Part shown: positions 1 through 64,000 of the stretch, one piece after another
How the letters are laid out: each line of letters begins with the position of its first letter
How positions within the stretch are numbered: the first letter of the stretch is position 1
Source: a virus
Lineage: Duplodnaviria > Heunggongvirae > Uroviricota > Caudoviricetes
DNA: 64,000 bases
Strand: one strand, 5' to 3'
Virus record (IMG/VR): IMGVR_UViG_3300009537_004349
Position numbers and translations under genes: made by a program
Notes under the pieces: model-generated
What the model saw: the letters and a program-made list of their open reading frames with translations, nothing else
The model's database searches: none
What the model was told of the DNA's origin: nothing

Positions 1-808
1 CTTGACCAGCACCAGAATTCATGGACAGTAATGCAGTACCAGATACCATGCTCAATGATGTTGTGTTGATACCTATTCCACTTTGGACAAGTAACGCATC
101 AGACGGTGCAACTTGAGAACCAGCATAGCTTGACCCAATGACAGCCCCGCCGTTTACATCTAGAGTGTTTACGGGAGTTATTGAAAGCCCTATACCCAAT
201 GCATGACTTTGCGTAAGAGTCATAGAGGGATTAGAGTTATTAAAATGAAACTGTAAATTACCAGTAGCATGTTTGTTTCTAATCTGAGCATTACCGCTAT
301 TATCTATCCAGTATTGTTGCACAGCATCTGTTAAGTCTGACCTAAATAGTTGCATAAGCCATGGTGAGCCATCATCAGCGTAAACATTAATTATACTACC
401 TATTGCACTTGGCCTATCGTTAACCTCTAATATAGCACTGCCGGGTGTAGTATTAATTGCAACGGTAGCATCACTGGATAAAGCTAATGAATGAGTTGCT
501 CTATCCCAATACATATCATTGTCCCCAGCTATTACATTATCTCCCACAAAGAAAGCCAGATATCCGTCACCAGCAACAAAGCCCGATGGTTGAGCCACAC
601 TTCCGCCCCCACCAGCCTCATTAGTTATTTGAGTCCAAGTTGGTACAGTATCAATTAAAACCCAATATGTGTTGTTATCGAGCTGAACCGCAACTTTGCC
701 TACATCATCTGATGTAACAGACGCACCTGTACGTGCAGCTGTATCAGCATATTCAAAGTTGTGTATTTTGTGAATATCACCAGGATTTAAATCTAGGTGC
801 AGTGGCAT
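1..808 (-). CDS. Tail fibre-like protein, N-terminal part (runs off window edge); paralog of 851..7408
   Basis: Not in ORF track. ATG at 808 with GGAG SD; open to window edge. MPLHLDLNPGDIHKIHNFEYADTAARTGASV matches the N-terminus of 851..7408; contains AGDGYLAFFVGDNVIAGDNDMYWDR module. Confidence 0.85.
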   Translation of the reverse strand, partial: MPLHLDLNPGDIHKIHNFEYADTAARTGASVTSDDVGKVAVQLDNNTYWVLIDTVPTWTQITNEAGGGGSVAQPSGFVAGDGYLAFFVGDNVIAGDNDMYWDRATHSLALSSDATVAINTTPGSAILEVNDRPSAIGSIINVYADDGSPWLMQLFRSDLTDAVQQYWIDNSGNAQIRNKHATGNLQFHFNNSNPSMTLTQSHALGIGLSITPVNTLDVNGGAVIGSSYAGSQVAPSDALLVQSGIGINTTSLSMVSGTALLSMNSGAGQ

Positions 809-850
809 AACTATCTCCTAAGAGAAAGCTACAACTTACACATTAATAGC

Positions 851-3800
851 TTATTTCTTTGTTTCCTCAATGTTATCTAATCTTCCTTTCAAGATTTCGT
901 TTTCTCTTTTTAATTCCTTAACAGCTTCAATTAATAATGGCACTAGTTGTTCATACTCTAAACTCTTATATTCTTTATTATCATTAACAGCTTCTGGTAC
1001 AACTTTTTCAATCTCTTGGGCTATAACCCCCAGACGTCTTTGCCCCTCAACTCTATTTGAATACTCATGAGCTAATTCATTCCATTCATAGTATACGCCT
1101 CTAATAGCAGAAATTTTATTTAAGGCATCACCTATAATCTCTATATTTTGTTTGAGGCGAATATCAGATGGTGCAGTGGTCAGTTGAGTGTCATTTCCAC
1201 TATCATCTATAAAGTGTAATTCAGAATCGGTACCTGTGTATAATTTACCATAACCATCATGATTATCGCCCGGGGCATTATTTTCTTGTATCGCAATAGC
1301 TCCGTTCACCATAAGTGTGGCGACTGGATTGTCACTATTTGGGCCTATACCTAAATTACCAATTCCATCTAATGTAGCTTTAACAAGATTACCTGTCATA
1401 AAACGCAATCTTGTTCCATCCATATAGGTACCAACTATCATACCACCTGTAGCAGTAGAGCCTGAGCGGGTGGTAAATACATTAGCAGCATCAATACCAC
1501 CAATAGTTCCGCTGTAATTACTACCGAACATCTCTATAGCCGATGAAGCTACATCATTTTGTATAAGTATACGGGCCTCGCCGCCTGTAGCAGTACTAGC
1601 ATTTGAAACTCTAAAATCAGTAATACCATCTTGATCCACTTTCACCAATAGTGGTGCTGTAGGAGTGGTAGCACTAGCGCCTATCCCGACTCGCCCAGAT
1701 GAGTCGATAGTTAAGCTAGTACCAGTTTCTACAGCTGTGGTTCCAATCTTGAAGCTATCAGCATCCGAATCATCTACACCTATAGTAAATTTTACAGTGT
1801 CAGCTATTGCCAAACTTATATTTGGATCACCAGATGATCTATTGAGAGTTAACAGGGCGGATGGATCTGTTGAACCTATACCAATATTACCATCATATCT
1901 AATACGCATACGCTCAAATAATCCGCCGCCGTCATTATGATAATTTGCAAATGTGATATCCGATCTGCGATTAGTTGATGTTGCCCATGAACCATTTTGA
2001 TTTGCCTCTACCTGAATATAGGCATGTTCTTGAAATCCTCCTGGCGAAGTAGATATTTGTCCCAAAAATCTAAGTTTGCCCAATACATCTCCTGCCGTTG
2101 ATAGAGGAGATGGAGAAGCTTCAGTTCCACGAGCACTTATAAATTGTACACGAGCAGCAGGCGGATCTTCAAAAGAGCGTAATGATATTGCTGCCGTAGC
2201 ATCATTATATACATTAATTGCGCCCTGAACTTCTAGGGCACTTAGTGGTGCTGTACGACCAATACCAACTGTTCCATCCTGTTGAATCGTAAAGACTTCA
2301 GTATCTGCACCACCAGTTAAATCCGGGTCAGTGATGAAACAGAATCTGTCAGTATTGCCATTGCCTGATAATTCAAACGCCATTGCTCTATTACCAGGGC
2401 CTATAAATCGTCCAGTTTGTACCCCAGTAACAGCATGAGTTGTTTGATTGCCCATAATTTCTATCAAGGCGCCACCATCACCTGATATTCTCAAACCTGA
2501 ATCACCATCACCAACAAATAGGGCTGGGATTGCTCCGCCACCGTCGACATGTAATTTAGCAGTAGGAGTAATGCCTATTCCCACATTTCCAGCAAACTCA
2601 GTGTCCGATGAACTATGGAATGTAGTTCGGCCATCATTATAGAATGATGTGTGTACCGTGTCAGCAGAGCTACCATTTGATGGATCTGTGATAATTGCAA
2701 ATCTATCAGCCGCGCCATTACCGTTTATTTCTACTGCTAGTGACCTAGCACCAGGTCCAAGAATCCTGCCTGCTGGTTCACCTAGCACAGCATGAGTATT
2801 TATATTACCAATTATTTTTGTAAAATTGCTACCTTCACCAAGAATTCGTAATCCAGTCGAGTTTGTGCCTTCAATAGCAGCATCGGTTACAGTTGCATTT
2901 ACATGTAGTGGAAATGCAGGAGAATCTTCATGAATACCTACATTTCCATCGCCAGATACAGTAAATGCTTCGAAATTAACTGGGCCTCCGCTCAATGTTG
3001 TATCAACGCCGATGAAAAACCTATCAGATGTTCCATTGCCTAATACATCAATACCTAAAGATCTATTAGCGGGCGCTTGTATTATAGCAGTTCCGGCTGT
3101 ATCCAGGGCAAGAGGATGATCTACCAAAGGTCCTTGTATTCTTAGAGAATTTCCACCGTCCCCATATACAAGTATAGCATTAGAGTTAGCACCATTAATT
3201 TCTAATGTGCCGCTAGCGCGATTGTAAAATAAATCATTATCGCCAGCTATTTCATTATTGCCAGTAAAGAACGCTACATACCCATCAGCACCAGTAAAGC
3301 CAGAAGTTTTTTGTACGCCACTGCCCGATGCATTAACTGCTCCACTTAATGTGATTTGTATTTGATTGCCTTCATCATCTACATATGCAAGTTCACCAGC
3401 AGAGTCAGTATAAAGTTTGCCGTAGCCATCTTGTGTAGCTGGAACATCAGCTAGCTCTTGTAGCGCAATTGGTCCATTAATCGTAAGTGGCTCAATTGGT
3501 AGTTCAGTACCTATTCCTAAATGACCCAAACTACTCAGAGTCATTCTAGAGATATCATTTGTAATAAAATTGATTGGAACATCACTACCTGTACCAAAAA
3601 CCAATCGGGAGGCATTTGAAGAAGTTCCACTTGGAGTTCTAAATAAAGCCATCCCAGCAGCGTCCCACGTCAGGAATGACGTAGTATTCCCTTTATTGTA
3701 GACACGCCATAACATAGCTGTATCAGCAGTTCTTAGATCTAAATCCATACCGGAATCACCGGTCCCACTATTTCTAAAACGCACTTGATCTATAGTACTA

Positions 3801-6800
3801 TTATGTGTAAAATGGACATTAAGTGGTTTGCCTGTATCAACAAATCCAATACTAGTAAATCCTTCGATCGCTAAACCATCTGTAGGGGCTGCTTGTGATC
3901 CGGCATAAGTGCTGCCGATGGTAGCCGCTCCGCTAATATCTAATTTATTTTGAGGGCTTTGAGTTCCTAGTCCTACATTACCATCACTAACCTGAATATG
4001 TAGACGCGAAGTAGTTCCATTATTATCCATGATATCAAAATCACCAGACGAGTTGATATCAAGATAATAGTTATACCCACCCGTCCTACTTAGGGCTAAT
4101 ATGTGACCACTGCTACTAGAACGAATCTCTGCTCCTTGGACTCCAGTACCAGACATTGATGTTCCGCCGCCAACAATAAGTTTTCCTTCTACTAAAAGTC
4201 CGCTAGTTGGTCCAGCATTTGTACCAGCAAAACTTCCGCCTATTGTTACATTTCCAGCGACATCTAGATTACTTACCGGGTCGGAACTCATAGCTATTCC
4301 AACTTTTGGATTAACTGCCTCCAAATATAACCTTGGGGTTCCGCCATTAGGACCAATAGTTAAATCGGACGTTCCTACTACTTCAAAGTCCCAATCATAA
4401 GATAATGCACGAGATATCCTAAAAGCTTTACCACCTTCAACTGTAGTTCTGCTTTGAAGTTTAGCACCAGCTGTAGTGCCATTGCCACCTATTAGTAACC
4501 CGTTATTTACTCGGTCCCAGAATAAATCGTTATCGCCAGCAATTGAATCAGAACCTGTAAAGAAAGCAACATATCCGTCTGCTCCCTCAGTAGCGGTTAT
4601 CCCTCCGCCGCCAGAAGTCAAGTCGGTCTCAGTACCACTATCATCTCTGAAATAAAGTTTAGAATCAGATGCTTTTACATATAATGTTCCGTATCCATCA
4701 TGATTGCGAGTAATGTCACCAAGCTCTTGCAATGACAAGGCTCCAGATACTGTAAGTGCTTCGTGCGGATAGTCGGTATTAATTCCAATTAGTCCAGTTT
4801 TATCTACAGTAAGAACACTATTACCTGTAGTGGCATTTCTGAATTTAGCCTTAGAGTTAAAATCTCCAGGGGGTAGATTGAAATGTATTGCTTCATATCC
4901 ATCAATTGCATTATAGCTGCCCATTTGGATTGCATTAAAATCAAGAGTAGTAGATGATTGTGCTGGAAATACCAGCGTAGTCATTACACCATGTGCACCT
5001 ATAGTGTTCTGGTTTGGATTATCATCTACTGTATGAGTAAATGATGCGCTGGTGTTCACAACAACTGTGGATATAAATGCCGCCTCTTGATCAGTATCAC
5101 CACCCAATGTAGTCTCGGCACTACTCTCAATAATGGTTTCGTCTGAAGTAGAGGCTGATGCGGTATCTATTACAACATTAGATGCTGTAGTTTGGAATGA
5201 TATGTAAGACAATACCAAATCACCCACACCAGCAGCATTAACCGTGGCACCAGTCATTGGGTCAAACGCCCAATCAGTGGAATCAATTCCTATGTCACTA
5301 TCCTGTGAGCTTACACCTTGTACCTCTACTACAGAATAATGGTCGTTGGTGGTAATTGAATCTGTTGTGGTAACTGTTATGCTTTGGCTTGGGCTAGCTG
5401 AAGTAACAGTTCCTATCCAAACTTCTGTAGCATAATTAGTACTATTTTCTGTACGACTTCGCAATGACCACGACACACCGCTTTGAGTGATGGAAACAAC
5501 ATCAGAGGTGGTAAGGTCAAACCCTGCCCCTAATACTAAGAATGAGCCAGCACTTATGGGACTATCTAGAGAGAAAGTAGTATCAACGCTACCATCAGAT
5601 CTTGCTGCGACTTTGCTTTGTGCCACGCCAGGAGCTATTTCTATTTGTGTTTTTAGTGATACCGCACCAGACAGACCATCTAATTTTAGATTTCCTTCAT
5701 CCGCTATGATATCTCCAGTTTGGGCAATAATACTACCAACTGCATTTAATGTATTAGGATATGTATTATTTAGAAATCCATTCAGAGTGATTTGGGAATT
5801 ATTACTATTATCATCTACAAAATTCAATTCCCCATTAGAATCCACCCAAAGCTTTCCGAATGTTCCCTCGCTTGTTGGTTGTGAACCTTCAGCTATAGCT
5901 ATCGCATCTCCCACAGTAAGCAGTTCTGCAGATGGACTTCCTGAACCAATGGTAAACAAACCGTCATTGGTTAATGACACCAAGGTTGCACTAGTATTGC
6001 TTAGTATATTGAAGCCTGCTGTGCCCCCTGATGGTGGAAGTTGTAATTCTAAATCGTCGTTAATTGAGTTGACTTTCAAAGCCGTGAACTCTACGTCCTG
6101 GCCACCAGCTGGAGCAAACACCATAGTATACATAGTACCATGTGCGCCAATAGTGTTTTGGTTTGGATTATCATCCACAGTATGTGTAAAAGACCCAGCA
6201 TCATTTTCTATAACCGTGTACACGAATGCTGCTTCTACACTTGTTGTACCTATAGTTTGCTCGGCACTTATTTCTATGTTTGTGGTATCTCCATTTGATG
6301 CCGTTGCAGTATCTATAATTGAGGAACTGTTTGTCTGTGTAAACGCTATAAAAGAAACAATCACATCACCTACATCAAACGTAGTGACCGAAGAACCAGT
6401 CATTGGATCGAATGCCCAGTCTTTATTCTGAAAGTTAGAATCTACTACTGTAGGATTTATGCCTTGAAATTCTACAGCAGTAATGTTATCACTAGTGGTG
6501 TTCCAGTTACCGCCGCTTAATTCGATAGTAATAGTTGAACCAGGACTCGAACCAACCTCACCAATCCACATATCAGTGCGTCTGGAGCTTTGCACTTGAG
6601 TATCGTGCTGTGACCACGTAACGCCAGTTTGTGTAACACTAGAAACAGTCCTAGAGCTACTGCTAAGATATATACCTAATAAGATAGTATTGCCTGCTTG
6701 TGGTGCAGAGCCTAAGCCGAATACTTTTGTAGCTGAACCACTTTCTCCAATCTCACTATCTGATTGTACAGTAGCAATAGGGTTGTTCACTTGAGTGGTA

Positions 6801-7408
6801 TAATTAATACCGCTGCCTCGTTCTGAAATATTCAGATTTCCGCCACCAAGACTTGTTTTTCCAGTAGCCGGGTTCATTTCCATAAAGGTAGACTCACCTT
6901 GTAAAAATAATAGTCTACCCTCATTTCCAGTAGTGGTGTCTATACCCATACTCCAAGTATAAGACTGTCCAGTTTCGCTAGCTGAACTATGTATATGTAC
7001 ACTACCTGGACCAACATGAAGAGCATGCCATCTTTGAGATGGCGTGCCTAAATCATGAACATTATCTGTTCCTGGAATAATATATCCATCAACTCTTAAT
7101 CGATTATTGTCGCGTTCCCAGAATAAGTCATTATCACCAGCTATAGTATTACTTCCTGTGAAGAAAGCCAAATAGCCGTCAGCACCCTCGGTAGCAGTTA
7201 CTGTGCCACTACCACCACCTCCGCCAAGTTGTAGCCATGTAGGAGCGGTGTCAGTTAGAATGTAATAGGTATCGTCATCTAATTGTCGAGCAACCTTACC
7301 AATATCATAGCCATCTACAGACGCACCTGTACGCTCAGATGCATCAGCATACTCGAAATTGTGAATTCGGTGTATATTGTTTAAACCTAAGTCCTTATGA
7401 TAAGGCAT
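851..7408 (-). CDS. Long tail fibre/spike protein with C-terminal peptidase S74 intramolecular chaperone
   Basis: 2185 aa, G/S/T-rich, repeated GNVG(I/L)GT motifs, three GADGY modules; C-terminus SDIRLKQNI...GVIAQEIEKVVPEAV...YEQLVPLLIEAVKEL is the S74 autocleaving chaperone signature. Confidence 0.85.
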   Translation of the reverse strand: MPYHKDLGLNNIHRIHNFEYADASERTGASVDGYDIGKVARQLDDDTYYILTDTAPTWLQLGGGGGSGTVTATEGADGYLAFFTGSNTIAGDNDLFWERDNNRLRVDGYIIPGTDNVHDLGTPSQRWHALHVGPGSVHIHSSASETGQSYTWSMGIDTTTGNEGRLLFLQGESTFMEMNPATGKTSLGGGNLNISERGSGINYTTQVNNPIATVQSDSEIGESGSATKVFGLGSAPQAGNTILLGIYLSSSSRTVSSVTQTGVTWSQHDTQVQSSRRTDMWIGEVGSSPGSTITIELSGGNWNTTSDNITAVEFQGINPTVVDSNFQNKDWAFDPMTGSSVTTFDVGDVIVSFIAFTQTNSSSIIDTATASNGDTTNIEISAEQTIGTTSVEAAFVYTVIENDAGSFTHTVDDNPNQNTIGAHGTMYTMVFAPAGGQDVEFTALKVNSINDDLELQLPPSGGTAGFNILSNTSATLVSLTNDGLFTIGSGSPSAELLTVGDAIAIAEGSQPTSEGTFGKLWVDSNGELNFVDDNSNNSQITLNGFLNNTYPNTLNAVGSIIAQTGDIIADEGNLKLDGLSGAVSLKTQIEIAPGVAQSKVAARSDGSVDTTFSLDSPISAGSFLVLGAGFDLTTSDVVSITQSGVSWSLRSRTENSTNYATEVWIGTVTSASPSQSITVTTTDSITTNDHYSVVEVQGVSSQDSDIGIDSTDWAFDPMTGATVNAAGVGDLVLSYISFQTTASNVVIDTASASTSDETIIESSAETTLGGDTDQEAAFISTVVVNTSASFTHTVDDNPNQNTIGAHGVMTTLVFPAQSSTTLDFNAIQMGSYNAIDGYEAIHFNLPPGDFNSKAKFRNATTGNSVLTVDKTGLIGINTDYPHEALTVSGALSLQELGDITRNHDGYGTLYVKASDSKLYFRDDSGTETDLTSGGGGITATEGADGYVAFFTGSDSIAGDNDLFWDRVNNGLLIGGNGTTAGAKLQSRTTVEGGKAFRISRALSYDWDFEVVGTSDLTIGPNGGTPRLYLEAVNPKVGIAMSSDPVSNLDVAGNVTIGGSFAGTNAGPTSGLLVEGKLIVGGGTSMSGTGVQGAEIRSSSSGHILALSRTGGYNYYLDINSSGDFDIMDNNGTTSRLHIQVSDGNVGLGTQSPQNKLDISGAATIGSTYAGSQAAPTDGLAIEGFTSIGFVDTGKPLNVHFTHNSTIDQVRFRNSGTGDSGMDLDLRTADTAMLWRVYNKGNTTSFLTWDAAGMALFRTPSGTSSNASRLVFGTGSDVPINFITNDISRMTLSSLGHLGIGTELPIEPLTINGPIALQELADVPATQDGYGKLYTDSAGELAYVDDEGNQIQITLSGAVNASGSGVQKTSGFTGADGYVAFFTGNNEIAGDNDLFYNRASGTLEINGANSNAILVYGDGGNSLRIQGPLVDHPLALDTAGTAIIQAPANRSLGIDVLGNGTSDRFFIGVDTTLSGGPVNFEAFTVSGDGNVGIHEDSPAFPLHVNATVTDAAIEGTNSTGLRILGEGSNFTKIIGNINTHAVLGEPAGRILGPGARSLAVEINGNGAADRFAIITDPSNGSSADTVHTSFYNDGRTTFHSSSDTEFAGNVGIGITPTAKLHVDGGGAIPALFVGDGDSGLRISGDGGALIEIMGNQTTHAVTGVQTGRFIGPGNRAMAFELSGNGNTDRFCFITDPDLTGGADTEVFTIQQDGTVGIGRTAPLSALEVQGAINVYNDATAAISLRSFEDPPAARVQFISARGTEASPSPLSTAGDVLGKLRFLGQISTSPGGFQEHAYIQVEANQNGSWATSTNRRSDITFANYHNDGGGLFERMRIRYDGNIGIGSTDPSALLTLNRSSGDPNISLAIADTVKFTIGVDDSDADSFKIGTTAVETGTSLTIDSSGRVGIGASATTPTAPLLVKVDQDGITDFRVSNASTATGGEARILIQNDVASSAIEMFGSNYSGTIGGIDAANVFTTRSGSTATGGMIVGTYMDGTRLRFMTGNLVKATLDGIGNLGIGPNSDNPVATLMVNGAIAIQENNAPGDNHDGYGKLYTGTDSELHFIDDSGNDTQLTTAPSDIRLKQNIEIIGDALNKISAIRGVYYEWNELAHEYSNRVEGQRRLGVIAQEIEKVVPEAVNDNKEYKSLEYEQLVPLLIEAVKELKRENEILKGRLDNIEETKK
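4970..6770 (-). repeat. Duplicated ~220-aa beta-rich domain inside 851..7408
   Basis: Two copies (~6100-6770 and ~4970-5630) share DWAFDPMTG and SFTHTVDDNPNQNTIGAHG exactly. Confidence 0.9.
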
Positions 7409-7423
7409 TCCTCAACTCCTAAA

Positions 7424-7882
7424 TTAATCTAGGGCTGTAAAGGTGGCGTTGCCGTCATTACTTAATATCAGCGTCCCATCTTCATTTACAATTAACCTTT
7501 CCAGTGTTAGTGCAGGGTCTCTCCAGGTACCCTTACCTGCTGCATCAGAAGTCAACACATATCCATCTACAGGGATACTGCTAGCATCTAATACATTTAA
7601 TCTAAATTCTTGATTATCTCCAGCTTTGTAATTTAAATAGCCATCATTTAGCACATATAATTTGCCGTAACCATCTTCTCCCGCTGGTGCATTACTCTCT
7701 TGTATAGATAAAGGCCCATTTAATGTCAAGCTTTCATTTATTGGAGCTATGGTCCTTAATTTAAGTGTGTTAGTAGTTCTATCCCAATATAGGTCATTAT
7801 CACCAGCTATTTCGGATGGGCCAGTGAAAAAAGCCAAATAACCATCAGCTCCCTGTCTACTAACAAAAGGCGAAAAGGACAT
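7424..7882 (-). CDS. Small fibre-module protein (start and end motifs with almost no insert)
   Basis: 152 aa; GADGYLAFFTGPSEIAGDNDLYWDR followed closely by ESLTLNGPLSIQE..GEDGYGKLY; 1-bp overlap with upstream fibre gene. Confidence 0.75.
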   Translation of the reverse strand: MSFSPFVSRQGADGYLAFFTGPSEIAGDNDLYWDRTTNTLKLRTIAPINESLTLNGPLSIQESNAPAGEDGYGKLYVLNDGYLNYKAGDNQEFRLNVLDASSIPVDGYVLTSDAAGKGTWRDPALTLERLIVNEDGTLILSNDGNATFTALD

Positions 7883-10800
7883 TAGATTCTACCCCACTCA
7901 GTACCACCGTAGGATACAAATGTCCACGCAGTATAGCCTTCCTCAATCTGTACTGACGCGAAACCATCTATTGTATCGCTACCAGTTGTATCGATTGTAA
8001 TTATATTTGTGCTACTTGTTACGTTCTTAATTATAATAGTCGAACCAGTACTACCACTTGCTGTCGGTAATGTGATGGTAAATCCGCCACCAGATGGATC
8101 GGCTCTTACAACTTCGTCGAATGATGCAGAATAAGCCCCGGTCTTGACAGTTGTTATAGTGTATTGCGGTGCCCCGCCTCCTCCACCAGAGGTTAAGTCA
8201 TATTCAGTTCCGGCATCATTAGTGAAATATACTTTTCCGTCCGACTTTGCCCATATACTGCCATAACCATCGTGTGTTCTATCGTAATCGTCTTGTTCCT
8301 CTAATGAAAGAATGCCATTGATAGTGAGCTTTTCGTGCGGAGATTCGGTGCCTATACCCACATCTCCACTTCCATCAATAACCATTTTTACTGATCTAGC
8401 GGTTTCACCATTTGCTGTCGTCTGGAATTGTAGCCTACTACCTTCTCCAGAGCCGCTCCATAATTCAGTTGCCACGCCATCAATACTAATAGCTGTTTGA
8501 AATGATGTAGCATATCCGGCAAATCCCAGGGTGCCTAATAAATCACCAGATTGAATTGCGCTGGGAGAAAGCAATGTGCCACGAGCACTAGCTAAATCAA
8601 ACGTAGAACGAACACCGTTTGTAGAGTAGCTGGTAATAGCTAATTGAGCATTGCCAGTTTCTTCACCATTTTCTCTAGCAATTTCAAGTCCACGAACACG
8701 AGGTGTTGTAGTCCCTATTCCCACACGCCCATGTGAACTATCGCCCTGCCCAGTTAGGTATAAACTGTGGGTTTCCCTATTAAAGAATAAATCGTTATCA
8801 CCTGCTATCTCACCATCACCAGTAAAGAATGCAATATAACCATCAGCTCCAGTAAAACCGGAGGTTTGACTTACATCACCCCCTCCACCGCCAGCTGCAG
8901 TCAAATCATATTCAGTTCCACCATCGTCTCTAAAATAAAGCTTGGAGTCAGAAGATTTTACAAAAACCTTACCATATCCAGCAGTATCTGAGGGGGATGT
9001 TGTTTCTTGCAAACTAACTACGCCGTCCACAGTTAATTTTTCGTTTACAGTGGTGCCTATTCCAACATATCCAGTAGAATTTTGCCCAGTGAGAACTGCC
9101 CCACCACTTGTCCACAATGTGATATCATCAGTACTCTGTTCTCTAAATAGACCGCCGCCGAAAGTAGATGCTGAGCCATCTTTACCAAAAAACTCAAGAC
9201 CGGAATACGAGCCGCCCACTGTTGCTGTAGAGGTAATACGCAATCTACCTGCATTACTAGTATCATCTCTTACTTCCAATACTCTAGCCGGACTGGATGC
9301 GCCTATACCAATACCAACTCCCGTACCAGTTGCCCACATTATATCTGTAGAATCTGCCCTAAACTGAAGGGTATCAGAACTCATCAAATATGATATTTGA
9401 CCTATGGCAGAATTAGCACTATTTACAAAGTTAATTCCAATATTAAGTGTTTGTCCAGGTGAGTTATCCTTGATTCTAAATACCGCATTAACATCATTAG
9501 ATACTGACTCTATCGAAAGAGTATATATGCCAGGGGCACCATTTACTATTTGCAGTGTCGAATCTGGAGTCGATGATCCTATGCCTAGACGATTATTAAC
9601 TCTATCATAGAATAAATCATTATCTCCGGCTATTTCTCCAGCACCAGTCCAGAAGGCTATATAGCCATCTGCACCAGTAAAACCAGAGGTTTGCGAAACA
9701 TCTCCGCCGCCGCCGCCGGTAGTAAGCGACTCCCATGCCCCACTCACTCTGCCTTCAAAATCAGTACCAGTATATCTAATAGTTCCGTTAGTAGTGCCAG
9801 CAGCATCGCCTATAATAATTGCGCCAGAAGTTTCTAGGGATTCAGTAAGTGAAGCTAGACCAGTATTTATTCCCATTCTGCCAGCTTCATCTATACGAAG
9901 GACTGTGCCCATCGCTCCGCTTTGCAAAACTTGTAAGATGAAGTCGCCATCATCCGTATCTACACGGCGTCCAAACATTTGTACATAATCGGTAGGGGAT
10001 GCTGCATCATTGTTGGCAGCAAAGCGCATACCTCCACCAGCACCATTTACTTGAGAATTTCTATGAAGTCGTAATTGAGTTGAGCCATCTTCGCTGATAT
10101 CTAAAGAATCAGAAGGTGATGTCGTGCCTATGCCCAACTTTCCTCCACTCATTAAGTATAAATCGTTAGTTGCTCTATTAAAGAATAGATCATTATCACC
10201 AGCAATCTCACCATCACCAGTAAAGAATGCTATGTATCCATCAGCACCAGTAAAACCAGAGGTTTGGGAAACATTTCCACTTCCACCTGATGCAGTTAAA
10301 TCATAATCAGTGCCAGCATCGTTGGTAAAATAAAGTTTTCCATCTGACTTTGCCCATAGAGAGCCATATCCATCGTGAGTTCTATTATACTCATCTTGCT
10401 CTTGTAATGATATAACGCCATTTATAGTCAATCGTTCATGTGGATCATTGGTCATTAACCCAATATGTCCATTAGTATTTAATATAGTTAATACAGAGTT
10501 AAGAGAACTGGTAGCATCTGGAACAAGTATTAACCTTTGCGCACCAGCAGCCCATGCTTGGTCGGTTTGAGCTATATTCCAGAATCCGCCGCCTTCATCT
10601 GGACTAGTTAATCGTAATTGATAATTTCCACCCTTATGTATATCAAGAGTTTCGCTTGGAGATACTGTTCCTATACCCAAACTACCAGCATCAGTTAGAA
10701 CCATGTGTGCTGGAGAAGCATCCGCAGTACTAAATTGTAAATCGCCTGTGGAGTGCTGATTACGTATCAAAAAGTTTCCAGAGGCATCAAAGAAGGTGAC

Positions 10801-13713
10801 CAGAATTGCACCTGATACATCTTGTCTAAGTTGTCTAGTTAACCATGGGGAACCATCATCTGCCGTAACATCCATAACAGATGTTGTAGCATTTCCATTG
10901 TCATCTACAATAAGACTTGACGTAGAATTGGCACTTGTGCTCAAACCAACCCTACCCTGCACAATCATGCCGTTAGTTGGTGCAGAGCTTGAACCAGAAT
11001 AAGATGCTCCTATTGCAATATTGCCTTCAACATCAAGTGTATTTACAGGATTAGATGTGGAGCCAACCATAATTTGAGAGTTAACTTGGAGATCGTTTAC
11101 AACAATGACTTTGCCAGTACCCTCAATCTGAAGTCGATTTATAGAATTAGTTTGAAACTGGATATCTCTGATAGAAGAGTTGTGCCCAATATGTAAACCA
11201 GTATCATTCAGTTCATAATTGGCTGTATAGCCGCCCGCTCCGGCCGCTGAAAATGTTTGATGTGCAGAAGCAGTATCTCCTCCACTAAATCGAGCTACAG
11301 TAACAGAGCCACTCGGAATGTCGGCAGCGCGAGAGGCAATAAACTGTCCTTGTGTAAGAGTCAGGCTGCCATTTTCTCGATTATAATAGAGGTCGTTATC
11401 ACCAGCAATCTCACCATCACCAGTAAAGAATGCTATGTATCCATCAGCACCAGTAAAACCAGAGGTTTGGGAAACATTTCCACTTCCACCGGTAACGGTT
11501 AAATCATAATCAGTGCCAGCATCGTTAGTAAAATGTACAGTGCCATCGGATTTTACCCATAATGAGCCATAGCCATCATGGGTGCGATTGAAGATATCTT
11601 GTTCTTCTAACGACAAGATGCCATTAATAGTAAGAGCTTCGTGCGGGTCTGAAGTGCCTATACCAACTAAAGTTCCTGTATTTCCGCCAGCCACTCGTAT
11701 ACGTTCTGTTTCTCCGGAGCCGCCGCCTATACCATTATCAGTTGCTATGGCTACTGAACCTCCGACCTCTCTGTTAGTTAGCATTATCAAATCTGCATCT
11801 GATAAACCGCCAGCGCTACCATATTTTAGTCCATATCTTGGTGTACCCGAACTAGGCATGAGCTGGAACCCACCCCCAGTCAATATGTGACTATCAGCAT
11901 ATATACTAACATTTGTTACTGGCGAGGCCGCACCAACAGCAAAAACTCCGTTGGTATCTAATGACCAACCATGATTCATAGTGACTGCAGAACCAGCTGC
12001 TATTCCACTATCATAACGTAAGTAAAATATATCGCCGCTTTTTAAAAACTCATAATTAGAGCCAGCGTCGGCACTTCTGTGTGCAACGCCATCGTAATAC
12101 TTGTCGAATTGTATCCAGATAGAGTCGTGAGTATAATTCAATATCTGCAATAATGGAAAGTTATCGTTAACTGTAGTAAACTGTAAATGTGGCCCATCAA
12201 CACTTGCATTATCCCCATCAAATGCCATCATAGCAGCGCCAACACTGGCATGTGGCACTGTAGTAGTTCTTACACCCACCTTATGATCTTCGGTGAATGT
12301 CATAACTATCGAGTCATCAGGATTGTTGTTAATATCAGTAGCTATATGAATTTCGTTAAATTCGCGAGTGGATAATACTACTCCGCCGTTGTTGTCTGAG
12401 GTCCATGAGTCAATAAATACAAAGCCACCACGACTGACTGTGCCGCCGTCGTCATGTACACCTAGAGCAGAACCACCACCACTTGGGGAATAGCCCACTA
12501 TATCTAAATTACCATATCCGCTAGTTGCCAACCCTCGCAATCTAAGTAATGCCACGCTATTTGTAGCATTTATAGTGTTTTCTATTTCTAGACTAGCATC
12601 TGCTCCTGCTGAACCTCCAGTGTTGATAATTTCCAAAAATGGACCGGCACCTGCAGAGGTAGAAAAATTAAAGGTGCCGCTACTTGTTATAGAGCTTGTA
12701 CCATCAAAGTATGTAACTTGCCCAGAAGTACCAGAGCCAGTAATTGTGCCAGAACTATATCCATCTAATGCTGTTCGAATTGTTTCAAATGTTTCAGTAA
12801 GATTTTCATTTAGTATGTTTCCGCCGATATTTAAGTCCTGTGTAATGAATGCATTGCCATATACCTGTAACTCACCACCAAGCTCTAAAGTACTTGTTTC
12901 TCGGTCATAGAAGAAATCATTATCACCAGCAATCACGCCAGGTGCAATAAAGAAAGTTACATAACCATCAGCACCCTCAGTGAAATCTACATTACCAGTC
13001 CCTGTGCCACCAGTGATAAGAAGATTGTAATCGGCTCCGGTGCTATCTAGGAAGTGCAAAGCTTTGTCACTAGAATCCACATAGACCTTGCCATAGCCCA
13101 CTTCGTCAAGAGGCGGGGTTGCAAGTTCGGGTAATTTCAATGCACCAGATATTTGTAGTTCGTCGCCAGCATCAAAAATTACATTTCCAGTTATTGGATC
13201 AATGGATAGAAATCTTTGTTCTCCCTGAACAAAGATTAGGCTGCCCTCGTTGCCAGTTGTTTGATCGATGCCTATACGCCAATTGAAACCAGTGCCGGTT
13301 TCGGATGCGTCAGATGTAATATGAATGCTGCCAGGACCTACATGGACTGCTTCCCAACGTTGCGTTGGGGTACCTAATTGCCCACCTAAATCTAGCTCAG
13401 GAACAATATAGCCATCAACAGTTAGTCGATGTGTAGGAGCTTCTGTACCAAGACCTAATCGATTGTTTTCTCTATCCCAATAAAAATCGTTATCGCCGCC
13501 TATGCTATTAGGCCCAGTATAGAAAGTCACATAGCCATCAGCGCCGTTGCCCAGATCAAACCCCTGCGGCCCAATACTCATAAGAATATTGCCCGAACCT
13601 AAAGGATTCCCTATGTAGAGACGTTCTGTGTCTAAGGTAAAAGCCATCTCTCCAGCATCTAAACTGGGCAAGTCTGGTTGATTACCTCTTCTAATCTGGA
13701 TTTTATTGGACAA
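7882..13713 (-). CDS. Long modular tail fibre-like protein
   Basis: 1943 aa, TTG start; N-terminal KIQIRRG..LPSLDAGEMAFTLDTERLYIG resembles Mtd/hyaluronidase-type fibre N-termini; six GADGY modules; C-terminal FTITLP..IIIKN..ITID..DTIDG fibre tip domain. Confidence 0.8.
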   Translation of the reverse strand: MSNKIQIRRGNQPDLPSLDAGEMAFTLDTERLYIGNPLGSGNILMSIGPQGFDLGNGADGYVTFYTGPNSIGGDNDFYWDRENNRLGLGTEAPTHRLTVDGYIVPELDLGGQLGTPTQRWEAVHVGPGSIHITSDASETGTGFNWRIGIDQTTGNEGSLIFVQGEQRFLSIDPITGNVIFDAGDELQISGALKLPELATPPLDEVGYGKVYVDSSDKALHFLDSTGADYNLLITGGTGTGNVDFTEGADGYVTFFIAPGVIAGDNDFFYDRETSTLELGGELQVYGNAFITQDLNIGGNILNENLTETFETIRTALDGYSSGTITGSGTSGQVTYFDGTSSITSSGTFNFSTSAGAGPFLEIINTGGSAGADASLEIENTINATNSVALLRLRGLATSGYGNLDIVGYSPSGGGSALGVHDDGGTVSRGGFVFIDSWTSDNNGGVVLSTREFNEIHIATDINNNPDDSIVMTFTEDHKVGVRTTTVPHASVGAAMMAFDGDNASVDGPHLQFTTVNDNFPLLQILNYTHDSIWIQFDKYYDGVAHRSADAGSNYEFLKSGDIFYLRYDSGIAAGSAVTMNHGWSLDTNGVFAVGAASPVTNVSIYADSHILTGGGFQLMPSSGTPRYGLKYGSAGGLSDADLIMLTNREVGGSVAIATDNGIGGGSGETERIRVAGGNTGTLVGIGTSDPHEALTINGILSLEEQDIFNRTHDGYGSLWVKSDGTVHFTNDAGTDYDLTVTGGSGNVSQTSGFTGADGYIAFFTGDGEIAGDNDLYYNRENGSLTLTQGQFIASRAADIPSGSVTVARFSGGDTASAHQTFSAAGAGGYTANYELNDTGLHIGHNSSIRDIQFQTNSINRLQIEGTGKVIVVNDLQVNSQIMVGSTSNPVNTLDVEGNIAIGASYSGSSSAPTNGMIVQGRVGLSTSANSTSSLIVDDNGNATTSVMDVTADDGSPWLTRQLRQDVSGAILVTFFDASGNFLIRNQHSTGDLQFSTADASPAHMVLTDAGSLGIGTVSPSETLDIHKGGNYQLRLTSPDEGGGFWNIAQTDQAWAAGAQRLILVPDATSSLNSVLTILNTNGHIGLMTNDPHERLTINGVISLQEQDEYNRTHDGYGSLWAKSDGKLYFTNDAGTDYDLTASGGSGNVSQTSGFTGADGYIAFFTGDGEIAGDNDLFFNRATNDLYLMSGGKLGIGTTSPSDSLDISEDGSTQLRLHRNSQVNGAGGGMRFAANNDAASPTDYVQMFGRRVDTDDGDFILQVLQSGAMGTVLRIDEAGRMGINTGLASLTESLETSGAIIIGDAAGTTNGTIRYTGTDFEGRVSGAWESLTTGGGGGDVSQTSGFTGADGYIAFWTGAGEIAGDNDLFYDRVNNRLGIGSSTPDSTLQIVNGAPGIYTLSIESVSNDVNAVFRIKDNSPGQTLNIGINFVNSANSAIGQISYLMSSDTLQFRADSTDIMWATGTGVGIGIGASSPARVLEVRDDTSNAGRLRITSTATVGGSYSGLEFFGKDGSASTFGGGLFREQSTDDITLWTSGGAVLTGQNSTGYVGIGTTVNEKLTVDGVVSLQETTSPSDTAGYGKVFVKSSDSKLYFRDDGGTEYDLTAAGGGGGDVSQTSGFTGADGYIAFFTGDGEIAGDNDLFFNRETHSLYLTGQGDSSHGRVGIGTTTPRVRGLEIARENGEETGNAQLAITSYSTNGVRSTFDLASARGTLLSPSAIQSGDLLGTLGFAGYATSFQTAISIDGVATELWSGSGEGSRLQFQTTANGETARSVKMVIDGSGDVGIGTESPHEKLTINGILSLEEQDDYDRTHDGYGSIWAKSDGKVYFTNDAGTEYDLTSGGGGGAPQYTITTVKTGAYSASFDEVVRADPSGGGFTITLPTASGSTGSTIIIKNVTSSTNIITIDTTGSDTIDGFASVQIEEGYTAWTFVSYGGTEWGRI
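10193..11490. repeat. 95-bp perfect direct repeat (10193-10287 and 11396-11490), plus an adjacent 29-bp identical block
   Basis: Direct comparison; offset 1203 bp = 401 codons; second block 10295-10323 = 11498-11526. Confidence 0.95.
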
Positions 13714-13814
13714 GATAAAGCCTCGATATTATTGAAATTTTATCGTGCCTTCATCTTAACAGCACAGGATACACGGATACCAACATATATCAAATTATTA
13801 ATATAAACGCCGCT

Positions 13815-16800
13815 TTAGAATGCTCCAGCGTCAAAATCTCGTGTATTTTCGAAGGTGTCAAGGAAATTTCCCCCATCAATATCGAATGCCGTCAGGTCTA
13901 TATTTTCTCCATTATCCCGCTTGAAGAAAATCCTGCCATTATCGATACTTACATATAATTTGCCGTAACCTAATTCTTCCTCAGGCTCTTCTTGTTCGCC
14001 TAAACTTATGACACCTTCAACAGCAAGTTTGGCATTTGGTGTATCCGTTCCTATTCCTAATCGATTGTATTCTCGGTCCCAGTATAAATCATTATCGCCT
14101 GCTATTTGATCAGGACCAGTAAAAAATGCTACATAACCATCAGCACCTTGTACAGATGTCACATCTCCTGTGCCTGTACCTGTACCTGTACCCGCTCCAA
14201 CTATTTCCCATACAGCAGAGCCTAATGCGTTATCATGGCATACATATAATTGATCCGAGATGCGATTGAACCAAAATGACCCTATGGCAAAATTAATATC
14301 CGTATCACCACTAGCATATCCATCATCTATGCTGGTAGGGTCAACACTAGCTAAAAATGTCTGCCTTTGAAATCCTGAGTGCCCACTTAAATCATATTCT
14401 AAATTAGACAAATTGCTATGCGATGACGGACTTCCAGTAGCCGTGAAAGATATAGAGCGTAAATCTTGATAGTCATCACCAATTTCAGTTGATACAATTA
14501 TAGCTTGCGGAGTATTGGTATACGCATTTCTACTTTGAAAGATAACAGCACCGATCGGCACAAATTCTGCAAAAGGCAATCCGCTTACTGAGAATTCTGT
14601 AGCTGCCGCACGAGCATCACCCTTATTACCAAATTGTGCCTGTCCCTGAATTGCTACAATTGGATTTTCAGTATCATTGGTTGCAATAATATAAACTAAT
14701 ATGTAGCTTCCATTACTAACTTCGGTAAGTTGCCAAGTAGAACCTGTAAACTCATTAAATGGCAATCTACCATTGTCACCATTGTAACCAACTGTACCAG
14801 AATATATAACTGGAAAATCATCTGCTGCTTTTTTTCGCCAAACCCCACTTGCCCCCGAACGATACAAAACAGGTATTTGTGCAATAGGAGACAAATTCTG
14901 TGGACTATCATCAGTAATGGTGTGTGCTATATCTTCGTCCCTAATTTCACCATTGCTTACCGAGAATTCTGCATGAGCAGCAGAAGAGCCGTCTCCGTCA
15001 ACTGAAAAATTCCCTAATGCCAAACCCGAAGAATATTGTGCACCGAATGATTTGTGCAGATGAAGATGAGTTGCCCAGTCCATAGTTAGACCATGACGCT
15101 CATCTGCAAAATATATATGCTTATTATTGTCAGCGTCCCAGTATATTATAGAGATGTACGCATATTCTTTCAATAGGTCTTCACTAAAAGTAGTGGTCAC
15201 ACTTAGTGTAGTGCCATCATAGTATATATAGTGTAGCCCCTCGGTATCTGTTATATCTACAGTTTCAGTGCTTGTTATAGTATATTTAACTCCCTTGATA
15301 TAAAAATCGAAGGATGTATCTACAGGGGCTATGGAAAATCTTAGAAGCGAATCATTAAAAGATATCGTACTATCAGTTCTGTTCGGAAAACCAGTAGGCT
15401 CTGAAGTTATATCGGTGTAATCTAGCCCATAACCATCTGCTGCAGCATTCAAGTACTTAACTGAGTCATTCCAAAAGGTCTTATTTTCTTGAAATGTGAT
15501 ATCCGGTGCATACCCATCTAGGGATTGACGAATTACCTGGAACGTTTCGCTTAAGTTATCATTATATATGGCTCCAGCAACATGTATATCACCATTTACA
15601 TCTAGCCTATAGGTAGGTGATGATGTTCCAATACCAATAAACCCATCTCTATCAACATAAATGCGGGTGCTAATATTGCCCGAGGTGTCTTCAGTTCTTA
15701 TTTGGAGATTGCCGCCAGCGCCAGACCAACCAGTACCAGAGCTTATCACCTGTATCGTGGCATCAATACCAGTACTAGAACTTCGACTAAAGGTTAAGTT
15801 TTCTGTTCCTAATCTACCAAAAATATTAGTCCCATCAGTACCAATAACTTTGATTGCGGTGGAATTATCACTTCCACCAGTATTGCCAAATACGGTAAGC
15901 CCATAGCTGGTATCAGGGGATGATGTACCTATTCCAACATCACCCTCTACAATTAAACCATTAGTGGGTGCAGAAGAAGTGCCTGAATAAGTTGCCCCAA
16001 TAGCAACGGCGCCCTCTATATCAAGTCTATTTACTGGGCTAGCAGTTCCTATACCAACATTACCAGTAGAACGAGCTGTGATTATTTCAGTAGAGCCAGC
16101 GTTTCCTTGCACCACAAAAGCGTTGCGCGACGAACTATTATCTTGATCGATAATCTTAAATGAATCGGCACCACCTGTAACTTTTGATTCATAGAGAAAG
16201 AATTGATTGTCAACTTGAAGTGCGCCAGTTTCTACACTACTAGTCTGCATAGAGATATTAAGACCAGTTTTATACGTACTAGTATTGTCTATTATAACAT
16301 CTACTGCAGCAATAGGATTATCGTTGCCTATACCAACTAGGCCATCTGGATCCACAACCATTTTAGTTGAAAGCGTTCCAGCATTATCAGTTTCAAGATA
16401 AAATTTACTAGAGTTATCTGCCCCATCTCGTTCAAAACCAAGGCGTCCAACTATTTGTGTTCCGCCACTATCACCAATGCTATAATCGATGTGGGCACCA
16501 AATCCATCACTAATACTAGCAGAAGTAGAACGAGCACTAATGCCCATTGTCCCTATGTGGGCATTAGTTGATGATGTACTTCTTTCTATGTATGCTGATG
16601 GATATGTAGAAGATACTACTTGTAATTGTCCTGCTACATCTAAATCTACGCTTGGACTAGTAGTACCTATACCAATACGTTGGCTAGAATCTATTATCAT
16701 AGCCATGAGATTATTGGTATAAAAATGTATTGGGGAAGAAGTATCTGTTCCTACTAAAAATCTAGATGCACTAGAAATTTGTATTTCTGCTGCATCTGTT

Positions 16801-18362
16801 CTAGCAATACCATCCACACTGCTTGCGGTATAGCCTGAGCTAAATGCGTATATTTGAAAACTATTTGAATCGCCCGAAGTTCCTATCTGAGCAAAGGCGC
16901 CACTCCCTGTATTTGTATTTTCAACGAATAACTTTACACGAGAGTTTAGAGAATCGGACAAATGGAATGGCTCACTTGGGGTTGAAGTTCTAATACCTAG
17001 ACGATTATTTCCGTCATCCCAAAAGAAATTAGCAGCATCTCCGCCAAAACTTCCGCCATTATTGTATTGTACAGCACCATCTCCGCCACCTGGAGAACCG
17101 CCGCCGCCGCCATAACCATCTGCCGCAGTTGTTAAATGATGAATTGCTTCATTCCAAAAGTTCTTATTTTCTTGGAATGTTATTTCTGGTACCCCTCCGC
17201 TGCCACCTGTGCTATTAATCGTAATCTCGTTAGCATCAGATGATAGTGAAATATTAGTTCCTGCTACCAAAGATTTAAATTGTAAATCTACGCCCGATTT
17301 GGTTCCAAAGACTCCTTCGCCGCCGCCTAGATTGCTCGCAGTATTAGATTCACCGCTAGCACCTTTAATCCATGAACCTGTAGGATGCGAATCTGTATAG
17401 CTGTACATCTGGTCTTCATCAGCAACCCAGGCTGTCCACCCCTCATCAGGTGTGGTAAAGTCCCATGATGAACCATTATACTGGGCTATCTCTTCTTCAT
17501 GTCCTGCCCATGCACCTGTAGCAGTACCACCACCGCCTGCAACTATATATCTATCTCCAGTTGTTGGAAAGCCAGGGGGAGTAAGTAGGTCCTTGTCCAG
17601 AACCGGGCTACGGAATTCTTCACCAATGATATTATCATCAACATACTGTTTTGTAGCTAAATCAGTAGAAGACACTGGATATATGCCGCCAACTGTGCCA
17701 GTAAAAGCACGAGTTCCATCTACTCTGCTATACTGTGTATGATCATCAGCATCCAAATCAGGAAGGTCGCTGTGGCTTATCTCATCGCCGCCGCCAGATG
17801 CATGCTGATCGGCGTGAATAAATGGGTCACCACCATTGGGTTGGTGTTGCTGGGCATGAATAAACTGATCCCTACCTCCGGGACGATGTTGTTCTGCGTG
17901 AAGCTCAACATGATGTTGATCTTCGAAAACATCCCGAAGCTCGGTGTGTCTAATTTTTCTTCTGATTTCTAGAGGAAATAGATTGATTTGTCCGTTAGGC
18001 TCTTCCTCTACACTTAAGACAGTACCTAATTGTTGTGATATAACATCATCATCATCTAGGTCTAAAGGGTTTTCAAACGTAATCTGGCCATTAGTGCCTA
18101 CGAAAACATCGTCATTGATGCTTGCGTTAGTTGTGTCAAAGCCTATGACTGGGCCACCTACTTTAACTATACCTGAAGCACCATTCTCGATATCCTCGCG
18201 CACGACACCAATGGCCGGCATACGGGATTCATCTCGATTGTCGGCGAGAGCAATAGTAGACAGCTTTGATTCATCATCAAAGCTGTTAATGTAGACGACG
18301 CTGCCTGCTACAAGTGTCGCCCCCGTGTTATTAAGTGCGGTAAGAATAGTACTCTTTGCCAT
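13815..18362 (-). CDS. Virion fibre-like protein with His-rich repeats and DUF2793-like domain
   Basis: 1515 aa; HAxQHxxGGxD repeats; PPGFPTTGDRYIV..GAWAGHEEEIAQY..WDFTTPDEGWTAWV is DUF2793-like; one GADGY module near C-terminus. Confidence 0.75.
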   Translation of the reverse strand: MAKSTILTALNNTGATLVAGSVVYINSFDDESKLSTIALADNRDESRMPAIGVVREDIENGASGIVKVGGPVIGFDTTNASINDDVFVGTNGQITFENPLDLDDDDVISQQLGTVLSVEEEPNGQINLFPLEIRRKIRHTELRDVFEDQHHVELHAEQHRPGGRDQFIHAQQHQPNGGDPFIHADQHASGGGDEISHSDLPDLDADDHTQYSRVDGTRAFTGTVGGIYPVSSTDLATKQYVDDNIIGEEFRSPVLDKDLLTPPGFPTTGDRYIVAGGGGTATGAWAGHEEEIAQYNGSSWDFTTPDEGWTAWVADEDQMYSYTDSHPTGSWIKGASGESNTASNLGGGEGVFGTKSGVDLQFKSLVAGTNISLSSDANEITINSTGGSGGVPEITFQENKNFWNEAIHHLTTAADGYGGGGGSPGGGDGAVQYNNGGSFGGDAANFFWDDGNNRLGIRTSTPSEPFHLSDSLNSRVKLFVENTNTGSGAFAQIGTSGDSNSFQIYAFSSGYTASSVDGIARTDAAEIQISSASRFLVGTDTSSPIHFYTNNLMAMIIDSSQRIGIGTTSPSVDLDVAGQLQVVSSTYPSAYIERSTSSTNAHIGTMGISARSTSASISDGFGAHIDYSIGDSGGTQIVGRLGFERDGADNSSKFYLETDNAGTLSTKMVVDPDGLVGIGNDNPIAAVDVIIDNTSTYKTGLNISMQTSSVETGALQVDNQFFLYESKVTGGADSFKIIDQDNSSSRNAFVVQGNAGSTEIITARSTGNVGIGTASPVNRLDIEGAVAIGATYSGTSSAPTNGLIVEGDVGIGTSSPDTSYGLTVFGNTGGSDNSTAIKVIGTDGTNIFGRLGTENLTFSRSSSTGIDATIQVISSGTGWSGAGGNLQIRTEDTSGNISTRIYVDRDGFIGIGTSSPTYRLDVNGDIHVAGAIYNDNLSETFQVIRQSLDGYAPDITFQENKTFWNDSVKYLNAAADGYGLDYTDITSEPTGFPNRTDSTISFNDSLLRFSIAPVDTSFDFYIKGVKYTITSTETVDITDTEGLHYIYYDGTTLSVTTTFSEDLLKEYAYISIIYWDADNNKHIYFADERHGLTMDWATHLHLHKSFGAQYSSGLALGNFSVDGDGSSAAHAEFSVSNGEIRDEDIAHTITDDSPQNLSPIAQIPVLYRSGASGVWRKKAADDFPVIYSGTVGYNGDNGRLPFNEFTGSTWQLTEVSNGSYILVYIIATNDTENPIVAIQGQAQFGNKGDARAAATEFSVSGLPFAEFVPIGAVIFQSRNAYTNTPQAIIVSTEIGDDYQDLRSISFTATGSPSSHSNLSNLEYDLSGHSGFQRQTFLASVDPTSIDDGYASGDTDINFAIGSFWFNRISDQLYVCHDNALGSAVWEIVGAGTGTGTGTGDVTSVQGADGYVAFFTGPDQIAGDNDLYWDREYNRLGIGTDTPNAKLAVEGVISLGEQEEPEEELGYGKLYVSIDNGRIFFKRDNGENIDLTAFDIDGGNFLDTFENTRDFDAGAF

Positions 18363-18406
18363 ACACCATCACGGCGAACTTGCATACTACGCTCTCTCCT
18401 TTGAAT

Positions 18407-18643
18407 TTAGATTCCAAACTTTGCTTGTGGACGAACAACAGCATTGCCAGTTTCAATAGCAAAGTCTAGTTCATAACCAGACAATTCACCAAGGCTCAAG
18501 TCCAGTACATTCTCCACAGCTGCGAATAGCTCCTGCTGAGTTACGTCACCATCTAGATTCAAATCGTCAGCAAAGACGCCATGAGAACGACCATCGTGCC
18601 TTACGTGCACCTGGTTTAGGGTTTGTCCGTTAAAAGTAATCAT
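18407..18643 (-). CDS. Small possibly beta-grasp/ubiquitin-like protein
   Basis: 78 aa; VHVRHDGRS...YELD..TGNAVVRPQAKFGI recalls small bacterial proteins ending RPEAVFG; fold is inferred only. Confidence 0.4.
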   Translation of the reverse strand: MITFNGQTLNQVHVRHDGRSHGVFADDLNLDGDVTQQELFAAVENVLDLSLGELSGYELDFAIETGNAVVRPQAKFGI

Positions 18644-18906
18644 TGTTTCTTACCTCCTCGACGTTTCTTTTTATCTCGTCGCTTTTTCTTTTTAACTGGT
18701 TCTTTCCAAGTTTCCTTGTTATCTTCCCACTTCTTATCAACGCGCAACTTACAATTCTTACATTCTGGCATATCTCTGTAAGAAGGATTCAAGGGACACT
18801 CTTTGTATTCTAATCCATGCCACCACAGAACACTTGACCCAAGAGGACAATAAAATGCACTCTTGGGAGCAGCTATGCCTGATTCGTCTCTGTGGTTATT
18901 GGACAT
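18640..18906 (-). CDS. Cys-containing protein with very basic C-terminal tail
   Basis: CPL..CPL..CKNC and KKKKRRDKKKRRGGKKQ; short overlaps with both neighbours. Confidence 0.6.
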   Translation of the reverse strand: MSNNHRDESGIAAPKSAFYCPLGSSVLWWHGLEYKECPLNPSYRDMPECKNCKLRVDKKWEDNKETWKEPVKKKKRRDKKKRRGGKKQ

Positions 18907-20096
18907 TAATCTGTTCCCATGCCTATAGCGATATATCTGTTTCCGTCAAATATCTTTTTGGCTATCTCTTGAACTTCATCAGCTGTTACGGCATCAATCT
19001 CAGCCATGTAAGCTGAGTCAAAATTCATACCGTAGAAAGCCTCGTGTATCATCATACTTGCTGTAGACCCTGAAGTGTCAAAAGCCCCATATAACGCACT
19101 CTTTAATCTATTCTTTGCTCTCTGTAACTCTTCTTCAGTGGGAGGCTGATTAACTACGCCGTCGACCACATTTAGTATAGCATTTAGCACATCGTCTTTT
19201 TTGTCGGGCTCTGTTTCCGTTTCGATTGTAAATAACGTTCCATCCATCATGTCGTGCCAGGAGGAGTGGATTCCGTATACTAAGCCCAGGTCTTCTCTGA
19301 TTCTTAAGAATAGTTTCGAGTCATCATTTGCGCCAAAGAATGCATTAAAAACTTTGCATGCAGCTCTTTTATTTCTAACTAAGTCGTGTATCTCTTGGCT
19401 TCCATACGAAATACTTACGTTAGTTTGAACCACCCCTTCTTTTTTTATTACGCCTACTATGCCCTCTCCATATTCGACTTTATCAGCAATCGGGGCAAAA
19501 CACAGAACATCATTCGGAACACCTAAATATTTTTCTACCAGATGCTCATGATTATTTCTTGCAACCAGTGTAACCAGCATATGTTCTGTGGTATAAAACT
19601 CTTTATTAAAAGCTACCAAATCTTCTCTGGTAGTATTTCTAACTGTTTCCTCAAATCCTAAAACTGGATACATTAAACCGTTAGAAAATGCCCACTTCAT
19701 TACTTCTTGATATACATTATCGTCTAAGTCATCGTCATATGCTCTAATCTCTTGGCACACAACCTCTCGTTCCTTAACCAGCTCATCCTGTGGGAATGTA
19801 GGATAAACTATGTCGTTCATTGCTTGAAACGCTTCCTCGATTTTTTCGTCTGGGATTGTAATGTGATATGTAGCTATATCCTCAGAAGTCCAGGCGTTCA
19901 TAGACCCGCCATGAAAAGCCACGAATTGTAAGAGTTCTTTCGCGGTTCTATTTGCTTCACCTTTAAATCTCATGTGCTCCATAAAATGAGCTATTCCACA
20001 CGGATAATCCTTTCCAAATTCATTCCTACTCCCGGCCCCATAGGAAACCATTAACGTTGCTAAGCGGCTGGGATGATTACGATATTGATACTTCAT
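18906..20096 (-). CDS. M16 (insulinase/pitrilysin-like) zinc peptidase
   Basis: GAGSRNE, inverted zinc motif HFMEH, NAWTS, LFLRIREDLGLVYGI. Confidence 0.92.
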   Translation of the reverse strand: MKYQYRNHPSRLATLMVSYGAGSRNEFGKDYPCGIAHFMEHMRFKGEANRTAKELLQFVAFHGGSMNAWTSEDIATYHITIPDEKIEEAFQAMNDIVYPTFPQDELVKEREVVCQEIRAYDDDLDDNVYQEVMKWAFSNGLMYPVLGFEETVRNTTREDLVAFNKEFYTTEHMLVTLVARNNHEHLVEKYLGVPNDVLCFAPIADKVEYGEGIVGVIKKEGVVQTNVSISYGSQEIHDLVRNKRAACKVFNAFFGANDDSKLFLRIREDLGLVYGIHSSWHDMMDGTLFTIETETEPDKKDDVLNAILNVVDGVVNQPPTEEELQRAKNRLKSALYGAFDTSGSTASMMIHEAFYGMNFDSAYMAEIDAVTADEVQEIAKKIFDGNRYIAIGMGTD

Positions 20097-20166
20097 AATT
20101 CACCTAATTGCTGAAAAATACATAGACGTAGCTACTAATATAAGGCTGAATATTATTAGTTTTTTA

Positions 20167-20204
20167 GAAAATAGGGCTGTGTAAGCCGCAACCTACACAG
20201 CCCT
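20167..20204 (-). terminator. Intrinsic terminator after groEL
   Basis: AGGGCTGTGTAGG-TTGCGG-CTTACACAGCCCT stem then ATTTTCT. Confidence 0.8.
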
Positions 20205-20234
20205 TGCCCTAAACACCCATAAGGAGTAACGACC

Positions 20235-21896
<1,662 letters not shown>

Positions 21897-22163
21897 TTAG
21901 GACTCTTCGTCCTCGCCCTCAGAGACTTCGACATCATCGTCGGAAATCTCGTTCATATTAACCATGTTTTCAAAATCGAAATCCTCTTGTGCGTCCACTT
22001 GGATTTCTGGCTCCTGAACTTGTTTCTGCTTCTTTTGCAGCTCCAGGTACTGCTTAAAAAATTGAGCGAAGGGAATACGCTGCTTCTTTGGAATACCACG
22101 AGCCTTAACTTGTTCCTTGTATATCTTTTTAGCTTCCGCTCTTAGTAATTCTCGGTTCTTCAT
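21897..22163 (-). CDS. Hypothetical protein (basic N-terminus, acidic C-terminus)
   Basis: ORF tiles with neighbours. Confidence 0.55.
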
Positions 22164-22380
22164 TGTGATGCTCCATAATAAAGTCTAAAACTTTTTGTGT
22201 GCTTCTTTCTGGGCTTACTGAATTCGTAGCAAAATATTTTTCTGATAGATGAGATAGTTCTTTGCTATATTTGAAATTGTTCACCTTGTTATAAATATCG
22301 TCCAGCGCTATACCCTGCTCCATTAACCAGTAAAAACCATGAATCTCGTGGTAAGCAATATCTCTAAGAAGATTACTCAT
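22129..22380 (-). CDS. Hypothetical protein
   Basis: ORF with 4-bp overlap to upstream gene. Confidence 0.55.
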   Translation of the reverse strand: MSNLLRDIAYHEIHGFYWLMEQGIALDDIYNKVNNFKYSKELSHLSEKYFATNSVSPERSTQKVLDFIMEHHNEEPRITKSGS

Positions 22381-22754
22381 TTCTTATTTCTATCTAACAG
22401 CTCAAAAAATTCTTTGAGCGTTTTTACTTTGTCCTCAAGATAAGACTGAATAAATCCCTTTGCGTTTGTATTAAACCACTTCTCAAATGATTTCTCAATC
22501 CATTCGTTCATCTTCTCTTCCATCTGCTGTTTAATAACAGAATCGCCGTAGCCTCTCACCAAAAAATCAATCTGCTTATTGAGTAAGTCTTTGATGGTGC
22601 TGGTCACCTTTGCTGCGACATTCACATTGTTCAGGTGGTCTTGTGCCATGCGACGGATTTCCTCGTCGGTAATATTTTTCACTTCGCGTTGTACAAGTTT
22701 GATGATTTCTTTTCGCAGCTCTTCATCGCGACCAATATTGACTGTTAACTTCAT
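22377..22754 (-). CDS. Hypothetical helical protein
   Basis: 125-aa ORF in tiled run. Confidence 0.65.
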   Translation of the reverse strand: MKLTVNIGRDEELRKEIIKLVQREVKNITDEEIRRMAQDHLNNVNVAAKVTSTIKDLLNKQIDFLVRGYGDSVIKQQMEEKMNEWIEKSFEKWFNTNAKGFIQSYLEDKVKTLKEFFELLDRNKK

Positions 22755-23100
22755 CGTCTTTCCATCTTTCGAGACGCTTCTTTAGAAGCTGTTGAACTAT
22801 TTCTTGTGCCCTTGAGTTCTTTTTATTATCGTGCCTAACACCTTTCTCAAAATTACAACCGCTGCACGCAAGAGCTACATTCTTCAAGTCGTCTGTTCCG
22901 CCCTTTGCTTTTGGTATAATGTGCTCTATGGTTGCATGATGCCAGAGCGTTCCATCTTCACATATGATGAGCTTTCTGTTGCAATGTATACACTTGCCTT
23001 GCCAAAAAGTATGACCCTGGTGTTCTACTCGTTCAAAGGTTTTATCTGTGCGGGCTATAGCTAAAGCCAATCGTCTTGTCCTATTCCTGTTCCCTGCCAT
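22723..23100 (-). CDS. HNH endonuclease family protein
   Basis: CIHC...TIEHIIPKAKGGTDDLKNVALACSGCNFEKG. Confidence 0.9.
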   Translation of the reverse strand: MAGNRNRTRRLALAIARTDKTFERVEHQGHTFWQGKCIHCNRKLIICEDGTLWHHATIEHIIPKAKGGTDDLKNVALACSGCNFEKGVRHDNKKNSRAQEIVQQLLKKRLERWKDDEVNSQYWSR

Positions 23101-23239
23101 TCAGCGATTCCTTTAATTGGAGTAATAACCGTTCTATTAAAGCATAGTATTCAACTGTGCATACAGCGAACTTTTTATCACCCTCGCCTACTACAGTAAA
23201 CCCCTTCTCCGGTATGTCCTCTGGCTTGATTTCAATCAT
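23081..23239 (-). CDS. Small hypothetical protein, 52 aa (below ORF track cutoff)
   Basis: ATG 23239, MIEIKPEDIPEKGFTVVGEG...; lies downstream of a promoter-like site and fills the gap. Confidence 0.5.
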   Translation of the reverse strand: MIEIKPEDIPEKGFTVVGEGDKKFAVCTVEYYALIERLLLQLKESLNGREQE

Positions 23240-23249
23240 TCTATGCTCT

Positions 23250-23277
23250 TATATAGTGTATGAGAGGAATGTGTCAA
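23250..23277 (-). promoter_or_regulatory. sigma70-like promoter
   Basis: TTGACA-N16-TATATA on minus strand. Confidence 0.6.
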
Positions 23278-23517
23278 CTAACATTTATACAGCTCGTAGA
23301 AATACTTAACCCACCATTTATGGATATTGGTCTTAGGCTTACCCACAGGAAACACTGCCCGGTGATGAATTAGGGCTCTCATGTCACCGAAGTCCACAAA
23401 CCTAACCCCGAACTTTGCCAGATATCTGTAGGCGTATCTAATGTCAGATTCCATAACACAGCCATCTTCTTTTTCGCAAGGAGGGCTGACATCTGGGTCA
23501 CACTTACACATCCACAT
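23278..23517 (-). CDS. Hypothetical protein
   Basis: 79-aa ORF. Confidence 0.5.
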   Translation of the reverse strand: MWMCKCDPDVSPPCEKEDGCVMESDIRYAYRYLAKFGVRFVDFGDMRALIHHRAVFPVGKPKTNIHKWWVKYFYELYKC

Positions 23518-23677
23518 ATCTCCTCAAAAACTCTAGAAATGAAACATCAAGAGACATTATCGTTCCATTTTCACGACATTGTGTTTTTATAAGTCCGCCT
23601 TGTGGGCCTACTTTTAGTCCACCTTTAAGGAACCAAACATAGGCATCAACTGTATTCTTTCTATTCAGGGTCGTCAT
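23504..23677 (-). CDS. Small hypothetical protein, 57 aa (below cutoff)
   Basis: MTTLNRKNTVDAYVWFLKGGLKVGPQGG...; fills gap between annotated ORFs. Confidence 0.45.
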   Translation of the reverse strand: MTTLNRKNTVDAYVWFLKGGLKVGPQGGLIKTQCRENGTIMSLDVSFLEFLRRYVDV

Positions 23678-23859
23678 TATGATATTCCCTAAGTATATTG
23701 AGAAAATAATCTCTACACGCTTTGGGCCTGCGATTGTCTTTATAGCCTATGAATAGAATCTCATCCTCAACTTTGATTACCATTCTAAGACGCAAAAAAT
23801 GAACATAGCAATCTCTTATTGCCCCTTTCTCCTGCTCTTCTTTCCAGCCGTCTAATGAG

Positions 23860-24183
23860 TCAAAGTGAGAAGCTCTCACCGCAGCTGCAACTTCTTTTAG
23901 CGTTTGGGTTCCTGAATTTGAGTCCGCCATTGAGCAGATTCCTTTCGTAGTATAGTTCAATGTCTTCAAGATACTGATAGCTTTTTGGGTCACAAACAAC
24001 CGTTAAGTCTTCTATCTCAAGCTTAACGTCATTCTCTTTAACCGCATCATCAAAACGAAGCACATAGTTTAGCCCACTACATCCACCACCCTGTACACCA
24101 ATACGAAGAACGCCATTAGAGCGCCCTTCTTTTTCCATAAGTTGCTTGGCTTTAATAGCGGCTTCTGATGTTACTGTAAACAA
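23860..24183 (-). CDS. iscA: IscA/HesB A-type Fe-S carrier protein
   Basis: LRIGVQGGGCSGLNY and FRNPNAKRSCSCGESF with all three conserved Cys. Confidence 0.95.
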   Translation of the reverse strand: MFTVTSEAAIKAKQLMEKEGRSNGVLRIGVQGGGCSGLNYVLRFDDAVKENDVKLEIEDLTVVCDPKSYQYLEDIELYYERNLLNGGLKFRNPNAKRSCSCGESFSL

Positions 24184-24416
24184 AACTCAATCCCCATATC
24201 TTCAAGTCTTAGATTATTCTTCTTAGACGCACCAACATATGGATTGTGTGAATACCAAATTTCCCCGTACTCTAATCTAAAGGGCAACTCTTTTTTTAAA
24301 CCAAAGTAATATGCAGAGTATACTTCTACAGCGGGAGGGTTATCAATCCGCTCTACCTTTTTCATCAGTGAGCGTCTTAGATTGTATTGTGTTTTTCTTT
24401 TCATCGTTTTCCCCAT
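24171..24416 (-). CDS. Hypothetical protein
   Basis: ORF in tiled run. Confidence 0.5.
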   Translation of the reverse strand: MGKTMKRKTQYNLRRSLMKKVERIDNPPAVEVYSAYYFGLKKELPFRLEYGEIWYSHNPYVGASKKNNLRLEDMGIEFCLQ

Positions 24417-24658
24417 GGGTCGCAGTGAACATATTTAACACCCATATCACGCAATACGAAAAAGGTCATATGTGCTGTTTTTTCTTCTTCAGATTCGTGC
24501 TCTGTGGCATAAAACGCTCCCTCAATATAAGCGAACTGCGTTGGTCTTATATTGTGCTTAAGTATGGCTTTGTATGCACGATAGATAGATAAATCTACAT
24601 CAGAGTTCAAAGGGGAGTTTGCCAACCACGGCTTCTTCTTTGGAACGTGTGATTTCAT
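24401..24658 (-). CDS. Hypothetical protein
   Basis: 1-bp overlap with aceA stop. Confidence 0.55.
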   Translation of the reverse strand: MKSHVPKKKPWLANSPLNSDVDLSIYRAYKAILKHNIRPTQFAYIEGAFYATEHESEEEKTAHMTFFVLRDMGVKYVHCDPWGKR

Positions 24659-25968
24659 TAGTGTTCGTCAAACTGGTCAGCAGTTGACCCTTTCATTGCT
24701 AGAGTTGAATCTTCTTTGGACACTGCTTGCGCTACCTTGTCGAAATAACCCGTACCAACCTCGCGCTGGTGTTCGGTAGCAGTATAGCCCAAGTCCTTAT
24801 TGGAGAACTCACGCTCTTGCAATTCAGAATACGCAGCCATCTGACGGTCTTTGTATCCTAATGCAAGCTCAAACATACTATTGTTAAGAGCATGAAATCC
24901 AGCAAGAGTAATGAATTGAAACTTGAAGCCCATAGCTGCAAGTTCACGCTGAAATTTAGCAATCGTTGCGTCATCTAAATTCTTCTTCCAGTTAAATGAT
25001 GGTGAGCAGTTATACGCCAGCATTTGGTCTGGGTATACTGCATGTATTCCTTCTGCAAATCTTCGTGCTTCTTCTAGGTCGGGCTTAGAAGTCTCACACC
25101 ATAGCAAATCAGCATATGGGGCGTACTGAAGTCCACGGTTAATAGCCATGTCGAGACCGCCAGTGATACGATAGAAACCTTCTGCAGTTTGCTCATAATC
25201 TTCCGTTTCGTTTTCTTGACCCTCACCCAAAATATGAGTTTTTAGAAACGGATAATCTTCCTTATCTACATAGTTAGTCAATAGTCGTGCAGCGTTTGCA
25301 TCAGTTCTTGCGATAATCAGAGTAGGCGTTCCCATTACATCAGCAGCTAGGCGAGCTGCTACTAACTTCTTGATAAACTCAGAGCCGGGAACCAAAACCT
25401 TTCCGCCCAAGTGACCACACTTCTTAGCGGACGACAACTGGTCCTCAAAGTGAACACAAGCAGCACCAGCCTTAATCATAGCCTTCATCAGCTCGAATGC
25501 ATTAAGGGTGCCACCAAAACCAGCCTCCGCATCAGCAACAATGGGAGCGAACCAATCACGGTCACGCTTGCCCTCTGACCACTCGATTTCATCTGCTCGG
25601 CGAAGGGTTTTGTTAAGACTCTCAACTAGACGAGGAACTGATTGAACTGAGTAAAGCGATTGGTCTGGATACATTTGACCATCAACATTTGCGTCTGCAG
25701 CTACTTGCCACCCAGAACAATAAATGGCACGAAGACCAGCCTTAACCATTTGCATAGCCTGGTTGCCTGTTAGAGCACCAAGAGCATTTACCCACCCATC
25801 TTCCTGTAGAGCATTCCAGAATTTTTCTGCGGTATGCTTTGCTACAGTATGCTCTTCTGGCAAAGAGCCTCGTAGGTTTATTACTTCCTCCGCTGTGTAT
25901 GGCCGCGTAACGCCTTTCCATCTGGGGTTAGTTTCCCAGTCTTTAGTTAGTTGTTCTGCTGTGGTCAT
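24658..25968 (-). CDS. aceA: Isocitrate lyase
   Basis: [30 protein letters not shown], catalytic [44 protein letters not shown]. Confidence 0.98.
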
Positions 25969-26348
25969 TTATATTTCCCCATATATATTTTGTATAGCTC
26001 ATCGAATCTTAAAAGCGGAGCTATGTTATACAATATTATTTTCCAACAAGGTATGAACCGTGGTCCCTTAGTATTTCCTTTGAGAAACATAAAAAAGATG
26101 CCATTATCAGCTCCCGATATAGACAAATCCCCTAGTGCTATATCATATAGATAAATATGGTACAAAAACTTACATATATCTTTATCAGTCATATCTTTTC
26201 TAAATTTTCGCAATCTAGATACGGGGGGGTTTTTAGGTACAGGTAGTAATTTGTATATTCCATACATCATGCTCAAAATGAGTCTTCTCATACGCAAAAT
26301 ATGTTTCCTACTCCAGACTTTAAGCTCTATTCTCAGCTCATACATCAT
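25965..26348 (-). CDS. Hypothetical AT-rich protein
   Basis: 4-bp overlaps at both ends. Confidence 0.55.
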
Positions 26349-27133
26349 ATTCTTTTCTTTGCTAAATCACAATATTCTTTACTAATATCTATCCCTAAAT
26401 ATTTTCGACCCAGTTCTTTGGCAACTTTGCACGTAGTACCAGAACCAACCATGGGGTCAAAAACAACATCACCTTTGTTTGTCCAAGTCTTCACATGGTC
26501 TTCAACTAATGCCTCAGGAAATGTAGCGGGATGTTTGTATGCTTCTTTATCTGATTGTCCGAACCCACCACTAACAACATAACGCCATATGTTGTTACGA
26601 GGACTAAACTTTGGAACAGGCTTAAAGTCAGCTTTCTTTTTTAGGGAGCCATCTTTCTGTCGATCTGTCTTCTCACCCCAGTTAGTATGTCCTGCCCACT
26701 TGTTTTCTTTGTCGCAAATTAGATTTGCTGTTTTAGGTTTGCCCTTACTAAAAACAAACATGTACTCGAATATCTGAGTGTATCTGCTTCCATTACGACG
26801 TGCAGGAAATGACGATGTATTCTTTTCAAATATCATTGTGTCGTGAAGATTAAAGCCACCTTTCATAAAAGCAAGAGCCTGTTTGAAACTTGTGCCTGTC
26901 TCGCTGCCCTTTTGAACAGCATCTCCAACAACCCACACTACTACACCGCCTGGCTTCATAACTTTGTACAAGCCAGCGATGATTTTCTCTACGTCGAACT
27001 TATAGCCCTTGTAGTCTCTTAGGTTGTCATAGGGAGGACTGGTGACCACAAGGTCAACGCAATCATCAGGCATATTGGCCATCACGTCAACACAATCGCC
27101 ATGTATGATTTGGTTTGTTTTTAGATTAGTCAT
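26345..27133 (-). CDS. N4-cytosine/N6-adenine DNA methyltransferase (beta class)
   Basis: DLVVTSPPY catalytic motif, HPATFPEAL, VFDPMVGSGTT SAM-binding motif. Confidence 0.95.
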   Translation of the reverse strand: MTNLKTNQIIHGDCVDVMANMPDDCVDLVVTSPPYDNLRDYKGYKFDVEKIIAGLYKVMKPGGVVVWVVGDAVQKGSETGTSFKQALAFMKGGFNLHDTMIFEKNTSSFPARRNGSRYTQIFEYMFVFSKGKPKTANLICDKENKWAGHTNWGEKTDRQKDGSLKKKADFKPVPKFSPRNNIWRYVVSGGFGQSDKEAYKHPATFPEALVEDHVKTWTNKGDVVFDPMVGSGTTCKVAKELGRKYLGIDISKEYCDLAKKRI

Positions 27134-27690
27134 TTAACAACTATTCCTGTTGCCTTAAGAAACTTTTTTTGGTCTACTAGCTTTTCATATTTGAGATATT
27201 TTGAATCGAAAAGCTGAAATTCTTTTACAAGATATCCTACAGCTGCCCTACCATTGGGCCCGTCTGGCCATGGATCACCACCAGGAACACCTCTTTTAAA
27301 AGCTCTTGACCTGACCAGCTCTATGTAATCAGAAGTTTGCCACACTCCAAATCTAGCTTTTCCTGGATGAACTTTACTTAAAACTATTTTAGCCCAATAG
27401 TCTGCGGTGGTCACAGTTATACCAGAATCCTTTCCCCACGCCCAAGTTTCTACATAACAGTTACCAGTATTTCTACATAGTAAATCCATTTTCCATTCGA
27501 CAGTAGGACACGAATTAGCTGTTTTAACAATATGGTCAAACTCTTTATGATTTCCTTCTATCCATTCTATTTCACGCACCTCTTCATCTAATACTTTAGA
27601 GAATATCTTTTTATCTATGTTATTAGCCTGAAGGAATGCTTTTAGTTTGCCTTCTTCTTCTAAATCTTTTCTAAAATTCTTGTGTCCCAT
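27130..27690 (-). CDS. PD-(D/E)xK-like nuclease
   Basis: EFD...VEWKMD..TGNCYVE..GKDSGITVTTADYW resembles the phage EVKxD..TGN..IE..SGI..TxADYW family. Confidence 0.6.
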   Translation of the reverse strand: MGHKNFRKDLEEEGKLKAFLQANNIDKKIFSKVLDEEVREIEWIEGNHKEFDHIVKTANSCPTVEWKMDLLCRNTGNCYVETWAWGKDSGITVTTADYWAKIVLSKVHPGKARFGVWQTSDYIELVRSRAFKRGVPGGDPWPDGPNGRAAVGYLVKEFQLFDSKYLKYEKLVDQKKFLKATGIVVK

Positions 27691-27693
27691 GTT

Positions 27694-29256
27694 TTACTCC
27701 AAGTGTTTGTATGCTACACTTGACATAAACGGAGGACAATCATTAGCCGTAACCATCTCAACAAGAAGTTCTGCTGCTAGTTCAACTGACTCTTTCTTAT
27801 AGTCTTCGCTCGACAAGCGTGTAGCTTGTTGTCTTATTATATTGGTTAGTCGTTCCTTAGTCAAGAACTTATTGTTGCTAATCTTAACCTTATGCTTAGC
27901 CCACTGCCATAGTTGAGCCCTTGATATTTCAGCAGTAGCGAGGTCTTCCATTAAGTTGTGTATAGGCACACAACCCAAGCCCTCTAGCCAAGAAATCATA
28001 TAACGTAGACAAACAAGAACATTTACTAACACTCCACCGTCAGTTATTTGAGCCACGTTTTCATAATGCGGCACCCTAAGTAAGTCGGACTGAGTAATCA
28101 CCACATCATCTACAACACCTATTTGATTATCTTCAGTTAGTCCACCCTCTCGTAAATGGTTTCGTGCTACTTCAACCAAACCAGGATGTGCTACCCAAGT
28201 ACCATCATGTCCCAATACAGCTTCCCTGTGTTTATCGTTTGCTACTTTCGCTATAGCAAGTCCGTTAGAGTTGTCTTTGGTAGGTATGTACGCTGACATA
28301 CCACCCATAGCATGAATACCACGACGATGACAGGTTTGTATTAACAGCTTAGCATATGATTCCATCATGTGCGTATCCATCCTTATCAAATCTCTGTCGG
28401 GATAGACAAACTGCTTGTGCTTACCAAGACACTTAATAGCTGAGAATATATAGTCCCAGCGTCCTGCATTAAGACCTGCAGAATAAGCCTGCAAGTTATA
28501 TAGGATTTCATTCATCTGAAATACGGCTGGAAGTGTCTCGATAAGAACGGTGGCTCTAATAGTCCCCTTCTTAATACCGAGCTTACTTTCTGCAAACCTA
28601 AATACCAAAACCCAAAGCCAAGCCTCTTTATGATGCTCGATTTTGGGCAAATAAAAAGCGGGTGTTTCTCCCCGCTGGATTTGTGTTTTCGCATTGTGGA
28701 AAAAGAAAAGACCAAAGTCAAAAACGGATGCTGATATTGGCTCACCGTTTACTATGCAATTCTTCTCTTCTAGGTGCCAACCTCTAGGACGAACCATGAG
28801 CTTGGCTACACTATCGTTTAGTTTGTAGTGCTTCTTTTCGGTCTTGAGTTCGATTGTGCGATTAACTGCATCACGGAGATTGACTTGTCCATCCATACAG
28901 TTTTCCCAAGTAGGACTGTTGGAATCTTCAAAGTCCGCCATAAAACAATCTGCGCCACTATTGAGTGCATTAATTATCATTTTACGGTCGACGGGTCCAG
29001 TTATCTCTACATGCCTGCGCAACATGTCTTCTGGAATATCTGCTACCTTCCAGGCATGGTCTCGAATATGAGATGTTTCAGGGAGAAAGTTAGGAAGTTG
29101 TCCTTTGTCGAATTTGTTTTGTTGTATCTTGCGAGCGCTTAAGGTATTTGGTCTTTCCATCCTTAGCATATCATGCATTTGCTCTATGAAACTAAGTGCC
29201 TCTGGGGTTAGAATTTCTTCGTAACCCTCTTTCATCTTTCCTTTAATCTCTATCAT
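27694..29256 (-). CDS. aceB: Malate synthase A
   Basis: VEITGP, MADFED, MVRPRGWHL, LIETLPA, GLNAGRWDYIFS, GHDGTWVAHP, LMEDLATAEISR. Confidence 0.97.
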   Translation of the reverse strand: MIEIKGKMKEGYEEILTPEALSFIEQMHDMLRMERPNTLSARKIQQNKFDKGQLPNFLPETSHIRDHAWKVADIPEDMLRRHVEITGPVDRKMIINALNSGADCFMADFEDSNSPTWENCMDGQVNLRDAVNRTIELKTEKKHYKLNDSVAKLMVRPRGWHLEEKNCIVNGEPISASVFDFGLFFFHNAKTQIQRGETPAFYLPKIEHHKEAWLWVLVFRFAESKLGIKKGTIRATVLIETLPAVFQMNEILYNLQAYSAGLNAGRWDYIFSAIKCLGKHKQFVYPDRDLIRMDTHMMESYAKLLIQTCHRRGIHAMGGMSAYIPTKDNSNGLAIAKVANDKHREAVLGHDGTWVAHPGLVEVARNHLREGGLTEDNQIGVVDDVVITQSDLLRVPHYENVAQITDGGVLVNVLVCLRYMISWLEGLGCVPIHNLMEDLATAEISRAQLWQWAKHKVKISNNKFLTKERLTNIIRQQATRLSSEDYKKESVELAAELLVEMVTANDCPPFMSSVAYKHLE

Positions 29257-29513
29257 GTCTTCCTCTTTTTGTAGTGACTACATGTCAGCATTGTCTTAGT
29301 ATGCTTAGACAGCATATACCCATATCCCTTGCTTCCAGACATAGAGCATTTTGGGCATAGTGGTTGCTCCTCGAACATATGTCTTATGTACATCGCTTGC
29401 ACCATAATATCTATCTTAGACTTTGGCAATCCATTCAGATAGTATTTTTCAAACGAGTACTTTCTGCTGGCTCTCTTCTTCCTCGTCGCCTTCTTTTTGA
29501 ATCTTCGTGACAT
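29253..29513 (-). CDS. Hypothetical basic protein with CxxC
   Basis: 4-bp overlap with aceB start; CPKC. Confidence 0.5.
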   Translation of the reverse strand: MSRRFKKKATRKKRASRKYSFEKYYLNGLPKSKIDIMVQAMYIRHMFEEQPLCPKCSMSGSKGYGYMLSKHTKTMLTCSHYKKRKT

Positions 29514-29799
29514 AATTCATTACTGCCAATCTGATGGCATTTACCATCATGATTCCCAAGTGAACATCTTTTTCACTTCTTATGAAATCATCGCACTCAT
29601 GTTCAGCTGCATCTTCTATAGACAACCCAACAATCATATTTATGCTATCGACAACCTGTTCAGAATCGAATGGCCCAAAATGCCGATAGTTTATTTTCTC
29701 TATTACACCATCTTCGTCTATATCCAAAGTCAACTTCAATACATCTCTGGACCTCGTAGAGCATACGAGAGCGCTTCCTGTATCAAACGCAAAAGGCAT
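29449..29799 (-). CDS. IscU/NifU-N-like protein lacking the cluster-ligating cysteines
   Basis: DVLKLTLDIDEDGVIEKINYRHFG and VGLSIEDA..DVHLGIMMVNAIRLAVMNY follow the IscU pattern, but the C37/C63/C106-equivalent positions are S/P/L. Confidence 0.6.
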   Translation of the reverse strand: MPFAFDTGSALVCSTRSRDVLKLTLDIDEDGVIEKINYRHFGPFDSEQVVDSINMIVGLSIEDAAEHECDDFIRSEKDVHLGIMMVNAIRLAVMNYVTKIQKEGDEEEESQQKVLV

Positions 29800-29808
29800 A
29801 GTGCCTCC

Positions 29809-30444
29809 TTAGTGGGTTCTTTCAATCCACTGAAATGTGCCCGGAATGGAGCGCCTGGTCTCATCTACCTCATACGACAGTATGCATCCGTCCGAATAGT
29901 AACGATAAACTAAATGCTCTTCCACAAATTCTTCTTTGAACTTGTAATCTCCCTTGTGCCCATTCCAATCAAAAACAGGTGTGGGATATTGCGCATGTGC
30001 TGTAGGGATAAACTCTATGTTGTCTGCCTCAGATAGTATCCATTTCCACACGCCCTTAAGCTCTTTTTTGTCTACAGTAGCAACTATCTTACCAACGGGA
30101 ATAATGTCAAACTCATTTTGAATCTCCCTGATAGAGAGCACAACTTTGCCCTCAGCAATCTCTGCAACCATAGGGTCTTCAATCAAAACTAGTCTGCTAA
30201 AATCATACTGATTGTTCTCTACCTTTAGACGCATGGCAAAAGGACTTTGTAAAGCAACACCAGTATCCTTCTGCTCCTCATATTGACCGGCTACATATGC
30301 TCCGCCCAAACAAGAGCTAAATAGAGTAAATAGCCATATCACCGTAGTGTACTTGAGCTTTTTAACGATTTGGAATAATTGTCCCAGAGTCAAAACTTTC
30401 ACATTATTGAGTACTTCTGAGAACTCTTTCTCATTCTCTGCCAT
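29809..30444 (-). CDS. Hypothetical membrane-anchored protein
   Basis: Hydrophobic segment TTVIWLFTLFSSCLGGAYVAG. Confidence 0.6.
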   Translation of the reverse strand: MAENEKEFSEVLNNVKVLTLGQLFQIVKKLKYTTVIWLFTLFSSCLGGAYVAGQYEEQKDTGVALQSPFAMRLKVENNQYDFSRLVLIEDPMVAEIAEGKVVLSIREIQNEFDIIPVGKIVATVDKKELKGVWKWILSEADNIEFIPTAHAQYPTPVFDWNGHKGDYKFKEEFVEEHLVYRYYSDGCILSYEVDETRRSIPGTFQWIERTH

Positions 30445-30501
30445 AATGCTAACCTCATTGTTTAGTTTGTTTCTTACAATAAAGTCTTGAAATATTAGTA
30501 G

Positions 30502-30738
30502 TTAAACGTATCGCTTAACTCCAGGACGGCTACCATTTTCGTCCTTAACTTGAACAACCTTTCTTCGTGCTGTCACTCTCCACAGGACAAAAAACAACGC
30601 TGTGAGAGCCCACGGAATCGCTACATGCCATGGAGACTGAATCTTATCTACATGGCTCACTATCAAGGCACCAGCGAGCATACCGATGGCGTAAGGCACT
30701 CCTCGCCATAATCCGCTCTTCTTCTTTCTCCTAGCCAT
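30502..30738 (-). CDS. Small two-TM membrane protein
   Basis: Two hydrophobic helices flanked by basic residues. Confidence 0.65.
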   Translation of the reverse strand: MARRKKKSGLWRGVPYAIGMLAGALIVSHVDKIQSPWHVAIPWALTALFFVLWRVTARRKVVQVKDENGSRPGVKRYV

Positions 30739-31228
30739 TGATAATCTTTCCCATGTGACATTTCTTGTACTTCTTGTCGCTCCCGCACCAGCATTTTAGA
30801 TTCGGGCCAGGACGCTTGATTTGGTAGTCATACATGGTTTCACCATACAAGTGCCCTACCTCGTGCTGAATAACCACAGCATTTAATCCTGTAGCTACTA
30901 TGCCAGTTGGATGCAGTAGGTCTTTAACCAGAATCTCAGCATATCGCTTAGTGACTATCCATTGTTCTGGAAAACTCAAACATCCCTCATTGTTGAATTC
31001 CATTAAATCATATGTTTCAACTATCTCGGGATTAATCAGATTTAGAGAATCCTTTGTGCGAATAATACACACCTTTGCATCAATCTCTATCTGATTGGCA
31101 GCGAGCCCTATACCAGGAGACTTAGAGTTGTTTAGTTCTGCTTCAAGCTTGGCTACTATTTCCATTCCTTCAAAAATAGAAACATCCTTACACTCTTGTC
31201 TTAATAGCGACTCATCTGTTACAATCAT
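30731..31228 (-). CDS. def: Peptide deformylase with C-terminal SEC-C motif
   Basis: GIGLAANQI, EGCLS, QHEVGH; C-terminal GPNLKCWCGSDKKYKKCH. Confidence 0.95.
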   Translation of the reverse strand: MIVTDESLLRQECKDVSIFEGMEIVAKLEAELNNSKSPGIGLAANQIEIDAKVCIIRTKDSLNLINPEIVETYDLMEFNNEGCLSFPEQWIVTKRYAEILVKDLLHPTGIVATGLNAVVIQHEVGHLYGETMYDYQIKRPGPNLKCWCGSDKKYKKCHMGKIING

Positions 31229-31593
31229 TGGTCAGGCCCTATATACTCGATTGACATTCTTGAGAGCCTTCTAGACCACACGAACCAATGCTTACCCTTG
31301 AGTACTCCCTTCTCTAGGTATGGCACTACATCTTCAAAACATACCACAGACATCGTGTGCTTTCTGTTTTTACCAGGGTCTTGAACAGTAGCCGTAGTTG
31401 CTGCACGGTACCTTGAAGAGAATCCCACAAATGTCAAGTTTTCAACTGCGAAGGGCTCGTTTGGAACAGGCACTATTGCATGCCCTTGTTTCTTGCAACC
31501 ATAATGGATAGAGGATTCTTTCATAACCCTATTACAAGTTCTACACTCTGCGATTTTCCACTTTAGGTTCTTCTTGTGTTTCGGCGCACTCAT
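31225..31593 (-). CDS. Hypothetical protein
   Basis: 4-bp overlaps; CRTC. Confidence 0.6.
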   Translation of the reverse strand: MSAPKHKKNLKWKIAECRTCNRVMKESSIHYGCKKQGHAIVPVPNEPFAVENLTFVGFSSRYRAATTATVQDPGKNRKHTMSVVCFEDVVPYLEKGVLKGKHWFVWSRRLSRMSIEYIGPDQ

Positions 31594-31835
31594 ATTATCG
31601 TTCCCTTTGCTTTATCTATTCCGCACCAGCAGATGCTCTTTCCATCTGTAAGCTGTAACGCTGACGTATCTAAACCAAAATGCTTTCGGTATATTCTACA
31701 TAGCAATGAGTAGTCTGTTTCTATAAGGCGCTCTTCAATTCCATCATCCCTACTTTTAGAAATAGAGAATACTGAACTTTTTCTGATATTAAGACTCTCA
31801 GCTAATTGTTTCAGTTCCAAGTACACGTGGGCCAT
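31590..31835 (-). CDS. Hypothetical protein
   Basis: ORF in tiled run. Confidence 0.5.
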   Translation of the reverse strand: MAHVYLELKQLAESLNIRKSSVFSISKSRDDGIEERLIETDYSLLCRIYRKHFGLDTSALQLTDGKSICWCGIDKAKGTII

Positions 31836-32577
31836 CCTTTGTCACTGCTATTGACAGCTCCCAATGAACCGCCATACTCTTATCTTTCGTCACTACCGTC
31901 CAGCCATCACTTAGGATATCTACATCTGACGTGCCTAGAGTAAACATAGGTTCTAAGGCAAAGACCATTCCTTCTCGCAATCTAATATTCGGCTCTTGGA
32001 TATTAACCCAATTGAAGACATGCGGGTCTTCGTGCATCCTCTTGCCTATTCCGTGCCCACAAAAATTCACCAGATTCCCATACCCATGTTGCTTGGCCAC
32101 AGCATCAATAGCTGCCCCTATGTCGTGCAAGCGATTGCCAACATGCATCGCGTTTATTCCAGCAACTAAACTATCACGAGTGTGTTGTACCAGATTGCTA
32201 ACATGCGAAGACGGAGCATCTCCTACCACAAATGTCTTAGCAGAATCTCCTGCATATCCTTTATGGTATACACCAAAGTCTAGACTCACTATATCCCCGT
32301 TTTGAATTATTTTATCATCTCTGGGTATGCCATGGACAACCTCTTCGTTGACCGAAACACACAACACCTTCGGAAAGCCCCTATAGTTCTTAAAGGCTGA
32401 CTTAGCCCCATGAGATTTCAGCCGTTCCTCTGCTAACAAATCCAAATGAGCTGTCGTCATTCCTGGTTTTAGATGTTCGCCTACATGATTAAGGACATCA
32501 TGCACGATGCTATTGGCTTCGTGCATAAGTTCAATTTCTTTTGTAGACTTGAGATATGTGAGTCCATAGATTGACAT
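31798..32577 (-). CDS. map: Methionine aminopeptidase type I
   Basis: CVSVNEEVVHGIP, DFG, GDS, GHGIG..HEDP, LEPM, HWE: all five metal ligands present. Confidence 0.96.
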   Translation of the reverse strand: MSIYGLTYLKSTKEIELMHEANSIVHDVLNHVGEHLKPGMTTAHLDLLAEERLKSHGAKSAFKNYRGFPKVLCVSVNEEVVHGIPRDDKIIQNGDIVSLDFGVYHKGYAGDSAKTFVVGDAPSSHVSNLVQHTRDSLVAGINAMHVGNRLHDIGAAIDAVAKQHGYGNLVNFCGHGIGKRMHEDPHVFNWVNIQEPNIRLREGMVFALEPMFTLGTSDVDILSDGWTVVTKDKSMAVHWELSIAVTKDGPRVLGTETIS

Positions 32578-33554
32578 CAACGCCCCTTTGATAATGCTTC
32601 GATTCTATCCAAATAATTTTTGTATTCATCGAGCCATTTGTTTACTCTGACGTTCTTATGAATCATTAGCGAGAACAGTATGCTCTTCATATCTTCCATG
32701 GAGATATTATCTGCGCTTACATTTCTTTCCCTCTCAGCTAACGCTATCCTGCCTACCAATGACTCATAGCCCATATGTGTCCAGTATTTGGTATAGTGCA
32801 TCTTGTATTTATACAGATACTCAATAAACTCAAATCTAGTTACCGAGGGCAATTCTTCTAGGTCTTTCTTTGTAATAGAGACAGTAAAAGGCAACTTCTT
32901 ACAAAGGGTAGGGGACTTTGCCAAATCTTTAATGAGCCTCTTCCTTTTTCCTAAGTCGGACAAATCGTAATCTTTGTCATAGCGAAGATACGTAAAGAAC
33001 TTTGACTTTTTCACTATCTTCTTTATTTCGGGGTTGTCTATCCCACCAGGAATCTTTTTTACCAGCTCATTGAAGTTCTTTTTGTCCATAGAGCGATAGA
33101 AGCGCTTAAATAAAAGCACACCTCTAGCATCGTTGCTTGGTATTAACTTACAGCAACTGCGTATCAATCTATTTTTTACGCTGGAGTTAAATAGGTTATA
33201 ATTCGATAGAACCAAATCTACCACAGCAGACTTAGTTCCGTTCAACAGATAGGGTGTGCACTTCTCAATTACATCAACATAAAAGCTATTTAACTTCATC
33301 AGTGTTCCCCAATAGTTAGTTGGCGGACTGTTAAATACCTGGTGAAGTTGCTCCACCAAGGCCACGCTGATAAAATGCTTTAGTTCATTATATTTGAGAG
33401 TTGGGGGTTCTGCGTTCTCGATAATATCCAGAATCGCCTCAGCAGAACCCTTAAAATCGTCGGGGCAAGAACCGAGTTCTTGCATGAACGCCTTCGGGTC
33501 ACTAGATAGTTTCTTTATTCTAGTTATTCGAGACGTTCTATTTGTCATTCCCAA
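32577..33554 (-). CDS. Unannotated helical protein, paralog family member 1
   Basis: LEELPSVTRFEFIEYL...ISMEDMKSILFSLMIHKNVRVNKWLDEY motif shared with four other ORFs. Confidence 0.75.
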   Translation of the reverse strand: MGMTNRTSRITRIKKLSSDPKAFMQELGSCPDDFKGSAEAILDIIENAEPPTLKYNELKHFISVALVEQLHQVFNSPPTNYWGTLMKLNSFYVDVIEKCTPYLLNGTKSAVVDLVLSNYNLFNSSVKNRLIRSCCKLIPSNDARGVLLFKRFYRSMDKKNFNELVKKIPGGIDNPEIKKIVKKSKFFTYLRYDKDYDLSDLGKRKRLIKDLAKSPTLCKKLPFTVSITKKDLEELPSVTRFEFIEYLYKYKMHYTKYWTHMGYESLVGRIALAERERNVSADNISMEDMKSILFSLMIHKNVRVNKWLDEYKNYLDRIEALSKGR

Positions 33555-33735
33555 ATACCCTTAGTATTTCTACTTGAGACCATTCACCTTCGTTATGCTC
33601 TTCGCCCTGGATTTCAATTCCATCTATCTTAGCTAAATCATAGCTAATGTAATCCAAGAACTCATAAGTTTGGTTGCCGCGTCGCTTGCTCAGCTTAACT
33701 AATGCCAGTGCCATAACTTTCTCCTTTACGAACAC
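33538..33735 (-). CDS. Hypothetical protein
   Basis: 65-aa ORF. Confidence 0.45.
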   Translation of the reverse strand: MFVKEKVMALALVKLSKRRGNQTYEFLDYISYDLAKIDGIEIQGEEHNEGEWSQVEILRVFGNDK

Positions 33736-33750
33736 TTAAGTGGTTGTGGG

Positions 33751-34170
33751 TTAGAGCAATCCTTCTCTAACCAGAGTTTTAACCCAACGTCTAGCAAATC
33801 TATCACAGTATGCTTCGTCGTGGTATTGCTTTGATTGCCACCCATACCTCTGGGCAGCATATAAATGCGCGATTTCATGCAGAAGTGTATCTGCTATCTC
33901 GCTATCATCCATTCTATTTAAAGGCTTTGCCTTTTCGACATCTTGTCCTTTCAAGTTGGTTGAGATGAATGTCATACTTAATGGCATCATCACTGTTTTT
34001 GTGTCAGGGTCACATACAGCATATAGGTTATCACCTTTGACAATCTTGATTTTCATATTCTGAGATAAACTTTCCTCATCTTCAAAAAAAGCTAGTTTAG
34101 GACGCGGGTATGTACCCGGCAATCTCTCCTTTATGATATTGTAAATATCCATTACTCGTTTTAAATTCAT
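33751..34170 (-). CDS. HExxH zincin-like (SprT/IrrE-type) protein
   Basis: TLLHEIAHL and later E..CDRFA. Confidence 0.65.
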   Translation of the reverse strand: MNLKRVMDIYNIIKERLPGTYPRPKLAFFEDEESLSQNMKIKIVKGDNLYAVCDPDTKTVMMPLSMTFISTNLKGQDVEKAKPLNRMDDSEIADTLLHEIAHLYAAQRYGWQSKQYHDEAYCDRFARRWVKTLVREGLL

Positions 34171-34179
34171 GTTAAAAAC

Positions 34180-34766
34180 CTGCCCGTGTGCTTCGTATAG
34201 TCTTACTTGATATCTAAATCAATGTACTTTGGTTCTGGCTCGGGCGCCTCTTCTACAGGTGGCACCACAACACGAAGCAAGCCATCTTCATATGAGACTT
34301 CTGCTTTTTGCAGGTCCCACTGCGGCAAGACTTCTACTGTCTTTTTAAATGACCTTCGAGCCAGTGAACGGCCATTTGTTTTCTCATCATCTTCTTTCGT
34401 AGCAGAGATGATGATTTGATTGTTTTCTGGGGAAACTTGGATACTCAACTGATCTTTACTATACCCAGCTAAAGCAAGCTCCAGAGTTAATTGCTTATCT
34501 TCTACATAGATATCGCCTCTAGGAAATCCTCTAAGGCTCAGGTTATTTGAGGCGGAATCGAAGAAGTCTAGTCCCTCGAAAAACCGGTCCAGATTAAAGA
34601 ATCTGTCGAAATCCTCAAAAACATCAGTTGGAAATGCAGTCGGGAGAAGCCTCGAACTGCGGAAAGGTCTTAACATCAGTTTTGTCATTTTAATTCCTCC
34701 TTTAAGCAAATTAAAAGCTTAATAATTACACCCATTTAAGGCATGTAAACTGAAGCACACGGGCAG
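34180..34766. repeat. 15-bp perfect inverted repeat bracketing hsp20
   Basis: CTGCCCGTGTGCTTC (34180-34194) and GAAGCACACGGGCAG (34752-34766), both intergenic. Confidence 0.93.
34203..34688 (-). CDS. Small heat shock protein (Hsp20/IbpA family)
   Basis: FPRGDI..LELALAGYSKDQLSI..LARRSFKK..AEVSYEDGLLRVVVP; true start likely ATG 34688 after AGGAGG. Confidence 0.93.
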   Translation of the reverse strand: MTKLMLRPFRSSRLLPTAFPTDVFEDFDRFFNLDRFFEGLDFFDSASNNLSLRGFPRGDIYVEDKQLTLELALAGYSKDQLSIQVSPENNQIIISATKEDDEKTNGRSLARRSFKKTVEVLPQWDLQKAEVSYEDGLLRVVVPPVEEAPEPEPKYIDLDIK

Positions 34767-34794
34767 TCCATGGGAACCTACCCACGCATCTGTT

Positions 34795-34823
34795 ATTATG
34801 ACGGCGGGCAATTCGTCCGTCAA
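34795..34823 (-). promoter_or_regulatory. sigma70-like promoter of hsp20 with overlapping palindrome
   Basis: TTGACG-N17-CATAAT; TGACGG-N12-CCGTCA dyad at 34799-34822. Confidence 0.7.
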
Positions 34824-34836
34824 CAGAAAATCGGTC

Positions 34837-34864
34837 TTGACAAAATCATTTTTTGGCATATAAA
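34837..34864 (+). promoter_or_regulatory. sigma70-like promoter facing antisense
   Basis: TTGACA-N16-TATAAA on plus strand, back-to-back with the hsp20 promoter; no plus-strand gene downstream. Confidence 0.45.
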
Positions 34865-34906
34865 AGCTTCGCGACAACATTCCCGAAGGAAAACCACCAT
34901 TTAGGA

Positions 34907-35593
34907 TTAGTAGTATAGCTTAAATGCTTCTATTTCCCACTCATGTAATTCTATGTGTTTAAACACAGAATCAATTGAAAAATACATAAGATGCCAGGGC
35001 ACCTCGCTGTGGGCAAATCCTAATGTGTGGCCTATCTCATGCCTCATGACCGCTCCTATAAGAGCGTTGTCATATTTATCTAGTACGTCTTTAAATATGG
35101 CTATATCTGCAGATTTAATACAGCCATCCTCCTGGTCATTATATATGGTTACCGCCAATGCTGGCCCAGGTTCTTTTCTCTCTATCATGAAGACGCCCAC
35201 TATTCCCGGTACAGGAACGGGCTTACCGCTCTCCGTCAAAAGCTCCGTAGTCCCTCCGTGGTAGAAGAGCCTTTTATGCTTTTGTCCATGCTTCTCAGCA
35301 ATTTCGTTCCAATAATCGAACGCATCTCTTATAGGTTTTTGTTTCTCAGGAGGTATCTTTTCGCTGATAAGAAAAAATAGGGGCGGGTTACACTGCTTCG
35401 CTCTTAACTCTGTCTCTGGTATTTCTCTGTATAATTTAACTGGTTCTCTTGGTAATAAGTAACATCCTAAAATTCCTGTAATAGTAAAAACTGCTGCTAT
35501 TGTAGGAACCAATATCCAAGACATCCATCTAAGTTTCACTCTTTGCGTCATAGTTCTTAGCCTCAAATGTAAAATCTGGCAGAGGGTCGTCAC
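34907..35593 (-). CDS. Matrixin (M10-like) metalloprotease with N-terminal TM/signal segment
   Basis: HEIGHTLGFAH extended zinc motif, LMY Met-turn; start may be downstream of the called one. Confidence 0.88.
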   Translation of the reverse strand: MTTLCQILHLRLRTMTQRVKLRWMSWILVPTIAAVFTITGILGCYLLPREPVKLYREIPETELRAKQCNPPLFFLISEKIPPEKQKPIRDAFDYWNEIAEKHGQKHKRLFYHGGTTELLTESGKPVPVPGIVGVFMIERKEPGPALAVTIYNDQEDGCIKSADIAIFKDVLDKYDNALIGAVMRHEIGHTLGFAHSEVPWHLMYFSIDSVFKHIELHEWEIEAFKLYY

Positions 35594-35939
35594 CTAAATC
35601 TGGATTGCAATAAATGCAACTATCCTTACATCTGCCCTGACTATGACGCATCTTGTTCACTAAATTATACAGTATGTCTAAATTTTCTGACCCTCTTTCT
35701 TCATTAAGAAATCTAGAAATATGCGCGTCCGCTAAATCTTTCTTTATGCTATCAGGACTTTCATACAAAGAGAAGAATGTATTTGCTTCTACCAGGTCTT
35801 GAAAGTCTTTCGATATATCTGCAAACTCTAATGTGGCAACGTGTTCATCCATTTGAACTAAGTCCAAACGAATAAAAAACATATCTTCTTCTCCATCAAC
35901 TTCGCAGGACAGAGTAATTTCTTTGTTTACGATTGCCAT
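35529..35939 (-). CDS. Hypothetical acidic protein
   Basis: 136-aa ORF with GAGG SD. Confidence 0.6.
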   Translation of the reverse strand: MAIVNKEITLSCEVDGEEDMFFIRLDLVQMDEHVATLEFADISKDFQDLVEANTFFSLYESPDSIKKDLADAHISRFLNEERGSENLDILYNLVNKMRHSQGRCKDSCIYCNPDLGDDPLPDFTFEAKNYDAKSET

Positions 35940-36192
35940 CTATATCCTCTTCGTAAGATGGGGAGAAAGGTAAGAAGATAAATAAATCAAAATGAACCTT
36001 AAGCCGTTATTCTTTACTCTTAATCTTCTGCATCCTGAACATTGAACCTTTAGGTAACATTAGATATCAGTGTCGAGATCGGTATATGTCCATAGTAGTT
36101 GCTGGGAAATCCCAACGATAATCTATTTATACTTGCTTACGCTTTCAACCCCCGCAGCTTCACTCTCACCGAAGCAAGAGTTCCACACGCGA
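35940..36192 (-). other. 253-bp non-coding interval with hairpins (candidate structured RNA or promoter region)
   Basis: No ORF over ~25 aa found by eye; ACTCTTGC-TTCG-GTGAGAGT hairpin (36162-36181), GTTGGGA-TTT-CCCAGCAAC, TATAAATA at 36124-36131. Confidence 0.35.
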
Positions 36193-37491
36193 TTATTTTA
36201 GGCCATAAAATTTCAGGACATCAGGATTCGCTGTAATCGCTTTAGGATTCCAACCTCTTAATGTCAGTCCACTTATGTCCCTCGCCCGAGATAAAGCCAC
36301 ATATGCTTGCCCGTGCGTAAAGCAATCAGACAAATCCATATCTACGAAATCCAAAGTCAGCCCTTGGGACTTATGAATTGTACTCGCATATGCTAACTTA
36401 AACGGGAATTGTTTCATAGTAGCTAACTTCTTAGTTTCTACCTTTCCCTTCTTTACAACGTGTCTAACTTTTTCCCACGTATGATACTCCACCATGATAG
36501 TAGAACCATTGGATAACCTGATAGTAGGATTACCATCCTCATCTATGGCCTCTATAGTACCCATGCTTCCATTAACCCATCTGTTCTTTACGTCATTGGT
36601 TAGCATCATTACCTGGGCGTCTAAGCAAAAGTATAGTTTATCTTCCGCTGGACATTCTTTCTGTAGAGACTCTACATCTTTTCCAGAACCAGTATACTCT
36701 GCCTCAGACATCATTTTGGATGCTGGTAAACTCTTGAGCCTTCTCATGTTCTCATCTTGAGCAGTTTTCCTATGAGGAAAGATTCTAACAGGGTCAAATC
36801 CTCCAGTTAACTTTGCATTAAGCCTGGAATTGAATAGGTCACTGGCCTCTTGAGTTATATTACCTACTCTGATTTGTTCTAAGGCGTTAAGAAAATCTCC
36901 CTCACCTTGTCTGTAGTTAGTGCTAAGATTGAAAGCCTTGATTCCGGCATGCTTCCACGCATCCGATTGAAAGGCAAAAGGCTTCTTTAGGTCTGGATAC
37001 CTTTTTAGGTCATAGTTAGTTACTACAGGGGGAAGCTGAAAAAAGTCTCCAACTAACACCAGTTGTACCCCACCAAAAGGCAAATGGTTATTTCTTACCG
37101 CACTGAAAACAGTATCGATAAGGTCAAACTGATCGCTTCGCAACATAGAGACTTCATCTATTATCAGAACCTCTAGTTTTTGAATCAGGTCCCATCTCTC
37201 TAAGTCGGAAGCATATTTACCCTTAGCTCTTCTATACCAGGCAGCTATTATCTTGTCCGCCTCGAACTGACGGCAAGCGATACCTATACCTGCTACCCTG
37301 TGCAGAGTATCTCCTCCAACATTCAATGCAGCAATACCGGTGGTAGCCGTAAGAGCTGCCACCTTAGTGGTATTGCTTGCAAATTGGGAGGCTAAAAAAG
37401 TTTTTCCAGAGCCTGCGCTGCCAGTGATGAAGACATTATATCCCTCATCAATAGCATCCAGGATGTCCTGTGGGTCGTTTGTGAATTTCAT
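36193..37491 (-). CDS. PIF1/RecD-like SF1B DNA helicase
   Basis: GSAGSGKT, IIDEVSM, GDFFQLPPV, NYRQ, YASTIHKSQG, GQAYVALSR; likely start MKFTND at 37491. Confidence 0.95.
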   Translation of the reverse strand: MKFTNDPQDILDAIDEGYNVFITGSAGSGKTFLASQFASNTTKVAALTATTGIAALNVGGDTLHRVAGIGIACRQFEADKIIAAWYRRAKGKYASDLERWDLIQKLEVLIIDEVSMLRSDQFDLIDTVFSAVRNNHLPFGGVQLVLVGDFFQLPPVVTNYDLKRYPDLKKPFAFQSDAWKHAGIKAFNLSTNYRQGEGDFLNALEQIRVGNITQEASDLFNSRLNAKLTGGFDPVRIFPHRKTAQDENMRRLKSLPASKMMSEAEYTGSGKDVESLQKECPAEDKLYFCLDAQVMMLTNDVKNRWVNGSMGTIEAIDEDGNPTIRLSNGSTIMVEYHTWEKVRHVVKKGKVETKKLATMKQFPFKLAYASTIHKSQGLTLDFVDMDLSDCFTHGQAYVALSRARDISGLTLRGWNPKAITANPDVLKFYGLK

Positions 37492-37492
37492 C

Positions 37493-37957
37493 TTAATCCA
37501 CCAAGTCCACCTCCCAGTTAAGACGCTGCAACTCCAAATCCAAAGCTCGGATTCGGCTGCGCATCTCATCTAGAGAGCTTGATACTTCGTCCACATTGTA
37601 GGTGGCTACAATGGTCATCTTGACATGTGGCTCACCATAGTCAATACGACGAAGCTTGGTGGCAGATTGCTTGTTATTGGTAAGACTATCTAGTTGGGCA
37701 ACCAACGAGCGAAGCTGTGCCATCTCGTTAATCTTGTCTACAAGACCACGCTGTGCATTGGTGCGCGCAATACGAGTCTTGAGGTTGCCCAGATTGCGAG
37801 TTAGGGTTACCAACTCTTCAATCAATAGAGAGATATCAGGTACTTCCTGTCCCTCATCTAGTTGCTCAAATAGAGCATCGGTCTGTATTCGACGGGTTAG
37901 TTCTGCAACCTTACCCTTTAGATCCTTTACCTGTACTAAAGCTTCAGCTATCTTCAT
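37493..37957 (-). CDS. DIP1984-like coiled-coil protein
   Basis: MKIAEAL...IARTN...LDLELQRLNWEVDL pattern. Confidence 0.65.
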   Translation of the reverse strand: MKIAEALVQVKDLKGKVAELTRRIQTDALFEQLDEGQEVPDISLLIEELVTLTRNLGNLKTRIARTNAQRGLVDKINEMAQLRSLVAQLDSLTNNKQSATKLRRIDYGEPHVKMTIVATYNVDEVSSSLDEMRSRIRALDLELQRLNWEVDLVD

Positions 37958-38517
37958 TGCTTTTCTCCTAATTGGTTAAGCGCCCCAAGTGCAGCCTTTA
38001 GCACACGAGGGATCAATTGGTTTGCGTTTACAGAAGCGTAAACTCCTAATTCTTTGTAGTATTGTACTATATCAGAGTTATTATCGTGATATGCTTGAAA
38101 TCTTTGCTCAATGATTTCTTTCGTGTCATCTTCTCTGCGTCTGGCCAATAATCTATTTATCGCAGTTTCCCTAGTCACGCTTAAATTAAGAACCAAATCT
38201 ATAGGGCATATGCCTTGCAAGAACTCTGCTTGTGACAGCCTTCTTGGATAACCATTAAATATGGTATGCTCTGCTTTGTTCTTAGCTAATCTCTCAACCG
38301 TGTTTTTGATTAACTGGTTCGTAATTTCATCTGGGCACAAATGACCCTTGCCCCAATATTCATTCTTTGCCTTAAGCCCTAATGGGGTGCCAAGGTCTGC
38401 CTCTCTTCGGAATATCGCTCCGGGAGTTATGAGCTTACAGGAAAATCTACTCTGTAACTGTAAAGCTAAGGTATCTTTTCCAGCACCAGGCGCACCTAAC
38501 AAAACTATATTAGCCAT
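37954..38517 (-). CDS. adk: Adenylate kinase (short LID)
   Basis: GAPGAGKDT P-loop, GYPRRLSQA, RRREDD..IIEQRFQAY. Confidence 0.9.
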   Translation of the reverse strand: MANIVLLGAPGAGKDTLALQLQSRFSCKLITPGAIFRREADLGTPLGLKAKNEYWGKGHLCPDEITNQLIKNTVERLAKNKAEHTIFNGYPRRLSQAEFLQGICPIDLVLNLSVTRETAINRLLARRREDDTKEIIEQRFQAYHDNNSDIVQYYKELGVYASVNANQLIPRVLKAALGALNQLGEKQ

Positions 38518-38843
38518 TATACCTCCAGAGGAACTATAAGGTCAGGGTCAATCTCTTCCCAAACGTCGTCTTCGTCCCTACTACGGATTTCCTTTGCAGC
38601 ACCCTCGGGCACCATAAATAAGGAAATGTCCCAAGTGTTCTTGTCTTGAGACCAATTCATAAAAAAGAAAGCTTGGTTCTTTTTGGTATCGCGCTGTGCA
38701 ATAACATCGGTAAACCAAACCGAGCCGTATTCAGTTGCGGCTCTGTTAATTCGTTCAAAATATTCTCTTTCCATAGGGTCTTCGGTTTGGCTCATCAAGT
38801 TCCATAACTTAATTCCCTCTGGGTCTCCTGCTATATTACTCAT
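38517..38843 (-). CDS. Hypothetical protein
   Basis: ORF in tiled run. Confidence 0.6.
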   Translation of the reverse strand: MSNIAGDPEGIKLWNLMSQTEDPMEREYFERINRAATEYGSVWFTDVIAQRDTKKNQAFFFMNWSQDKNTWDISLFMVPEGAAKEIRSRDEDDVWEEIDPDLIVPLEV

Positions 38844-38846
38844 ATC

Positions 38847-39425
38847 TTAATTCTCCATATCTATATAGTGATATATGCCCTCCTCTGTCAGAACGCCATC
38901 GACTTTGTGTTCTCGGTCAGGCAAGGTTTTATTATAGATTTGGTGTTCTATACAAACACCCAATTTTAGTGCCTTGCTTTGTGACAGCAGCTTAGCATAG
39001 AGTCTCTTTTTATCCTCTATTAGCCAGTTATTCTTACTGTCAAACGCAAGTCCAGGAACTAATATTACATCAATGTCACTTATGTCAACACTAAAACAGT
39101 GGGGGTTCGCACCTAATACCGTTAATCCATCAGTTATGAGGTCTTCAGGACTATTAATATGGTATAGTTTAATCTTCCCATCTATTAATGAGGGAAAGAT
39201 AAAAGAGTTTTTCAGATAATGAGAATTGTTGAGTAATACAGAAGATATATCTACGGTATCATCTGATTTAAACACACATATTGCTTTATTGTCATTAAAA
39301 ACGTGAGAGTTTTCGAGCGCTGCGCATACACTATCGTTCAGTTTGTTGTATTTGCCTTTGCTAATTAAGATGTTTCGTAGTTTTTGAAACAAATAAACCA
39401 GCCTCTTTTCCGGAATCATAAGCAT
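38847..39425 (-). CDS. 5-formyltetrahydrofolate cyclo-ligase-like protein, degenerate ATP motif
   Basis: DIDVILVPGLAFD, GVCIEHQI, DGVLTE present; RLGxGxGYYD replaced by WLIEDKKRLYA. Confidence 0.7.
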   Translation of the reverse strand: MLMIPEKRLVYLFQKLRNILISKGKYNKLNDSVCAALENSHVFNDNKAICVFKSDDTVDISSVLLNNSHYLKNSFIFPSLIDGKIKLYHINSPEDLITDGLTVLGANPHCFSVDISDIDVILVPGLAFDSKNNWLIEDKKRLYAKLLSQSKALKLGVCIEHQIYNKTLPDREHKVDGVLTEEGIYHYIDMEN

Positions 39426-39798
39426 TCCCCTTTAGCACTCTCAGTACTCGTTCGTCAATCATCTCCAAGCTTTCTTCATCCTCAGCCTTTTTTGTTAGTG
39501 CATCTATAGCTGCGCGCACAAACTTATCAAAGTTGCTGCTCTTCTCATAGATACCGATGCGCTCATGGGAGATAGTAATATCTTCTCCTAGAAAACCATC
39601 AGATTCTAGCACATCTAATTCTGAAGTCTCATCAAGAATTTCTCTAACATCCCAGGACATATCGTGCCTCAAATATGCTATGATATCATTCTTGTTCTCT
39701 CCCTTGTTGAAGAAGTGCACCACTACTAAATCCAGTGACGGATTATAGTAGCTAGCAAAAGCTAAATTGGAAATTTTCTGTACCAAATCAAGGTCCAT
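39361..39798 (-). CDS. Hypothetical acidic protein
   Basis: 145-aa ORF. Confidence 0.6.
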   Translation of the reverse strand: MDLDLVQKISNLAFASYYNPSLDLVVVHFFNKGENKNDIIAYLRHDMSWDVREILDETSELDVLESDGFLGEDITISHERIGIYEKSSNFDKFVRAAIDALTKKAEDEESLEMIDERVLRVLKGNAYDSGKEAGLFVSKTTKHLN

Positions 39799-40642
39799 TC
39801 TGTACCTCTCTAAGTTGTTTGATTGCGGAATTGTATCCTCTCATTACCAATGTGTCATACGCCATAGTATTGAGGGCTGAAATATCTCCAACGGGTGGGG
39901 ATATCAGAACTATCTGCCTATCGGGATATCTGGATTGACAGATGCTAATTCCTCGTTGGGACTTATCTCCTAAAAGCATATTAGTAATCTGTGATCCAAT
40001 ATTCCACATACTGGATTGCCCTATTCCTTTTACATATGGCGAATATATGTCAGATACGATAACTACTTCAGCGCCTAAATCCATAGCTTCGTTTACAGAC
40101 AGTGGTCTTTTTATCTCGCCATCTACATAGAATTCACCATTTATCTCAACTGGCCTAAACAAAACAGGCACACAGCAGCTTGCTGTGATAGCTTTAGAGA
40201 TAGATATATGGTCATTCTTTTTTGGACCAATCAGCATACCCTCATGTCTATCTAGATTAGTCACAGATACATACGTGGGAATGGGCAATTCATTAAAGTT
40301 GTTTACTGGCAAGTTACTTGCCAAGAACCTCTCAGCATAATCCAAATCAAAAATTCCGCTCTTGATTTTTGTGCTAAAAAAGTTCCTAAATGTCATCATG
40401 CGTTTCCAGCCAAAAGCAGGAAAATCATATTTGCGCTTCCAAAATGGACGGAAGTTATCTACAATTCTATCCGTATCTTTGTATATGCTATACAGCACAA
40501 CCCCTATAGCGCCCGCAGATGTTCCTAACATCAGGTCAAATTTGATTCCCATTTTTTCGCAGGCACGAATAACTCCTGCGTGGGCAATAGCTCTACCGCC
40601 GCCACCTGTAGCGACGAGAGCCACTTTTTTATTCTCGAACAT
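39788..40642 (-). CDS. Patatin-like phospholipase
   Basis: GGGGRAIAH oxyanion loop, GTSAG nucleophile, ASCCVPVLF, YVDG. Confidence 0.92.
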   Translation of the reverse strand: MFENKKVALVATGGGGRAIAHAGVIRACEKMGIKFDLMLGTSAGAIGVVLYSIYKDTDRIVDNFRPFWKRKYDFPAFGWKRMMTFRNFFSTKIKSGIFDLDYAERFLASNLPVNNFNELPIPTYVSVTNLDRHEGMLIGPKKNDHISISKAITASCCVPVLFRPVEINGEFYVDGEIKRPLSVNEAMDLGAEVVIVSDIYSPYVKGIGQSSMWNIGSQITNMLLGDKSQRGISICQSRYPDRQIVLISPPVGDISALNTMAYDTLVMRGYNSAIKQLREVQNGP

Positions 40643-40653
40643 ATACCCAACCC

Positions 40654-41085
40654 TTAAGGGCTTTTTGGAATTTTGTTATACAAGTCTCCACCCTTTACAA
40701 CTAAAGTATAGTGACCTCCGTATGTCACGGCGCACATTTCTACGCTGGGGTCAATGACTCCTGCCTTACCTACTAAGCCAGACATAATTAGGTTCTTAAC
40801 TGCCCAATCGGGCAACCAGCACGCAGCCTTTATAGCTTTGTTTTGAAACGGAAAAATGCTTTCTGTGAGTACAGTGCCTCCGTATCCATTGTTAGTTCCA
40901 ACCAAGTCAGACAATACGAAAGGACCAGAGAACATATTATCTACTTCAAATGCTACACCACTGGGTTTGTTTTTTTGATACACTGATGCTAAGCGTACCC
41001 CAACCGTAGCACCATCTATAAGCTGTTGGCGGTCACACACAACATAAACTTTGTCAGGTATGACCGCCTTAACAGGAATATACAT
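40654..41085 (-). CDS. Hypothetical protein
   Basis: 1-bp overlap with upstream gene. Confidence 0.65.
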   Translation of the reverse strand: MYIPVKAVIPDKVYVVCDRQQLIDGATVGVRLASVYQKNKPSGVAFEVDNMFSGPFVLSDLVGTNNGYGGTVLTESIFPFQNKAIKAACWLPDWAVKNLIMSGLVGKAGVIDPSVEMCAVTYGGHYTLVVKGGDLYNKIPKSP

Positions 41086-41957
41086 TACGGGGTTTCCTCT
41101 TCGTCCTCTTCAACCTTAGGGGGTTCACTTTCAGTGATGTCCTTATAGGTTTGATACAGCTTTTGAACCAAGTCGTTGTGCTCGATACATCCGGCAAACA
41201 AAACTAGATTAAGCTCATCCTCGGTTGGAGATGGATCAAAGACTTGAATTTGTTTGAACTTGGGAAATCTGTTTAGATAGACTTCCAAAGTCTTTAGTCT
41301 TTCCATAGGCTTCAGCTCACTAAACAAACTAAAGTCTACTATCTCAAATACCCTATCAAAATAGCTGAGCTTGGATAGTGCCTTGAGGGCAATAACCATT
41401 TGATGCTTGGTAATCAACTTGCGATTGCCATAGTCATTAATGCATAGAGCCAGGGCTCGCACCTCTGGTCTATCATCTGCCAGCACTCTCTGAAGGAATG
41501 GGGCAAAATGCTTATTGCTCACCTTATTTAGCACCGACAATGCCTCAGAAGCAACCACTGGATTCTGATTTAGAACATGGTCCATTACCTGATTAAGGCT
41601 GTCCACATCGTTATCATCTGCAAGGTTATATAGAAACTTATGAGTAAGCTTGTCTTTCCCCTCGTCCTTGAGTCGAGCCTTGTTAGCAGCATTAACCCAA
41701 TTGAACAGCAACGGATGCTTCTCTTGTGGAAACTTCTCAAATATTTCTTCAGGGGTGTACTCGCCCAACACACTATTAACATGCTCTCGCAGGTCCTTGA
41801 TGCTGGATGGCTGACTTTGGACACACTCGAAGAACATATCCAGCGTGTCCAGATTGGTGATTCTACGCCTTAGTGCGTTCACTGCCAACTCACCTGGCAG
41901 TCGATAACATACTTCTTCCCAGGGCATGTCATCAAATGCTTGGTCAAAAATACTCAT
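41085..41957 (-). CDS. Unannotated helical protein, paralog family member 2
   Basis: IALKALSKL...[18 protein letters not shown]...[28 protein letters not shown]. Confidence 0.75.
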
Positions 41958-42412
41958 TTCTCTTTCCCTTGTTGTTGCGGTTTAGGATTGTACGGTTTCT
42001 TCTTGAAATTGTTGTTGAACTTTTTGCCCTTGTAGCCACCAGAAGGCTTATTGCCAGTCTTATTATACGGCCTATTGTTAGGCTTAGAGTTAGAGGATGG
42101 CCCTCTGGAATCTCTAGACTGATAATTGTTATTCTGTGGACGAGGCTTTAGCGGAATCTTCTGGGTCTTATCCTTATTCCACTTAAAGTTCTGATTCGTT
42201 CCTGCTCTAGCCTTACGTGCTGCGAGCTTTTTGTCGCGCTTCAGAGCCCTCTTTCGAGCTGCTGCTTGCTTCTTCTTTCTCTTTACACTTGGTTTTTCAT
42301 AGAATTCATGCTTCTTAAGGTCAGCCAGTACGCCCGATTTTTCTACTGCGCGTTTGAACCTCTTTAAAAGAGACTCTATGTTCTCATTAGGTCTAGCTTT
42401 TACAAATGCCAT
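41954..42412 (-). CDS. rpsU: Ribosomal protein bS21 with long basic low-complexity C-terminal extension
   Basis: [45 protein letters not shown] is the bS21 signature; 152 aa versus ~60-70 typical. Confidence 0.93.
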
Positions 42413-42448
42413 AATATCTCCTTGTTAATGTAAGTAAAATCGTGCGCA

Positions 42449-42482
42449 AATACAAAAGGGGTTGGCTTTTACACCAACCCCT
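42449..42482 (-). terminator. Intrinsic terminator
   Basis: AGGGGTTGG-N8-CCAACCCCT then TTTGTATTT. Confidence 0.8.
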
Positions 42483-42487
42483 CTCGT

Positions 42488-42778
42488 TTATTCGGAGTCT
42501 GATTCTGAAACTTCTGCTGTCTCAGTGGGACTAGCAACCGCTGCGGCATCTGCCTCTCGCTGTTGCTGAGCCAATGCCTCACGGCTTTCCTGAGTAGCAG
42601 TCAACAGATTCACAAACTCGCTAAATTGCGAACCAGGAATCACGGTAGATGCGCCACTGCCCTTACCACGTCGGGTACGGAATGTAACATTACCTTCTCC
42701 ATCTACGTCCAGCGTATCTCGCACGATGTCGATTACGCCTTGCTCTTGCTCAGGCTCCTTACTAAAAACACTTGCCAT
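42488..42778 (-). CDS. Hypothetical protein
   Basis: Strong GGAGGTG SD and own terminator. Confidence 0.75.
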   Translation of the reverse strand: MASVFSKEPEQEQGVIDIVRDTLDVDGEGNVTFRTRRGKGSGASTVIPGSQFSEFVNLLTATQESREALAQQQREADAAAVASPTETAEVSESDSE

Positions 42779-42789
42779 TTTTCACCTCC

Positions 42790-43656
42790 TTACTTTTTTA
42801 GTGTGTTGTTGACAAGATTGTCAAACTCTTTGATTAGTTCAACTACTTGGTCGTTGTACTTCAATGAGCACGGAAACAGAAAGGTTTCTACTTCCTCATG
42901 ACTGGGAATATCAGTAAAAGGATTATTGTCTTTCTGTTTGTTATAGCTGTTGAGCATTCCCAACAGTTGACGCATAGCGTCTATTCTTGCTTTTGGACCC
43001 AAGTGTCCAAGCATTTTGAAATCTACTTTTGATTTTACAGATCTTTGTTTTGATAGCTTAGATAATGCCTTAAGCCCCTTCAAAGTATATTTTTCATTTA
43101 CATCATCTCTCGATAATAGGTAAACACTCACAGCTGGAGTAGATTTACCTAGAGCCTTGCAGGCGTCTTCAAGATAATCCTTAGATATGTGTTGAAACAA
43201 TGTTTCTACAGCCTTAAGATTATCTGTGCTTCTCCGACTCTTGTAAATATTGGTAAGTCTTGAAAGTGCTGGTACTACCAGAGACGAGTCACTCGGTATG
43301 GATTCCGCAATCCAGACACACTTATTTGTGTCGTCTTGTAGCCAAGCAACAGTGAGTTTTTCTTTTAGGTCATCATCGAGCCATTGTTTGTATGCCTCGA
43401 ATCTCCACCATTCTATATTATCACTATTGCCCAGATGGCTATCAAGAATAGAGTTTACTCTCTTTCTTGTTTCAGGTAATACCCTGTGCAAATCCCCATA
43501 ACACATGTAGTAGTATGCTTCAGCCAGTGATTCAACATCAACAAACTTCTTTGCTATATGAGGATCTAATGCTGCGCATCTCTCCTGGTCACCGGGATTT
43601 AACTCCGACAGCAAATCAAAGATGTTAGCATCTTCATAGTTTGTTTCACCTGACAT
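42790..43656 (-). CDS. Unannotated helical protein, paralog family member 3
   Basis: KGLKALSKL...MLGHLGPKARIDAMRQLL...PSHEEVETFLFPCSLKYNDQVVELIKEF. Confidence 0.75.
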   Translation of the reverse strand: MSGETNYEDANIFDLLSELNPGDQERCAALDPHIAKKFVDVESLAEAYYYMCYGDLHRVLPETRKRVNSILDSHLGNSDNIEWWRFEAYKQWLDDDLKEKLTVAWLQDDTNKCVWIAESIPSDSSLVVPALSRLTNIYKSRRSTDNLKAVETLFQHISKDYLEDACKALGKSTPAVSVYLLSRDDVNEKYTLKGLKALSKLSKQRSVKSKVDFKMLGHLGPKARIDAMRQLLGMLNSYNKQKDNNPFTDIPSHEEVETFLFPCSLKYNDQVVELIKEFDNLVNNTLKK

Positions 43657-44828
43657 TAGTACTCTCTCTTCTCATTAGGGATTAACACACGTTGGCCCCA
43701 CTTAGGAAGATAGTTCATACCATCTTCTTCTGTGCAGCACCACAAAACTGGATAGCTCGGAGCCTTTTCTGGAAAGCTACCATACGCATCTGTAAGGTAG
43801 ATAAGCAGTTCTGGCTGCATATTATCCTTCTCAACTCTCTCAAACACAGGCCGCATGTCAGTACCACCACCACCGGCCATCTTAATCTGGCTCAAGAAAT
43901 CACCAAACTTGTTAATCTTCACCACTTCTTGAACCCTGCAGTCACAACTTATTGCCGTAACCTCAGAAACTAAGTGGCGAATCTTATTGATTTCACCAGC
44001 AAACTGCTCTAGGCAGTAACGACCAATAGAACCAGAGGTGTCAATGGCCACAATCACCTTGCCGATGATATAGTTACGCAAGTCTGGCAGGTAAATATCC
44101 TGACCTAGATAACGCTTGTTGACACGAGTGTAGGAATAATCGTCCTTAGAGAGAGCTTGTCCAACATACTTGTGGAAAATCCTCTCCCACTTAACCTTAT
44201 TCTTACGCAACTTATCAATCCAGCGCTTCAGACCAGCAGGCACATTGCCCTTGCCCTTTGTGTTTTTGGTCATCTCATAAGCAGTTACAATCTTGTCTTC
44301 CATATCATCCCAGCCGCCTTCATCAGAAGCCTCGATGTGCATATCGAAAGTCTTAAACTTTGATACATCCTTTGGAAGGTCATCATAAATCTGCTCAGCA
44401 TTCATATCAGAATACTTCTGGTCAATAAGCAGTCCATCAGGAAGCTGATAGCCCATCTGCTTGATTTCCCAGTTGATTGCAAAGTCAGCTGCTACGTTCC
44501 AGCGCTTATGCTCCCTATTCAGCCTACGCTTTGGAGTACAGTGCATATAGATGCAGTGACTAATCTCATGCAGGAGAACGCCGAATACCTCTTCGTCATT
44601 CAACGACATCACGAACTCAGGGTTATAGAAAACCCTCGCTCCATCTGTTGCCATAGTGGGAATAACTGATTCAGGAATGAAGTCAGTCATAGAAAGTAGA
44701 ACGCCATAGAAGGGCTGCTGTAGCAAGAGCCTCGCACGACTGGTACCCATTCGTTCTTTAGCGTTATGTAATACTGTTGGGTCAACCTCTTTATCCCCTA
44801 CAGGCAGTCTATCTCGAAAATCACTCAT
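43656..44828 (-). CDS. DUF2201-type metallopeptidase-like domain plus vWA domain protein
   Basis: TMATDG, LLHEISH, WNVAADFAIN; vWA MIDAS DTSGS, GGGGTD, YLTDAYG; likely start MSDFRD at 44828. Confidence 0.9.
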   Translation of the reverse strand: MSDFRDRLPVGDKEVDPTVLHNAKERMGTSRARLLLQQPFYGVLLSMTDFIPESVIPTMATDGARVFYNPEFVMSLNDEEVFGVLLHEISHCIYMHCTPKRRLNREHKRWNVAADFAINWEIKQMGYQLPDGLLIDQKYSDMNAEQIYDDLPKDVSKFKTFDMHIEASDEGGWDDMEDKIVTAYEMTKNTKGKGNVPAGLKRWIDKLRKNKVKWERIFHKYVGQALSKDDYSYTRVNKRYLGQDIYLPDLRNYIIGKVIVAIDTSGSIGRYCLEQFAGEINKIRHLVSEVTAISCDCRVQEVVKINKFGDFLSQIKMAGGGGTDMRPVFERVEKDNMQPELLIYLTDAYGSFPEKAPSYPVLWCCTEEDGMNYLPKWGQRVLIPNEKREY

Positions 44829-44832
44829 TGTT

Positions 44833-45789
44833 TTATCCTCTGTCTTGTTCAAAGATTTGTGGCACACAGTACCGTTTGTCAAAAGTTTTTAGTAAGCGCT
44901 CTACTCTATTATAGTATCTAAGGAAACAACTAAACAAAAGCTCTTTCATTTCTTCTTCAGACTTTATGTCATCAAAGTTAAGAGATGTTTTGTTCTCTCC
45001 CCAATACATTATTGACTCTAATATGTTAAGTCTAGTAATAGATGGAATGTCCTTCCATACTTTCTTACCCAAGGGCACTGTTATTTTTGGCACATTCTTT
45101 TTCCTGGTACCTATATTTCTTAGCGCCCTAACTACATATCTGTGTGGTGTATTTGGATTCTGAAGAACGTGAAAGGTTACTTCCTTATTTTTCTTTTGTT
45201 CGCCCTTGAATATTGGAGTCATAAAAGTATCAATCATTTCTTCTGGCATGGTAGCCAACAGGTGCCCTTGAGCACCCCATGAAACGCATGAACCTTTCAT
45301 AACTCTTTCGGCTATTCCCATAGCCAAATCATTTTTATTGTCGTAAAGCCATTTGTAGTCCAATGATGTATCGTTAACCACACTAGATTCGCCTTGGGCA
45401 TACTTGCTAAGCTCTATATCCCTACTCTTGTCGTCTAACCAATCCCATACAACAAAGTCACTTCGATTTGGAAGATAATACTCTCCCTTGCACGCCTCTA
45501 CCATAGCATCACAGTTATTACGAATGTGCGTATTATACGCAGCATATAATTCTGGATATTGAACTAACTGTTTATCTAGTTCTTTGAATCTGGTAAAGAC
45601 CTGTGCAACTTCCCTATGGGATATTTGATTTATGCGGTTAACAAGAATCTTTTCAATTCTTACATCCGCGTCGAGAAACTCAACTACTTTGTTTACATCT
45701 ATACTCGATAGTTGTTCTTCTGTCAAGGTACAAATGTCTAATCCAAAGAGTTCTCCCCAGCTACTTTTAAGCTCTTTCTTGTATACCAT
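44833..45789 (-). CDS. Unannotated helical protein, paralog family member 4
   Basis: VRALRNI...WKDIPSITRLNILESI...KSEEEMKELLFSCFLRYYNRVERLLKTF. Confidence 0.75.
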   Translation of the reverse strand: MVYKKELKSSWGELFGLDICTLTEEQLSSIDVNKVVEFLDADVRIEKILVNRINQISHREVAQVFTRFKELDKQLVQYPELYAAYNTHIRNNCDAMVEACKGEYYLPNRSDFVVWDWLDDKSRDIELSKYAQGESSVVNDTSLDYKWLYDNKNDLAMGIAERVMKGSCVSWGAQGHLLATMPEEMIDTFMTPIFKGEQKKNKEVTFHVLQNPNTPHRYVVRALRNIGTRKKNVPKITVPLGKKVWKDIPSITRLNILESIMYWGENKTSLNFDDIKSEEEMKELLFSCFLRYYNRVERLLKTFDKRYCVPQIFEQDRG

Positions 45790-45819
45790 TACTATCTTTC
45801 TGTTAGGCTTATTCTTATT

Positions 45820-45858
45820 GAAGAGAAGCCCCTGGCAGTATTACACCACCAGGGGCTT
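45820..45858 (-). terminator. Stable hairpin / probable terminator after AAA gene
   Basis: AAGCCCCTGG-N13-CCAGGGGCTT then CTCTTC. Confidence 0.65.
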
Positions 45859-45874
45859 GAGAAAGGAAGACAAA

Positions 45875-46969
45875 TTATCGGACAATCTTCATGATTTCCT
45901 TGACCCTGGTCTTGAAGGCTGGGTGCTTTGACATAGCCTCCATGGTCTTCAGAGTCTGTTGCTTCAGGAAGATAACCCTAAGCTCAGGAGAAAGCAGTCC
46001 CAAGAAGTTTGCGATATGATCCTCAGACTTCTTGATACCGTTCTTTCTCTTACGGAGTGCGAAGGCAACCGCCAAAGCAACAGCGTACTTGAACGACTGC
46101 TCCTTGCTCTCCCAAGGCTGTGGCATATGACCACTGAAGATTGCTTCTGGGTCAACGTTACGGTAAACATTAGACCATACCACGAACTCAGAGGCAGGAC
46201 CCTTACCAACCGCTGCGGTTAGCAGCTCCTTCTGGTCCTTTTGCTGCTTGGTTGCCTTGATGAGGTTAGATGCGATAACCCAAGAACGTGGGCTTGGGAA
46301 AGCGTGGTCATCGGTCTGCTTGTACAGCAACTCCTGCTTGAAGTGCAGGAAGCCAATGACGTCATCACAGACATCATTCTCACGAGCCCAGGCAGCCCAG
46401 GACTCAACATCAGGCTCGATGTCCAAGTGAATCATACGATTCGCAAGAGCCGAACCGAGAGGTGCGGAGAAAGCCCCGTCCTCTTCTCGGTTACCAGCGG
46501 CTACGATAGCCCAGTCATCAGGCAGCTCGTAGGTGCCAACCATACGGTCGAGAACCAACTGCAGCGATGCATTCTTTACGGACACAGGCGCTTTCTCAAT
46601 CTCATCGAGGAAGACAACGCCAGGACCTTCTGGGCAACAACCCACTGGAACAACCACAGTTTCGGTAACAGTGTTGCCATCGGCATCCACCTTGGTCACC
46701 TCACGAGTGGTCTCAGTAGCAGCCCGCTCTGGCCAGAAGCCAGGCAGGAACCAATCTGCTCGATTAGTGTCCCTATTGGGCATCGGAACGCCACGCAAAT
46801 CGGTGGGCTCCAACTGAGCCAGACGCAAATCCAGGTTCTTACGACCCAGCTCTGCAGAAATCTGGTGGATTAGAGAACTCTTGCCAATACCGGGAGGTCC
46901 CCAGAGCATGACAGGAGTGTTCATACGAATCGAATTCTTTACAATCTTGTAAGCTTCAGATAGCTTCAT
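45875..46969 (-). CDS. MoxR-like AAA+ ATPase
   Basis: GPPGIGKS Walker A, VFLDE Walker B, AAGNREED, SALANRMIH, FPSPRSW. Confidence 0.93.
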   Translation of the reverse strand: MKLSEAYKIVKNSIRMNTPVMLWGPPGIGKSSLIHQISAELGRKNLDLRLAQLEPTDLRGVPMPNRDTNRADWFLPGFWPERAATETTREVTKVDADGNTVTETVVVPVGCCPEGPGVVFLDEIEKAPVSVKNASLQLVLDRMVGTYELPDDWAIVAAGNREEDGAFSAPLGSALANRMIHLDIEPDVESWAAWARENDVCDDVIGFLHFKQELLYKQTDDHAFPSPRSWVIASNLIKATKQQKDQKELLTAAVGKGPASEFVVWSNVYRNVDPEAIFSGHMPQPWESKEQSFKYAVALAVAFALRKRKNGIKKSEDHIANFLGLLSPELRVIFLKQQTLKTMEAMSKHPAFKTRVKEIMKIVR

Positions 46970-46972
46970 AAC

Positions 46973-47167
46973 TTAATTTCTCCTTGAATCTGTTTGAAGT
47001 TTGAGAGTTTTTGCATCCTCAGTAATATCTATTCCGAGCGACAACAAATCATCCCTGGCGGCCACATGACGATTACACTCATCGCACTCCGGACCATCCT
47101 CGGTTATAATCACTTGGTAACTGCCACAATTGTTGCATGTTACGCTTGGTATTTTTTCTACTTTCAT
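46973..47167 (-). CDS. Zn-ribbon small protein
   Basis: CNNC..CDEC. Confidence 0.55.
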   Translation of the reverse strand: MKVEKIPSVTCNNCGSYQVIITEDGPECDECNRHVAARDDLLSLGIDITEDAKTLKLQTDSRRN

Positions 47168-47175
47168 TTCTACTC

Positions 47176-47430
47176 TTAGATTTCCACTTCCTCAGTGTCC
47201 AATCCAGAGAGCTGAAGGGTGAGTACTTCCTTCTTACGATACTCAGGTGTCTGCTGTAGAATCTCTTCTACATCATAACCATTCTTGTGAAGAAGCATTA
47301 CTTCCTTGTGCTGCTCTAGATGGGCTTCACACATTGGAACCTTAATCTGTTGCTGGAAGAGCTTACGCTCAGTTACCTTGCCAGTACAAGGTGTGCCCAT
47401 ATTCCATACACACTTTAGTTCTTTTGACAT
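47176..47430 (-). CDS. Hypothetical protein
   Basis: C..C..CEAH; ends KKEVLTLQLSG. Confidence 0.65.
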   Translation of the reverse strand: MSKELKCVWNMGTPCTGKVTERKLFQQQIKVPMCEAHLEQHKEVMLLHKNGYDVEEILQQTPEYRKKEVLTLQLSGLDTEEVEI

Positions 47431-47434
47431 GTTT

Positions 47435-47842
47435 CTAACTCCCTAACATTTCTTTTTTAGCCACCCTTACATACTCCGCAATGAGTCGCTTGGGTAATTT
47501 GATTGTGAGCAGTTTAGCCCTAAGAACGTCTCGATACCATTCTCCCTCAAGACCATCAAAGGGTTTTCCGTAATACTCCCACAAATCTGTTATGTCTTCT
47601 CTAACATCCATGGGTTCGCCATCAATGCCAGAATATCTATCTTCATCATCCTCATCAGAACCAAAGTAATCCAACATGGATTGGAACTCTGCATCCCAAT
47701 GGGTGATAAGATGTGCCGCAAATTGTCTAGCACCTCCACCAAGCTCATTAGTTAGGTCCAGATATTCTTGGGTGAAACAAATTTCACCATCGGCGTCCAT
47801 TTTACAGATGGTTACCCATTCTTCCTCATCCGGAAAAATCAT
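47435..47842 (-). CDS. Hypothetical acidic protein
   Basis: ORF in tiled run. Confidence 0.6.
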   Translation of the reverse strand: MIFPDEEEWVTICKMDADGEICFTQEYLDLTNELGGGARQFAAHLITHWDAEFQSMLDYFGSDEDDEDRYSGIDGEPMDVREDITDLWEYYGKPFDGLEGEWYRDVLRAKLLTIKLPKRLIAEYVRVAKKEMLGS

Positions 47843-47843
47843 A

Positions 47844-48218
47844 TCAAACCTCTACGTGTTCTGAACTTGTTCTTGATGCCACTGCACGGTCAAGCAATAC
47901 ACTATCGATATTGCCGAATGTGCGAAGTAACTCTACAATATTCTCTCGTGGAACTCGTCCACGGAGCCCCGAATCATGCACCTGGACATTGGTTCCCACC
48001 ATATATCCATAGCCTTCACTTTCGCTTGCTGCAAGAGCCGCACGTCTACTGGCAATCATCTTACCAGTATCCTTCTTGAAAGTGTCACCTGCGTCGGTAT
48101 TGCATCGTGAGATTCCGAAGTACACAGTATCTCCATCCCTCACAGTGACCAACGTGTTCTTGGGTGTACGATTGTCTACTCTGCCATAGCGTACCATTGC
48201 GTTTTCAGTCTTACTCAT
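47844..48218 (-). CDS. Hypothetical protein
   Basis: ORF in tiled run. Confidence 0.65.
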   Translation of the reverse strand: MSKTENAMVRYGRVDNRTPKNTLVTVRDGDTVYFGISRCNTDAGDTFKKDTGKMIASRRAALAASESEGYGYMVGTNVQVHDSGLRGRVPRENIVELLRTFGNIDSVLLDRAVASRTSSEHVEV

Positions 48219-49527
48219 CTTCTAACTCCTGTTCCTTTGCTAATTTGATTTGTTCACTCAACAAACATTCATGCATTTCTTTATCGCCTAGTTCAGTACG
48301 GTCTGCATTAAATCTTGGGAATTGTAATGCTCCTGTACCAGGCTGAGCTGAATCGTATTCGATTCTCCATACTCTTGGATAACTGGCATTGGTATAAAAC
48401 TCTCTCAGCTCATCTGAGAGACCACCACCACATTTTCCAAGAAATACTTCATTTCCTTCTTCGTCTAGTTGGTAACAGTATACACTGCCCAACTTTCCAT
48501 AATTTTTCCCTTTACCAACTAAGCCTATTCCATTCTCTGGGTCATATCTAACAATGAAATCATCTTCATATGTAGGCTTACTCTTCCATAATAGGTTCGG
48601 CCTGTATGGCTTGCCGTTGAAAGTAAAAGCAGCATCACTATCCATAATACCTTCGCTGTCCCATACAACCAATCCTTCCATGCCTCTTTCTTCCATAGAC
48701 TCTAGAGCTTCTGTGTGGAGTTTATCCACGACCTCGATAGCTTCTATATATTCAGAGTTACATAGTTCTGTCAACTCTTTTACTTTCTTTAATCTATCTT
48801 TGAAGGGGGTTGAGGTTAGGAGACATTCTTCATTGTAAAAGGCTACATCAAAAATATAGTATAGTGCCTTACCCCATTTATCTTGTCTCTCTATTGACTT
48901 CTCGGGGTCACACCTGCATATCTTGCTGGCTTTATTTAGACTGTCTCTGCCATTATCATCTAGCAGAACTATCTCCCCTAAAAGAATGATTCCCTTGGGT
49001 AGATTGCTGAAAGCCTCAACTAAATGAGGGTAGTTGGCTGTGACAACATCCATGCGCCTGGAATAAACTTCTGTTCCAAAGGCATCTGATGTTCGAACGA
49101 TGTGCATCATTCCATTACGTTTAACAGTATACACCGCTCGCTTGCTTTTTTCAAGCGTTTTTATCTTTTTTTCGTCGATTGAATTTTTTGGCTTGTAAAA
49201 ACAAAGCTCTTTAGGGAGGGGTTGTGAAAAGTCAATGCTTTGCTCTTGATGCACCGACTCAAGTGTTTCGGAATATCCTTCCTTCTTTTTCTTTACTATC
49301 TTTCTTTCAAGCTCTAAATTAGCTTGCTGGAGAGAAGAAGTCTCATTAGCTTTACCTTCATTAACTCCCTTGGAGATAACATCGATAGTAATTTGCTTCT
49401 TCCCATCGAGCAGGCCCCACTCATAATGAATCTCGGGGTAACCAGAATCTCCCTGGTCAACTACCTGGCCTGCCCAAACCTTAATCTTACCAGTCTTGGC
49501 TTTCTGATAAAGTGTCGTCTTGCTCAT
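48211..49527 (-). CDS. lig: ATP-dependent DNA ligase with N-terminal WGR-like domain
   Basis: Motif I VKRNG, GEIV, YIFDV, EGLVV, WKSK, OB-fold LGKCGGGLSDE, LQFPRF; N-terminal KIKVW..YEWGLLDGKKQ. Confidence 0.85.
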   Translation of the reverse strand: MSKTTLYQKAKTGKIKVWAGQVVDQGDSGYPEIHYEWGLLDGKKQITIDVISKGVNEGKANETSSLQQANLELERKIVKKKKEGYSETLESVHQEQSIDFSQPLPKELCFYKPKNSIDEKKIKTLEKSKRAVYTVKRNGMMHIVRTSDAFGTEVYSRRMDVVTANYPHLVEAFSNLPKGIILLGEIVLLDDNGRDSLNKASKICRCDPEKSIERQDKWGKALYYIFDVAFYNEECLLTSTPFKDRLKKVKELTELCNSEYIEAIEVVDKLHTEALESMEERGMEGLVVWDSEGIMDSDAAFTFNGKPYRPNLLWKSKPTYEDDFIVRYDPENGIGLVGKGKNYGKLGSVYCYQLDEEGNEVFLGKCGGGLSDELREFYTNASYPRVWRIEYDSAQPGTGALQFPRFNADRTELGDKEMHECLLSEQIKLAKEQELEDE

Positions 49528-49930
49528 CTATACCACTCATTCTGTTGACTAACCATAGTCTCTTTGATTCTTTCATTGCCTCTAAGGTCTCTTTATTCTC
49601 TTCTAATCTCTGCTCAGAATACTTAATAGCATCTTGTGCTTTCTCAAAATCTTTATCAGTCAGATGTTCCTTGCAGTACATACCTGGCCCTGGACAAACA
49701 TGATTACATGTTTCCTTGTACAAAGACTCTCGGTGAATACAGCCGAATCCCTTGAATGCAAAGAAGTAATCTATCTCTTTCTCGCCTATATCTCGCTTTT
49801 GATATTCATATGTTGCGCCGCATGAAGTACATTTTGCACCATTTTCTAAGCGCCCTACGTTTATCTTGCCGTCACATCTCAAACAATTTGTTTGTGGCAT
49901 GTGTATAGTTCCTGTGATTTTAAGAGTCAA
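49487..49930 (-). CDS. Cys-rich Zn-binding protein with coiled coil
   Basis: CLRC..CTSC..C..CPGPGMYCKEH. Confidence 0.6.
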   Translation of the reverse strand: MTLKITGTIHMPQTNCLRCDGKINVGRLENGAKCTSCGATYEYQKRDIGEKEIDYFFAFKGFGCIHRESLYKETCNHVCPGPGMYCKEHLTDKDFEKAQDAIKYSEQRLEENKETLEAMKESKRLWLVNRMSGIDEQDDTLSESQDW

Positions 49931-49936
49931 TTTCCG

Positions 49937-50332
49937 TTACCTCGGCTTAAATAGATTGTTGCCGAGAGCTGCTAGTTCATATCTTGCCGCATTTGGTTCT
50001 GCTGCATCGTGTTCTATGATTCTTCTTGCTATATCATCAATTTTTGACATAGATTTTTCTAGTCTAGATGCTGCAGGAGATAGTTTTCTCAATAACTTGT
50101 GGTACAAGAATTGCTTCCAACCAGGCTCCTCGTTCATAGAGGCACTGGCTTTCTGATAAGCCTCTAGTTCTTGATTTAGTTCCTCTTGCAAAAGACCTTT
50201 CTTTTCTTCCCACTTTCTTCGTTCGTCCAGAAATGCACTAAGGATTAGTGCCTGTCGACCACCCACTCCTGCCTGCACAATGGCATCAAGAGGGTTTACT
50301 GGTCCAGCTTTTTGTACATGTTCATCAGACAC
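49937..50332 (-). CDS. Hypothetical coiled-coil protein
   Basis: 131-aa ORF. Confidence 0.6.
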   Translation of the reverse strand: MSDEHVQKAGPVNPLDAIVQAGVGGRQALILSAFLDERRKWEEKKGLLQEELNQELEAYQKASASMNEEPGWKQFLYHKLLRKLSPAASRLEKSMSKIDDIARRIIEHDAAEPNAARYELAALGNNLFKPR

Positions 50333-50853
50333 TTATACACCTCGTAAGTTCGACGACAGTCAACTAATGCTGAGTGTGCGCCTATGTTCGATACACCAAA
50401 ATGTTCACATAAATGACCCAAGCCTAAGCCAGGAATCTCTGTTTTACTTACTATAGGCCACGCTATTGATAATGTATCAAGCTTTCGTCTGTGATTCCAG
50501 TTAGGCTTGATGTCAAACTCCTTCATGGCCCTTGTGATAAATCTAATATCAAAGTCTATGTTTTGACCTACTATAGCACAGTCCTTTACTAAGGAGTTAT
50601 ACTTTATCAATGCTGACTTTAACCTACCAGTGTAAGCAGCAGCGTTATCTTTGTAACCGTTAATCTTCAGCGCATCTGCATCAGCGGTTTCGATGTGAGT
50701 GGGAGATATTTTCTTCTCCCACTCTTCTATCACCGAATCAGTCACTGGGTCATATACCAAACAAGCTATCTCAATTATTTCATGCTTAGATTCATCTAAG
50801 CCGGTTGTTTCAGTATCTGTAAATGCTAACTTAAGTTCACTAAGTTTACCCAT
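50296..50853 (-). CDS. DEDDh 3'-5' exonuclease (DnaQ-like)
   Basis: DTETTGL, GQNIDFD, HSALVD. Confidence 0.92.
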   Translation of the reverse strand: MGKLSELKLAFTDTETTGLDESKHEIIEIACLVYDPVTDSVIEEWEKKISPTHIETADADALKINGYKDNAAAYTGRLKSALIKYNSLVKDCAIVGQNIDFDIRFITRAMKEFDIKPNWNHRRKLDTLSIAWPIVSKTEIPGLGLGHLCEHFGVSNIGAHSALVDCRRTYEVYKCLMNMYKKLDQ

Positions 50854-51385
50854 TCTTATCTACCCAATCTACAAAATGGTCCCAGCTACTTATCCTTTCA
50901 AATTTGCCCCGGGCCGCTGCGTTATATGGCTGGTGAAACAACAGCGGTTTTGTATCCGGGTGTAGTCCTTTCAGGTTCTTAGGGTCATCTTCTAATAGAC
51001 AATCGCCTCGAACCCTGAACTTTTCCTTTGTCAAAACCAAAGGAGGATATCTCCAGACGCGACCAAAGTAATACTTCAGCCACTCTCTTTTCTCATGACC
51101 ACTAGATGGGCAGTTTGTCCCATTACTTACAAAGCAAATATCGTGACCAAGTTTATGCAGCTTCTTAATGGATTCTACAGCACCATCAATGGGCTTAAGC
51201 CCTCTAATGAAACCCGGGGAATCCTTTATGCTTTTAAGAAGCCAGTTATTTTTTACGTACTTACCAGTCTGATTCGTTTTTATATCAGACAGTTTAACAC
51301 CTTCATTGGTATGATGGTTGTATTGAGCCAACAACTCCGAAGTGAAATCGGCACACACACCATCCATGTCTAGCAAAATTATCAT
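50846..51385 (-). CDS. 5'(3')-deoxyribonucleotidase (HAD, NT5C-like)
   Basis: DMDGVCAD, EKREWL, LLEDDPKN, QPYN. Confidence 0.9.
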   Translation of the reverse strand: MIILLDMDGVCADFTSELLAQYNHHTNEGVKLSDIKTNQTGKYVKNNWLLKSIKDSPGFIRGLKPIDGAVESIKKLHKLGHDICFVSNGTNCPSSGHEKREWLKYYFGRVWRYPPLVLTKEKFRVRGDCLLEDDPKNLKGLHPDTKPLLFHQPYNAAARGKFERISSWDHFVDWVDKNG

Positions 51386-51395
51386 AACTTCTCCT

Positions 51396-51424
51396 ATTAT
51401 ACCGACACCAAAGAAGGTTGTAAA
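51396..51424 (-). promoter_or_regulatory. sigma70-like promoter
   Basis: TTTACA-N17-TATAAT. Confidence 0.75.
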
Positions 51425-51445
51425 GTGATATTTTACTCAGTCAAA

Positions 51446-52501
51446 TCAGCTGGTTATATAGTCCCAGACGACCTTTACACATAAACTATCTAGAAAGTTT
51501 CTATCCGGCTTTTCTGGAAGCGGAGAGTTTTCAGCTATTGCCTTAATCTCTAACTCCATCGAATCTGCGTATTCTTCGATTTGCTCGTAAGTCCACGCAC
51601 CATTCCGAATAGCAAGCAGCTCTTCGTGGTCTGGCCTAAATACCTGCACCTTGCCAGTGGAAAGAATCTCTTTCCCCATTCTCATAAGCCTTACCAAATG
51701 AGATGCATGCTTGGTATCATAACCATACTTTTCTTCTAGCTCCGCCCTCTTTTTATTCCTAGAATGCTTCCATTGTGTATATGAGTCAAAATGACGCTTT
51801 GCGTTATTGTATGCCTGTTCTTTTTGCATTAGCTCCATCCAGGCATCGGAAGCGCCAGTAGCTTTCTGGATTTGAGAGAATGCCTCTTCGGGTATTCCCT
51901 TCTGCTGAATCGACCCAATCCAATTTGCTTTCTTAAGTTCCTCTTTTGTTTCATCAGAGAAGTTTAAATAATCAATTGTGTCTTCCAACAGATTAACCAG
52001 TATCCAGTGAAACGCTCCCTGGTCAGACTTGGACATTGCCCTTTTCTCAGGGAGTCCGTAGTCTTCTCGCTCAGGACGCTTCGCTGGTGGATTCAACAGC
52101 CACCCTCTTGCAGTTCGTATTCTTCTTAGTTGTGAAAAAGCATATCCTGTGTAAGTGTACTTTGCTTTTCTAGAAAGAAACTTTTCTCTATTATCCAAAA
52201 CCTGTTGAAACACAGGATGAACCTTTTGATGAAATCTTTCTTCTGTAAAGAGCAAATCCAACATATTAGGATTGCAATCACTGATTAGTTTGAAGGCTTT
52301 ACGAATATCGTACACTACAACGTCGTTAACCTTATCTTCAAACTGCTCAAAGTTTTTTAGGAACCCCAGATAATAAGAGAGTTCGTTGAGAGCAGCAATG
52401 CCTCTGATATCCAAATCACTTTCTGGGGTGTTGGTTCCATACGCAGTGGATCCTACTACCGTAGAATACAGGGTATGTTTATCTACAAACTCTTTGTCCA
52501 T
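51446..52501 (-). CDS. Pol-beta superfamily nucleotidyltransferase (RlaP/PF10127-like)
   Basis: GSTAYGTNTPESDLDIRG, CNPNMLDLLF, GYDTKHASHLVRL. Confidence 0.85.
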   Translation of the reverse strand: MDKEFVDKHTLYSTVVGSTAYGTNTPESDLDIRGIAALNELSYYLGFLKNFEQFEDKVNDVVVYDIRKAFKLISDCNPNMLDLLFTEERFHQKVHPVFQQVLDNREKFLSRKAKYTYTGYAFSQLRRIRTARGWLLNPPAKRPEREDYGLPEKRAMSKSDQGAFHWILVNLLEDTIDYLNFSDETKEELKKANWIGSIQQKGIPEEAFSQIQKATGASDAWMELMQKEQAYNNAKRHFDSYTQWKHSRNKKRAELEEKYGYDTKHASHLVRLMRMGKEILSTGKVQVFRPDHEELLAIRNGAWTYEQIEEYADSMELEIKAIAENSPLPEKPDRNFLDSLCVKVVWDYITS

Positions 52502-53322
52502 TATAGCTTCCTAAATGTGATGTTCTCCAATTTTGATTTGCAGAACATGCAAGTTGCCCAAATTAAAGCCTTTGCATTCCATGTGTGCTTGAAGTCTTCT
52601 TCTGCGTGAATTTTAGTACTGTTTAAGGTAAGACTATACTGACCGCATACAGCGCAATCATAGTCTATTGTAACCGTACTCTCTGTATCCAGCTTACTAA
52701 AATACTTATGAGCCTCACATACTGCCGAAACTCTATCCTTATGTCTCAATGACGAACCGAATAGCAGCGGCTCTATAGCATCGGCGTTTATGTTCTTGAA
52801 AATGTTATACCCGACATGTTTGTTATCTAACAATGCCTCTATTACCTTTAGCCTGGTTACTGTGGGCACTTTAAGTAGCGCCTCATATCGAGGAGTATAG
52901 TTGTTATGATACAAAGATGCAGGGCATGCAGAGTAAAAGGATAAACCTCTCAAGCCAGCCACTTCCTCTTCAATTGAGATTTTTGGAAAGCTTAATATCA
53001 TTCGGTGTAGTCGGCTGTTCTCACAGGACAACAACATGCTCTTTAGCTTATCTAGACCAAAATCAAGACAGAAGCTAAGCATCTTATCTACATATTCATC
53101 TCTACCAAAATCTCTACTACTTCCGTGCTTAATAAAAGCTTTGAACAGTCTTTCTCTTCTTTGATAGATTTCGCCATCCATTAGGCCGGTTATGGCATTT
53201 GTGTATGCCCAGCTATCTCCGTCTGCTGTCTCTACCTCTCTAAGCAGCGCCTCTTGCGAATGGATGTCTAACTTTTTCCAATCACGCAATTTATTACGCA
53301 AATCCCAACCGAACTTAGCCAT
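52501..53322 (-). CDS. Unannotated helical protein, paralog family member 5, with C-terminal CxxC pair
   Basis: AGLRGL...LLKVPTVTRLKVIEALL...NADAIEPLLFGSSLRHKDRVSAVCEAH; then CAVC..CMFC. Confidence 0.75.
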   Translation of the reverse strand: MAKFGWDLRNKLRDWKKLDIHSQEALLREVETADGDSWAYTNAITGLMDGEIYQRRERLFKAFIKHGSSRDFGRDEYVDKMLSFCLDFGLDKLKSMLLSCENSRLHRMILSFPKISIEEEVAGLRGLSFYSACPASLYHNNYTPRYEALLKVPTVTRLKVIEALLDNKHVGYNIFKNINADAIEPLLFGSSLRHKDRVSAVCEAHKYFSKLDTESTVTIDYDCAVCGQYSLTLNSTKIHAEEDFKHTWNAKALIWATCMFCKSKLENITFRKL

Positions 53323-54089
53323 TACTTATATCCTAAATATGTTGTGCATACGAACGTGTGTGGCAGTTTAGATAGAATTTGCATATCCATATCTACATGC
53401 CAAGGTGTACGAACAGCCTTGGTGCCATCGTCCAATTCTATTTCTTTAGTAATCCTGTAACAGGATATACCTCTCTTAAACTTTGTAGGATAATCGTTCC
53501 AGTTTATCCCTGCCTTCTGGAATAGTAGCTCCTGCTGTTGGTCTTGATTTAGACCATGCATAAGTTTTCGTGCTGTGCCCTTACCGACCACCTTGCCTAC
53601 TTCATAGTAACAAGCAGCAGATATACTGTTTTTGGTGGCATCGTTTTGCCGCCATATCAAACAATTAATTGCTTCGGATACGGCGGGTACAGCAAATACT
53701 CTGGCATCAAAGTAAGCCAGACGACCAGACATCTTGGAATTAAAGTGCGCAGTAACCATTGAAGACACTACGCTGGCCATTTTCTGTGTGCGATTTCCGA
53801 ACCACGGCTCTGACTCATTCGACTGGTCATTCCTTAATATGAAGGTCATCTCATCGGATTGTGTGTATCCGAACACACAACCCTCAATATTAGCTGCTGC
53901 CTCTTGCATAGTCCAAGCCATGGCATTAGATAGATTCTCATCAAATGGTTTTTGGAGCTTCATGCCCTTGGTCCACTTAGAGAAACCTTTGCCATCGCAA
54001 CGAACTATAACTGGAACTCTGCGCATGATAGCTGTATCATATACACTCTCATATGCTTTCATACGGTCGCCGAGTGTTGTCTTATCCAT
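53322..54089 (-). CDS. tRNA(His) guanylyltransferase Thg1-like (3'-5' polymerase)
   Basis: VRCDGKGFSK, YTQSDEMT, FDARVF, WRQNDATKNSI. Confidence 0.93.
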   Translation of the reverse strand: MDKTTLGDRMKAYESVYDTAIMRRVPVIVRCDGKGFSKWTKGMKLQKPFDENLSNAMAWTMQEAAANIEGCVFGYTQSDEMTFILRNDQSNESEPWFGNRTQKMASVVSSMVTAHFNSKMSGRLAYFDARVFAVPAVSEAINCLIWRQNDATKNSISAACYYEVGKVVGKGTARKLMHGLNQDQQQELLFQKAGINWNDYPTKFKRGISCYRITKEIELDDGTKAVRTPWHVDMDMQILSKLPHTFVCTTYLGYK

Positions 54090-54091
54090 GA

Positions 54092-54988
54092 TTAAATCTT
54101 TCTCGTGACTATCTCGTTCTCAGAGCCATAGTAAGCTCCCCATTCCAAATCATATTGTCGAATAGGATAGCCGAACTTCTTATGAGGTTTAGAAGATAGA
54201 AAGGGCACGTCTGTGATTAGAATAACATAGCAGTCAGAATTCTTCAGCTTACCAGTAATTCTACCAGTATATGGCCCCACCTTTATGGTGTCCATATATG
54301 ACGTAGGGCCGTCTGTATTTGCCGCCTGCCCAAATCCTTTTTCTTGATACTTCTTTATTCTGTTCTGAAATCTACCCTGCTTTCGCTTAACCTCGGCGTT
54401 TCTAATCAATCGCTTGGTCAACAGGTCTAGAACTCCAAATCTAGACATATAGATGTTTTCACAATCTACAGCAAATTGACATACTCTAATATCAAATCTT
54501 CGAATATTTTCAACAGGGTCTCCATAAGGATTAAGTCGAATCGTGTCGTATCCTTGAGATATGTTCCACTCACCTCCGCCGATAAGTTGAATCACCATGC
54601 CTTCATCTGAGTTGTTTAGTTTCTTGAATGGCTGGCCGCCGTAGTGGCCATTGCTAGAGCCCATCTCTTCAAAGCCGTAAGAGGATATAAAGGACTCGAA
54701 GGCGTGGAATGCTCCCTCGGTCGCAAAAAAGAAATCGATATCGTTATTAGTATGCTCCTGCCAAACCCAATTCATTACTGCACCACCAGCTATATGAATG
54801 TTGTAACTGGTTAACCAGTGAAGAGGAATGTCTTCCAGGTCCATGCAAGTTTTGAAATCTTCGTAATTGACTTTTATCAGCTCGTTCTTTCTGGGATAAT
54901 GAACTGATACAGGCGTATCCATATCGTATATAACTTTGCCTGGCTTCACTAAACTAAGAAGATAATTGGCTTGTTCTGCATTTATCAT
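54092..54988 (-). CDS. CCA-adding/poly(A) polymerase head-like nucleotidyltransferase
   Basis: IAGGAV..NDIDFFF, IQLI, RRFDIRVCQFA, RIKKYQEKGF. Confidence 0.65.
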   Translation of the reverse strand: MINAEQANYLLSLVKPGKVIYDMDTPVSVHYPRKNELIKVNYEDFKTCMDLEDIPLHWLTSYNIHIAGGAVMNWVWQEHTNNDIDFFFATEGAFHAFESFISSYGFEEMGSSNGHYGGQPFKKLNNSDEGMVIQLIGGGEWNISQGYDTIRLNPYGDPVENIRRFDIRVCQFAVDCENIYMSRFGVLDLLTKRLIRNAEVKRKQGRFQNRIKKYQEKGFGQAANTDGPTSYMDTIKVGPYTGRITGKLKNSDCYVILITDVPFLSSKPHKKFGYPIRQYDLEWGAYYGSENEIVTRKI

Positions 54989-55188
54989 AGCTGGTCTTTC
55001 ACTAGTTCATGTTCGATATTTTTCTTTAGGGCCTCTATGCCCTTCAGAAGAGTGTGCAGATTGTTTCTTTCGACCTGTAGCATCTTATGTTCACAACACT
55101 CTGGCTCTCCAAAAACCTCAATCTGTTTTTCAGTTGGAGCATCCATTGTGTCGCCACAATATACACAAATCATCATTGGGTCAATCAT
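54985..55188 (-). CDS. Small Cys-containing protein
   Basis: CVYC..ECC; 4-bp overlap. Confidence 0.55.
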   Translation of the reverse strand: MIDPMMICVYCGDTMDAPTEKQIEVFGEPECCEHKMLQVERNNLHTLLKGIEALKKNIEHELVKDQL

Positions 55189-55342
55189 TGTTCTTATACC
55201 TTTGCCAAAACTCTCTCCACTCGTCAGAGCGGCTGTTTATAAGAGGCTTAAAGACCTCAAACATCTTACGAATAGAGGCCCTGTCTTTTTCTACGTGTAA
55301 CTTTTCTTTGTTGAACATATAAAAGTACAGGGCCTCTATCAT
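55181..55342 (-). CDS. Small hypothetical protein, 53 aa (below cutoff)
   Basis: MIEALYFYMFNKEKLHVEKDRASIRKMF...; fills the gap. Confidence 0.5.
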   Translation of the reverse strand: MIEALYFYMFNKEKLHVEKDRASIRKMFEVFKPLINSRSDEWREFWQRYKNND

Positions 55343-55343
55343 T

Positions 55344-56012
55344 TCATTTGATAATTTCATTCGGAGTCACTGGACGGTTCATCCAATGTCCCTCGTTGTC
55401 CATAAACTTTTGGAACTCTGAACGGACTACTTTACCGCGCATACCTTTCTTATGATTCCAAACCACAATACCCTCAGCCATAGTGGAGCCATAATTAGAT
55501 ACGTCTGGAATCATATCAAATAATTCCATTCTATCCACATAGCCCTGATGAAGCAAAGGTACAGTGTGAAACCCTATGTTGTCACAAAGAGTTTTCATCT
55601 CATCCCATTTGTAATATCTATTACTCCCCTTGTTTAACCAAGCGAATGCAAGAAAGTAATCTGGGAGACGGTCATAAAAAATCGTATGTTTAGCGTACAT
55701 AAGTTCGCCGTACAAAACAGTTCCCTTAGGAATCTGCATGATTTTGTCGTAGTTCTGATACGACCACGCCTTAAAGAAATTGAATTGGGCGTGCTCACTA
55801 TCTCCTACCAATGACCCTCTTTTTTGAAGATGAAATGTGTCTCTATAACGAACTATACCAACATTGGCTCCATCCATTTTTTCAGTAATGGTAACCTTGC
55901 CATTCAAAAGCTGTTGGCATTCTTTCTTAGAAAGATAATGCTTTCCTTTTATGTCGATTTGAGGGACTAAAATCCTGAATGTCTTCTCATATTTTCTAAA
56001 CATGTTGTCCAC
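55344..56012 (-). CDS. ATP-dependent RNA ligase family protein
   Basis: ITEKMDGAN, LYGE, FLAF, TVPLL, EGIVV, KVVRSEF. Confidence 0.88.
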   Translation of the reverse strand: MDNMFRKYEKTFRILVPQIDIKGKHYLSKKECQQLLNGKVTITEKMDGANVGIVRYRDTFHLQKRGSLVGDSEHAQFNFFKAWSYQNYDKIMQIPKGTVLYGELMYAKHTIFYDRLPDYFLAFAWLNKGSNRYYKWDEMKTLCDNIGFHTVPLLHQGYVDRMELFDMIPDVSNYGSTMAEGIVVWNHKKGMRGKVVRSEFQKFMDNEGHWMNRPVTPNEIIK

Positions 56013-56037
56013 CTATAAGGAGACATTCAGGTATCGA

Positions 56038-56322
56038 TTATGCTACCTTAGTATGTCTCCACTTATTTTCATTAAGTGCGACCAGATTGTTTAGCAGAAT
56101 CAGCTGCCAACGCTTCTTTTGACCCTTACGCAGCTTACCGAAGAAATTGTCAACAAGGATTACCTCATCGCCCTTCTTGGTGCGGCGCCGGTCAAACACC
56201 TGGCCATTGATACGCATGATGGTTCCATCCTTCTTGAGCCGTCCTAGACCGCCCACGAATCGCTTCGTGCGGATAGCCTCATCAACTGCGTCACTAATAC
56301 TGTCATACTTGGTCTGAGCCAT
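56038..56322 (-). CDS. Hypothetical protein, possibly WYL_2/DUF2693-like
   Basis: KKDGTIMRING motif. Confidence 0.45.
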   Translation of the reverse strand: MAQTKYDSISDAVDEAIRTKRFVGGLGRLKKDGTIMRINGQVFDRRRTKKGDEVILVDNFFGKLRKGQKKRWQLILLNNLVALNENKWRHTKVA

Positions 56323-56828
56323 TATTCACTCCTAAATGTGTTCGGGGCTTTGGGTGGATGAACACCCTCAGCACGTAGTCTTTCTCTGTACTTCTCTACG
56401 ATAGTGTTAACACTCTCGGCGTACTCTTTCTCCGTATTGTAATTATAGTCGAAGTACACCGTTAGGCAACAAAACTTTTCTTTTATTTGAGCAAACTTGA
56501 TATTCGGATGAACATCTCGTAGCTCCTTTATCATATCAGATACGGCATCTCCCCATAGTTTAGGGATATGATACCAACATGCCTTTTTGAATTTTGGGGC
56601 GCTTTCTATCTGAAAGTTATCCCAGAACCAATCGGCTCCGTATTCGCCTGTAAGTACCCCATCTGCTTCTCGATATAGTTTGTCATTCCAATCATTGACA
56701 AAGTATCCAAGCAAAGGTGTCTTAAATGCTGAATCTTCACTCATAATCAACTCCTTAATGGGCAAGAAAGACGACATTCTTTTTCGTCTTGTGAACCACA
56801 CACAGCATACATTCTTCACATGCACCAT
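56322..56828 (-). CDS. Phage protein with QIKEKF motif (true start probably internal)
   Basis: IKFAQIKEKFCCLTVY recalls the common phage QVKEKFGxLRxY motif. Confidence 0.55.
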   Translation of the reverse strand: MVHVKNVCCVWFTRRKRMSSFLPIKELIMSEDSAFKTPLLGYFVNDWNDKLYREADGVLTGEYGADWFWDNFQIESAPKFKKACWYHIPKLWGDAVSDMIKELRDVHPNIKFAQIKEKFCCLTVYFDYNYNTEKEYAESVNTIVEKYRERLRAEGVHPPKAPNTFRSE

Positions 56829-57459
56829 TCACGTTTAGCTTGCCACTGGTTACTGGGCAGACGAAAGAGTTTTCAGGAATCTCTTTGTCATGTTCCCATG
56901 GGCCATAAGCCAATGATACCTTCTTGTATCTCTTAGCAAACTTCTTAGCCCTCGCGTTATTGTATTGGTCGGTAGATGCCCACAACCTCATATTAGGTTG
57001 GCGAACTAACTTAGAATAGTTGAAGTCAAAGCTTCTAGTGTAAGCCCAGAAATAAATATCTCTGCGCATACGAACTACCTCAGTCCATACATCCACCATA
57101 AACTGGCTATGGAAATCACCACTCTCATGGATTCTAAATATTTCTCTGTTATGAGGTATAGAATCTGCTAAGAAGTGAGCCAGTCCGTAAACATTGTTCT
57201 TCGCCTCATAGGATTTTACCAACTCCCAATTTCTAGCGAATGCCCCGTGCACATTCTTAAATACATGCCTTCCTTTTTTAGCATAGCAATCTTTGCACGC
57301 ATCTGTAGCGCCAGGACAAGAAAACTCTGGTCCAGCGGGCAGACTGAACGCACTATCTTTCTTTTTGCTAATTTTGGATGGTTTGGAAAAGGTTAGTGAT
57401 GAGGGCGTATTATCCAATACGTTTAGAATTGACTTGACTGATTTTGCGTAATCAAACAT
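56755..57459 (-). CDS. Gp88-like protein
   Basis: FSLPAG..SCPGATDACKDCYA, FRIHESGDF, FWAYTRSF, CPV..CEECMLC. Confidence 0.75.
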   Translation of the reverse strand: MFDYAKSVKSILNVLDNTPSSLTFSKPSKISKKKDSAFSLPAGPEFSCPGATDACKDCYAKKGRHVFKNVHGAFARNWELVKSYEAKNNVYGLAHFLADSIPHNREIFRIHESGDFHSQFMVDVWTEVVRMRRDIYFWAYTRSFDFNYSKLVRQPNMRLWASTDQYNNARAKKFAKRYKKVSLAYGPWEHDKEIPENSFVCPVTSGKLNVNGACEECMLCVVHKTKKNVVFLAH

Positions 57460-57468
57460 TGGTTCCTT

Positions 57469-57502
57469 AAAAATTGAAGGGGTCTACTCCGCGCTCGACC
57501 CC
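57469..57502 (-). terminator. Possible intrinsic terminator
   Basis: GGGGTC-N12-GACCCC then TTCAATTTTT. Confidence 0.55.
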
Positions 57503-57553
57503 TAAGTTAGTGACTATTGCGGACTCACCTTAGTTGTATCGAAAGCTCACCTC

Positions 57554-58120
57554 CTATAGAATCCCTGATAGCCGAAGCATCAAGTATTCTTTTTTTAATT
57601 CTTCTCTATCTGCAATCATGATGTCGTGAGGGTGAACTCCTCTGTAATCTGCGAAGAAGTGAACAATCTTGTAACACTCAGGGCAGTACCAGTTTCCTCG
57701 TTGAACTAAACTAATACATCTACATTTTTTGTTCTTACGACATCCTTTCTTAAGTAACGCTTTCAGGTCGTTTGTACTTAACCCTCTAGAGGAATACTTC
57801 TTTGGATTGGGTTGGTCGGGGAATTTACCATAGGAGCCCCAGGACCTTCTCCCTGTTGTTTTCCAGTTTCGATAGTATTGCCAATTAGCATGACTGAACA
57901 TGAATGGATATTTTTGTTTCACGCCCTTTTTAAGCCAGTTGTAAAATTGGTCGTCATACCAGTTAACCAAGTAGTACCAACACCATTCTTGTGACCAAAC
58001 ATCAAATTCAGCATGATGTCTACACAGCTGGCAAAACTTTCCGCCATGGTTTTTATCGCACCACTTAATATCAGAACCAATACCTTCGACACCCTCTGGC
58101 CAGAAGTAGTCGCTGTTCAT
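57554..58120 (-). CDS. Cys/Trp-rich hypothetical protein
   Basis: Several CxxC; ends KKEYLMLRLSGIL. Confidence 0.6.
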   Translation of the reverse strand: MNSDYFWPEGVEGIGSDIKWCDKNHGGKFCQLCRHHAEFDVWSQEWCWYYLVNWYDDQFYNWLKKGVKQKYPFMFSHANWQYYRNWKTTGRRSWGSYGKFPDQPNPKKYSSRGLSTNDLKALLKKGCRKNKKCRCISLVQRGNWYCPECYKIVHFFADYRGVHPHDIMIADREELKKEYLMLRLSGIL

Positions 58121-58473
58121 AGCATCATCCTATGCCAGCTCCCGTCATCATCAGAATACCAGGCATACTTAACGCCAAGTTTTTGCATAATAGTGATGCA
58201 GGTGCTACAGGGTTTAGAATTTCGTACAGTATCAAACTTATCCAACCTGACCACATATACAGTAGAGTTCTTTCTGTACTTAGCCGTAGTGTTGTTTAGT
58301 GCAGCTACTTCTGCGTGTTCACCATCACCAAAAGGCTGCCCTGTGCTGTGGGCATAATTGAATCCTCTTCCGACGATTTTGTTATTGGATACTACTACAG
58401 CACCAAGTCTTTGCGCAAATACACTTTTATGGGCCTGGGATATTGCCTCTATTATGAACGACTCGTCCTTCAT
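58117..58473 (-). CDS. Cytidine/dCMP deaminase-like zinc protein
   Basis: HAE and PCSTC motifs. Confidence 0.85.
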   Translation of the reverse strand: MKDESFIIEAISQAHKSVFAQRLGAVVVSNNKIVGRGFNYAHSTGQPFGDGEHAEVAALNNTTAKYRKNSTVYVVRLDKFDTVRNSKPCSTCITIMQKLGVKYAWYSDDDGSWHRMML

Positions 58474-58915
58474 TTTTTTTCGATTCCCATAGAGCTTGTA
58501 ATCTTTTAGAGGCTACATTAAGTCGTTCATCTGCCCTAAAGTAACTCAACCAGCCTGCAAAAGAATCTAATGCTTGTTTGTGTAATGGCAGCGAATTTAC
58601 ATAATCTTTGATATCCAAAGTGTACACTATGAACCCTAACAAAGACATAGCCTCACCATCTATTTGATAGAGCTTACCATGCGCAACACCCATATTCCAA
58701 TATGCCATTGCTCGTCCAGCATCATTTAGCATATTAGTCTCTAAGCCTTTTTCATACATAGATATGGCAACATCCCATCTTTGAGCATCCATAGCTTTAT
58801 CACCAGCGTTAAGATATACGTCTGGCGACTGAGCCGATAGTGCTACACAGAATATTGCTGTTACCAAGGCCATGAATATAATTGCTTTCTTTGTACGATT
58901 CCAGTTTCTTTGCAT
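58427..58915 (-). CDS. Signal-peptide/TPR-like protein
   Basis: Hydrophobic N-terminus, AISMYEKGL..AYWNMGVAH TPR pattern. Confidence 0.55.
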   Translation of the reverse strand: MQRNWNRTKKAIIFMALVTAIFCVALSAQSPDVYLNAGDKAMDAQRWDVAISMYEKGLETNMLNDAGRAMAYWNMGVAHGKLYQIDGEAMSLLGFIVYTLDIKDYVNSLPLHKQALDSFAGWLSYFRADERLNVASKRLQALWESKKNEGRVVHNRGNIPGP

Positions 58916-59133
58916 TTAAGACAACTGCGTCCTGCCCCATTGCATTTATCGCAGTAGGTCACCATCTCTCCGAAGTCTTCGGTCAGTTGAGATATTATAC
59001 TCTCTAATTCTTCTATTCTTTCTTCTAACGTTTCTATAAGGATATCCTTATCTTCTTTACTTAGGTCTCTCCATCTTGGCTGAGATTCATTTGAGTTAAG
59101 TTTGCCCCTCACCCAGTCCATCAGTTTCGACAT
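58861..59133 (-). CDS. Coiled-coil protein with Zn finger
   Basis: CDKCNGAG..CLKCKETG. Confidence 0.55.
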   Translation of the reverse strand: MSKLMDWVRGKLNSNESQPRWRDLSKEDKDILIETLEERIEELESIISQLTEDFGEMVTYCDKCNGAGRSCLKCKETGIVQRKQLYSWPW

Positions 59134-59545
59134 CTCTCAGCTCCTCGCAGGATGTATCCCAGCCGCCCTTTGTATATCGGGCGATTGTGCCTTTTAAGGG
59201 AACCTCTACACTTCTAGAAATCCCTCTTCCTAAAAGCCTATTAGAGTAAACAGGGCGAACCCCGCTTGCACAACTGATAGTTACGTGTGGCAACCCGCCG
59301 TCTAATCTATCTATACCTGCAACTACTACGGCTTGTCCCTTATCATCCTCAGCATACCCTGTTACGGACATAGAGACTTCTTTTCCACATTCTGGAATAA
59401 GCTTAGCCTCCTGCTCTTCGCTGGGGTTAAATACGAGGGTTACGTGCTCAGCGTGTACATTACTGTGTATTGGCGGAAAGTGTGATGCCAGTCTTGCTAC
59501 GCTTGGCATATCTAACTTTACCGCCCAATAAATCGTATCACTCAT
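59096..59545 (-). CDS. 2H phosphodiesterase (CPDase-like)
   Basis: Two HxT motifs: HAEHVTLVF and PHVTIS, followed by PVYSN as in tRNA-ligase CPDase-like domains. Confidence 0.75.
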   Translation of the reverse strand: MSDTIYWAVKLDMPSVARLASHFPPIHSNVHAEHVTLVFNPSEEQEAKLIPECGKEVSMSVTGYAEDDKGQAVVVAGIDRLDGGLPHVTISCASGVRPVYSNRLLGRGISRSVEVPLKGTIARYTKGGWDTSCEELRDVETDGLGEGQT

Positions 59546-59546
59546 G

Positions 59547-59903
59547 TTAATAACTCGATGCTAGATTATCCCAATCGGTCATTCGAACAGCTTCCATCAT
59601 TGCGTTTCGTGCAGACTTCATACTCTCCCCATGAGCAATGACAATTAAGTCAGTGCCGTTTCGTGGAGTGTCCTCGCTGACAAACCAGCCAGCAGCATAG
59701 TACTCTGGATATTTGCCAATGAAACCTAAAGCTGATTCGTTGTGAACTGTGCATGCTCGGTCTCCAAAATGGAACTTAACTTGCTCCTTCACCATATCTA
59801 AGACAACATCGTTTAAGAGGCTATCTCTTTCAGCCTTAGGAAACTGGCCAATGAATTGATTGGTCTTTCCAACCAAACTGAAATTCAATCTTACTTGTCG
59901 CAT
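59547..59903 (-). CDS. Hypothetical protein
   Basis: ORF with GAGG SD. Confidence 0.65.
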   Translation of the reverse strand: MRQVRLNFSLVGKTNQFIGQFPKAERDSLLNDVVLDMVKEQVKFHFGDRACTVHNESALGFIGKYPEYYAAGWFVSEDTPRNGTDLIVIAHGESMKSARNAMMEAVRMTDWDNLASSY

Positions 59904-59910
59904 GTTTTCC

Positions 59911-60129
59911 TCACTTAAGTCTGTATGTTATACGACCTTTAGTAAGGTCATATGGAGACATGTCTAGTTTAACTCTATCACCCTGAAGAATACTAATGTT
60001 GTTCTTCCTAATTTTACCAGACGGATGGCAGATTATCTCATGTCCATTGTCCAGCTTTACCCTAAACTTTGCATCCTTAAGGGCCTCTAGTACTTCGCCT
60101 TCTGTCTCAATTACGTCTGCTTTACTCAT
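59911..60129 (-). CDS. infA: Translation initiation factor IF-1
   Basis: [60 protein letters not shown]. Confidence 0.97.
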
Positions 60130-60395
60130 GGTTTAGTTTTTGCTCTCCGAGTTTTCCTTTTTCTTTTTACCTTGGTTTGTTTAGGATTGTAATAAAACAA
60201 ATCCTTTGTTGTGTACTTAGATACATATGTATTTGTGTACTCTACCTTCTTTATATCATTACACTCCAGAAGAGATAAGATTTTATCTATAGTTTCTGTG
60301 TTGTGCTTCTTGGATAATTCTATTCTAATCCTCGTTGCTGTTTTGTATCCATAGCGTCTTATCTCCTCTCTGGTTTTCTCAACCAGATCGTTCAT
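60126..60395 (-). CDS. Basic hypothetical protein translationally coupled to infA
   Basis: ATGA overlap at 60126-60129; GGGAG SD. Confidence 0.65.
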
Positions 60396-60402
60396 TATTT
60401 TC

Positions 60403-60583
60403 TCCCAGGATTAATGTTGCATATTCAATACATTAAAATCATTTATAGTTATATAAGCTGGGGTCTCTCGACCATAACATAATCAAATATTCCCTCTCTA
60501 TTAGGGAAACCATATCCTATTTTTCAACACCAAAATTTTAGTAATCATTTATAATTAAAATCTGGGCAACATTAATCCTGGGA
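60403..60583. repeat. 18-bp perfect inverted repeat enclosing a 145-bp AT-rich non-coding core
   Basis: TCCCAGGATTAATGTTGC (60403-60420) and GCAACATTAATCCTGGGA (60566-60583); internal 11-bp direct repeat AATCATTTATA at 60437 and 60543. Confidence 0.95.
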
Positions 60584-60591
60584 AAAAACAA

Positions 60592-60864
60592 TTACTCTTT
60601 GGAGTTTAGGACTCTCACACTTCGTTTCATATCTCGAACATTTTTGCCAGTGAACCATAAGTGATGGCGATAAGCCTGTATCGTTTCAGACCTTCCATCT
60701 ATTACGGCACGACAATGGATAAGGCAATCAGAGTCAGTACTATCGAATCCGCTTACCTCGGTAACTATCATGGTCAGGTTATCTGGCCACGGATAGTCTG
60801 CAAGTTTGCCTTTCTTGGAAAACTTAACAATGTCTCCTGGTTTGATTCTGGGCCGTCTGTTCAT
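60592..60864 (-). CDS. Small SH3/KOW-like hypothetical protein
   Basis: IKPGDIVKF. Confidence 0.5.
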   Translation of the reverse strand: MNRRPRIKPGDIVKFSKKGKLADYPWPDNLTMIVTEVSGFDSTDSDCLIHCRAVIDGRSETIQAYRHHLWFTGKNVRDMKRSVRVLNSKE

Positions 60865-60867
60865 AAC

Positions 60868-61440
60868 TCATCTCCTAGTTTTGTGATGGTCTACCGCCTT
60901 ATTCTTTTTCTTCTTCATTATCTCTTTGATTTCCTCAAAAGAGAATGGCCTATAGTCGTTACAATCTACGCCCACATCCATCTGTAAAGAATTAGGGTCA
61001 TCTGGTAGAGACCCATGAGAATGTCCATATAGGTTCCAAGAGCCGTGGTGTCTCTTGGGCCAGACCTTACAAGCATAGTGGTGCAAGTAGATGCCCTGGT
61101 GCTTGTTAATCTCCCTATCGTGGACTTCGATGTAAGCTGCGTCTTTCACCCATTCGAAATATAGTTGTAGTTCCTCATGCTTGCGGAACATATTATCATG
61201 ATTTCCTAGAATCAGATACTTCTTTCCGTTAAGCTGCTTCAGAATCTCGTGCGTTCTCCCAGGGCTTCCAAATGAAACGTCACCCAATATATACGCACTA
61301 TCTTCTGGCTTGACACATTCGTTAAACCTCTCTATCAACGTCTTGTTCATTTCAAAGGCGTTCTCAAACTGGCGGGTCTTATGCTTGTGAATCATATTGC
61401 CGTGCCAGTAATGTGGGTCAGAGGTAAACCAATCAGTCAT
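60868..61440 (-). CDS. Calcineurin-like metallophosphoesterase
   Basis: SDPH, LGD, GNHD, HHY, GHSH, VGVD. Confidence 0.92.
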   Translation of the reverse strand: MTDWFTSDPHYWHGNMIHKHKTRQFENAFEMNKTLIERFNECVKPEDSAYILGDVSFGSPGRTHEILKQLNGKKYLILGNHDNMFRKHEELQLYFEWVKDAAYIEVHDREINKHQGIYLHHYACKVWPKRHHGSWNLYGHSHGSLPDDPNSLQMDVGVDCNDYRPFSFEEIKEIMKKKKNKAVDHHKTRR

Positions 61441-61912
61441 CTAAGTTGTTCAATTTAAACTCCACTTCAGCCAGGTCTTTATTCAACTCTCGGATTCGCT
61501 TTTTATCCTTTTTGGCTAAGAGGTGTTCTCCTTGTTTCCTGTGTATTTCGAGCATTATATTTTGGTTTTCAATCTTTTCTTTCAAACCATTAAATTGCTC
61601 GGTCAATTTATCTTCTAAGCTAAGTTTCGTAGCCCCTTCATTAGCTTCCTGTTTTGCCCTTTCAGCCTTATCTATAGGAAAAAGCTTTTGATAGTCACTA
61701 TCTGTAAGCATAAATCTGACAATCTCTTCCGTCTGAATGAGTATATCAGCAGCATCTCTAGGACTAATACTGTCATGGTGACGGTAAAAATACTCCCTAA
61801 ATGCCAGGTTTCTTTGCTTCTGTGTGCCACTTAGCATCGTCGCATATATAGCCCAAACGAAACATTCATTCTCGCCCGTTTTGTCATATATTATTTCGTA
61901 GTCTATTAGCAT
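61433..61912 (-). CDS. Hypothetical protein with coiled coil
   Basis: ORF in tiled run. Confidence 0.6.
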   Translation of the reverse strand: MLIDYEIIYDKTGENECFVWAIYATMLSGTQKQRNLAFREYFYRHHDSISPRDAADILIQTEEIVRFMLTDSDYQKLFPIDKAERAKQEANEGATKLSLEDKLTEQFNGLKEKIENQNIMLEIHRKQGEHLLAKKDKKRIRELNKDLAEVEFKLNNLDD

Positions 61913-61927
61913 CTTTTACTTTCGTTC

Positions 61928-62012
61928 TGGTGCCCGAGGAGGGATTCGAACCCCCATGCCCGAAGGCCGCTGGGTTTGAGCCAACTGCGTCTGCCAATTC
62001 CGCCACCCGGGC
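61928..62012 (-). tRNA. tRNA-Leu(CAA), encoded CCA
   Basis: GCCCGGG acceptor, GTTGG-CTCAAAC-CCAGC anticodon arm, long variable arm, GGTTCGAATCC, ACCA; 85 nt. Confidence 0.95.
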
Positions 62013-62369
62013 TTACAGCTTCAGCTTATCAACAGCATCCTGAAGCGTTCTTATTAGATTATAGAGGCTCCAGTAGTAGTTGTCAAGCTTTAATCTCTTA
62101 GCATCTTCCATGCTGGTTAATGCGTTTCGATAGTGCAATTCGTCCATCTTAACGTCCATTTCCTCAGCAATTTTGCGTAGTTGCTCTAAGTTTTTAACTC
62201 GGTCTTTATAGATATGTTGTTTTGGAGCGAGGGCTGCTCGAATCTTTTTAAGCACCTCGTTTTTGGAACGGCAAGGCTTCCCTGTGCCTTCCGCAGAAAT
62301 ATACTCTTTGGCTGCCTGTAGTGCTTCAAACATCACAGCCTCATTGGGATTTGCGCTTTTCTTGCTCAT
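62013..62369 (-). CDS. Hypothetical protein
   Basis: 118-aa ORF whose stop abuts the tRNA. Confidence 0.65.
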   Translation of the reverse strand: MSKKSANPNEAVMFEALQAAKEYISAEGTGKPCRSKNEVLKKIRAALAPKQHIYKDRVKNLEQLRKIAEEMDVKMDELHYRNALTSMEDAKRLKLDNYYWSLYNLIRTLQDAVDKLKL

Positions 62370-62601
62370 CTTTATTTACCAAGTATTGTTGTAGCTTTCT
62401 CGATTCATGTTCTAGCACAAGCAGCTCATTATCTTTAGCCAACATTTTGCCAAGCTTTATGTTCAACTCTATCATCTTACAAACACTATTGCCTACCTTT
62501 AAAACTTGACGGTAGCAATCTGACACTATGCCATCATGCAACATACTCAAGTCCCTCCAGGGCATCCCATAGTTCGTCCGCCCAGTCATCTGGCACACCA
62601 A
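62341..62601 (-). CDS. Hypothetical protein
   Basis: ORF in tiled run. Confidence 0.45.
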   Translation of the reverse strand: MVCQMTGRTNYGMPWRDLSMLHDGIVSDCYRQVLKVGNSVCKMIELNIKLGKMLAKDNELLVLEHESRKLQQYLVNKDEQEKRKSQ

Positions 62602-62710
62602 TCATGGCGGCCTCAATAGAGTCGTTTTGAATTTCAGTAAGAAGTTCTTTAAAACTCAACTTTTTAGTAAGTAGTTCCACATATAGCGCTTGAATTATAT
62701 CTCTATTCAT
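62534..62710 (-). CDS. Small acidic protein, paralog of 62914..63108
   Basis: Likely start MNRDII at 62710; LYVELLTKKL..DDWADELWD. Confidence 0.55.
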   Translation of the reverse strand: MNRDIIQALYVELLTKKLSFKELLTEIQNDSIEAAMIGVPDDWADELWDALEGLEYVA

Positions 62711-62909
62711 AATTTCCTGGACCGTAAGTGTGCCCGACATTTTCAGAAACAGGAATTATGCTCTTGCGATTTTTAGGATGCCAATAATAGTAAAGGGCAC
62801 TTATATTGTAGTTAAACATCCCAGGCTCAAATCTTTGAGATTTTGATAGTCTGAGAATAGCTCCATTCTTAAGACGAGCTATATAAGAATTTTTCACTAT
62901 ATCTATCAC
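62703..62909 (-). CDS. Hypothetical protein
   Basis: 68-aa ORF. Confidence 0.45.
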   Translation of the reverse strand: MIDIVKNSYIARLKNGAILRLSKSQRFEPGMFNYNISALYYYWHPKNRKSIIPVSENVGHTYGPGNYE

Positions 62910-62913
62910 TGTT

Positions 62914-63108
62914 TCACTCTATAAAATCCCAGTCGACTACTATATCATACAACGAATCAATAAAATCATCTGCTTCGGGAATAACAGCTCTATCGTGCAA
63001 TCTCTTGCAATCATAATTTGCACGTTTGAAATCGTCAAAAAATTCTATTGCAGGAATTTTTTCTTTCAAAAGCTCCCTATACAATATATCTATCATGTGC
63101 TTTTTCAT
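62914..63108 (-). CDS. Small acidic protein, paralog of 62534..62710
   Basis: LYRELLKEKI..DDFIDSLYD. Confidence 0.55.
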   Translation of the reverse strand: MKKHMIDILYRELLKEKIPAIEFFDDFKRANYDCKRLHDRAVIPEADDFIDSLYDIVVDWDFIE

Positions 63109-63123
63109 TCATTCTTTCCATTC

Positions 63124-63198
63124 TGGTAGACCTTAGTGGATTTGAACCACTGGCCTCTTCCGTGTCAAGGAAGCGCTCTTCCCCTGAGCTAAAGGTCT
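63124..63198 (-). tRNA. tRNA-Val(GAC), encoded CCA
   Basis: AGACCTT/AAGGTCT acceptor, CTTCC-TTGACAC-GGAAG, GGTTCAAATCC, ACCA. Confidence 0.94.
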
Positions 63199-63208
63199 GT
63201 TATCGATT

Positions 63209-63283
63209 TGGTGGGCCGTACAGGAATCGAACCTGTGACCCCCGGGCTTCAACCGGGCGCTCTACCAACTGAGCTAACGGCCC
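63209..63283 (-). tRNA. tRNA-Phe(GAA), encoded CCA, G37
   Basis: GGGCCGT/ACGGCCC acceptor, CCCGG-TTGAAGC-CCGGG, GGTTCGATTCC, ACCA. Confidence 0.93.
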
Positions 63284-63308
63284 ATAGGTAAAGTCGCTAA
63301 AGTCGGAC

Positions 63309-63497
63309 TCACTCATTGTTTCTCTCCCTGTCTTCTTTGATTTTAGCCTCCACAAATTTATTGGAGACTTTAACTATACCTCGTGCCAACTTATCAGCAT
63401 AAGGCTCTAAAAACTTCTTAACGAAAGATGGGAATTTATCGATTGCCCCATCCACTATTTCCTTTACGTCTTTCTCTAATTCACCAATCGCAGACAT
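63309..63497 (-). CDS. Hypothetical protein
   Basis: 62-aa ORF. Confidence 0.5.
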   Translation of the reverse strand: MSAIGELEKDVKEIVDGAIDKFPSFVKKFLEPYADKLARGIVKVSNKFVEAKIKEDRERNNE

Positions 63498-63771
63498 GTA
63501 GCCAGTCTATCCTTCCTGCTGCTTGACGAAATCTGCTTGCATCAGCCCAAGTTGGAAACTCAATGTGCGCAGTAGTTGACTTACCACCACGCTTACTTCT
63601 TACAAGAGTGCTTCGCCAGCCCCACTTGCGAGTCCACCAAGGTAGCTTCTCAGATTCAGGATACGTGCTGCTATCACTAACCTTACCGTGATACTGCTCA
63701 ATCAAACCCTCTACCTTGTTCCTATGTGCGCCGTTACTACTGTCATACCTAACAGATACATCGTGTGACAT
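63481..63771 (-). CDS. Hypothetical protein
   Basis: GAGG SD, 96 aa. Confidence 0.65.
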   Translation of the reverse strand: MSHDVSVRYDSSNGAHRNKVEGLIEQYHGKVSDSSTYPESEKLPWWTRKWGWRSTLVRSKRGGKSTTAHIEFPTWADASRFRQAAGRIDWLHVCDW

Positions 63772-63780
63772 ACTCGCCTC

Positions 63781-63975
63781 CTATACGTCTGGCTTTATAT
63801 CTTCAATCTTAGGCAGTGTCTCTTTGTACTTTTTTACCGTGCGCTTTTGGCCATCTTTATCTTTTTTCTGCCAGGTATTGAATTCCCTTAGTAGGCGAAA
63901 CACGTTATTTGATTTCACCTCTTCGTTATTCTCTTTGAGCCACTCTTGAAATAGAATGTCTTTAACTACCGCCAA
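63781..63975 (-). CDS. Hypothetical protein
   Basis: 64-aa ORF. Confidence 0.5.
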   Translation of the reverse strand: MAVVKDILFQEWLKENNEEVKSNNVFRLLREFNTWQKKDKDGQKRTVKKYKETLPKIEDIKPDV

Positions 63976-64000
63976 AGCTCTCTCTTTCTTATCAGGAAAG

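Follow-up and report, generated by a model that had tools for sequence, protein, structure and literature searches.

A huge, uncultivated tailed phage probably carries its own functional isocitrate lyase (ICL) and malate synthase A (MS) in a tightly packed string of accessory genes, from which it would supply a bypass during infection, with the pair descending from an aceBA unit already in circulation. The contig is about 292 kb long (291,701 bp per the database), and the analysis described here concerns a 64-kb stretch of it, which we refer to as the window.

Isocitrate lyase and malate synthase A are full length with intact catalytic residues

The aceA-type ICL gene (24658..25968, minus strand) encodes 436 residues. 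Its product scores 720.4 bits against NF011645 (equivalog cut-off 562) and 563 bits against TIGR01346 (cut-off 276), matches Pfam ICL at E 1e-99, and aligns with PDB 3i4e over residues 4-432. The catalytic loop KKCGH, which contains the active-site cysteine, lies at residues 182-186, where it aligns with its counterparts in PDB 3i4e and 6lrp, and is kept by the ICLs of all clade members. As a reference we used 80 cellular ICLs, in which 212 columns are at least 97% conserved; the window ICL is identical at 197 of these. The conserved-column residues include S85, G86, W87, D102, D146, E148, H173, E175, R221, N320, S322, S324 and T354, and the active-site columns are retained throughout the viral clade. 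The metal- and substrate-binding roles of the checked columns we take to be those given in the literature on M. tuberculosis ICL1.

The aceB-type gene (27694..29256, minus strand) encodes an MS of 520 residues, with an AGAGGA ribosome-binding site 5′ of its ATG. The protein reaches 661.4 bits against TIGR01344 (equivalog cut-off 594.5) and only 24-25 bits against malate synthase G models, identifying the A form rather than G. Its three domains follow in order, PF20656 (MS_N), PF01274 (MS TIM barrel) and PF20659 (MS_C), all above their cut-offs, and PDB 3cux and 3cuz align with it end to end. The RPRG motif is found at residues 156-159 and MED at 436-438. R156, R158, E240 (in IETL), D268 (in GRWD) and D438 (in MED-x-ATAEISR) match residues in 3cux/3cuz and are invariant in the MS proteins of the phage clade, where they presumably serve as the catalytic Arg and Asp and as Mg ligands, as in the E. 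coli MSA structures 3cuz/3cv1. The window MS matches 93 of 98 strongly conserved columns, and the checked active-site residues are all kept even in clade members whose MS is just 56-59% identical overall. The equivalog-level scores and the presence of KKCGH, RPRG and MED bear out the initial annotation, made from the sequence alone, which had described both enzymes as full length with intact catalytic motifs. Judged from these features, the ICL and MS appear to be active enzymes encoded by the phage, a reading that the sequence comparisons support.

The two genes share a compact string with three ORFs between them

On the coding strand aceB lies upstream of aceA, the order known from E. coli and the one first proposed, with about 1.7 kb and three ORFs between the genes (27130-27690, 26345-27133 and 25965-26348). 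The earlier description of 24658-29256 as a paired aceB and aceA thus stands for both genes and their order and fails for their contiguity. The co-directional string runs from an IscU-like gene through a small ORF, MS, a PD-(D/E)XK-like ORF, a DNA methyltransferase, a variable small ORF, ICL and two further small ORFs to an IscA gene. The junctions from orf86, the small ORF before MS, through orf85, which follows ICL, are -4, +3, -4, -4, -4 and -1 nt.

Immediately after MS comes orfX (27130..27690, minus strand; 186 aa), a virus-specific ORF whose closest Atlas clusters are viral. The Atlas structural rows for it include PD-(D/E)XK (PF11645) and NOV_C families at TM 0.5-0.7, and D52 and E65-x-K67 are invariant across three homologues. 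Its AlphaFold model is mediocre (pLDDT 64), and a Foldseek search of the model against the PDB gave nothing at E ≤0.001, the best match being MepB (4lqe) at E 0.025. We treat a PD-(D/E)XK-type nuclease as a lead only. The second gene (26345..27133, minus strand) encodes an N6/N4 DNA methyltransferase of 262 aa (Pfam N6_N4_Mtase, E 1e-46), which is 90% identical in related lineages, as against 58-75% for MS in the same lineages. The third, orfY (25965..26348, minus strand; 127 aa), is a doubtful small ORF from the ORF list with atypical codon usage and an Atlas pLDDT of 0.44; it has no family match, and an Atlas search gave no usable one. It sits in a variable slot, which in the relative L082 holds an unrelated 156-aa ORF.

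Upstream of MS, orf86 (29253..29513, minus strand; 86 aa in the ORF list) overlaps the MS start by 4 nt, is without a family match and is conserved in part in the relatives L082 and L083. The IscU-like ORF before it (29449..29799, minus strand) is conserved at 72% in the same two relatives, and its Pfam NifU_N match barely exceeds the cut-off (23.3 against 22 bits). Beyond it lies a conserved 211-aa ORF (29809-30444) for which the Atlas search returned nothing usable. Downstream of ICL, two small ORFs of 85 and 81 aa (24171..24658, minus strand) connect it to the gene for an IscA-type Fe-S carrier of 107 aa (23860..24183, minus strand; Pfam Fe-S_biosyn, E 6e-18; phrog_17776, E 3e-33), about 470 nt away in the same string. 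The junctions from ICL through the 85-aa and 81-aa ORFs to IscA are -1, -16 and -13 nt; neither small ORF has a match in PHROGs, nor the 85-aa ORF in Pfam. No aceK follows ICL in this series of 85-, 81- and 107-aa ORFs, and none is present elsewhere in the 64-kb window, as first reported, since the ORFs of at least 400 aa are all accounted for by fibre proteins, GroEL, helicase, HNH endonuclease, ligase, ICL and MS. Nor did we see in the window other means of diverting isocitrate from the host isocitrate dehydrogenase.

The pair is embedded among phage genes

All ORFs of at least 150 aa in the window lie on the minus strand, save two that are nested in longer minus-strand genes. The window holds 3 tRNAs, three giant proteins that match tail fibres, and replication and repair genes of phage type (a Dda-like helicase, an HNH endonuclease, an ATP-dependent ligase and a DNA polymerase exonuclease subunit), together with a phage-type GroEL, a tRNA-His guanylyltransferase and an RNA ligase. 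Capsid, portal and terminase genes are absent from these 64 kb, with about 228 kb of the contig lying outside; the viral assignment is supported by the fibre genes, the replication genes and the synteny described below. On both sides the ICL and MS genes are flanked by minus-strand phage genes with junctions of at most 4 nt. GC3 is 0.38 in both, within the 0.25-0.58 of neighbouring phage genes, leaving no compositional seam, and their codon usage also falls inside the range of those neighbours. The initial placement of the genes among phage genes agrees with these flanks. Megablast of positions 1-25000 against GenBank phages gave no match, which indicates the lack of a close relative in culture. 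A scan for promoters and terminators between 22 and 32 kb stayed near chance level and was uninformative.

The arrangement recurs and the enzymes group with virus-borne copies

Contigs assembled from five other runs, which make up three lineages, share the order helicase, HSP20, MetAP, deformylase, MS, orfX, methyltransferase. One related contig extends far enough to show a small ORF and ICL following the methyltransferase; in two of the three lineages the contig stops short of the ICL position. For one contig pair ICL is 80% and MS 58% identical, indicating that MS evolves much faster in the window's clade. From these comparisons, the pair is one that has been retained in a phage clade for long with its catalytic residues intact.

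Phage-context relatives reach up to 77-80% identity to the window ICL, while the nearest cellular ICLs reach 64-67% and none exceeds 67%; the latter are spread over Burkholderiales, Xanthomonadales, Bacillales, Ktedonobacteria, Terriglobales and Deinococcus. In the ICL tree the window's clade has an IMG/VR aceBA clade as its sister; together they make up 15 rows, contain no cellular genome and have a support of 99. The tree was built with FastTree only and its cellular sampling, by pattern search, is skewed to Pseudomonadota and Bacillota, so a cellular relative may fall within the viral clade. In the MS tree, all 18 viral rows lie on one side of a branch with a support of 79. A Gp23 capsid gene of the T4 type is present in four of the IMG/VR aceBA records, and at loci L078 and L077 phage-type replication genes adjoin the aceBA pair. 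Phylogeny had been suggested as a way to name the donor; both enzymes group with virus-borne copies, and neither the ICL tree nor the MS tree points to a cellular donor.

MS gave no match in a single-protein scan of IMG/VR and was instead recovered there by tblastn of ICL-locus flanks. The proposed search for co-occurrence proved positive, with MS lying within 10 kb of ICL in 15 of 80 IMG/VR ICL loci and absent from that distance in 65. Most matches to ICL or MS in "phage" collections came from bacterial WGS contigs or from fragments lacking annotation, and we dropped them as evidence of phage carriage.

Discussion

We infer that both genes are expressed, that their products are active and that they bring a selected physiological benefit. 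In an infected cell, ICL would cleave the host's isocitrate to succinate and glyoxylate, and MS would join glyoxylate with acetyl-CoA to give malate. The shunt would add, or strengthen, a route around the two TCA-cycle steps that release CO2 and yield NADH, and the infected cell could go on turning acetyl units into C4 acids (oxaloacetate, aspartate, PEP) while leaning less on the iron-rich respiratory chain. Channelling acetyl-CoA into nucleotide synthesis is a plausible purpose, and sparing iron or respiration fits equally well. As to origin, the likeliest ancestor of the pair is an aceBA unit circulating among large phages; gene insertions would later have split it in the window's clade.

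The Fe-S genes may bear on the question of purpose. In the window's clade and in 7 of 80 IMG/VR ICL loci (two clades of the ICL tree), ICL has an IscA-type gene no more than 4 kb away; in a third clade (L017/L018) the two are at most about 6 kb apart. Among 80 cellular ICL loci, none has IscA near ICL. The window also has the IscU-like gene just upstream of MS. We raise, tentatively and as a minority possibility, that the shunt genes of phages form part of a module for sparing iron and maintaining Fe-S clusters, rather than of a carbon module alone. If this is true, the phage would secure isocitrate through the Fe-S enzyme aconitase while steering carbon past the NADH-yielding steps, much as marine heterotrophs respond when iron is limiting.

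The pair could act for the carrier cell rather than as a booster of the lytic cycle, as a lysogenic or pseudolysogenic conversion module that promotes growth on C2 or fatty-acid carbon, which Nishimura et al. proposed for a TARA viral genome (PMC5332604). The region is indeed rich in genes for long-term maintenance of the cell (GroEL, HSP20, deformylase, MetAP, Fe-S carrier), and IMG/VR labels two related ICL-bearing records proviruses. Those records, however, hold T4-type capsid genes, phages of that type are typically lytic, and we saw no integrase, repressor or attachment site in the 64 kb, for which part of the ORFs were scanned; we regard this role as unlikely. The enzymes might also serve something other than a complete shunt, with ICL supplying glyoxylate or succinate for another route, such as that to glycine or serine and hence purines, or acting on methylisocitrate, and MS just removing toxic glyoxylate. 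Phage ICL is far commoner than MS, at 98 against 22 genes in one survey (10.1101/2025.02.27.640493) and in the 65 IMG/VR loci noted above, so that ICL by itself seems useful, and the faster evolution of MS fits as well. Methylisocitrate lyase models, on the other hand, score the window ICL at 97 bits, far short of their cut-off of 354, every checked MS catalytic residue is kept over deep divergence, and the window's clade has retained ICL and MS together, which makes a non-shunt purpose quite improbable.

That the genes are bacterial DNA, brought in when a chimera was assembled or a piece of host DNA mis-binned, is a concern raised by the many "phage" database matches that are bacterial contigs, such as Salmonella WGS records in a phage collection, and by a window without capsid or terminase genes. 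Yet the flanking synteny recurs in assemblies from the five other runs, the genes overlap phage-type neighbours by 4 nt and resemble phage genes in composition, and cellular ICLs stay at or below 67% identity where phage-context relatives reach 77-80%; we consider such an artefact very improbable. A phage-encoded glyoxylate shunt is our preferred reading.

Paired shunt genes are already published for marine and huge phages, and the present phage is one more example. The initial annotation held paired shunts to be rarely reported in phages, a view contradicted by the aceAB genes found in ocean viromes in 2013 (PMC4053976), by the aceBA operon described in 2017 in the complete 179-kb marine viral genome TARA_ERS478052_N000008 (PMC5332604), by the ICL and MS genes counted in huge phages in a 2025 preprint (10.1101/2025.02.27.640493), and by our 15 IMG/VR loci. 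With the phenomenon already published, no new question is opened. What the window adds is a distinct clade of huge phages that has kept the pair with its catalytic residues intact while MS diverged to 56-59% identity, and evidence that the ICL and MS genes need not remain adjacent. Virus-borne central-carbon genes change how infected cells process carbon, and verified cases refine models of viral reprogramming.

Comparison with known systems

Phage C48C1 (OQ984149, Kyanoviridae, 156 kb) encodes a full-length ICL homologue of 53.6% identity, annotated as hypothetical, with a NifU-like Fe-S gene 3 kb upstream. It differs in that tblastn finds no malate synthase in its record and in that its ICL, on a long branch, falls outside the window's clade. 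The E. coli aceBAK operon shares with the window phage malate synthase A rather than G, a short bacterial-type ICL, the same order and conserved catalytic residues; in the window, by contrast, aceK is missing and aceB and aceA are not adjacent, and the ICL is about 59% and the MS about 47% identical to the enterobacterial copies. Phages of at least 200 kb in the Huge Phage Genome Collection (10.1101/2025.02.27.640493) carry ICL and sometimes MS, read there as auxiliary genes of the glyoxylate cycle; in the window phage the two are three genes apart, an arrangement conserved in its clade. TARA_ERS478052_N000008 (PMC5332604) is likewise a large uncultivated tailed phage with both shunt enzymes, aceB then aceA, and without aceK, but its genes form an adjacent operon, whereas those of the window phage are separated by three ORFs (1.7 kb). 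The nearest ICL relatives outside the window's clade are the IMG/VR contigs with adjacent aceBA and a T4-type capsid gene, to which the window phage is about 69% identical in ICL and about 50-54% in MS.

Isocitrate lyase and malate synthase are intact and separated by three ORFs

The span 24658-29256, for which the initial annotation had described two genes, is made up of five ORFs, all on the minus strand. The first in the coding direction is malate synthase A (MS; 27694-29256, minus strand, 520 aa), which scores 661 bits against TIGR01344 (cut-off 594.5) and contains the Pfam MS_N, TIM barrel and MS_C domains. The last is isocitrate lyase (ICL; 24658-25968, minus strand, 436 aa), with 720 bits against NF011645 (cut-off 562). 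Its scores against methylisocitrate-lyase and PEP-mutase models are far under the cut-offs. Between the two lie orfX, a virus-specific ORF (27130-27690, minus strand, 186 aa), an N6/N4 DNA methyltransferase (26345-27133, minus strand, 262 aa; Pfam E 1e-46), and orfY (25965-26348, minus strand, 127 aa), whose reality is doubtful. The annotated motifs and aceB-then-aceA order were correct, and no ORF in the window fits aceK, as had been noted; the E. coli-like adjacency, however, does not hold. The observation is therefore partly confirmed, in that the genes are real, intact and rightly ordered, yet non-contiguous.

Full-length alignments to solved structures were obtained for both enzymes (3i4e and 6lrp for ICL, 3cux and 3cuz for MS). 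Taking columns at least 97% conserved among 80 cellular ICLs and 33 cellular MS sequences, we found identity in 197 of 212 columns for ICL and 93 of 98 for MS. Some of the ICL mismatches are conservative and others are not, and several group around a short insertion near residues 243-256. ICL retains the KKCGH loop at 182-186 and all of the residues that we take to be its metal and substrate ligands, while MS retains R156, R158, E240, D268 and D438. The catalytic residues checked in both enzymes are invariant across the phage relatives, even at an MS identity of 56-59%, which indicates, at the level of sequence, that purifying selection acts on catalysis.

The pair is likely carried by a phage

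No capsid or terminase gene occurs within the 64-kb window, the chief weak point of the phage assignment. The protein database lists the contig that carries ICL at 291,701 bp. ORFs of at least 150 aa are all on the minus strand except for two nested in longer minus-strand genes. Three giant proteins (1515-2185 aa) have tail-fibre matches, the biggest with a C-terminus resembling the distal subunit of the T4 long tail fibre. Replication and repair genes include a Dda-like helicase, an HNH endonuclease, an ATP-dependent DNA ligase and a DNA polymerase exonuclease subunit, and the window also encodes a phage-type GroEL, a nucleotidyltransferase, a tRNA-His guanylyltransferase, an RNA ligase and three tRNA genes. 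The Thg1-like guanylyltransferase (phrog_4717, E 2e-71) and the RNA ligase-like gene, at 53322-56012, enlarge the tRNA-related content of the phage. At 18906-21860, immediately past the shunt region in the coding direction and ahead of the fibre genes, an M16 (insulinase-type) peptidase gene adjoins the GroEL gene.

The GC3 values of ICL (0.384) and MS (0.378) fall inside the range of neighbouring phage genes, and the junctions from orf86 (29253-29513, minus strand), which overlaps the MS start, to an 85-aa ORF just downstream of ICL are, in succession, -4, +3, -4, -4, -4 and -1 nt. Matching GC3 and tight junctions argue against contamination. The flanking synteny (helicase, HSP20, MetAP, deformylase, a conserved 211-aa ORF, MS, orfX and methyltransferase) is repeated in assemblies of five further runs, and on the sole related contig reaching far enough, the methyltransferase is followed by a small ORF and then ICL. 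Two related Logan contigs, L082 (37.2 kb) and L084 (36.2 kb), both stop just past the methyltransferase, before the expected ICL; the assembly may have broken at ICL, which is highly conserved. The initial interpretation, a functional and rarely reported phage shunt, is partly supported: carriage by a phage is likely given context, synteny, GC3 and junctions, function is plausible, and rarity was overstated.

Accessory genes between MS and ICL

In orfX, D52 and E65-x-K67 are invariant. Its Atlas model is similar to viral PD-(D/E)XK families, with endonuclease families among the structural neighbours, and a second structure model lacked the quality to confirm this likeness. orfX may be a nuclease adjoining the methyltransferase. 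Methyltransferase copies from different lineages (window 26345-27133, L082:12122-12913 and L084:12192-12977) are about 90% identical, whereas flanking genes are 29-75% identical (MS 58-75%, orfX 29-67%), and the methyltransferase copies share more identical codons. This combination suggests that the gene has either moved between phages recently or been under unusually strong constraint. Immediately upstream of ICL, different lineages have unrelated small ORFs: 127 aa in the window (25965-26348), a lysine-rich 156 aa in L082 (12910-13380) and 159 aa in the SRR29850986 contig. Codon usage in the first of these, orfY, is atypical, and the ORF may be spurious. The arrangement is most simply read as an ancestral, adjacent aceBA that was split by inserted accessory genes.

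Proposed role and a possible link to iron-sulfur genes

In established biochemistry, ICL and MS together turn isocitrate and acetyl-CoA into succinate and malate, so that two decarboxylations and their NADH yield are bypassed. Phage-made enzymes would add or strengthen this bypass in the infected cell and, with no AceK, would depend on enzyme dosage to draw flux away from isocitrate dehydrogenase. The bypass could provide a net supply of C4 units for aspartate and pyrimidine synthesis and for gluconeogenesis, as initially proposed, allow lipid-derived acetyl units to be used, or ease the load on the iron-rich respiratory chain. We speculate that a patatin-like phospholipase (39788-40642; Pfam E 6e-30; 56% identity to L084:34-909 in a related phage contig) could be a source of fatty acids, and hence acetyl-CoA, for the shunt. 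Reduced iron demand has some local support because the gene string opens with an IscU-like ORF and closes with an IscA-type carrier (23860-24183). In marine heterotrophs, the glyoxylate shunt is known to be induced by iron limitation (PMC6618146).

Of the 80 IMG/VR loci, 7 have an IscA-type Fe-S carrier gene no more than 4 kb from ICL, as opposed to 0/80 cellular loci with one near ICL (Fisher p 0.014, with loci that are not independent). Such genes are at L077:7456-7788, L081:6424-6762, L065:7383-7724, L021:3522-3896, L023:403-744 and L024/L026:9602-9943, and in L017/L018 (3503-3970) about 6 kb or less from ICL. In phage C48C1 (OQ984149), a NifU-like gene is located 3 kb from the ICL gene. 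The recurrent closeness of IscA-type genes to ICL may reflect mere clustering of accessory genes; it is the sole lead of this case worth following.

Relatives and prior reports

Phage-like contigs sharing the synteny supply the nearest relatives of both enzymes, at 80% and 77% identity for ICL and 75% and 58-59% for MS, while the best cellular ICLs, from several phyla, reach only 64-67%. In the ICL tree (FastTree), the window groups with its two relatives (support 99), and their sister group is one of the IMG/VR aceBA clades; no cellular genome falls in the 15-row clade that unites them (support 99). A second viral aceBA clade is placed elsewhere. In the MS tree (IQ-TREE), the window clade has support 100, and a single branch (support 79) has all 18 viral rows on the same side. 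Neither tree identifies a cellular donor, and cellular sampling was biased by the search method. On this sequence evidence, we read the pair as long in circulation among large phages.

IMG/VR holds at least 107 ICL-encoding stretches, and MS is directly upstream of ICL in 15 of the 80 loci fetched, a co-occurrence that runs against rarity. Four of these 15 records have a T4-type Gp23 capsid gene, and in L078 and L077 the pair is surrounded by DnaB-like helicase, ribonucleotide reductase or DNA polymerase genes. Phage-collection records AGRM01000005.1, AFYI01000007.1, OR850939.1 and OR845679.1, which match ICL and MS, were rejected: they carry enterobacterial aceBA and are either Salmonella WGS contigs or short fragments without annotation. 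Such records would inflate counts of "phage" shunt genes.

The pair is already documented in phages: aceAB was reported in Pacific Ocean viromes (PMC4053976), and a complete marine viral genome of 179 kb that has T4-like structural genes contains an aceBA operon (PMC5332604). In contrast to that operon, the window pair is separated by a three-gene spacer, and what is particular to the window is a separate huge-phage clade in which this spacer is conserved.

Follow-up and report, generated by a model that had tools for sequence, protein, structure and literature searches.

To judge from its sequence, an uncultivated giant phage encodes an extended form of the ribosomal protein bS21, in which a complete core of gamma-proteobacterial size is followed by 82 further residues. 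The extension is predicted to be bipartite, with a conserved motif (residues 75 to 88) preceding a disordered tail (residues 91 to 152). Comparison with relatives indicates that the extended protein is translated and under selection, and that it is a distinct subfamily of bS21, a trait of a giant-phage clade.

The gene lies in a 'window' (the whole stretch of 64,000 nucleotides that was analysed) with 81 predicted genes, all on one strand, at a coding density of 93%; the contig carrying the extended bS21 is 291,701 bp long. The window encodes a tail-fibre-like protein of 1515 aa, GroEL, a Dda-like helicase, an ATP-dependent ligase and a MoxR ATPase with a DUF2201/VWA partner. Its translation and RNA genes are those for IF-1, a methionine aminopeptidase (MetAP), a Thg1-like enzyme, an RNase T-like exonuclease and three tRNAs. 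A megablast of 8 kb against deposited phages returned no match, and the MoxR protein was at most 32% identical to proteins of cultured phages. The features of the bS21 region are collected in Table 1.

Table 1. Features of the extended bS21 gene and its surroundings (positions are those of the window)
Feature	Position	Strand	Basis or remark
Extended bS21 gene	41954..42412	-	152 aa + TGA stop; ORF list, translation, profile matches
bS21 core, residues 1-70, three helices	42203..42412	-	AlphaFold, E. coli colinearity, Foldseek, pN
Conserved extension motif, residues 75-88, predicted beta-hairpin	42149..42190	-	Family alignment, AlphaFold, pN
Distal disordered polycationic tail (predicted), residues 91-152	41957..42142	-	pLDDT, charge, composition
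Shine-Dalgarno (SD) sequence AAGGAG	42418..42423	-	5 nt 5' of the bS21 ATG; read from sequence
G+C-rich hairpin, 9 bp stem, then coding-strand T-run	42457..42482	.	Between small ORF and bS21; terminator-like scan
Small acidic ORF, 96 aa, net -10, acidic C-terminus	42488..42778	-	Homologues upstream of bS21, 11/11 loci
290-aa acidic HEAT-like alpha-solenoid ORF	41085..41957	-	Start overlaps bS21 stop (ATGA)
288-aa paralog of the solenoid ORF	42790..43656	-	BLASTP against the 290-aa ORF

Core and extension of the protein

An earlier note on this DNA had described a phage bS21 exceeding twice the usual length, and this description was borne out. The reading frame has no internal stop and contains the tail text that had been quoted. 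Residues 4 to 56 match Pfam PF01165 (Ribosomal_S21) with E = 2e-20 and 72.6 bits (cut-off 27), the NCBIfam equivalog TIGR00030 (S21p) is matched with 69.6 bits (cut-off 28.95), and the phage family phrog_21469 covers residues 1 to 69. When phmmer was run against solved structures, residues 2 to 68 aligned without a gap to residues 2 to 68 of the 71-aa E. coli bS21. AlphaFold2, provided with the family alignment, predicted core helices at residues 12 to 26, 28 to 36 and 41 to 69 (pLDDT 78 to 98), and the top Foldseek rows were all bS21 chains (probability 1.00, E from 0.004 to 0.03). The protein is thus a bS21 by curated profile cut-offs, three-helix fold and colinearity. In an alignment of 60 family sequences, core positions E10, R18, F19, K40, P41, K46 and K54 are invariant. 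The whole protein has a net charge of +36 and a pI of 10.9, and residues 1 to 70 have a net charge of +18.

An SD match of at least 6 nt was found for 10 of the 81 window genes, and one of at least 5 nt for 24 of them (about 30%). Given the latter proportion, and given that position 54 is occupied by Lys and not by Tyr, the host probably makes use of SD pairing. Autoregulation of rpsU in the Bacteroidetes style, which involves a strong rpsU SD in an SD-poor genome, was considered and rejected on the same two observations.

The extension had been characterized earlier as about 80 aa of basic, low-complexity tail. Its length and its uninterrupted frame were as described, but residues 71 to 90 include a strongly conserved, non-repetitive motif, and low complexity is confined to residues 91 to 152. 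Over residues 75 to 88 the consensus reads N-F/W-K/R-W/F-N-x-D-x-T-x-K-I-P. N75 and N79 do not vary in the 60-sequence alignment, and conservation of D81, T83, K85 and I86 is 90% or higher, a level equal to that of core positions E10, R18, F19, K40 and P41. The AlphaFold model contains strands at residues 76 to 78 and 85 to 87, which make up the predicted hairpin (pLDDT about 80 to 88), and the aromatic pair of the motif is here F76 and W78. As a criterion for the subfamily we used the pattern [FW]-x-[WFY]-[NS]-x-[DN]-x-[TS]-x-[KR]-[ILV] directly after the third helix, followed by a tail of K, N, P, R and Tyr; the present protein fits it.

The extension taken alone had no match in PDB sequences, Pfam or NCBIfam, nor by tblastn in deposited phage genomes, and in the ESM Atlas it retrieved disordered look-alikes only (TM below 0.4). 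No solved bS21 chain aligns past about 68 columns of the protein. Residues 91 to 152 are predicted with a pLDDT of 50 to 69, which reads as disordered, and have a net charge of +14 and a pI of 10.6. Counted from residue 89, the tail has a net charge of +15, is 59% K, N, P and R, and contains six aromatic residues and no aliphatic one.

Family distribution and selection

A search of 5.8 billion proteins yielded about 70 relatives of 100 to 186 aa (50 to 87% identity), and further ones were added when 1.8 billion representatives were searched exhaustively without a profile. About 90 metagenomic relatives, of 87 to 188 aa and from many samples, carry a C-terminal extension. Among 257 bS21-type proteins retrieved, the strict motif N-[FWY]-[KR]-[FWY]-N was present in 68 to 70 and a relaxed motif in 93; motif-bearing proteins span the same 87 to 188 aa, with a median of 126.

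The length survey that had been proposed for viral and cellular bS21 was carried out by counting residues after the conserved KPS motif. The 79 cellular genome loci had a median of 16 and a maximum of 27 (one spurious regex match, L016, was set aside), and the 78 IMG/VR viral loci a median of 28 and a maximum of 33, with the exception of the motif-bearing locus L094, at 66. For 92 members of the motif family the median was 84.5 and the range 45 to 146; the present protein has 110. Its 152 aa also place it outside the size expected of a bS21, which is about 55 to 75 residues with fewer than 40 after KPS.

The extended form was encountered only in giant-phage-like contigs, on the cellular side among the matches listed. 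At least 259 phage bS21 relatives are present in IMG/VR, of which L094 alone aligned into the motif. A scan of genomes from 185,579 cellular species gave no motif-bearing bS21 among the best 80 of at least 600 matches listed. The earlier note had envisaged that such a tail might be common in the host lineage; among these matches, no cellular lineage had it. The sole named member is a protein of a 'Patescibacteria group bacterium' MAG, located on an 85-kb contig with many tiny ORFs and the same phage synteny, and this contig looks mis-binned. One family member (108 aa, annotated simply as S21) belongs to a published huge phage, PPR-W_PHAGE_36_0, whose genome of 223,498 bp stems from a prairie pothole wetland and is part of the data of Al-Shayeb et al. 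(2020), where this protein passes without remark. That phage offers a weak pointer to a host, as Proteobacteria account for 3.7% of its genes. In a tree built on the core only (401 rows, 58 columns), the extended forms cluster, with 12 changes compared to 82 after shuffling; the tree is poorly resolved, too poorly to establish a single origin for them.

A sequencing or assembly error, or the loss of a stop codon, could also produce a long ORF, and the earlier note had named sequencing error among the outcomes to be checked. Given the base composition, 82 successive codons free of stops would arise with a probability of about 0.0035. The extension is shared by the roughly 90 independent relatives, the DNA indels that separate the gene from its close relatives are all multiples of three (27, 6 and 6; 6, 12 and 3), and the motif is conserved. 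On these three grounds an artefact can be dismissed with near certainty. A codon-level comparison with the nearest relatives was then informative on selection. While pS was saturated (0.7 to 1.0), pN relative to close relatives was 0.05 to 0.06 for the core and 0 to 0.06 for the motif. For the distal tail it was 0.14 relative to the closest relative, again with saturated pS, and 0.37 to 0.46 relative to more remote sequences, for which low-complexity stretches cannot be aligned reliably.

Across the family, the tails keep their composition and neither their sequence nor their length, which varies from 3 to 104 aa after the motif. They consist of 17% K, 16% N, 12% P and 11% R, with a net charge of about +0.27 per residue. 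Acidic and aliphatic residues are excluded, the latter amounting to 3.4% compared to 32.5% in the window proteome. Aromatic residues are found in 87 of 93 tails at a median spacing of 7, typically with N or P before and K or N after. Repeated Tyr-centred 4-mers occur in 28 of 83 tails (shuffles: mean 10.9, maximum 20). The units, such as KKPY, NYKG, RPYQ and PYNN, differ between lineages and were amplified independently in each. The query's own tail has no tandem repeat at the DNA level.

One may ask whether the distal tail is merely a tolerated low-complexity expansion, produced by replication slippage and without function, so that only the core and perhaps the hairpin would matter. The variable length, the unconserved sequence and the short repeat units speak for such an origin. 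However, the frame is open in every family member inspected, the composition is held within the narrow limits just described, the tail pN is low relative to the closest relative, Tyr-centred units have been amplified again and again in separate lineages, and the present tail lacks a DNA tandem repeat. We consider a functionless tail improbable.

The three-gene cassette and its acidic neighbours

The extended bS21 gene is the central member of a cassette, in which a small acidic ORF precedes it and an ORF of about 290 aa, a predicted solenoid, follows immediately. The three genes stand in this order at 11 of 11 loci (the window and 10 others), and they do so down to an identity of 38% between the 290-aa neighbour and that of the window. 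Alignments establish that both neighbours are true homologues across loci. The net charges of the three products are -10, +36 and -16, and the C-termini of both neighbours are acidic.

The small ORF is 72 to 96 aa long across loci, and its alignments (A2 and A5) hold 14 invariant columns; no match to it was found in Pfam, PHROG or NCBIfam. To it belongs the strongest SD of the window, TAAGGAGG. At the other end of the bS21 gene, the junction with the 290-aa ORF is an ATGA overlap in five of the nine cases read and a TAATG in one, with spacers of 3 to 14 nt in the remaining three.

The family of the 290-aa protein comprises 46 clusters, all unnamed and metagenomic, and at least 22 of the 46 match an extended-bS21 cluster in the exact size of the longest contig. 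The AlphaFold model of the window's member is an all-alpha solenoid (pLDDT 91), and no match was obtained by tblastn against deposited phages. Its fold matches are to generic HEAT/ARM proteins only (Foldseek E of at least 0.011, VIA Z of at most 7.6), and in the Atlas the TM reached 0.63 by query and 0.24 by target row. Assignment to a specific fold family was rejected, the matches being generic and a Z of at most 7.6 being too low to carry meaning for helical repeats. A paralog of 288 aa is encoded two genes upstream of the 290-aa ORF (BLASTP E = 5e-9, with 28% of residues identical across the C-terminal 121 aa). The closer loci have it as well; L092 and L093 lack it.

These neighbours raise the possibility that the hairpin, the tail or both serve as a docking site for the small acidic protein and for the acidic HEAT-like protein of 290 aa. 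Importins chaperone basic ribosomal proteins, and the two partners might similarly act as chaperones of a +36 protein before its assembly, or else be recruited through it to the ribosome as a remodelling module built by the phage. Such docking would be compatible with anchoring on the ribosome, and the invariable acidic neighbours agree as well with an extension that binds protein partners as with one that anchors. The constancy of the trio down to 38% identity, the stop/start overlaps at six of nine junctions, the coincidence in contig sizes and the opposite charges with acidic C-termini all speak in its favour, as does the confident prediction of an alpha-solenoid; folds of this class are frequent binders of extended peptides. 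The contact is nevertheless a putative one, synteny alone is weak evidence of binding, and the fold matches are generic. Moreover, solenoid paralogs adjoin unrelated genes elsewhere in the window, so that the protein may be a general adaptor, or the arrangement mere gene order. A prediction of the three-chain complex (solenoid, small ORF and extended bS21, with alignments A4, A5 and A1) scored 0.00, which counts neither for nor against binding. We retain partner docking as a tentative reading, somewhat unlikely as an account of the extension.

Position on the ribosome and possible roles

In E. coli, the last 13 residues of bS21 form a helix beside the SD helix, and the terminal RLY (residues 69 to 71) packs into h37 at the base of the 30S head, where the Tyr stacks on A1167 (Watson 2020, PMC7550191). 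According to the same study, the RLY/KLY motif occurs only in gamma- and beta-proteobacteria and some phage S21s, and bS21 might influence the dynamics of the head or contact the mRNA 5' of the SD (PMC7550191). The present protein does not end in R/K-L-Y near residue 71: its residues 69 to 71 are R-A-G, and the chain runs 81 residues further. Since it is colinear with E. coli bS21 up to residue 68, the hairpin would emerge at the junction of head and platform. Like the RLY/KLY element, it is a conserved, aromatic-bearing element that follows the SD-side helix at the same chain position, but it is a predicted hairpin of 14 residues and not a tripeptide, and a contact with the head would be its property by analogy. 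The extension begins where bS21 adjoins the SD/anti-SD duplex, and from this position contact with rRNA or with mRNA leaders, as the earlier note had proposed for the tail, may reasonably be expected. The other functions proposed there, namely unwinding of RBS-masking stems, a bias toward phage mRNAs and the formation of condensates, found no support in the evidence gathered here.

In huge phages, extensions of another kind are known. Al-Shayeb et al. (2020, PMC7162821) reported basic/aromatic N-terminal extensions on S21. The present protein resembles these S21s in being encoded by a phage, in the size of the genomes (over 200 kb) and in bearing a basic/aromatic appendage (a tail of net +15 with six aromatics). 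It differs in that the appendage is C-terminal, is much longer (45 to 146 residues after KPS in the family) and opens with a conserved hairpin motif that is absent from that paper, while the N-terminal overhang of the present family has a median of 0 and the query starts at the canonical position. In full-text literature searches, neither the C-terminal hairpin motif nor tails of such length nor the cassette was found described. Thus a basic/aromatic extension on huge-phage S21 is already published as a general idea, and the combination of C-terminal hairpin, long tail and cassette appears to be a new form. The Al-Shayeb extensions did not figure in the earlier note, and neither did the hairpin at residues 75 to 88, the family in giant phages or the cassette.

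A structural parallel is found in an organelle. In land-plant chloroplasts, the C-terminal extension of bS21c traverses the mRNA channel over about 60 Å and makes contact with uS7c, and through this short conserved contact it tethers platform and head (bioRxiv 10.64898/2026.07.03.736309). Both proteins continue C-terminally into a long extension that is for the most part disordered, in the phage protein by prediction; that of bS21c exits from the platform cavity, and the phage extension would do so by analogy. The two share no sequence similarity. One is an organelle protein and the other a phage protein, and the conserved contact lies at the far end of the bS21c extension, whereas the conserved element of the phage extension lies at its start.

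Among other phage bS21s, those of giant freshwater phages described by Chen et al. (2022, PMC9723584) come from genomes of 293 to 331 kb with 31 to 34% GC and Bacteroidetes hosts; the C-terminal regions of these proteins depart from those of bacterial bS21 and, within a phage clade, are conserved. Those genes are on the reverse strand inside a block of structural genes, and their products have retained an aromatic residue where Tyr54 stands. The present gene is, in contrast, co-directional with its surroundings, among MoxR/VWA, patatin and helicase genes; the GC content here is 40 to 44%, and the family has an invariant Lys54. In Bacteroidetes bS21, Tyr54 sequesters the anti-SD (Jha 2020). Lys54 in 60 members, with a charge of +36 for the whole of the present protein, sets the family apart from that type, in which position 54 is aromatic and the C-terminal domain weakly basic. 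The same survey of over 2,000 cellular bS21s covered nine groups and treated the C-terminal domains as peptides of fewer than 40 residues (Jha et al. 2020). The bS21 of Pelagibacter phage HTVC008M enters 70S ribosomes in E. coli (Mizuno et al. 2019, PMC6375957) and is the only phage bS21 for which this is experimentally shown. No extension is mentioned for it (PMC6375957), and the viral bS21s surveyed here outside the family have at most 33 residues after KPS.

We consider the chances about even that the extension gives the phage bS21 an extra anchor on the 30S head and an RNA-binding tether beside the SD duplex, and that this helps to displace the host bS21. The core would occupy the bS21 site on the platform of the host 30S subunit. 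The hairpin, with its invariant Asn pair and its aromatic pair, would provide a second and larger anchor close to or at the base of the head, as an enlarged counterpart of RLY. The Tyr-studded polycationic tail, located in the platform cavity and the mRNA exit region, would be a multivalent RNA binder without sequence specificity. Together, hairpin and tail might confer tighter or faster binding to the 30S subunit than that of the host bS21, which is exchangeable and binds late, so that the phage copy would take over ribosomes. They might also alter the handling of mRNA 5' leaders and the movement of the head during initiation. A more far-reaching proposal, which we regard as unlikely, is that hairpin and tail bridge platform and head across the mRNA exit path and, together with both acidic partners, constitute a phage module that would remodel the initiation site in favour of phage mRNAs.

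The protein might, conversely, have left the ribosome altogether and act as a free nucleic-acid binder or chaperone that coats RNA or DNA, be it histone-like, an RNA chaperone or an internal protein packaged in the virion. Its high net charge (+36) and pI (10.9), together with a tail composition like that of multivalent RNA-binding disordered regions, would suit this role. Yet the seven canonical S21 signature positions are invariant, the cut-off of the NCBIfam equivalog is passed and the core is under strong purifying selection; such a pattern would be expected of a protein whose rRNA-binding site is still used. In addition, the genome invests widely in translation. An extraribosomal role is in our opinion quite improbable, and both it and a functionless tail are less likely than partner docking.

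Phage bS21 is the commonest viral ribosomal protein. The subfamily described here offers what ordinary phage bS21s do not have, that is, a conserved structured motif, a long tail predicted at the meeting point of the SD duplex and the 30S head, and two linked genes for candidate partners. The motif provides a simple sequence marker for such phages in metagenomes, and also a flag for mis-binned contigs. Anchored to the ribosome or engaged with partners, the extended bS21 bears on whether phages are able to improve a ribosomal protein, be it to prevail over the host copy or to re-tune initiation.

Organisation of the cassette around bS21

The order of the cassette genes is conserved, with a small acidic ORF followed by the extended bS21 and then by an acidic, HEAT-like ORF of 290 aa. 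Net charge alternates along it, from -10 for the small ORF to +36 for the extended bS21 and -16 for the 290-aa ORF. Across the cassette loci, the bS21 stop usually overlaps the start of the 290-aa ORF. Neither the small acidic ORF nor the HEAT-like ORF received a family assignment. The two ORFs of about 290 aa each that lie on either side of the bS21 region are paralogs, their match (E 5e-9) spanning the C-terminal 121 aa.

Upstream of the cassette, all longer loci also have a gene for a MoxR-type AAA+ ATPase and another for a DUF2201 protein. The PHROG label for the DUF2201 family, 'HNH endonuclease', finds no support in the Pfam domains.

Features of the window (64,000 nt)
Feature	Position	Strand	Remark
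GroEL	20235-21860	-	
Methionine aminopeptidase	31798-32580	-	
Three-gene cassette region	41085-43656	-	includes upstream paralog; also in loci L006, L008, L090-L094, L174, L175
~290-aa ORF	41085-41957	-	paralog
Antisense ORF (92 aa)	41873-42151	+	overlaps tail-coding part of extended bS21
Hairpin	42457-42482		G+C-rich, 9-bp stem, then T-run on coding strand; separates small ORF from bS21 gene
~290-aa ORF	42790-43656	-	paralog
MoxR-type AAA+ ATPase	43656-44882	-	upstream of cassette
DUF2201 protein	45875-46969	-	metallopeptidase-like + VWA; upstream of cassette
Thg1-like tRNA-His guanylyltransferase	53322-54089	-	
IF-1	59911-60129	-	
Genes preceded by (A/T)ATTTAGGA(G)	starts 7408, 52501, 53322, 56322	-	

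Candidate signals and an antisense reading frame

The hairpin inside the cassette might act as an intrinsic terminator or attenuator, or mark a site of RNA stabilisation or processing. Elsewhere, the string (A/T)ATTTAGGA(G), which corresponds to an SD lengthened by a conserved AT-rich part, recurs 5 to 8 nt ahead of several start codons in the window, and may be a phage-specific translation signal or a promoter-proximal one. The simplest reading of the antisense ORF is that it is no gene and exists only because AAR/AAY-rich codons have few stops in their complement.

Phage context of the family

The only named member of the family of extended bS21 proteins, MFA5024261.1 (L008/L009), was deposited as a MAG protein of a 'Patescibacteria group bacterium'. 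The 85-kb contig that encodes it shares the phage synteny of the window and carries dozens of ORFs of 50 to 70 aa; this contig is therefore probably a mis-binned phage sequence.

In the window, bS21 is found together with IF-1, methionine aminopeptidase, a Thg1-like enzyme and GroEL, which is a broad phage investment in translation and protein maturation.

Follow-up and report, generated by a model that had tools for sequence, protein, structure and literature searches.

The genes around infA, which encodes translation initiation factor IF-1, are tightly packed in this phage, and elsewhere in the operon the intergenic gaps run from -8 to +7 nt. Between the coding region for a 90-aa protein and that for an 89-aa protein just ahead of infA, an inverted repeat encloses 145 nt of AT-rich sequence (27% GC), and the question raised by the locus is what such an element does in an operon of this kind. 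The first-pass annotation had viewed the repeat as a long-range version of the late-gene switch of phage T4, in which one arm hides the Shine-Dalgarno sequence (SD) of the gene coupled to infA and a promoter inside the loop later provides accessible transcripts; a mobile element and a replication origin were named as alternatives. All positions given here refer to the window, i.e., the whole stretch of 64,000 nt that was analyzed.

In terms of the repeat itself, the description could be extended. A repeat search delineated arms of 27 nt each (60394-60420 and 60566-60592), 93% complementary and 145 nt apart, and the perfect 18-mer that they contain has just two occurrences in the window, one on each strand and both at this locus (chance expectation 0.02 matches; none of 100 shuffles reached two). 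When read on the minus strand, which is the mRNA sense, both arm mismatches become G.U wobbles, such that the helix, designated P1, comprises 27 pairs, where 18 perfect ones (23 with one mismatch) had originally been noted. Its ungapped extension covers 29 positions with a single A.G mismatch, and in the extended form the TAA stop codon of the 90-aa gene is positioned opposite the ATG of the 89-aa gene. P1 therefore spans the interval from the stop codon of one gene to the start codon of the next, the latter being the gene that overlaps infA. The 231-nt RNA around the element is predicted to fold with -64.1 kcal/mol (z = -5.55 versus shuffles), and P1 alone with -41.3 kcal/mol.

The other structural statements of the annotation were likewise borne out in the window. 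Both the SD and the AUG of the 89-aa gene are within the 3' strand of P1, the ORF map places the overlap with infA at ATGA, and the two TATAAATGATT copies and the small hairpin of the loop are present as noted. From the ATGA overlap, infA is judged to be translationally coupled to the 89-aa gene. The predicted pairing shows the SD and AUG to be buried by P1 in the clade to which the window belongs.

Table 1. Coordinates of the genes and RNA features at the infA-proximal element (window positions).
Feature	Position	Strand	Remarks
90-aa gene, KOW/SH3-like beta-barrel	60592..60864	-	ORF; stop TAA (60594-60592) forms the first part of the P1 5' strand
P1 5' strand	60566..60594	-	27 paired nt (60566-60592), extended over the stop codon to 60594; covariation of 12 top pairs
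CCAG after P1 5' strand (CCA-like 3' flank)	60562..60565	-	invariant in 10/10 elements
TATAAATGATT copy 1, linker 1	60543..60553	-	not conserved among relatives
Small hairpin TTCCCT/AGGGAA	60490..60508	-	closest clade only (window, L001, L008); without AU/CCAG flanks
Acceptor-end-like unit	60458..60475	-	AU (60475-60474), hairpin GGUC-GAGA-GACC (60473-60462), CCAG (60461-60458)
TATAAATGATT copy 2, last linker	60437..60447	-	not conserved among relatives
AU before P1 3' strand	60421..60422	-	predicted cleavage site between U60421 and G60420
P1 3' strand	60392..60420	-	holds SD GGGAG (60406-60402) and ATG (60395-60393) of the 89-aa gene
89-aa gene, winged-helix protein with basic tail	60126..60395	-	putatively the first P1-controlled gene; stop overlaps infA start (ATGA)
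infA (IF-1)	59911..60129	-	Pfam PF01176 (eIF-1a), E 2e-24; start overlaps stop of the 89-aa gene

The conservation of P1 was analyzed further among its relatives. At least ten distinct orthologous elements were recognized, namely that of the window and those designated L001, L008, L013, L014, L004, L007, L009, L011 and L015, and the nine non-window elements all come from metagenomes; in one metagenome scan, the only matches were L006, which is identical to L004, and L007. The same closing helix, with differing sequence, is formed in all nine relatives. Compensatory changes, in which both sides of a pair are altered, were found in 9 of the 12 top P1 pairs, and 91.7% of the alignment cells of these pairs are paired, compared to 27-47% when the partner strand was slid. 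None of 500 shuffles reached the observed covariation. The P1 helices contain 14 G.U versus 2 A.C combinations, an excess which indicates that the pairing takes place on the sense strand, in RNA and not in DNA. By this pattern of substitutions, P1 is shown to be an RNA helix of the mRNA strand that is under selection.

The inverted repeat thus forms the helix that closes a hitherto undescribed, conserved RNA domain of a jumbo-phage family, self-contained and ∼150-240 nt in predicted extent, which is placed ahead of a winged-helix / Macro / IF-1 gene set in a densely packed operon. The 5' strand of P1 begins 0-7 nt past the stop codon of the preceding gene in each of the ten elements, and the IF-1 gene is encoded one to four genes downstream in each of the nine elements with known downstream DNA or gene map. 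The placement directly after the stop codon may reflect mere genome compaction, because tRNA-Leu too abuts a stop codon. In the clade of the window, the consensus fold retains the 27 P1 pairs together with an inner hairpin. The helix has grown to 27-29 bp in this phage, with 27 contiguous pairs in the window, 24-29 in L001, L008 and L013, 22 in L004 and ∼23, interrupted by mismatches, in L014. In the remaining four elements (L007, L009, L011 and L015), P1 is only 10-14 bp long and ends 3-75 nt before the SD. The SD is inside the P1 3' strand in six of the ten elements, and an intrinsic terminator follows one of the others (L011). The last linker of the loop is constrained to 35-45 nt across the elements.

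Searches of GenBank phages for close DNA relatives gave nothing beyond two weak infA matches; searches of IMG/VR with the 89-aa and 90-aa genes and their alignments returned no relatives, nor did GTDB genomes, and an exact-sequence look-up of the window's own proteins returned no record. An Rfam 15 cmscan of positions 58000-64000 at E up to 1 reported tRNAs and chance matches elsewhere and none at the element (matches to YrlA and CRISPR families were below threshold and located away from it), and ARAGORN detected no tRNA within it. The neighboring phosphoesterase of L001 is 93% identical to that of the window.

The interior of the domain is characterized by a recurring flank motif. Each element comprises P1 plus one to three inner hairpins, to give 25 helices over the ten elements. 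All 25 are preceded by AU, 24 are closed by a G:C pair, and 24 are followed by CCAG, the remaining one being followed by CCGG. The stems and loops of these motif-flanked helices are otherwise dissimilar. The inner stem covaries among the relatives (GGUC/GACC, GGCC/GGCC, GGCU/AGCC, GGC/GCC and others) and its loops vary as well. CCCAG and CCCCAG, followed by N-U, are the most over-represented words of the elements, and outside the elements the flank motif was encountered only five times, in weak form, in ∼290 kb of two-strand sequence.

The flanks fit the optimal determinants of bacterial RNase P, i.e., A(-2)U(-1)/G(+1) plus a 3' CCA. The base before the CCA is a paired C, resembling the G-1:C73 pair of tRNA-His, and not a free purine. 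The length of P1 (10-29 bp) fits the type of RNase P substrate with an extended helix, and the inner hairpins measure 3-8 bp and have no T-loop. AU-rich trailers are found after each CCA. The resemblance of the hairpin flanks to tRNA ends suggests that tRNA-processing enzymes may act on the element.

The reading that we favor, tentatively and at somewhat less than an even chance, is that of a structured RNA insert, in which P1 masks the junction of the flanking cistrons and couples the two, and which is probably processed at its tRNA-acceptor-like ends. On the polycistronic mRNA, the 89-aa/IF-1 gene pair would not be initiated independently; a ribosome that ends translation at the upstream stop codon, inside the helix, would open the lower part of P1 and free the SD and AUG. 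P1 would in this manner restore stop-start coupling over an insert of 196 nt. The inner end of P1 and the inner hairpins would, in addition, mimic tRNA acceptor ends of the tRNA-His type, with A(-2)U(-1), a closing G:C pair and a single-stranded CCA, and RNase P, either of the host or phage-encoded, could cut between the U and the G of these ends, with the 5' strand of P1 serving as a built-in external guide sequence (EGS). The mRNA would thereby be divided at this position, and short hairpins ending in CCA would be set free; the possible purposes of such processing include segmentation and stabilization of the mRNA, control of the IF-1 operon or the provision of CCA-end decoys.

The coupling portion of this model has counterparts among known RNAs. 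In the MS2 coat-replicase pair (the Min Jou interaction) and in E. coli rpmI-rplT, translational coupling is based on long-range structure. As in those systems, the downstream ribosome-binding site would pair with upstream sequence that is opened by ribosomes translating it or terminating there, and the upstream stop codon directly faces the downstream AUG. Here, however, the two cistrons are separated by a structured insert of 145 nt, looped out by the helix, and the coupling is predicted. Masking and coupling cannot be the ancestral role of the domain, since the SD is unmasked in four of the ten elements and a terminator follows one of them, and the same two observations weigh against this part of the model in general. 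A similar diversity is known from riboswitches, in which one domain serves varied platforms, as here with the SD in P1 (six elements) or a terminator after it (L011). Unlike riboswitches, the elements have no conserved core resembling a ligand pocket, the linkers are long, AU-rich and variable, and a P1 of 27 bp is too stable to switch.

The processing portion can be compared with a broader set of precedents. tRNA-His has an 8-bp acceptor stem and a single-stranded CCA, the 3' RCCA of substrates pairs with L15 of RNase P RNA, and both 4.5S RNA and the C4 RNA of phages P1 and P7 are RNase P substrates, in which an extended helix replaces the T-loop. Plant mitochondrial t-elements reportedly constitute tRNA-like signals of a related nature. 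A(-2)U(-1) and U(-1)/G(+1) represent the optimum for bacterial RNase P, and the enzyme cleaves hairpins in operon mRNAs (PMC10731613); model hairpins with a 3' RCCA are cleaved down to a length of 3 bp (PMC12710915), and the EGS principle, together with phage and mRNA substrates, has been reviewed (PMC11143913). The element shares with the non-tRNA substrates of RNase P the A(-2)U(-1), the helix that starts with G:C and the CCA past the 3' strand, with C4 and 4.5S RNA the extended helix (P1) lacking a T-loop, and with EGS-target pairs the arrangement that, at P1, the strand carrying the CCA and the one that would be cleaved are separate segments. It differs in that the CCA comes after a paired C, the hairpins have only 3-8 bp and the units are arrayed within a closing helix, and in that the cleavage is predicted. 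The likeness to t-elements and to mitochondrial tRNA punctuation is that of tRNA-like structures between coding regions as candidate signals for mRNA processing; there the acceptor/T-arm shape is kept, whereas here only the acceptor-end features (AU, G:C and CCA) are evident.

Several observations argue against the RNase P component. Inner hairpins of this length without a T-loop would be poor substrates in vivo, and a CCA straight after a paired C is unlike the usual arrangement, in which an unpaired purine discriminator precedes the CCA. Moreover, cleavage alone would leave the SD masked, as the 27-bp P1 stays paired in trans. The flank motif could equally well be a protein site, for example for the adjacent KOW-like protein.

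A stronger version of the same idea, which we regard as possible and nonetheless unlikely, would place processing at the center and make the domain the founder of a new class of RNAs in phages, in which acceptor-end mimics are arrayed with P1 as guide, cut by RNase P and acting as an operon switch or segmentation device or as a source of minihelices. The RNase P might be the phage's own and the KOW-like protein a partner. The released CCA minihelices could divert host factors by which the 3' ends of tRNAs are attacked, for instance nucleotidyltransferase or pyrophosphokinase toxins, and thus serve as decoys.

Distinctly less probable than the favored reading is a protein operator or RNP, whereby the repeated units of helix plus CCAG would bind a phage protein, for autoregulation or in a particle, and RNase P would have no part. 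The likeliest binder would be the KOW-like 90-aa protein, or else the winged-helix protein. In each of the ten loci the element is immediately preceded by the gene for the former, and in L003 gene and element are both absent, the phosphoesterase and winged-helix genes there overlapping by ATGA. The 90-aa family (30 members) exhibits invariant basic and aromatic residues, and some members have an added C-terminal zinc ribbon; the AlphaFold model (pLDDT 87) has its best structural matches, including those from Foldseek, in NusG/Spt5 KOW domains (Z 8.0-8.5, rmsd 1.6-2.5), although these matches are generic, as unrelated models typically score 7-8. The KOW/SH3-like barrel is common among RNA-binding ribosomal proteins. 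The varying number of inner hairpins (one to three) is as expected of repeated binding sites. On the other hand, RNA binding by the 90-aa protein is a prediction from such generic fold matches (Z up to 8.5), its co-occurrence with the element may be simple synteny, given that IF-1 co-occurs just as well, and the exact AU and CCA flanks are not predicted by an operator. The 89-aa protein was modeled as H-S-H-H-S-S (pLDDT 83) and resembles generic winged-helix domains, with no significant matches; weak PDB sequence matches that would make its family a relative of the PP7 coat protein were regarded as spurious, the model being a plain winged helix.

The T4-like switch of the annotation is improbable in its complete form, i.e., with silent read-through RNA and a loop promoter TATAAATG from which a gp55-like sigma would direct late IF-1 transcripts that lack the 5' arm. 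In phage T4, SD-sequestering hairpins are said to underlie the early/late control of e, soc and I-TevI. The likeness to these genes is that a helix on a long upstream transcript hides the downstream SD and start codon, and this half of the proposal holds, with both signals masked by a helix of the mRNA strand (six of ten elements). The T4 hairpins are local, however, with the TATAAATA late promoter between their arms, whereas in this element 145 nt separate the arms, the words resembling a promoter are not conserved and the helix closes a larger conserved RNA domain.

It is the internal late promoter that fails. The two TATAAATGATT copies match the T4 late consensus at 7 of 8 positions, the loop is AT-rich and the last linker is roughly of promoter size; both copies are disrupted in the closest relatives, L001 and L008. 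A scan of the 64-kb window for TATAAAT(A/G) gave no enrichment before genes, TATAAATA occurs 3 times on the minus strand of the window versus 3.3 expected, and TATAAATG occurs 6 times in the window versus 2.4 expected, two of these being the copies in the element. Sigma-70-like matches are present in the linkers of L009 (TGTATAAT), L013 (TACACA-17-TATAAT) and L008 (TTTACA-19-TATATT), but no sigma-70-type promoter was detected in the window loop or at a conserved position over the ten elements. The switch would also leave the AU/CCAG flanks and the covarying inner hairpins unaccounted for, and the terminator after the L011 element speaks against it.

Little probability is attached to P1 as an RNase III site, at which cutting of the 27-bp duplex by the host enzyme would excise the loop, separate the mRNAs and activate translation of the 89-aa/IF-1 pair. 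RNase III processing has precedents in the lambda N leader and the T7 intergenic sites, and P1 is of sufficient length in the window, L001, L008, L013 and L004. Since it is merely 10-14 bp long in four elements, such cutting cannot be the conserved function, and the flank motif and inner hairpins would be left unexplained.

The two DNA-level alternatives were rejected and are given next to no weight. A MITE-like insertion with terminal inverted repeats would agree with arms that bound AT-rich non-coding DNA and with the missing element of L003, but no further copy of the arms and no target-site duplication were found in the 64-kb window, the ten phages, although diverged, have the element at a single orthologous locus, its arms covarying instead of staying constant and showing the G.U asymmetry of RNA, and L003, from which the entire 90-aa gene is missing too, does not represent an empty site. 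Similarly, a replication origin or cruciform would suit an AT-rich stretch with short repeated words between inverted repeats, but there is no change of GC skew here, the G.U versus A.C asymmetry distinguishes the strands and the flanks are strand-specific. The compensatory changes and the excess of G.U over A.C favor a selected RNA helix over both.

Several other candidates were considered and discarded. Mini-ORFs from conserved AUGs are inconsistent with a frame across CCCAG that shifts with hairpin length and with stops in some loops. Translational bypassing, for which the take-off and landing codons have to match, fits the window (GAG) and fails in L013. In an integron attC site, GTTGC/GCAAC would be expected at the outer end of the helix, and here it is at the inner end. 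A type III toxin-antitoxin or retron RNA would require a ToxN-like or reverse transcriptase gene, neither of which is present, and the genes are not arranged as such systems demand; a CCAG-CUGG pseudoknot is not conserved beyond the window clade.

If the favored reading of a masked, coupled and processed insert is correct, giant phages whose genomes include translation genes (IF-1, RRF, bS21 and tRNAs) would control these by structured RNAs of their own, and the code by which tRNA ends are recognized (AU / G:C / CCA) would be reused as punctuation within mRNAs. The element would thereby offer a concrete set of non-tRNA substrates for RNase P, a natural case of an EGS and, among viruses of bacteria, a parallel to the tRNA punctuation of organelles. 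Irrespective of the RNase P part, the covarying helices constitute a well-supported new conserved RNA motif, which in the predicted fold juxtaposes a stop and a start codon by a 27-bp helix over a 145-nt insert. In each of the three tRNA genes of the window the CCA is encoded (as CCAG in two), and the leader of one is UAU|G.

The window belongs to a very large phage (the database contig holding its proteins is 291,701 bp); it is 42% GC, and its genes, among them GroEL, ligases, a helicase, IF-1 and three tRNAs, all lie on one strand. Between a 90-aa gene and an 89-aa gene that overlaps infA lies a non-coding domain closed by the inverted repeat reported in the first-pass annotation, which was confirmed: the perfect 18-mer of its arms occurs in the window solely at the two arm sites (chance expectation 0.02), and both arm mismatches become G.U wobbles when read on the coding (-) strand. 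Pairing extends past the arms at the cost of one A.G mismatch, after which the upstream TAA stands opposite the downstream ATG. The element RNA folds with z = -5.55 versus shuffled sequences, and the closing helix (P1) by itself amounts to -41.3 kcal/mol. The SD of the gene coupled to IF-1 is indeed hidden at the RNA level, inside the 3' arm, and the two TATAAATGATT copies and the TTCCCT/AGGGAA hairpin described in the loop are present.

Features of the element, its surroundings and related loci (window coordinates unless a locus is named)
Feature	Position	Strand	Remarks
P1 arms	60394-60420 and 60566-60592		27 nt each, 93% complementary, 145 nt between; repeat search
90-aa ORF	60592-60864	(-)	stop TAA 60594-60592
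89-aa ORF	60126-60395	(-)	start ATG 60395-60393
SD GGGAG	60406-60402	(-)	within P1 3' arm
infA	59911-60129	(-)	Pfam eIF-1a, E 2e-24; ATGA overlap with 89-aa ORF
Hairpin UUCCCU/AGGGAA	60490-60508	(-)
tRNA-Leu(CAA)	61928-62012	(-)	starts right after stop of ORF 62013-62369; encoded CCA, then G
tRNA-Val and tRNA-Phe	63124-63283	(-)	CCA encoded
TTTACA-17-TATAAT, then SD	51386-51445	(-)	sigma-70-like promoter in front of ORF 50846-51385
Region with TATAAATA	36100-36192	(-)
Three giant ORFs	851-18362	(-)	2185, 1943 and 1515 aa
Element and strong intrinsic terminator	L011 4382-4610		ahead of Macro-domain gene and IF-1
Locus without element	L003 6001-7221
RRF, Macro-IF-1 and RtcB observation	L004 4473-4997 and 7230-7917; L007 2951-3678; L003 1481-2653

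No close relative was found among GenBank phages or in IMG/VR; homologues of the neighboring phosphoesterase and the 90-aa protein led to relatives in metagenome assemblies. These supplied nine more distinct orthologous loci (L001, L008, L013, L014, L004, L007, L009, L011 and L015), with duplicates counted once (L004 is identical to L005 and L006, and L009 to L010); L012, a copy of L011, stops at the 126-aa gene, ahead of the element. All ten loci share the order phosphoesterase, 90-aa family gene and, after its stop codon, a non-coding gap of 150-240 nt. The remaining gene junctions in this block measure -8 to +7 nt. Downstream of the gap, the 89-aa gene is followed by IF-1, either directly or after a Macro-domain gene (preceded in L007 by an extra small ORF), or else the Macro-domain gene comes immediately. 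Rfam and ARAGORN searches gave no match at the element, which is very probably a conserved, undescribed structured RNA domain. In L003 the 90-aa gene, the gap with its RNA element, and infA are all missing; the phosphoesterase and the 89-aa winged-helix homologue overlap there by ATGA, with a 118-aa gene directly next. For both modules this locus represents a natural deletion (or pre-insertion) state.

A closing helix occurs in all ten elements, and its sequence varies from phage to phage; the inner five pairs read GUUGC/GCAAC, GUUGC/GCGAC, GUCGC/GCGAC, AUCGC/GCGAU, GCCGC/GCGGU or GUCAC/GUGGC. In an alignment cut to the 12 inner pairs, both sides had changed in nine, 91.7% of cells were paired (versus 27-47% with the partner strand slid), and no shuffle reached the observed covariation. 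Moreover, full-length helices contain 14 G.U versus two A.C combinations, an asymmetry that only RNA pairing of the mRNA-sense strand would lead one to expect. This comparative record identifies P1 as an RNA helix under selection.

Each element encloses one to three inner hairpins, whose stems and loops (GNRA, UUCG, CUUG or longer) are unrelated; among close relatives the stems covary (e.g., GGUC/GACC, GGCC/GGCC, GGCU/AGCC). For the ten P1 helices and 15 hairpins combined, AU directly precedes all 25 helices, a G:C pair closes 24, and CCAG follows 24 (CCGG the remaining one), usually with N-U next. The P1 flanks obey this rule when viewed from inside the domain, i.e., CCAG after the 5' strand and AU before the 3' strand. 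Judged by sequence, the helices of the domain bear tRNA-acceptor-end flanks. Outside the elements, AU-G(helix)C-CCAG gave five weak occurrences in about 290 kb of two-strand sequence, and the motif does not act as a general signal across the window. Mini-ORFs starting at the flank AUGs were rejected, their frame and length not being conserved. Of the ten elements, those of the window, L001 and L008 alone carry the UUCCCU/AGGGAA hairpin. It is similar to the stretch of P1 that masks the SD (UUUCCC with GGGAGA), and competition between its halves and the 5' arm or SD is possible.

In every one of the ten elements, the 5' strand of P1 starts 0-7 nt past the upstream stop. In six, the downstream SD lies within the 3' strand; P1 comprises about 23-29 pairs in the window, L001, L008, L013 and L014 (mismatch-interrupted in the last) and 22 bp in L004. 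In L007, L009, L011 and L015 it is 10-14 bp long and ends 3-75 nt short of the SD. SD masking is thus real and maintained in the window clade, but the four short helices and the terminator in L011 show that the domain did not originally serve this purpose. In that clade P1 sets the upstream stop codon opposite the downstream start codon, and the extended helix would restore stop-start coupling over the insert, with ribosomes at the upstream stop codon having to unwind lower P1 and so freeing the SD and AUG. This proposal draws on ribosome footprint size and on the known structure-mediated translational coupling of MS2 and rpmI-rplT.

The AU, G...C and CCA flanks appear to correspond to the determinants of bacterial RNase P, whose optimum combines A(-2)U(-1), G(+1) and a 3' CCA pairing with L15 of its RNA (PMC10731613, PMC11143913). 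From this match, RNase P-type cuts would be predicted between U60421 and G60420 and between U60474 and G60473. RNase P cuts extended-helix substrates without a T-loop, such as 4.5S RNA and phage C4 RNA. Hairpins in operon mRNAs are also cut (PMC10731613), as are model hairpins down to 3 bp if RCCA is present (PMC12710915). With the closing G:C taken as G-1:C73, the geometry matches that of tRNA-His, which has an 8-bp acceptor stem and single-stranded CCA; at P1, one segment bears the CCA and another would be cut, the arrangement of an external guide sequence bound to its target (PMC11143913). In the window's three tRNA genes the CCA is encoded, with a G after it in two, and the leader of one reads UAU|G; since tRNAs are embedded in mRNA without spacer, their processing must cut operon transcripts. 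Several features weaken the RNase P proposal: the inner hairpins are very short, a free purine discriminator is absent, and the P1 cut would leave the 27-bp duplex whole. A joint mechanism of coupling and RNase P-type processing is put forward tentatively, as possible and somewhat short of probable.

The main rival explanation is that the 90-aa protein binds the element; the strict co-occurrence of gene and element makes it a candidate partner. Its confident model (pLDDT 87) is a KOW/SH3-like barrel; NusG/Spt5 KOW domains match it best, with Z 8.0-8.5, where no more than a common fold may be shared. Certain members of its family have an additional zinc ribbon, which in the 126-aa upstream protein of L011, and in proteins P0134 and P0149, is a C-terminal CxxC...CxxxxC. 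The 89-aa protein is modelled as a plain winged helix with a basic tail.

The initial T4-like reading combined an SD-hiding helix with an internal late promoter timing IF-1. It is partly supported: the masked SD upstream of IF-1 stands, but a conserved internal promoter lacks support. The TATAAATGATT words are disrupted in L001 (neighboring protein 93% identical) and L008, and on the window's coding strand TATAAATA was found three times (3.3 expected) and TATAAATG six times (2.4 expected, two of the six being the loop copies), the latter not systematically placed before genes. A consensus scan of the window's loop detected no sigma-70-type site, and the search for a conserved promoter across the ten elements gave scattered matches only, at unrelated positions. 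The sequences do not support the loop as a conserved promoter; a phage-specific promoter within it is possible. Host-type promoters seem to serve the phage in at least one place, TTTACA-17-TATAAT, a bona fide sigma-70-like site that illustrates the form such promoters take here. The sole intergenic coding-strand TATAAATA, at 36131 after the Dda-like helicase gene, adjoins a GC-rich hairpin and a GGGATTTCCCAG palindrome; a genuine promoter or terminator may lie in this region.

An origin, also proposed at first, is argued against by the covarying arms and the G.U asymmetry, and GC skew is unchanged at the site. A MITE is ruled out, since its terminal repeats would be conserved where the P1 arms covary, and neither further arm copies in the window nor a target duplication was found.

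Elsewhere in the window, the three giant ORFs, with an endosialidase-chaperone domain, an Mtd_N domain and DUF2793, are probably tail fibres and not RNA polymerase subunits. Across the phage family, translation and RNA-repair genes are clustered round the element locus, and phage relatives encode ribosome recycling factor, a Macro-domain gene beside IF-1, and RtcB.
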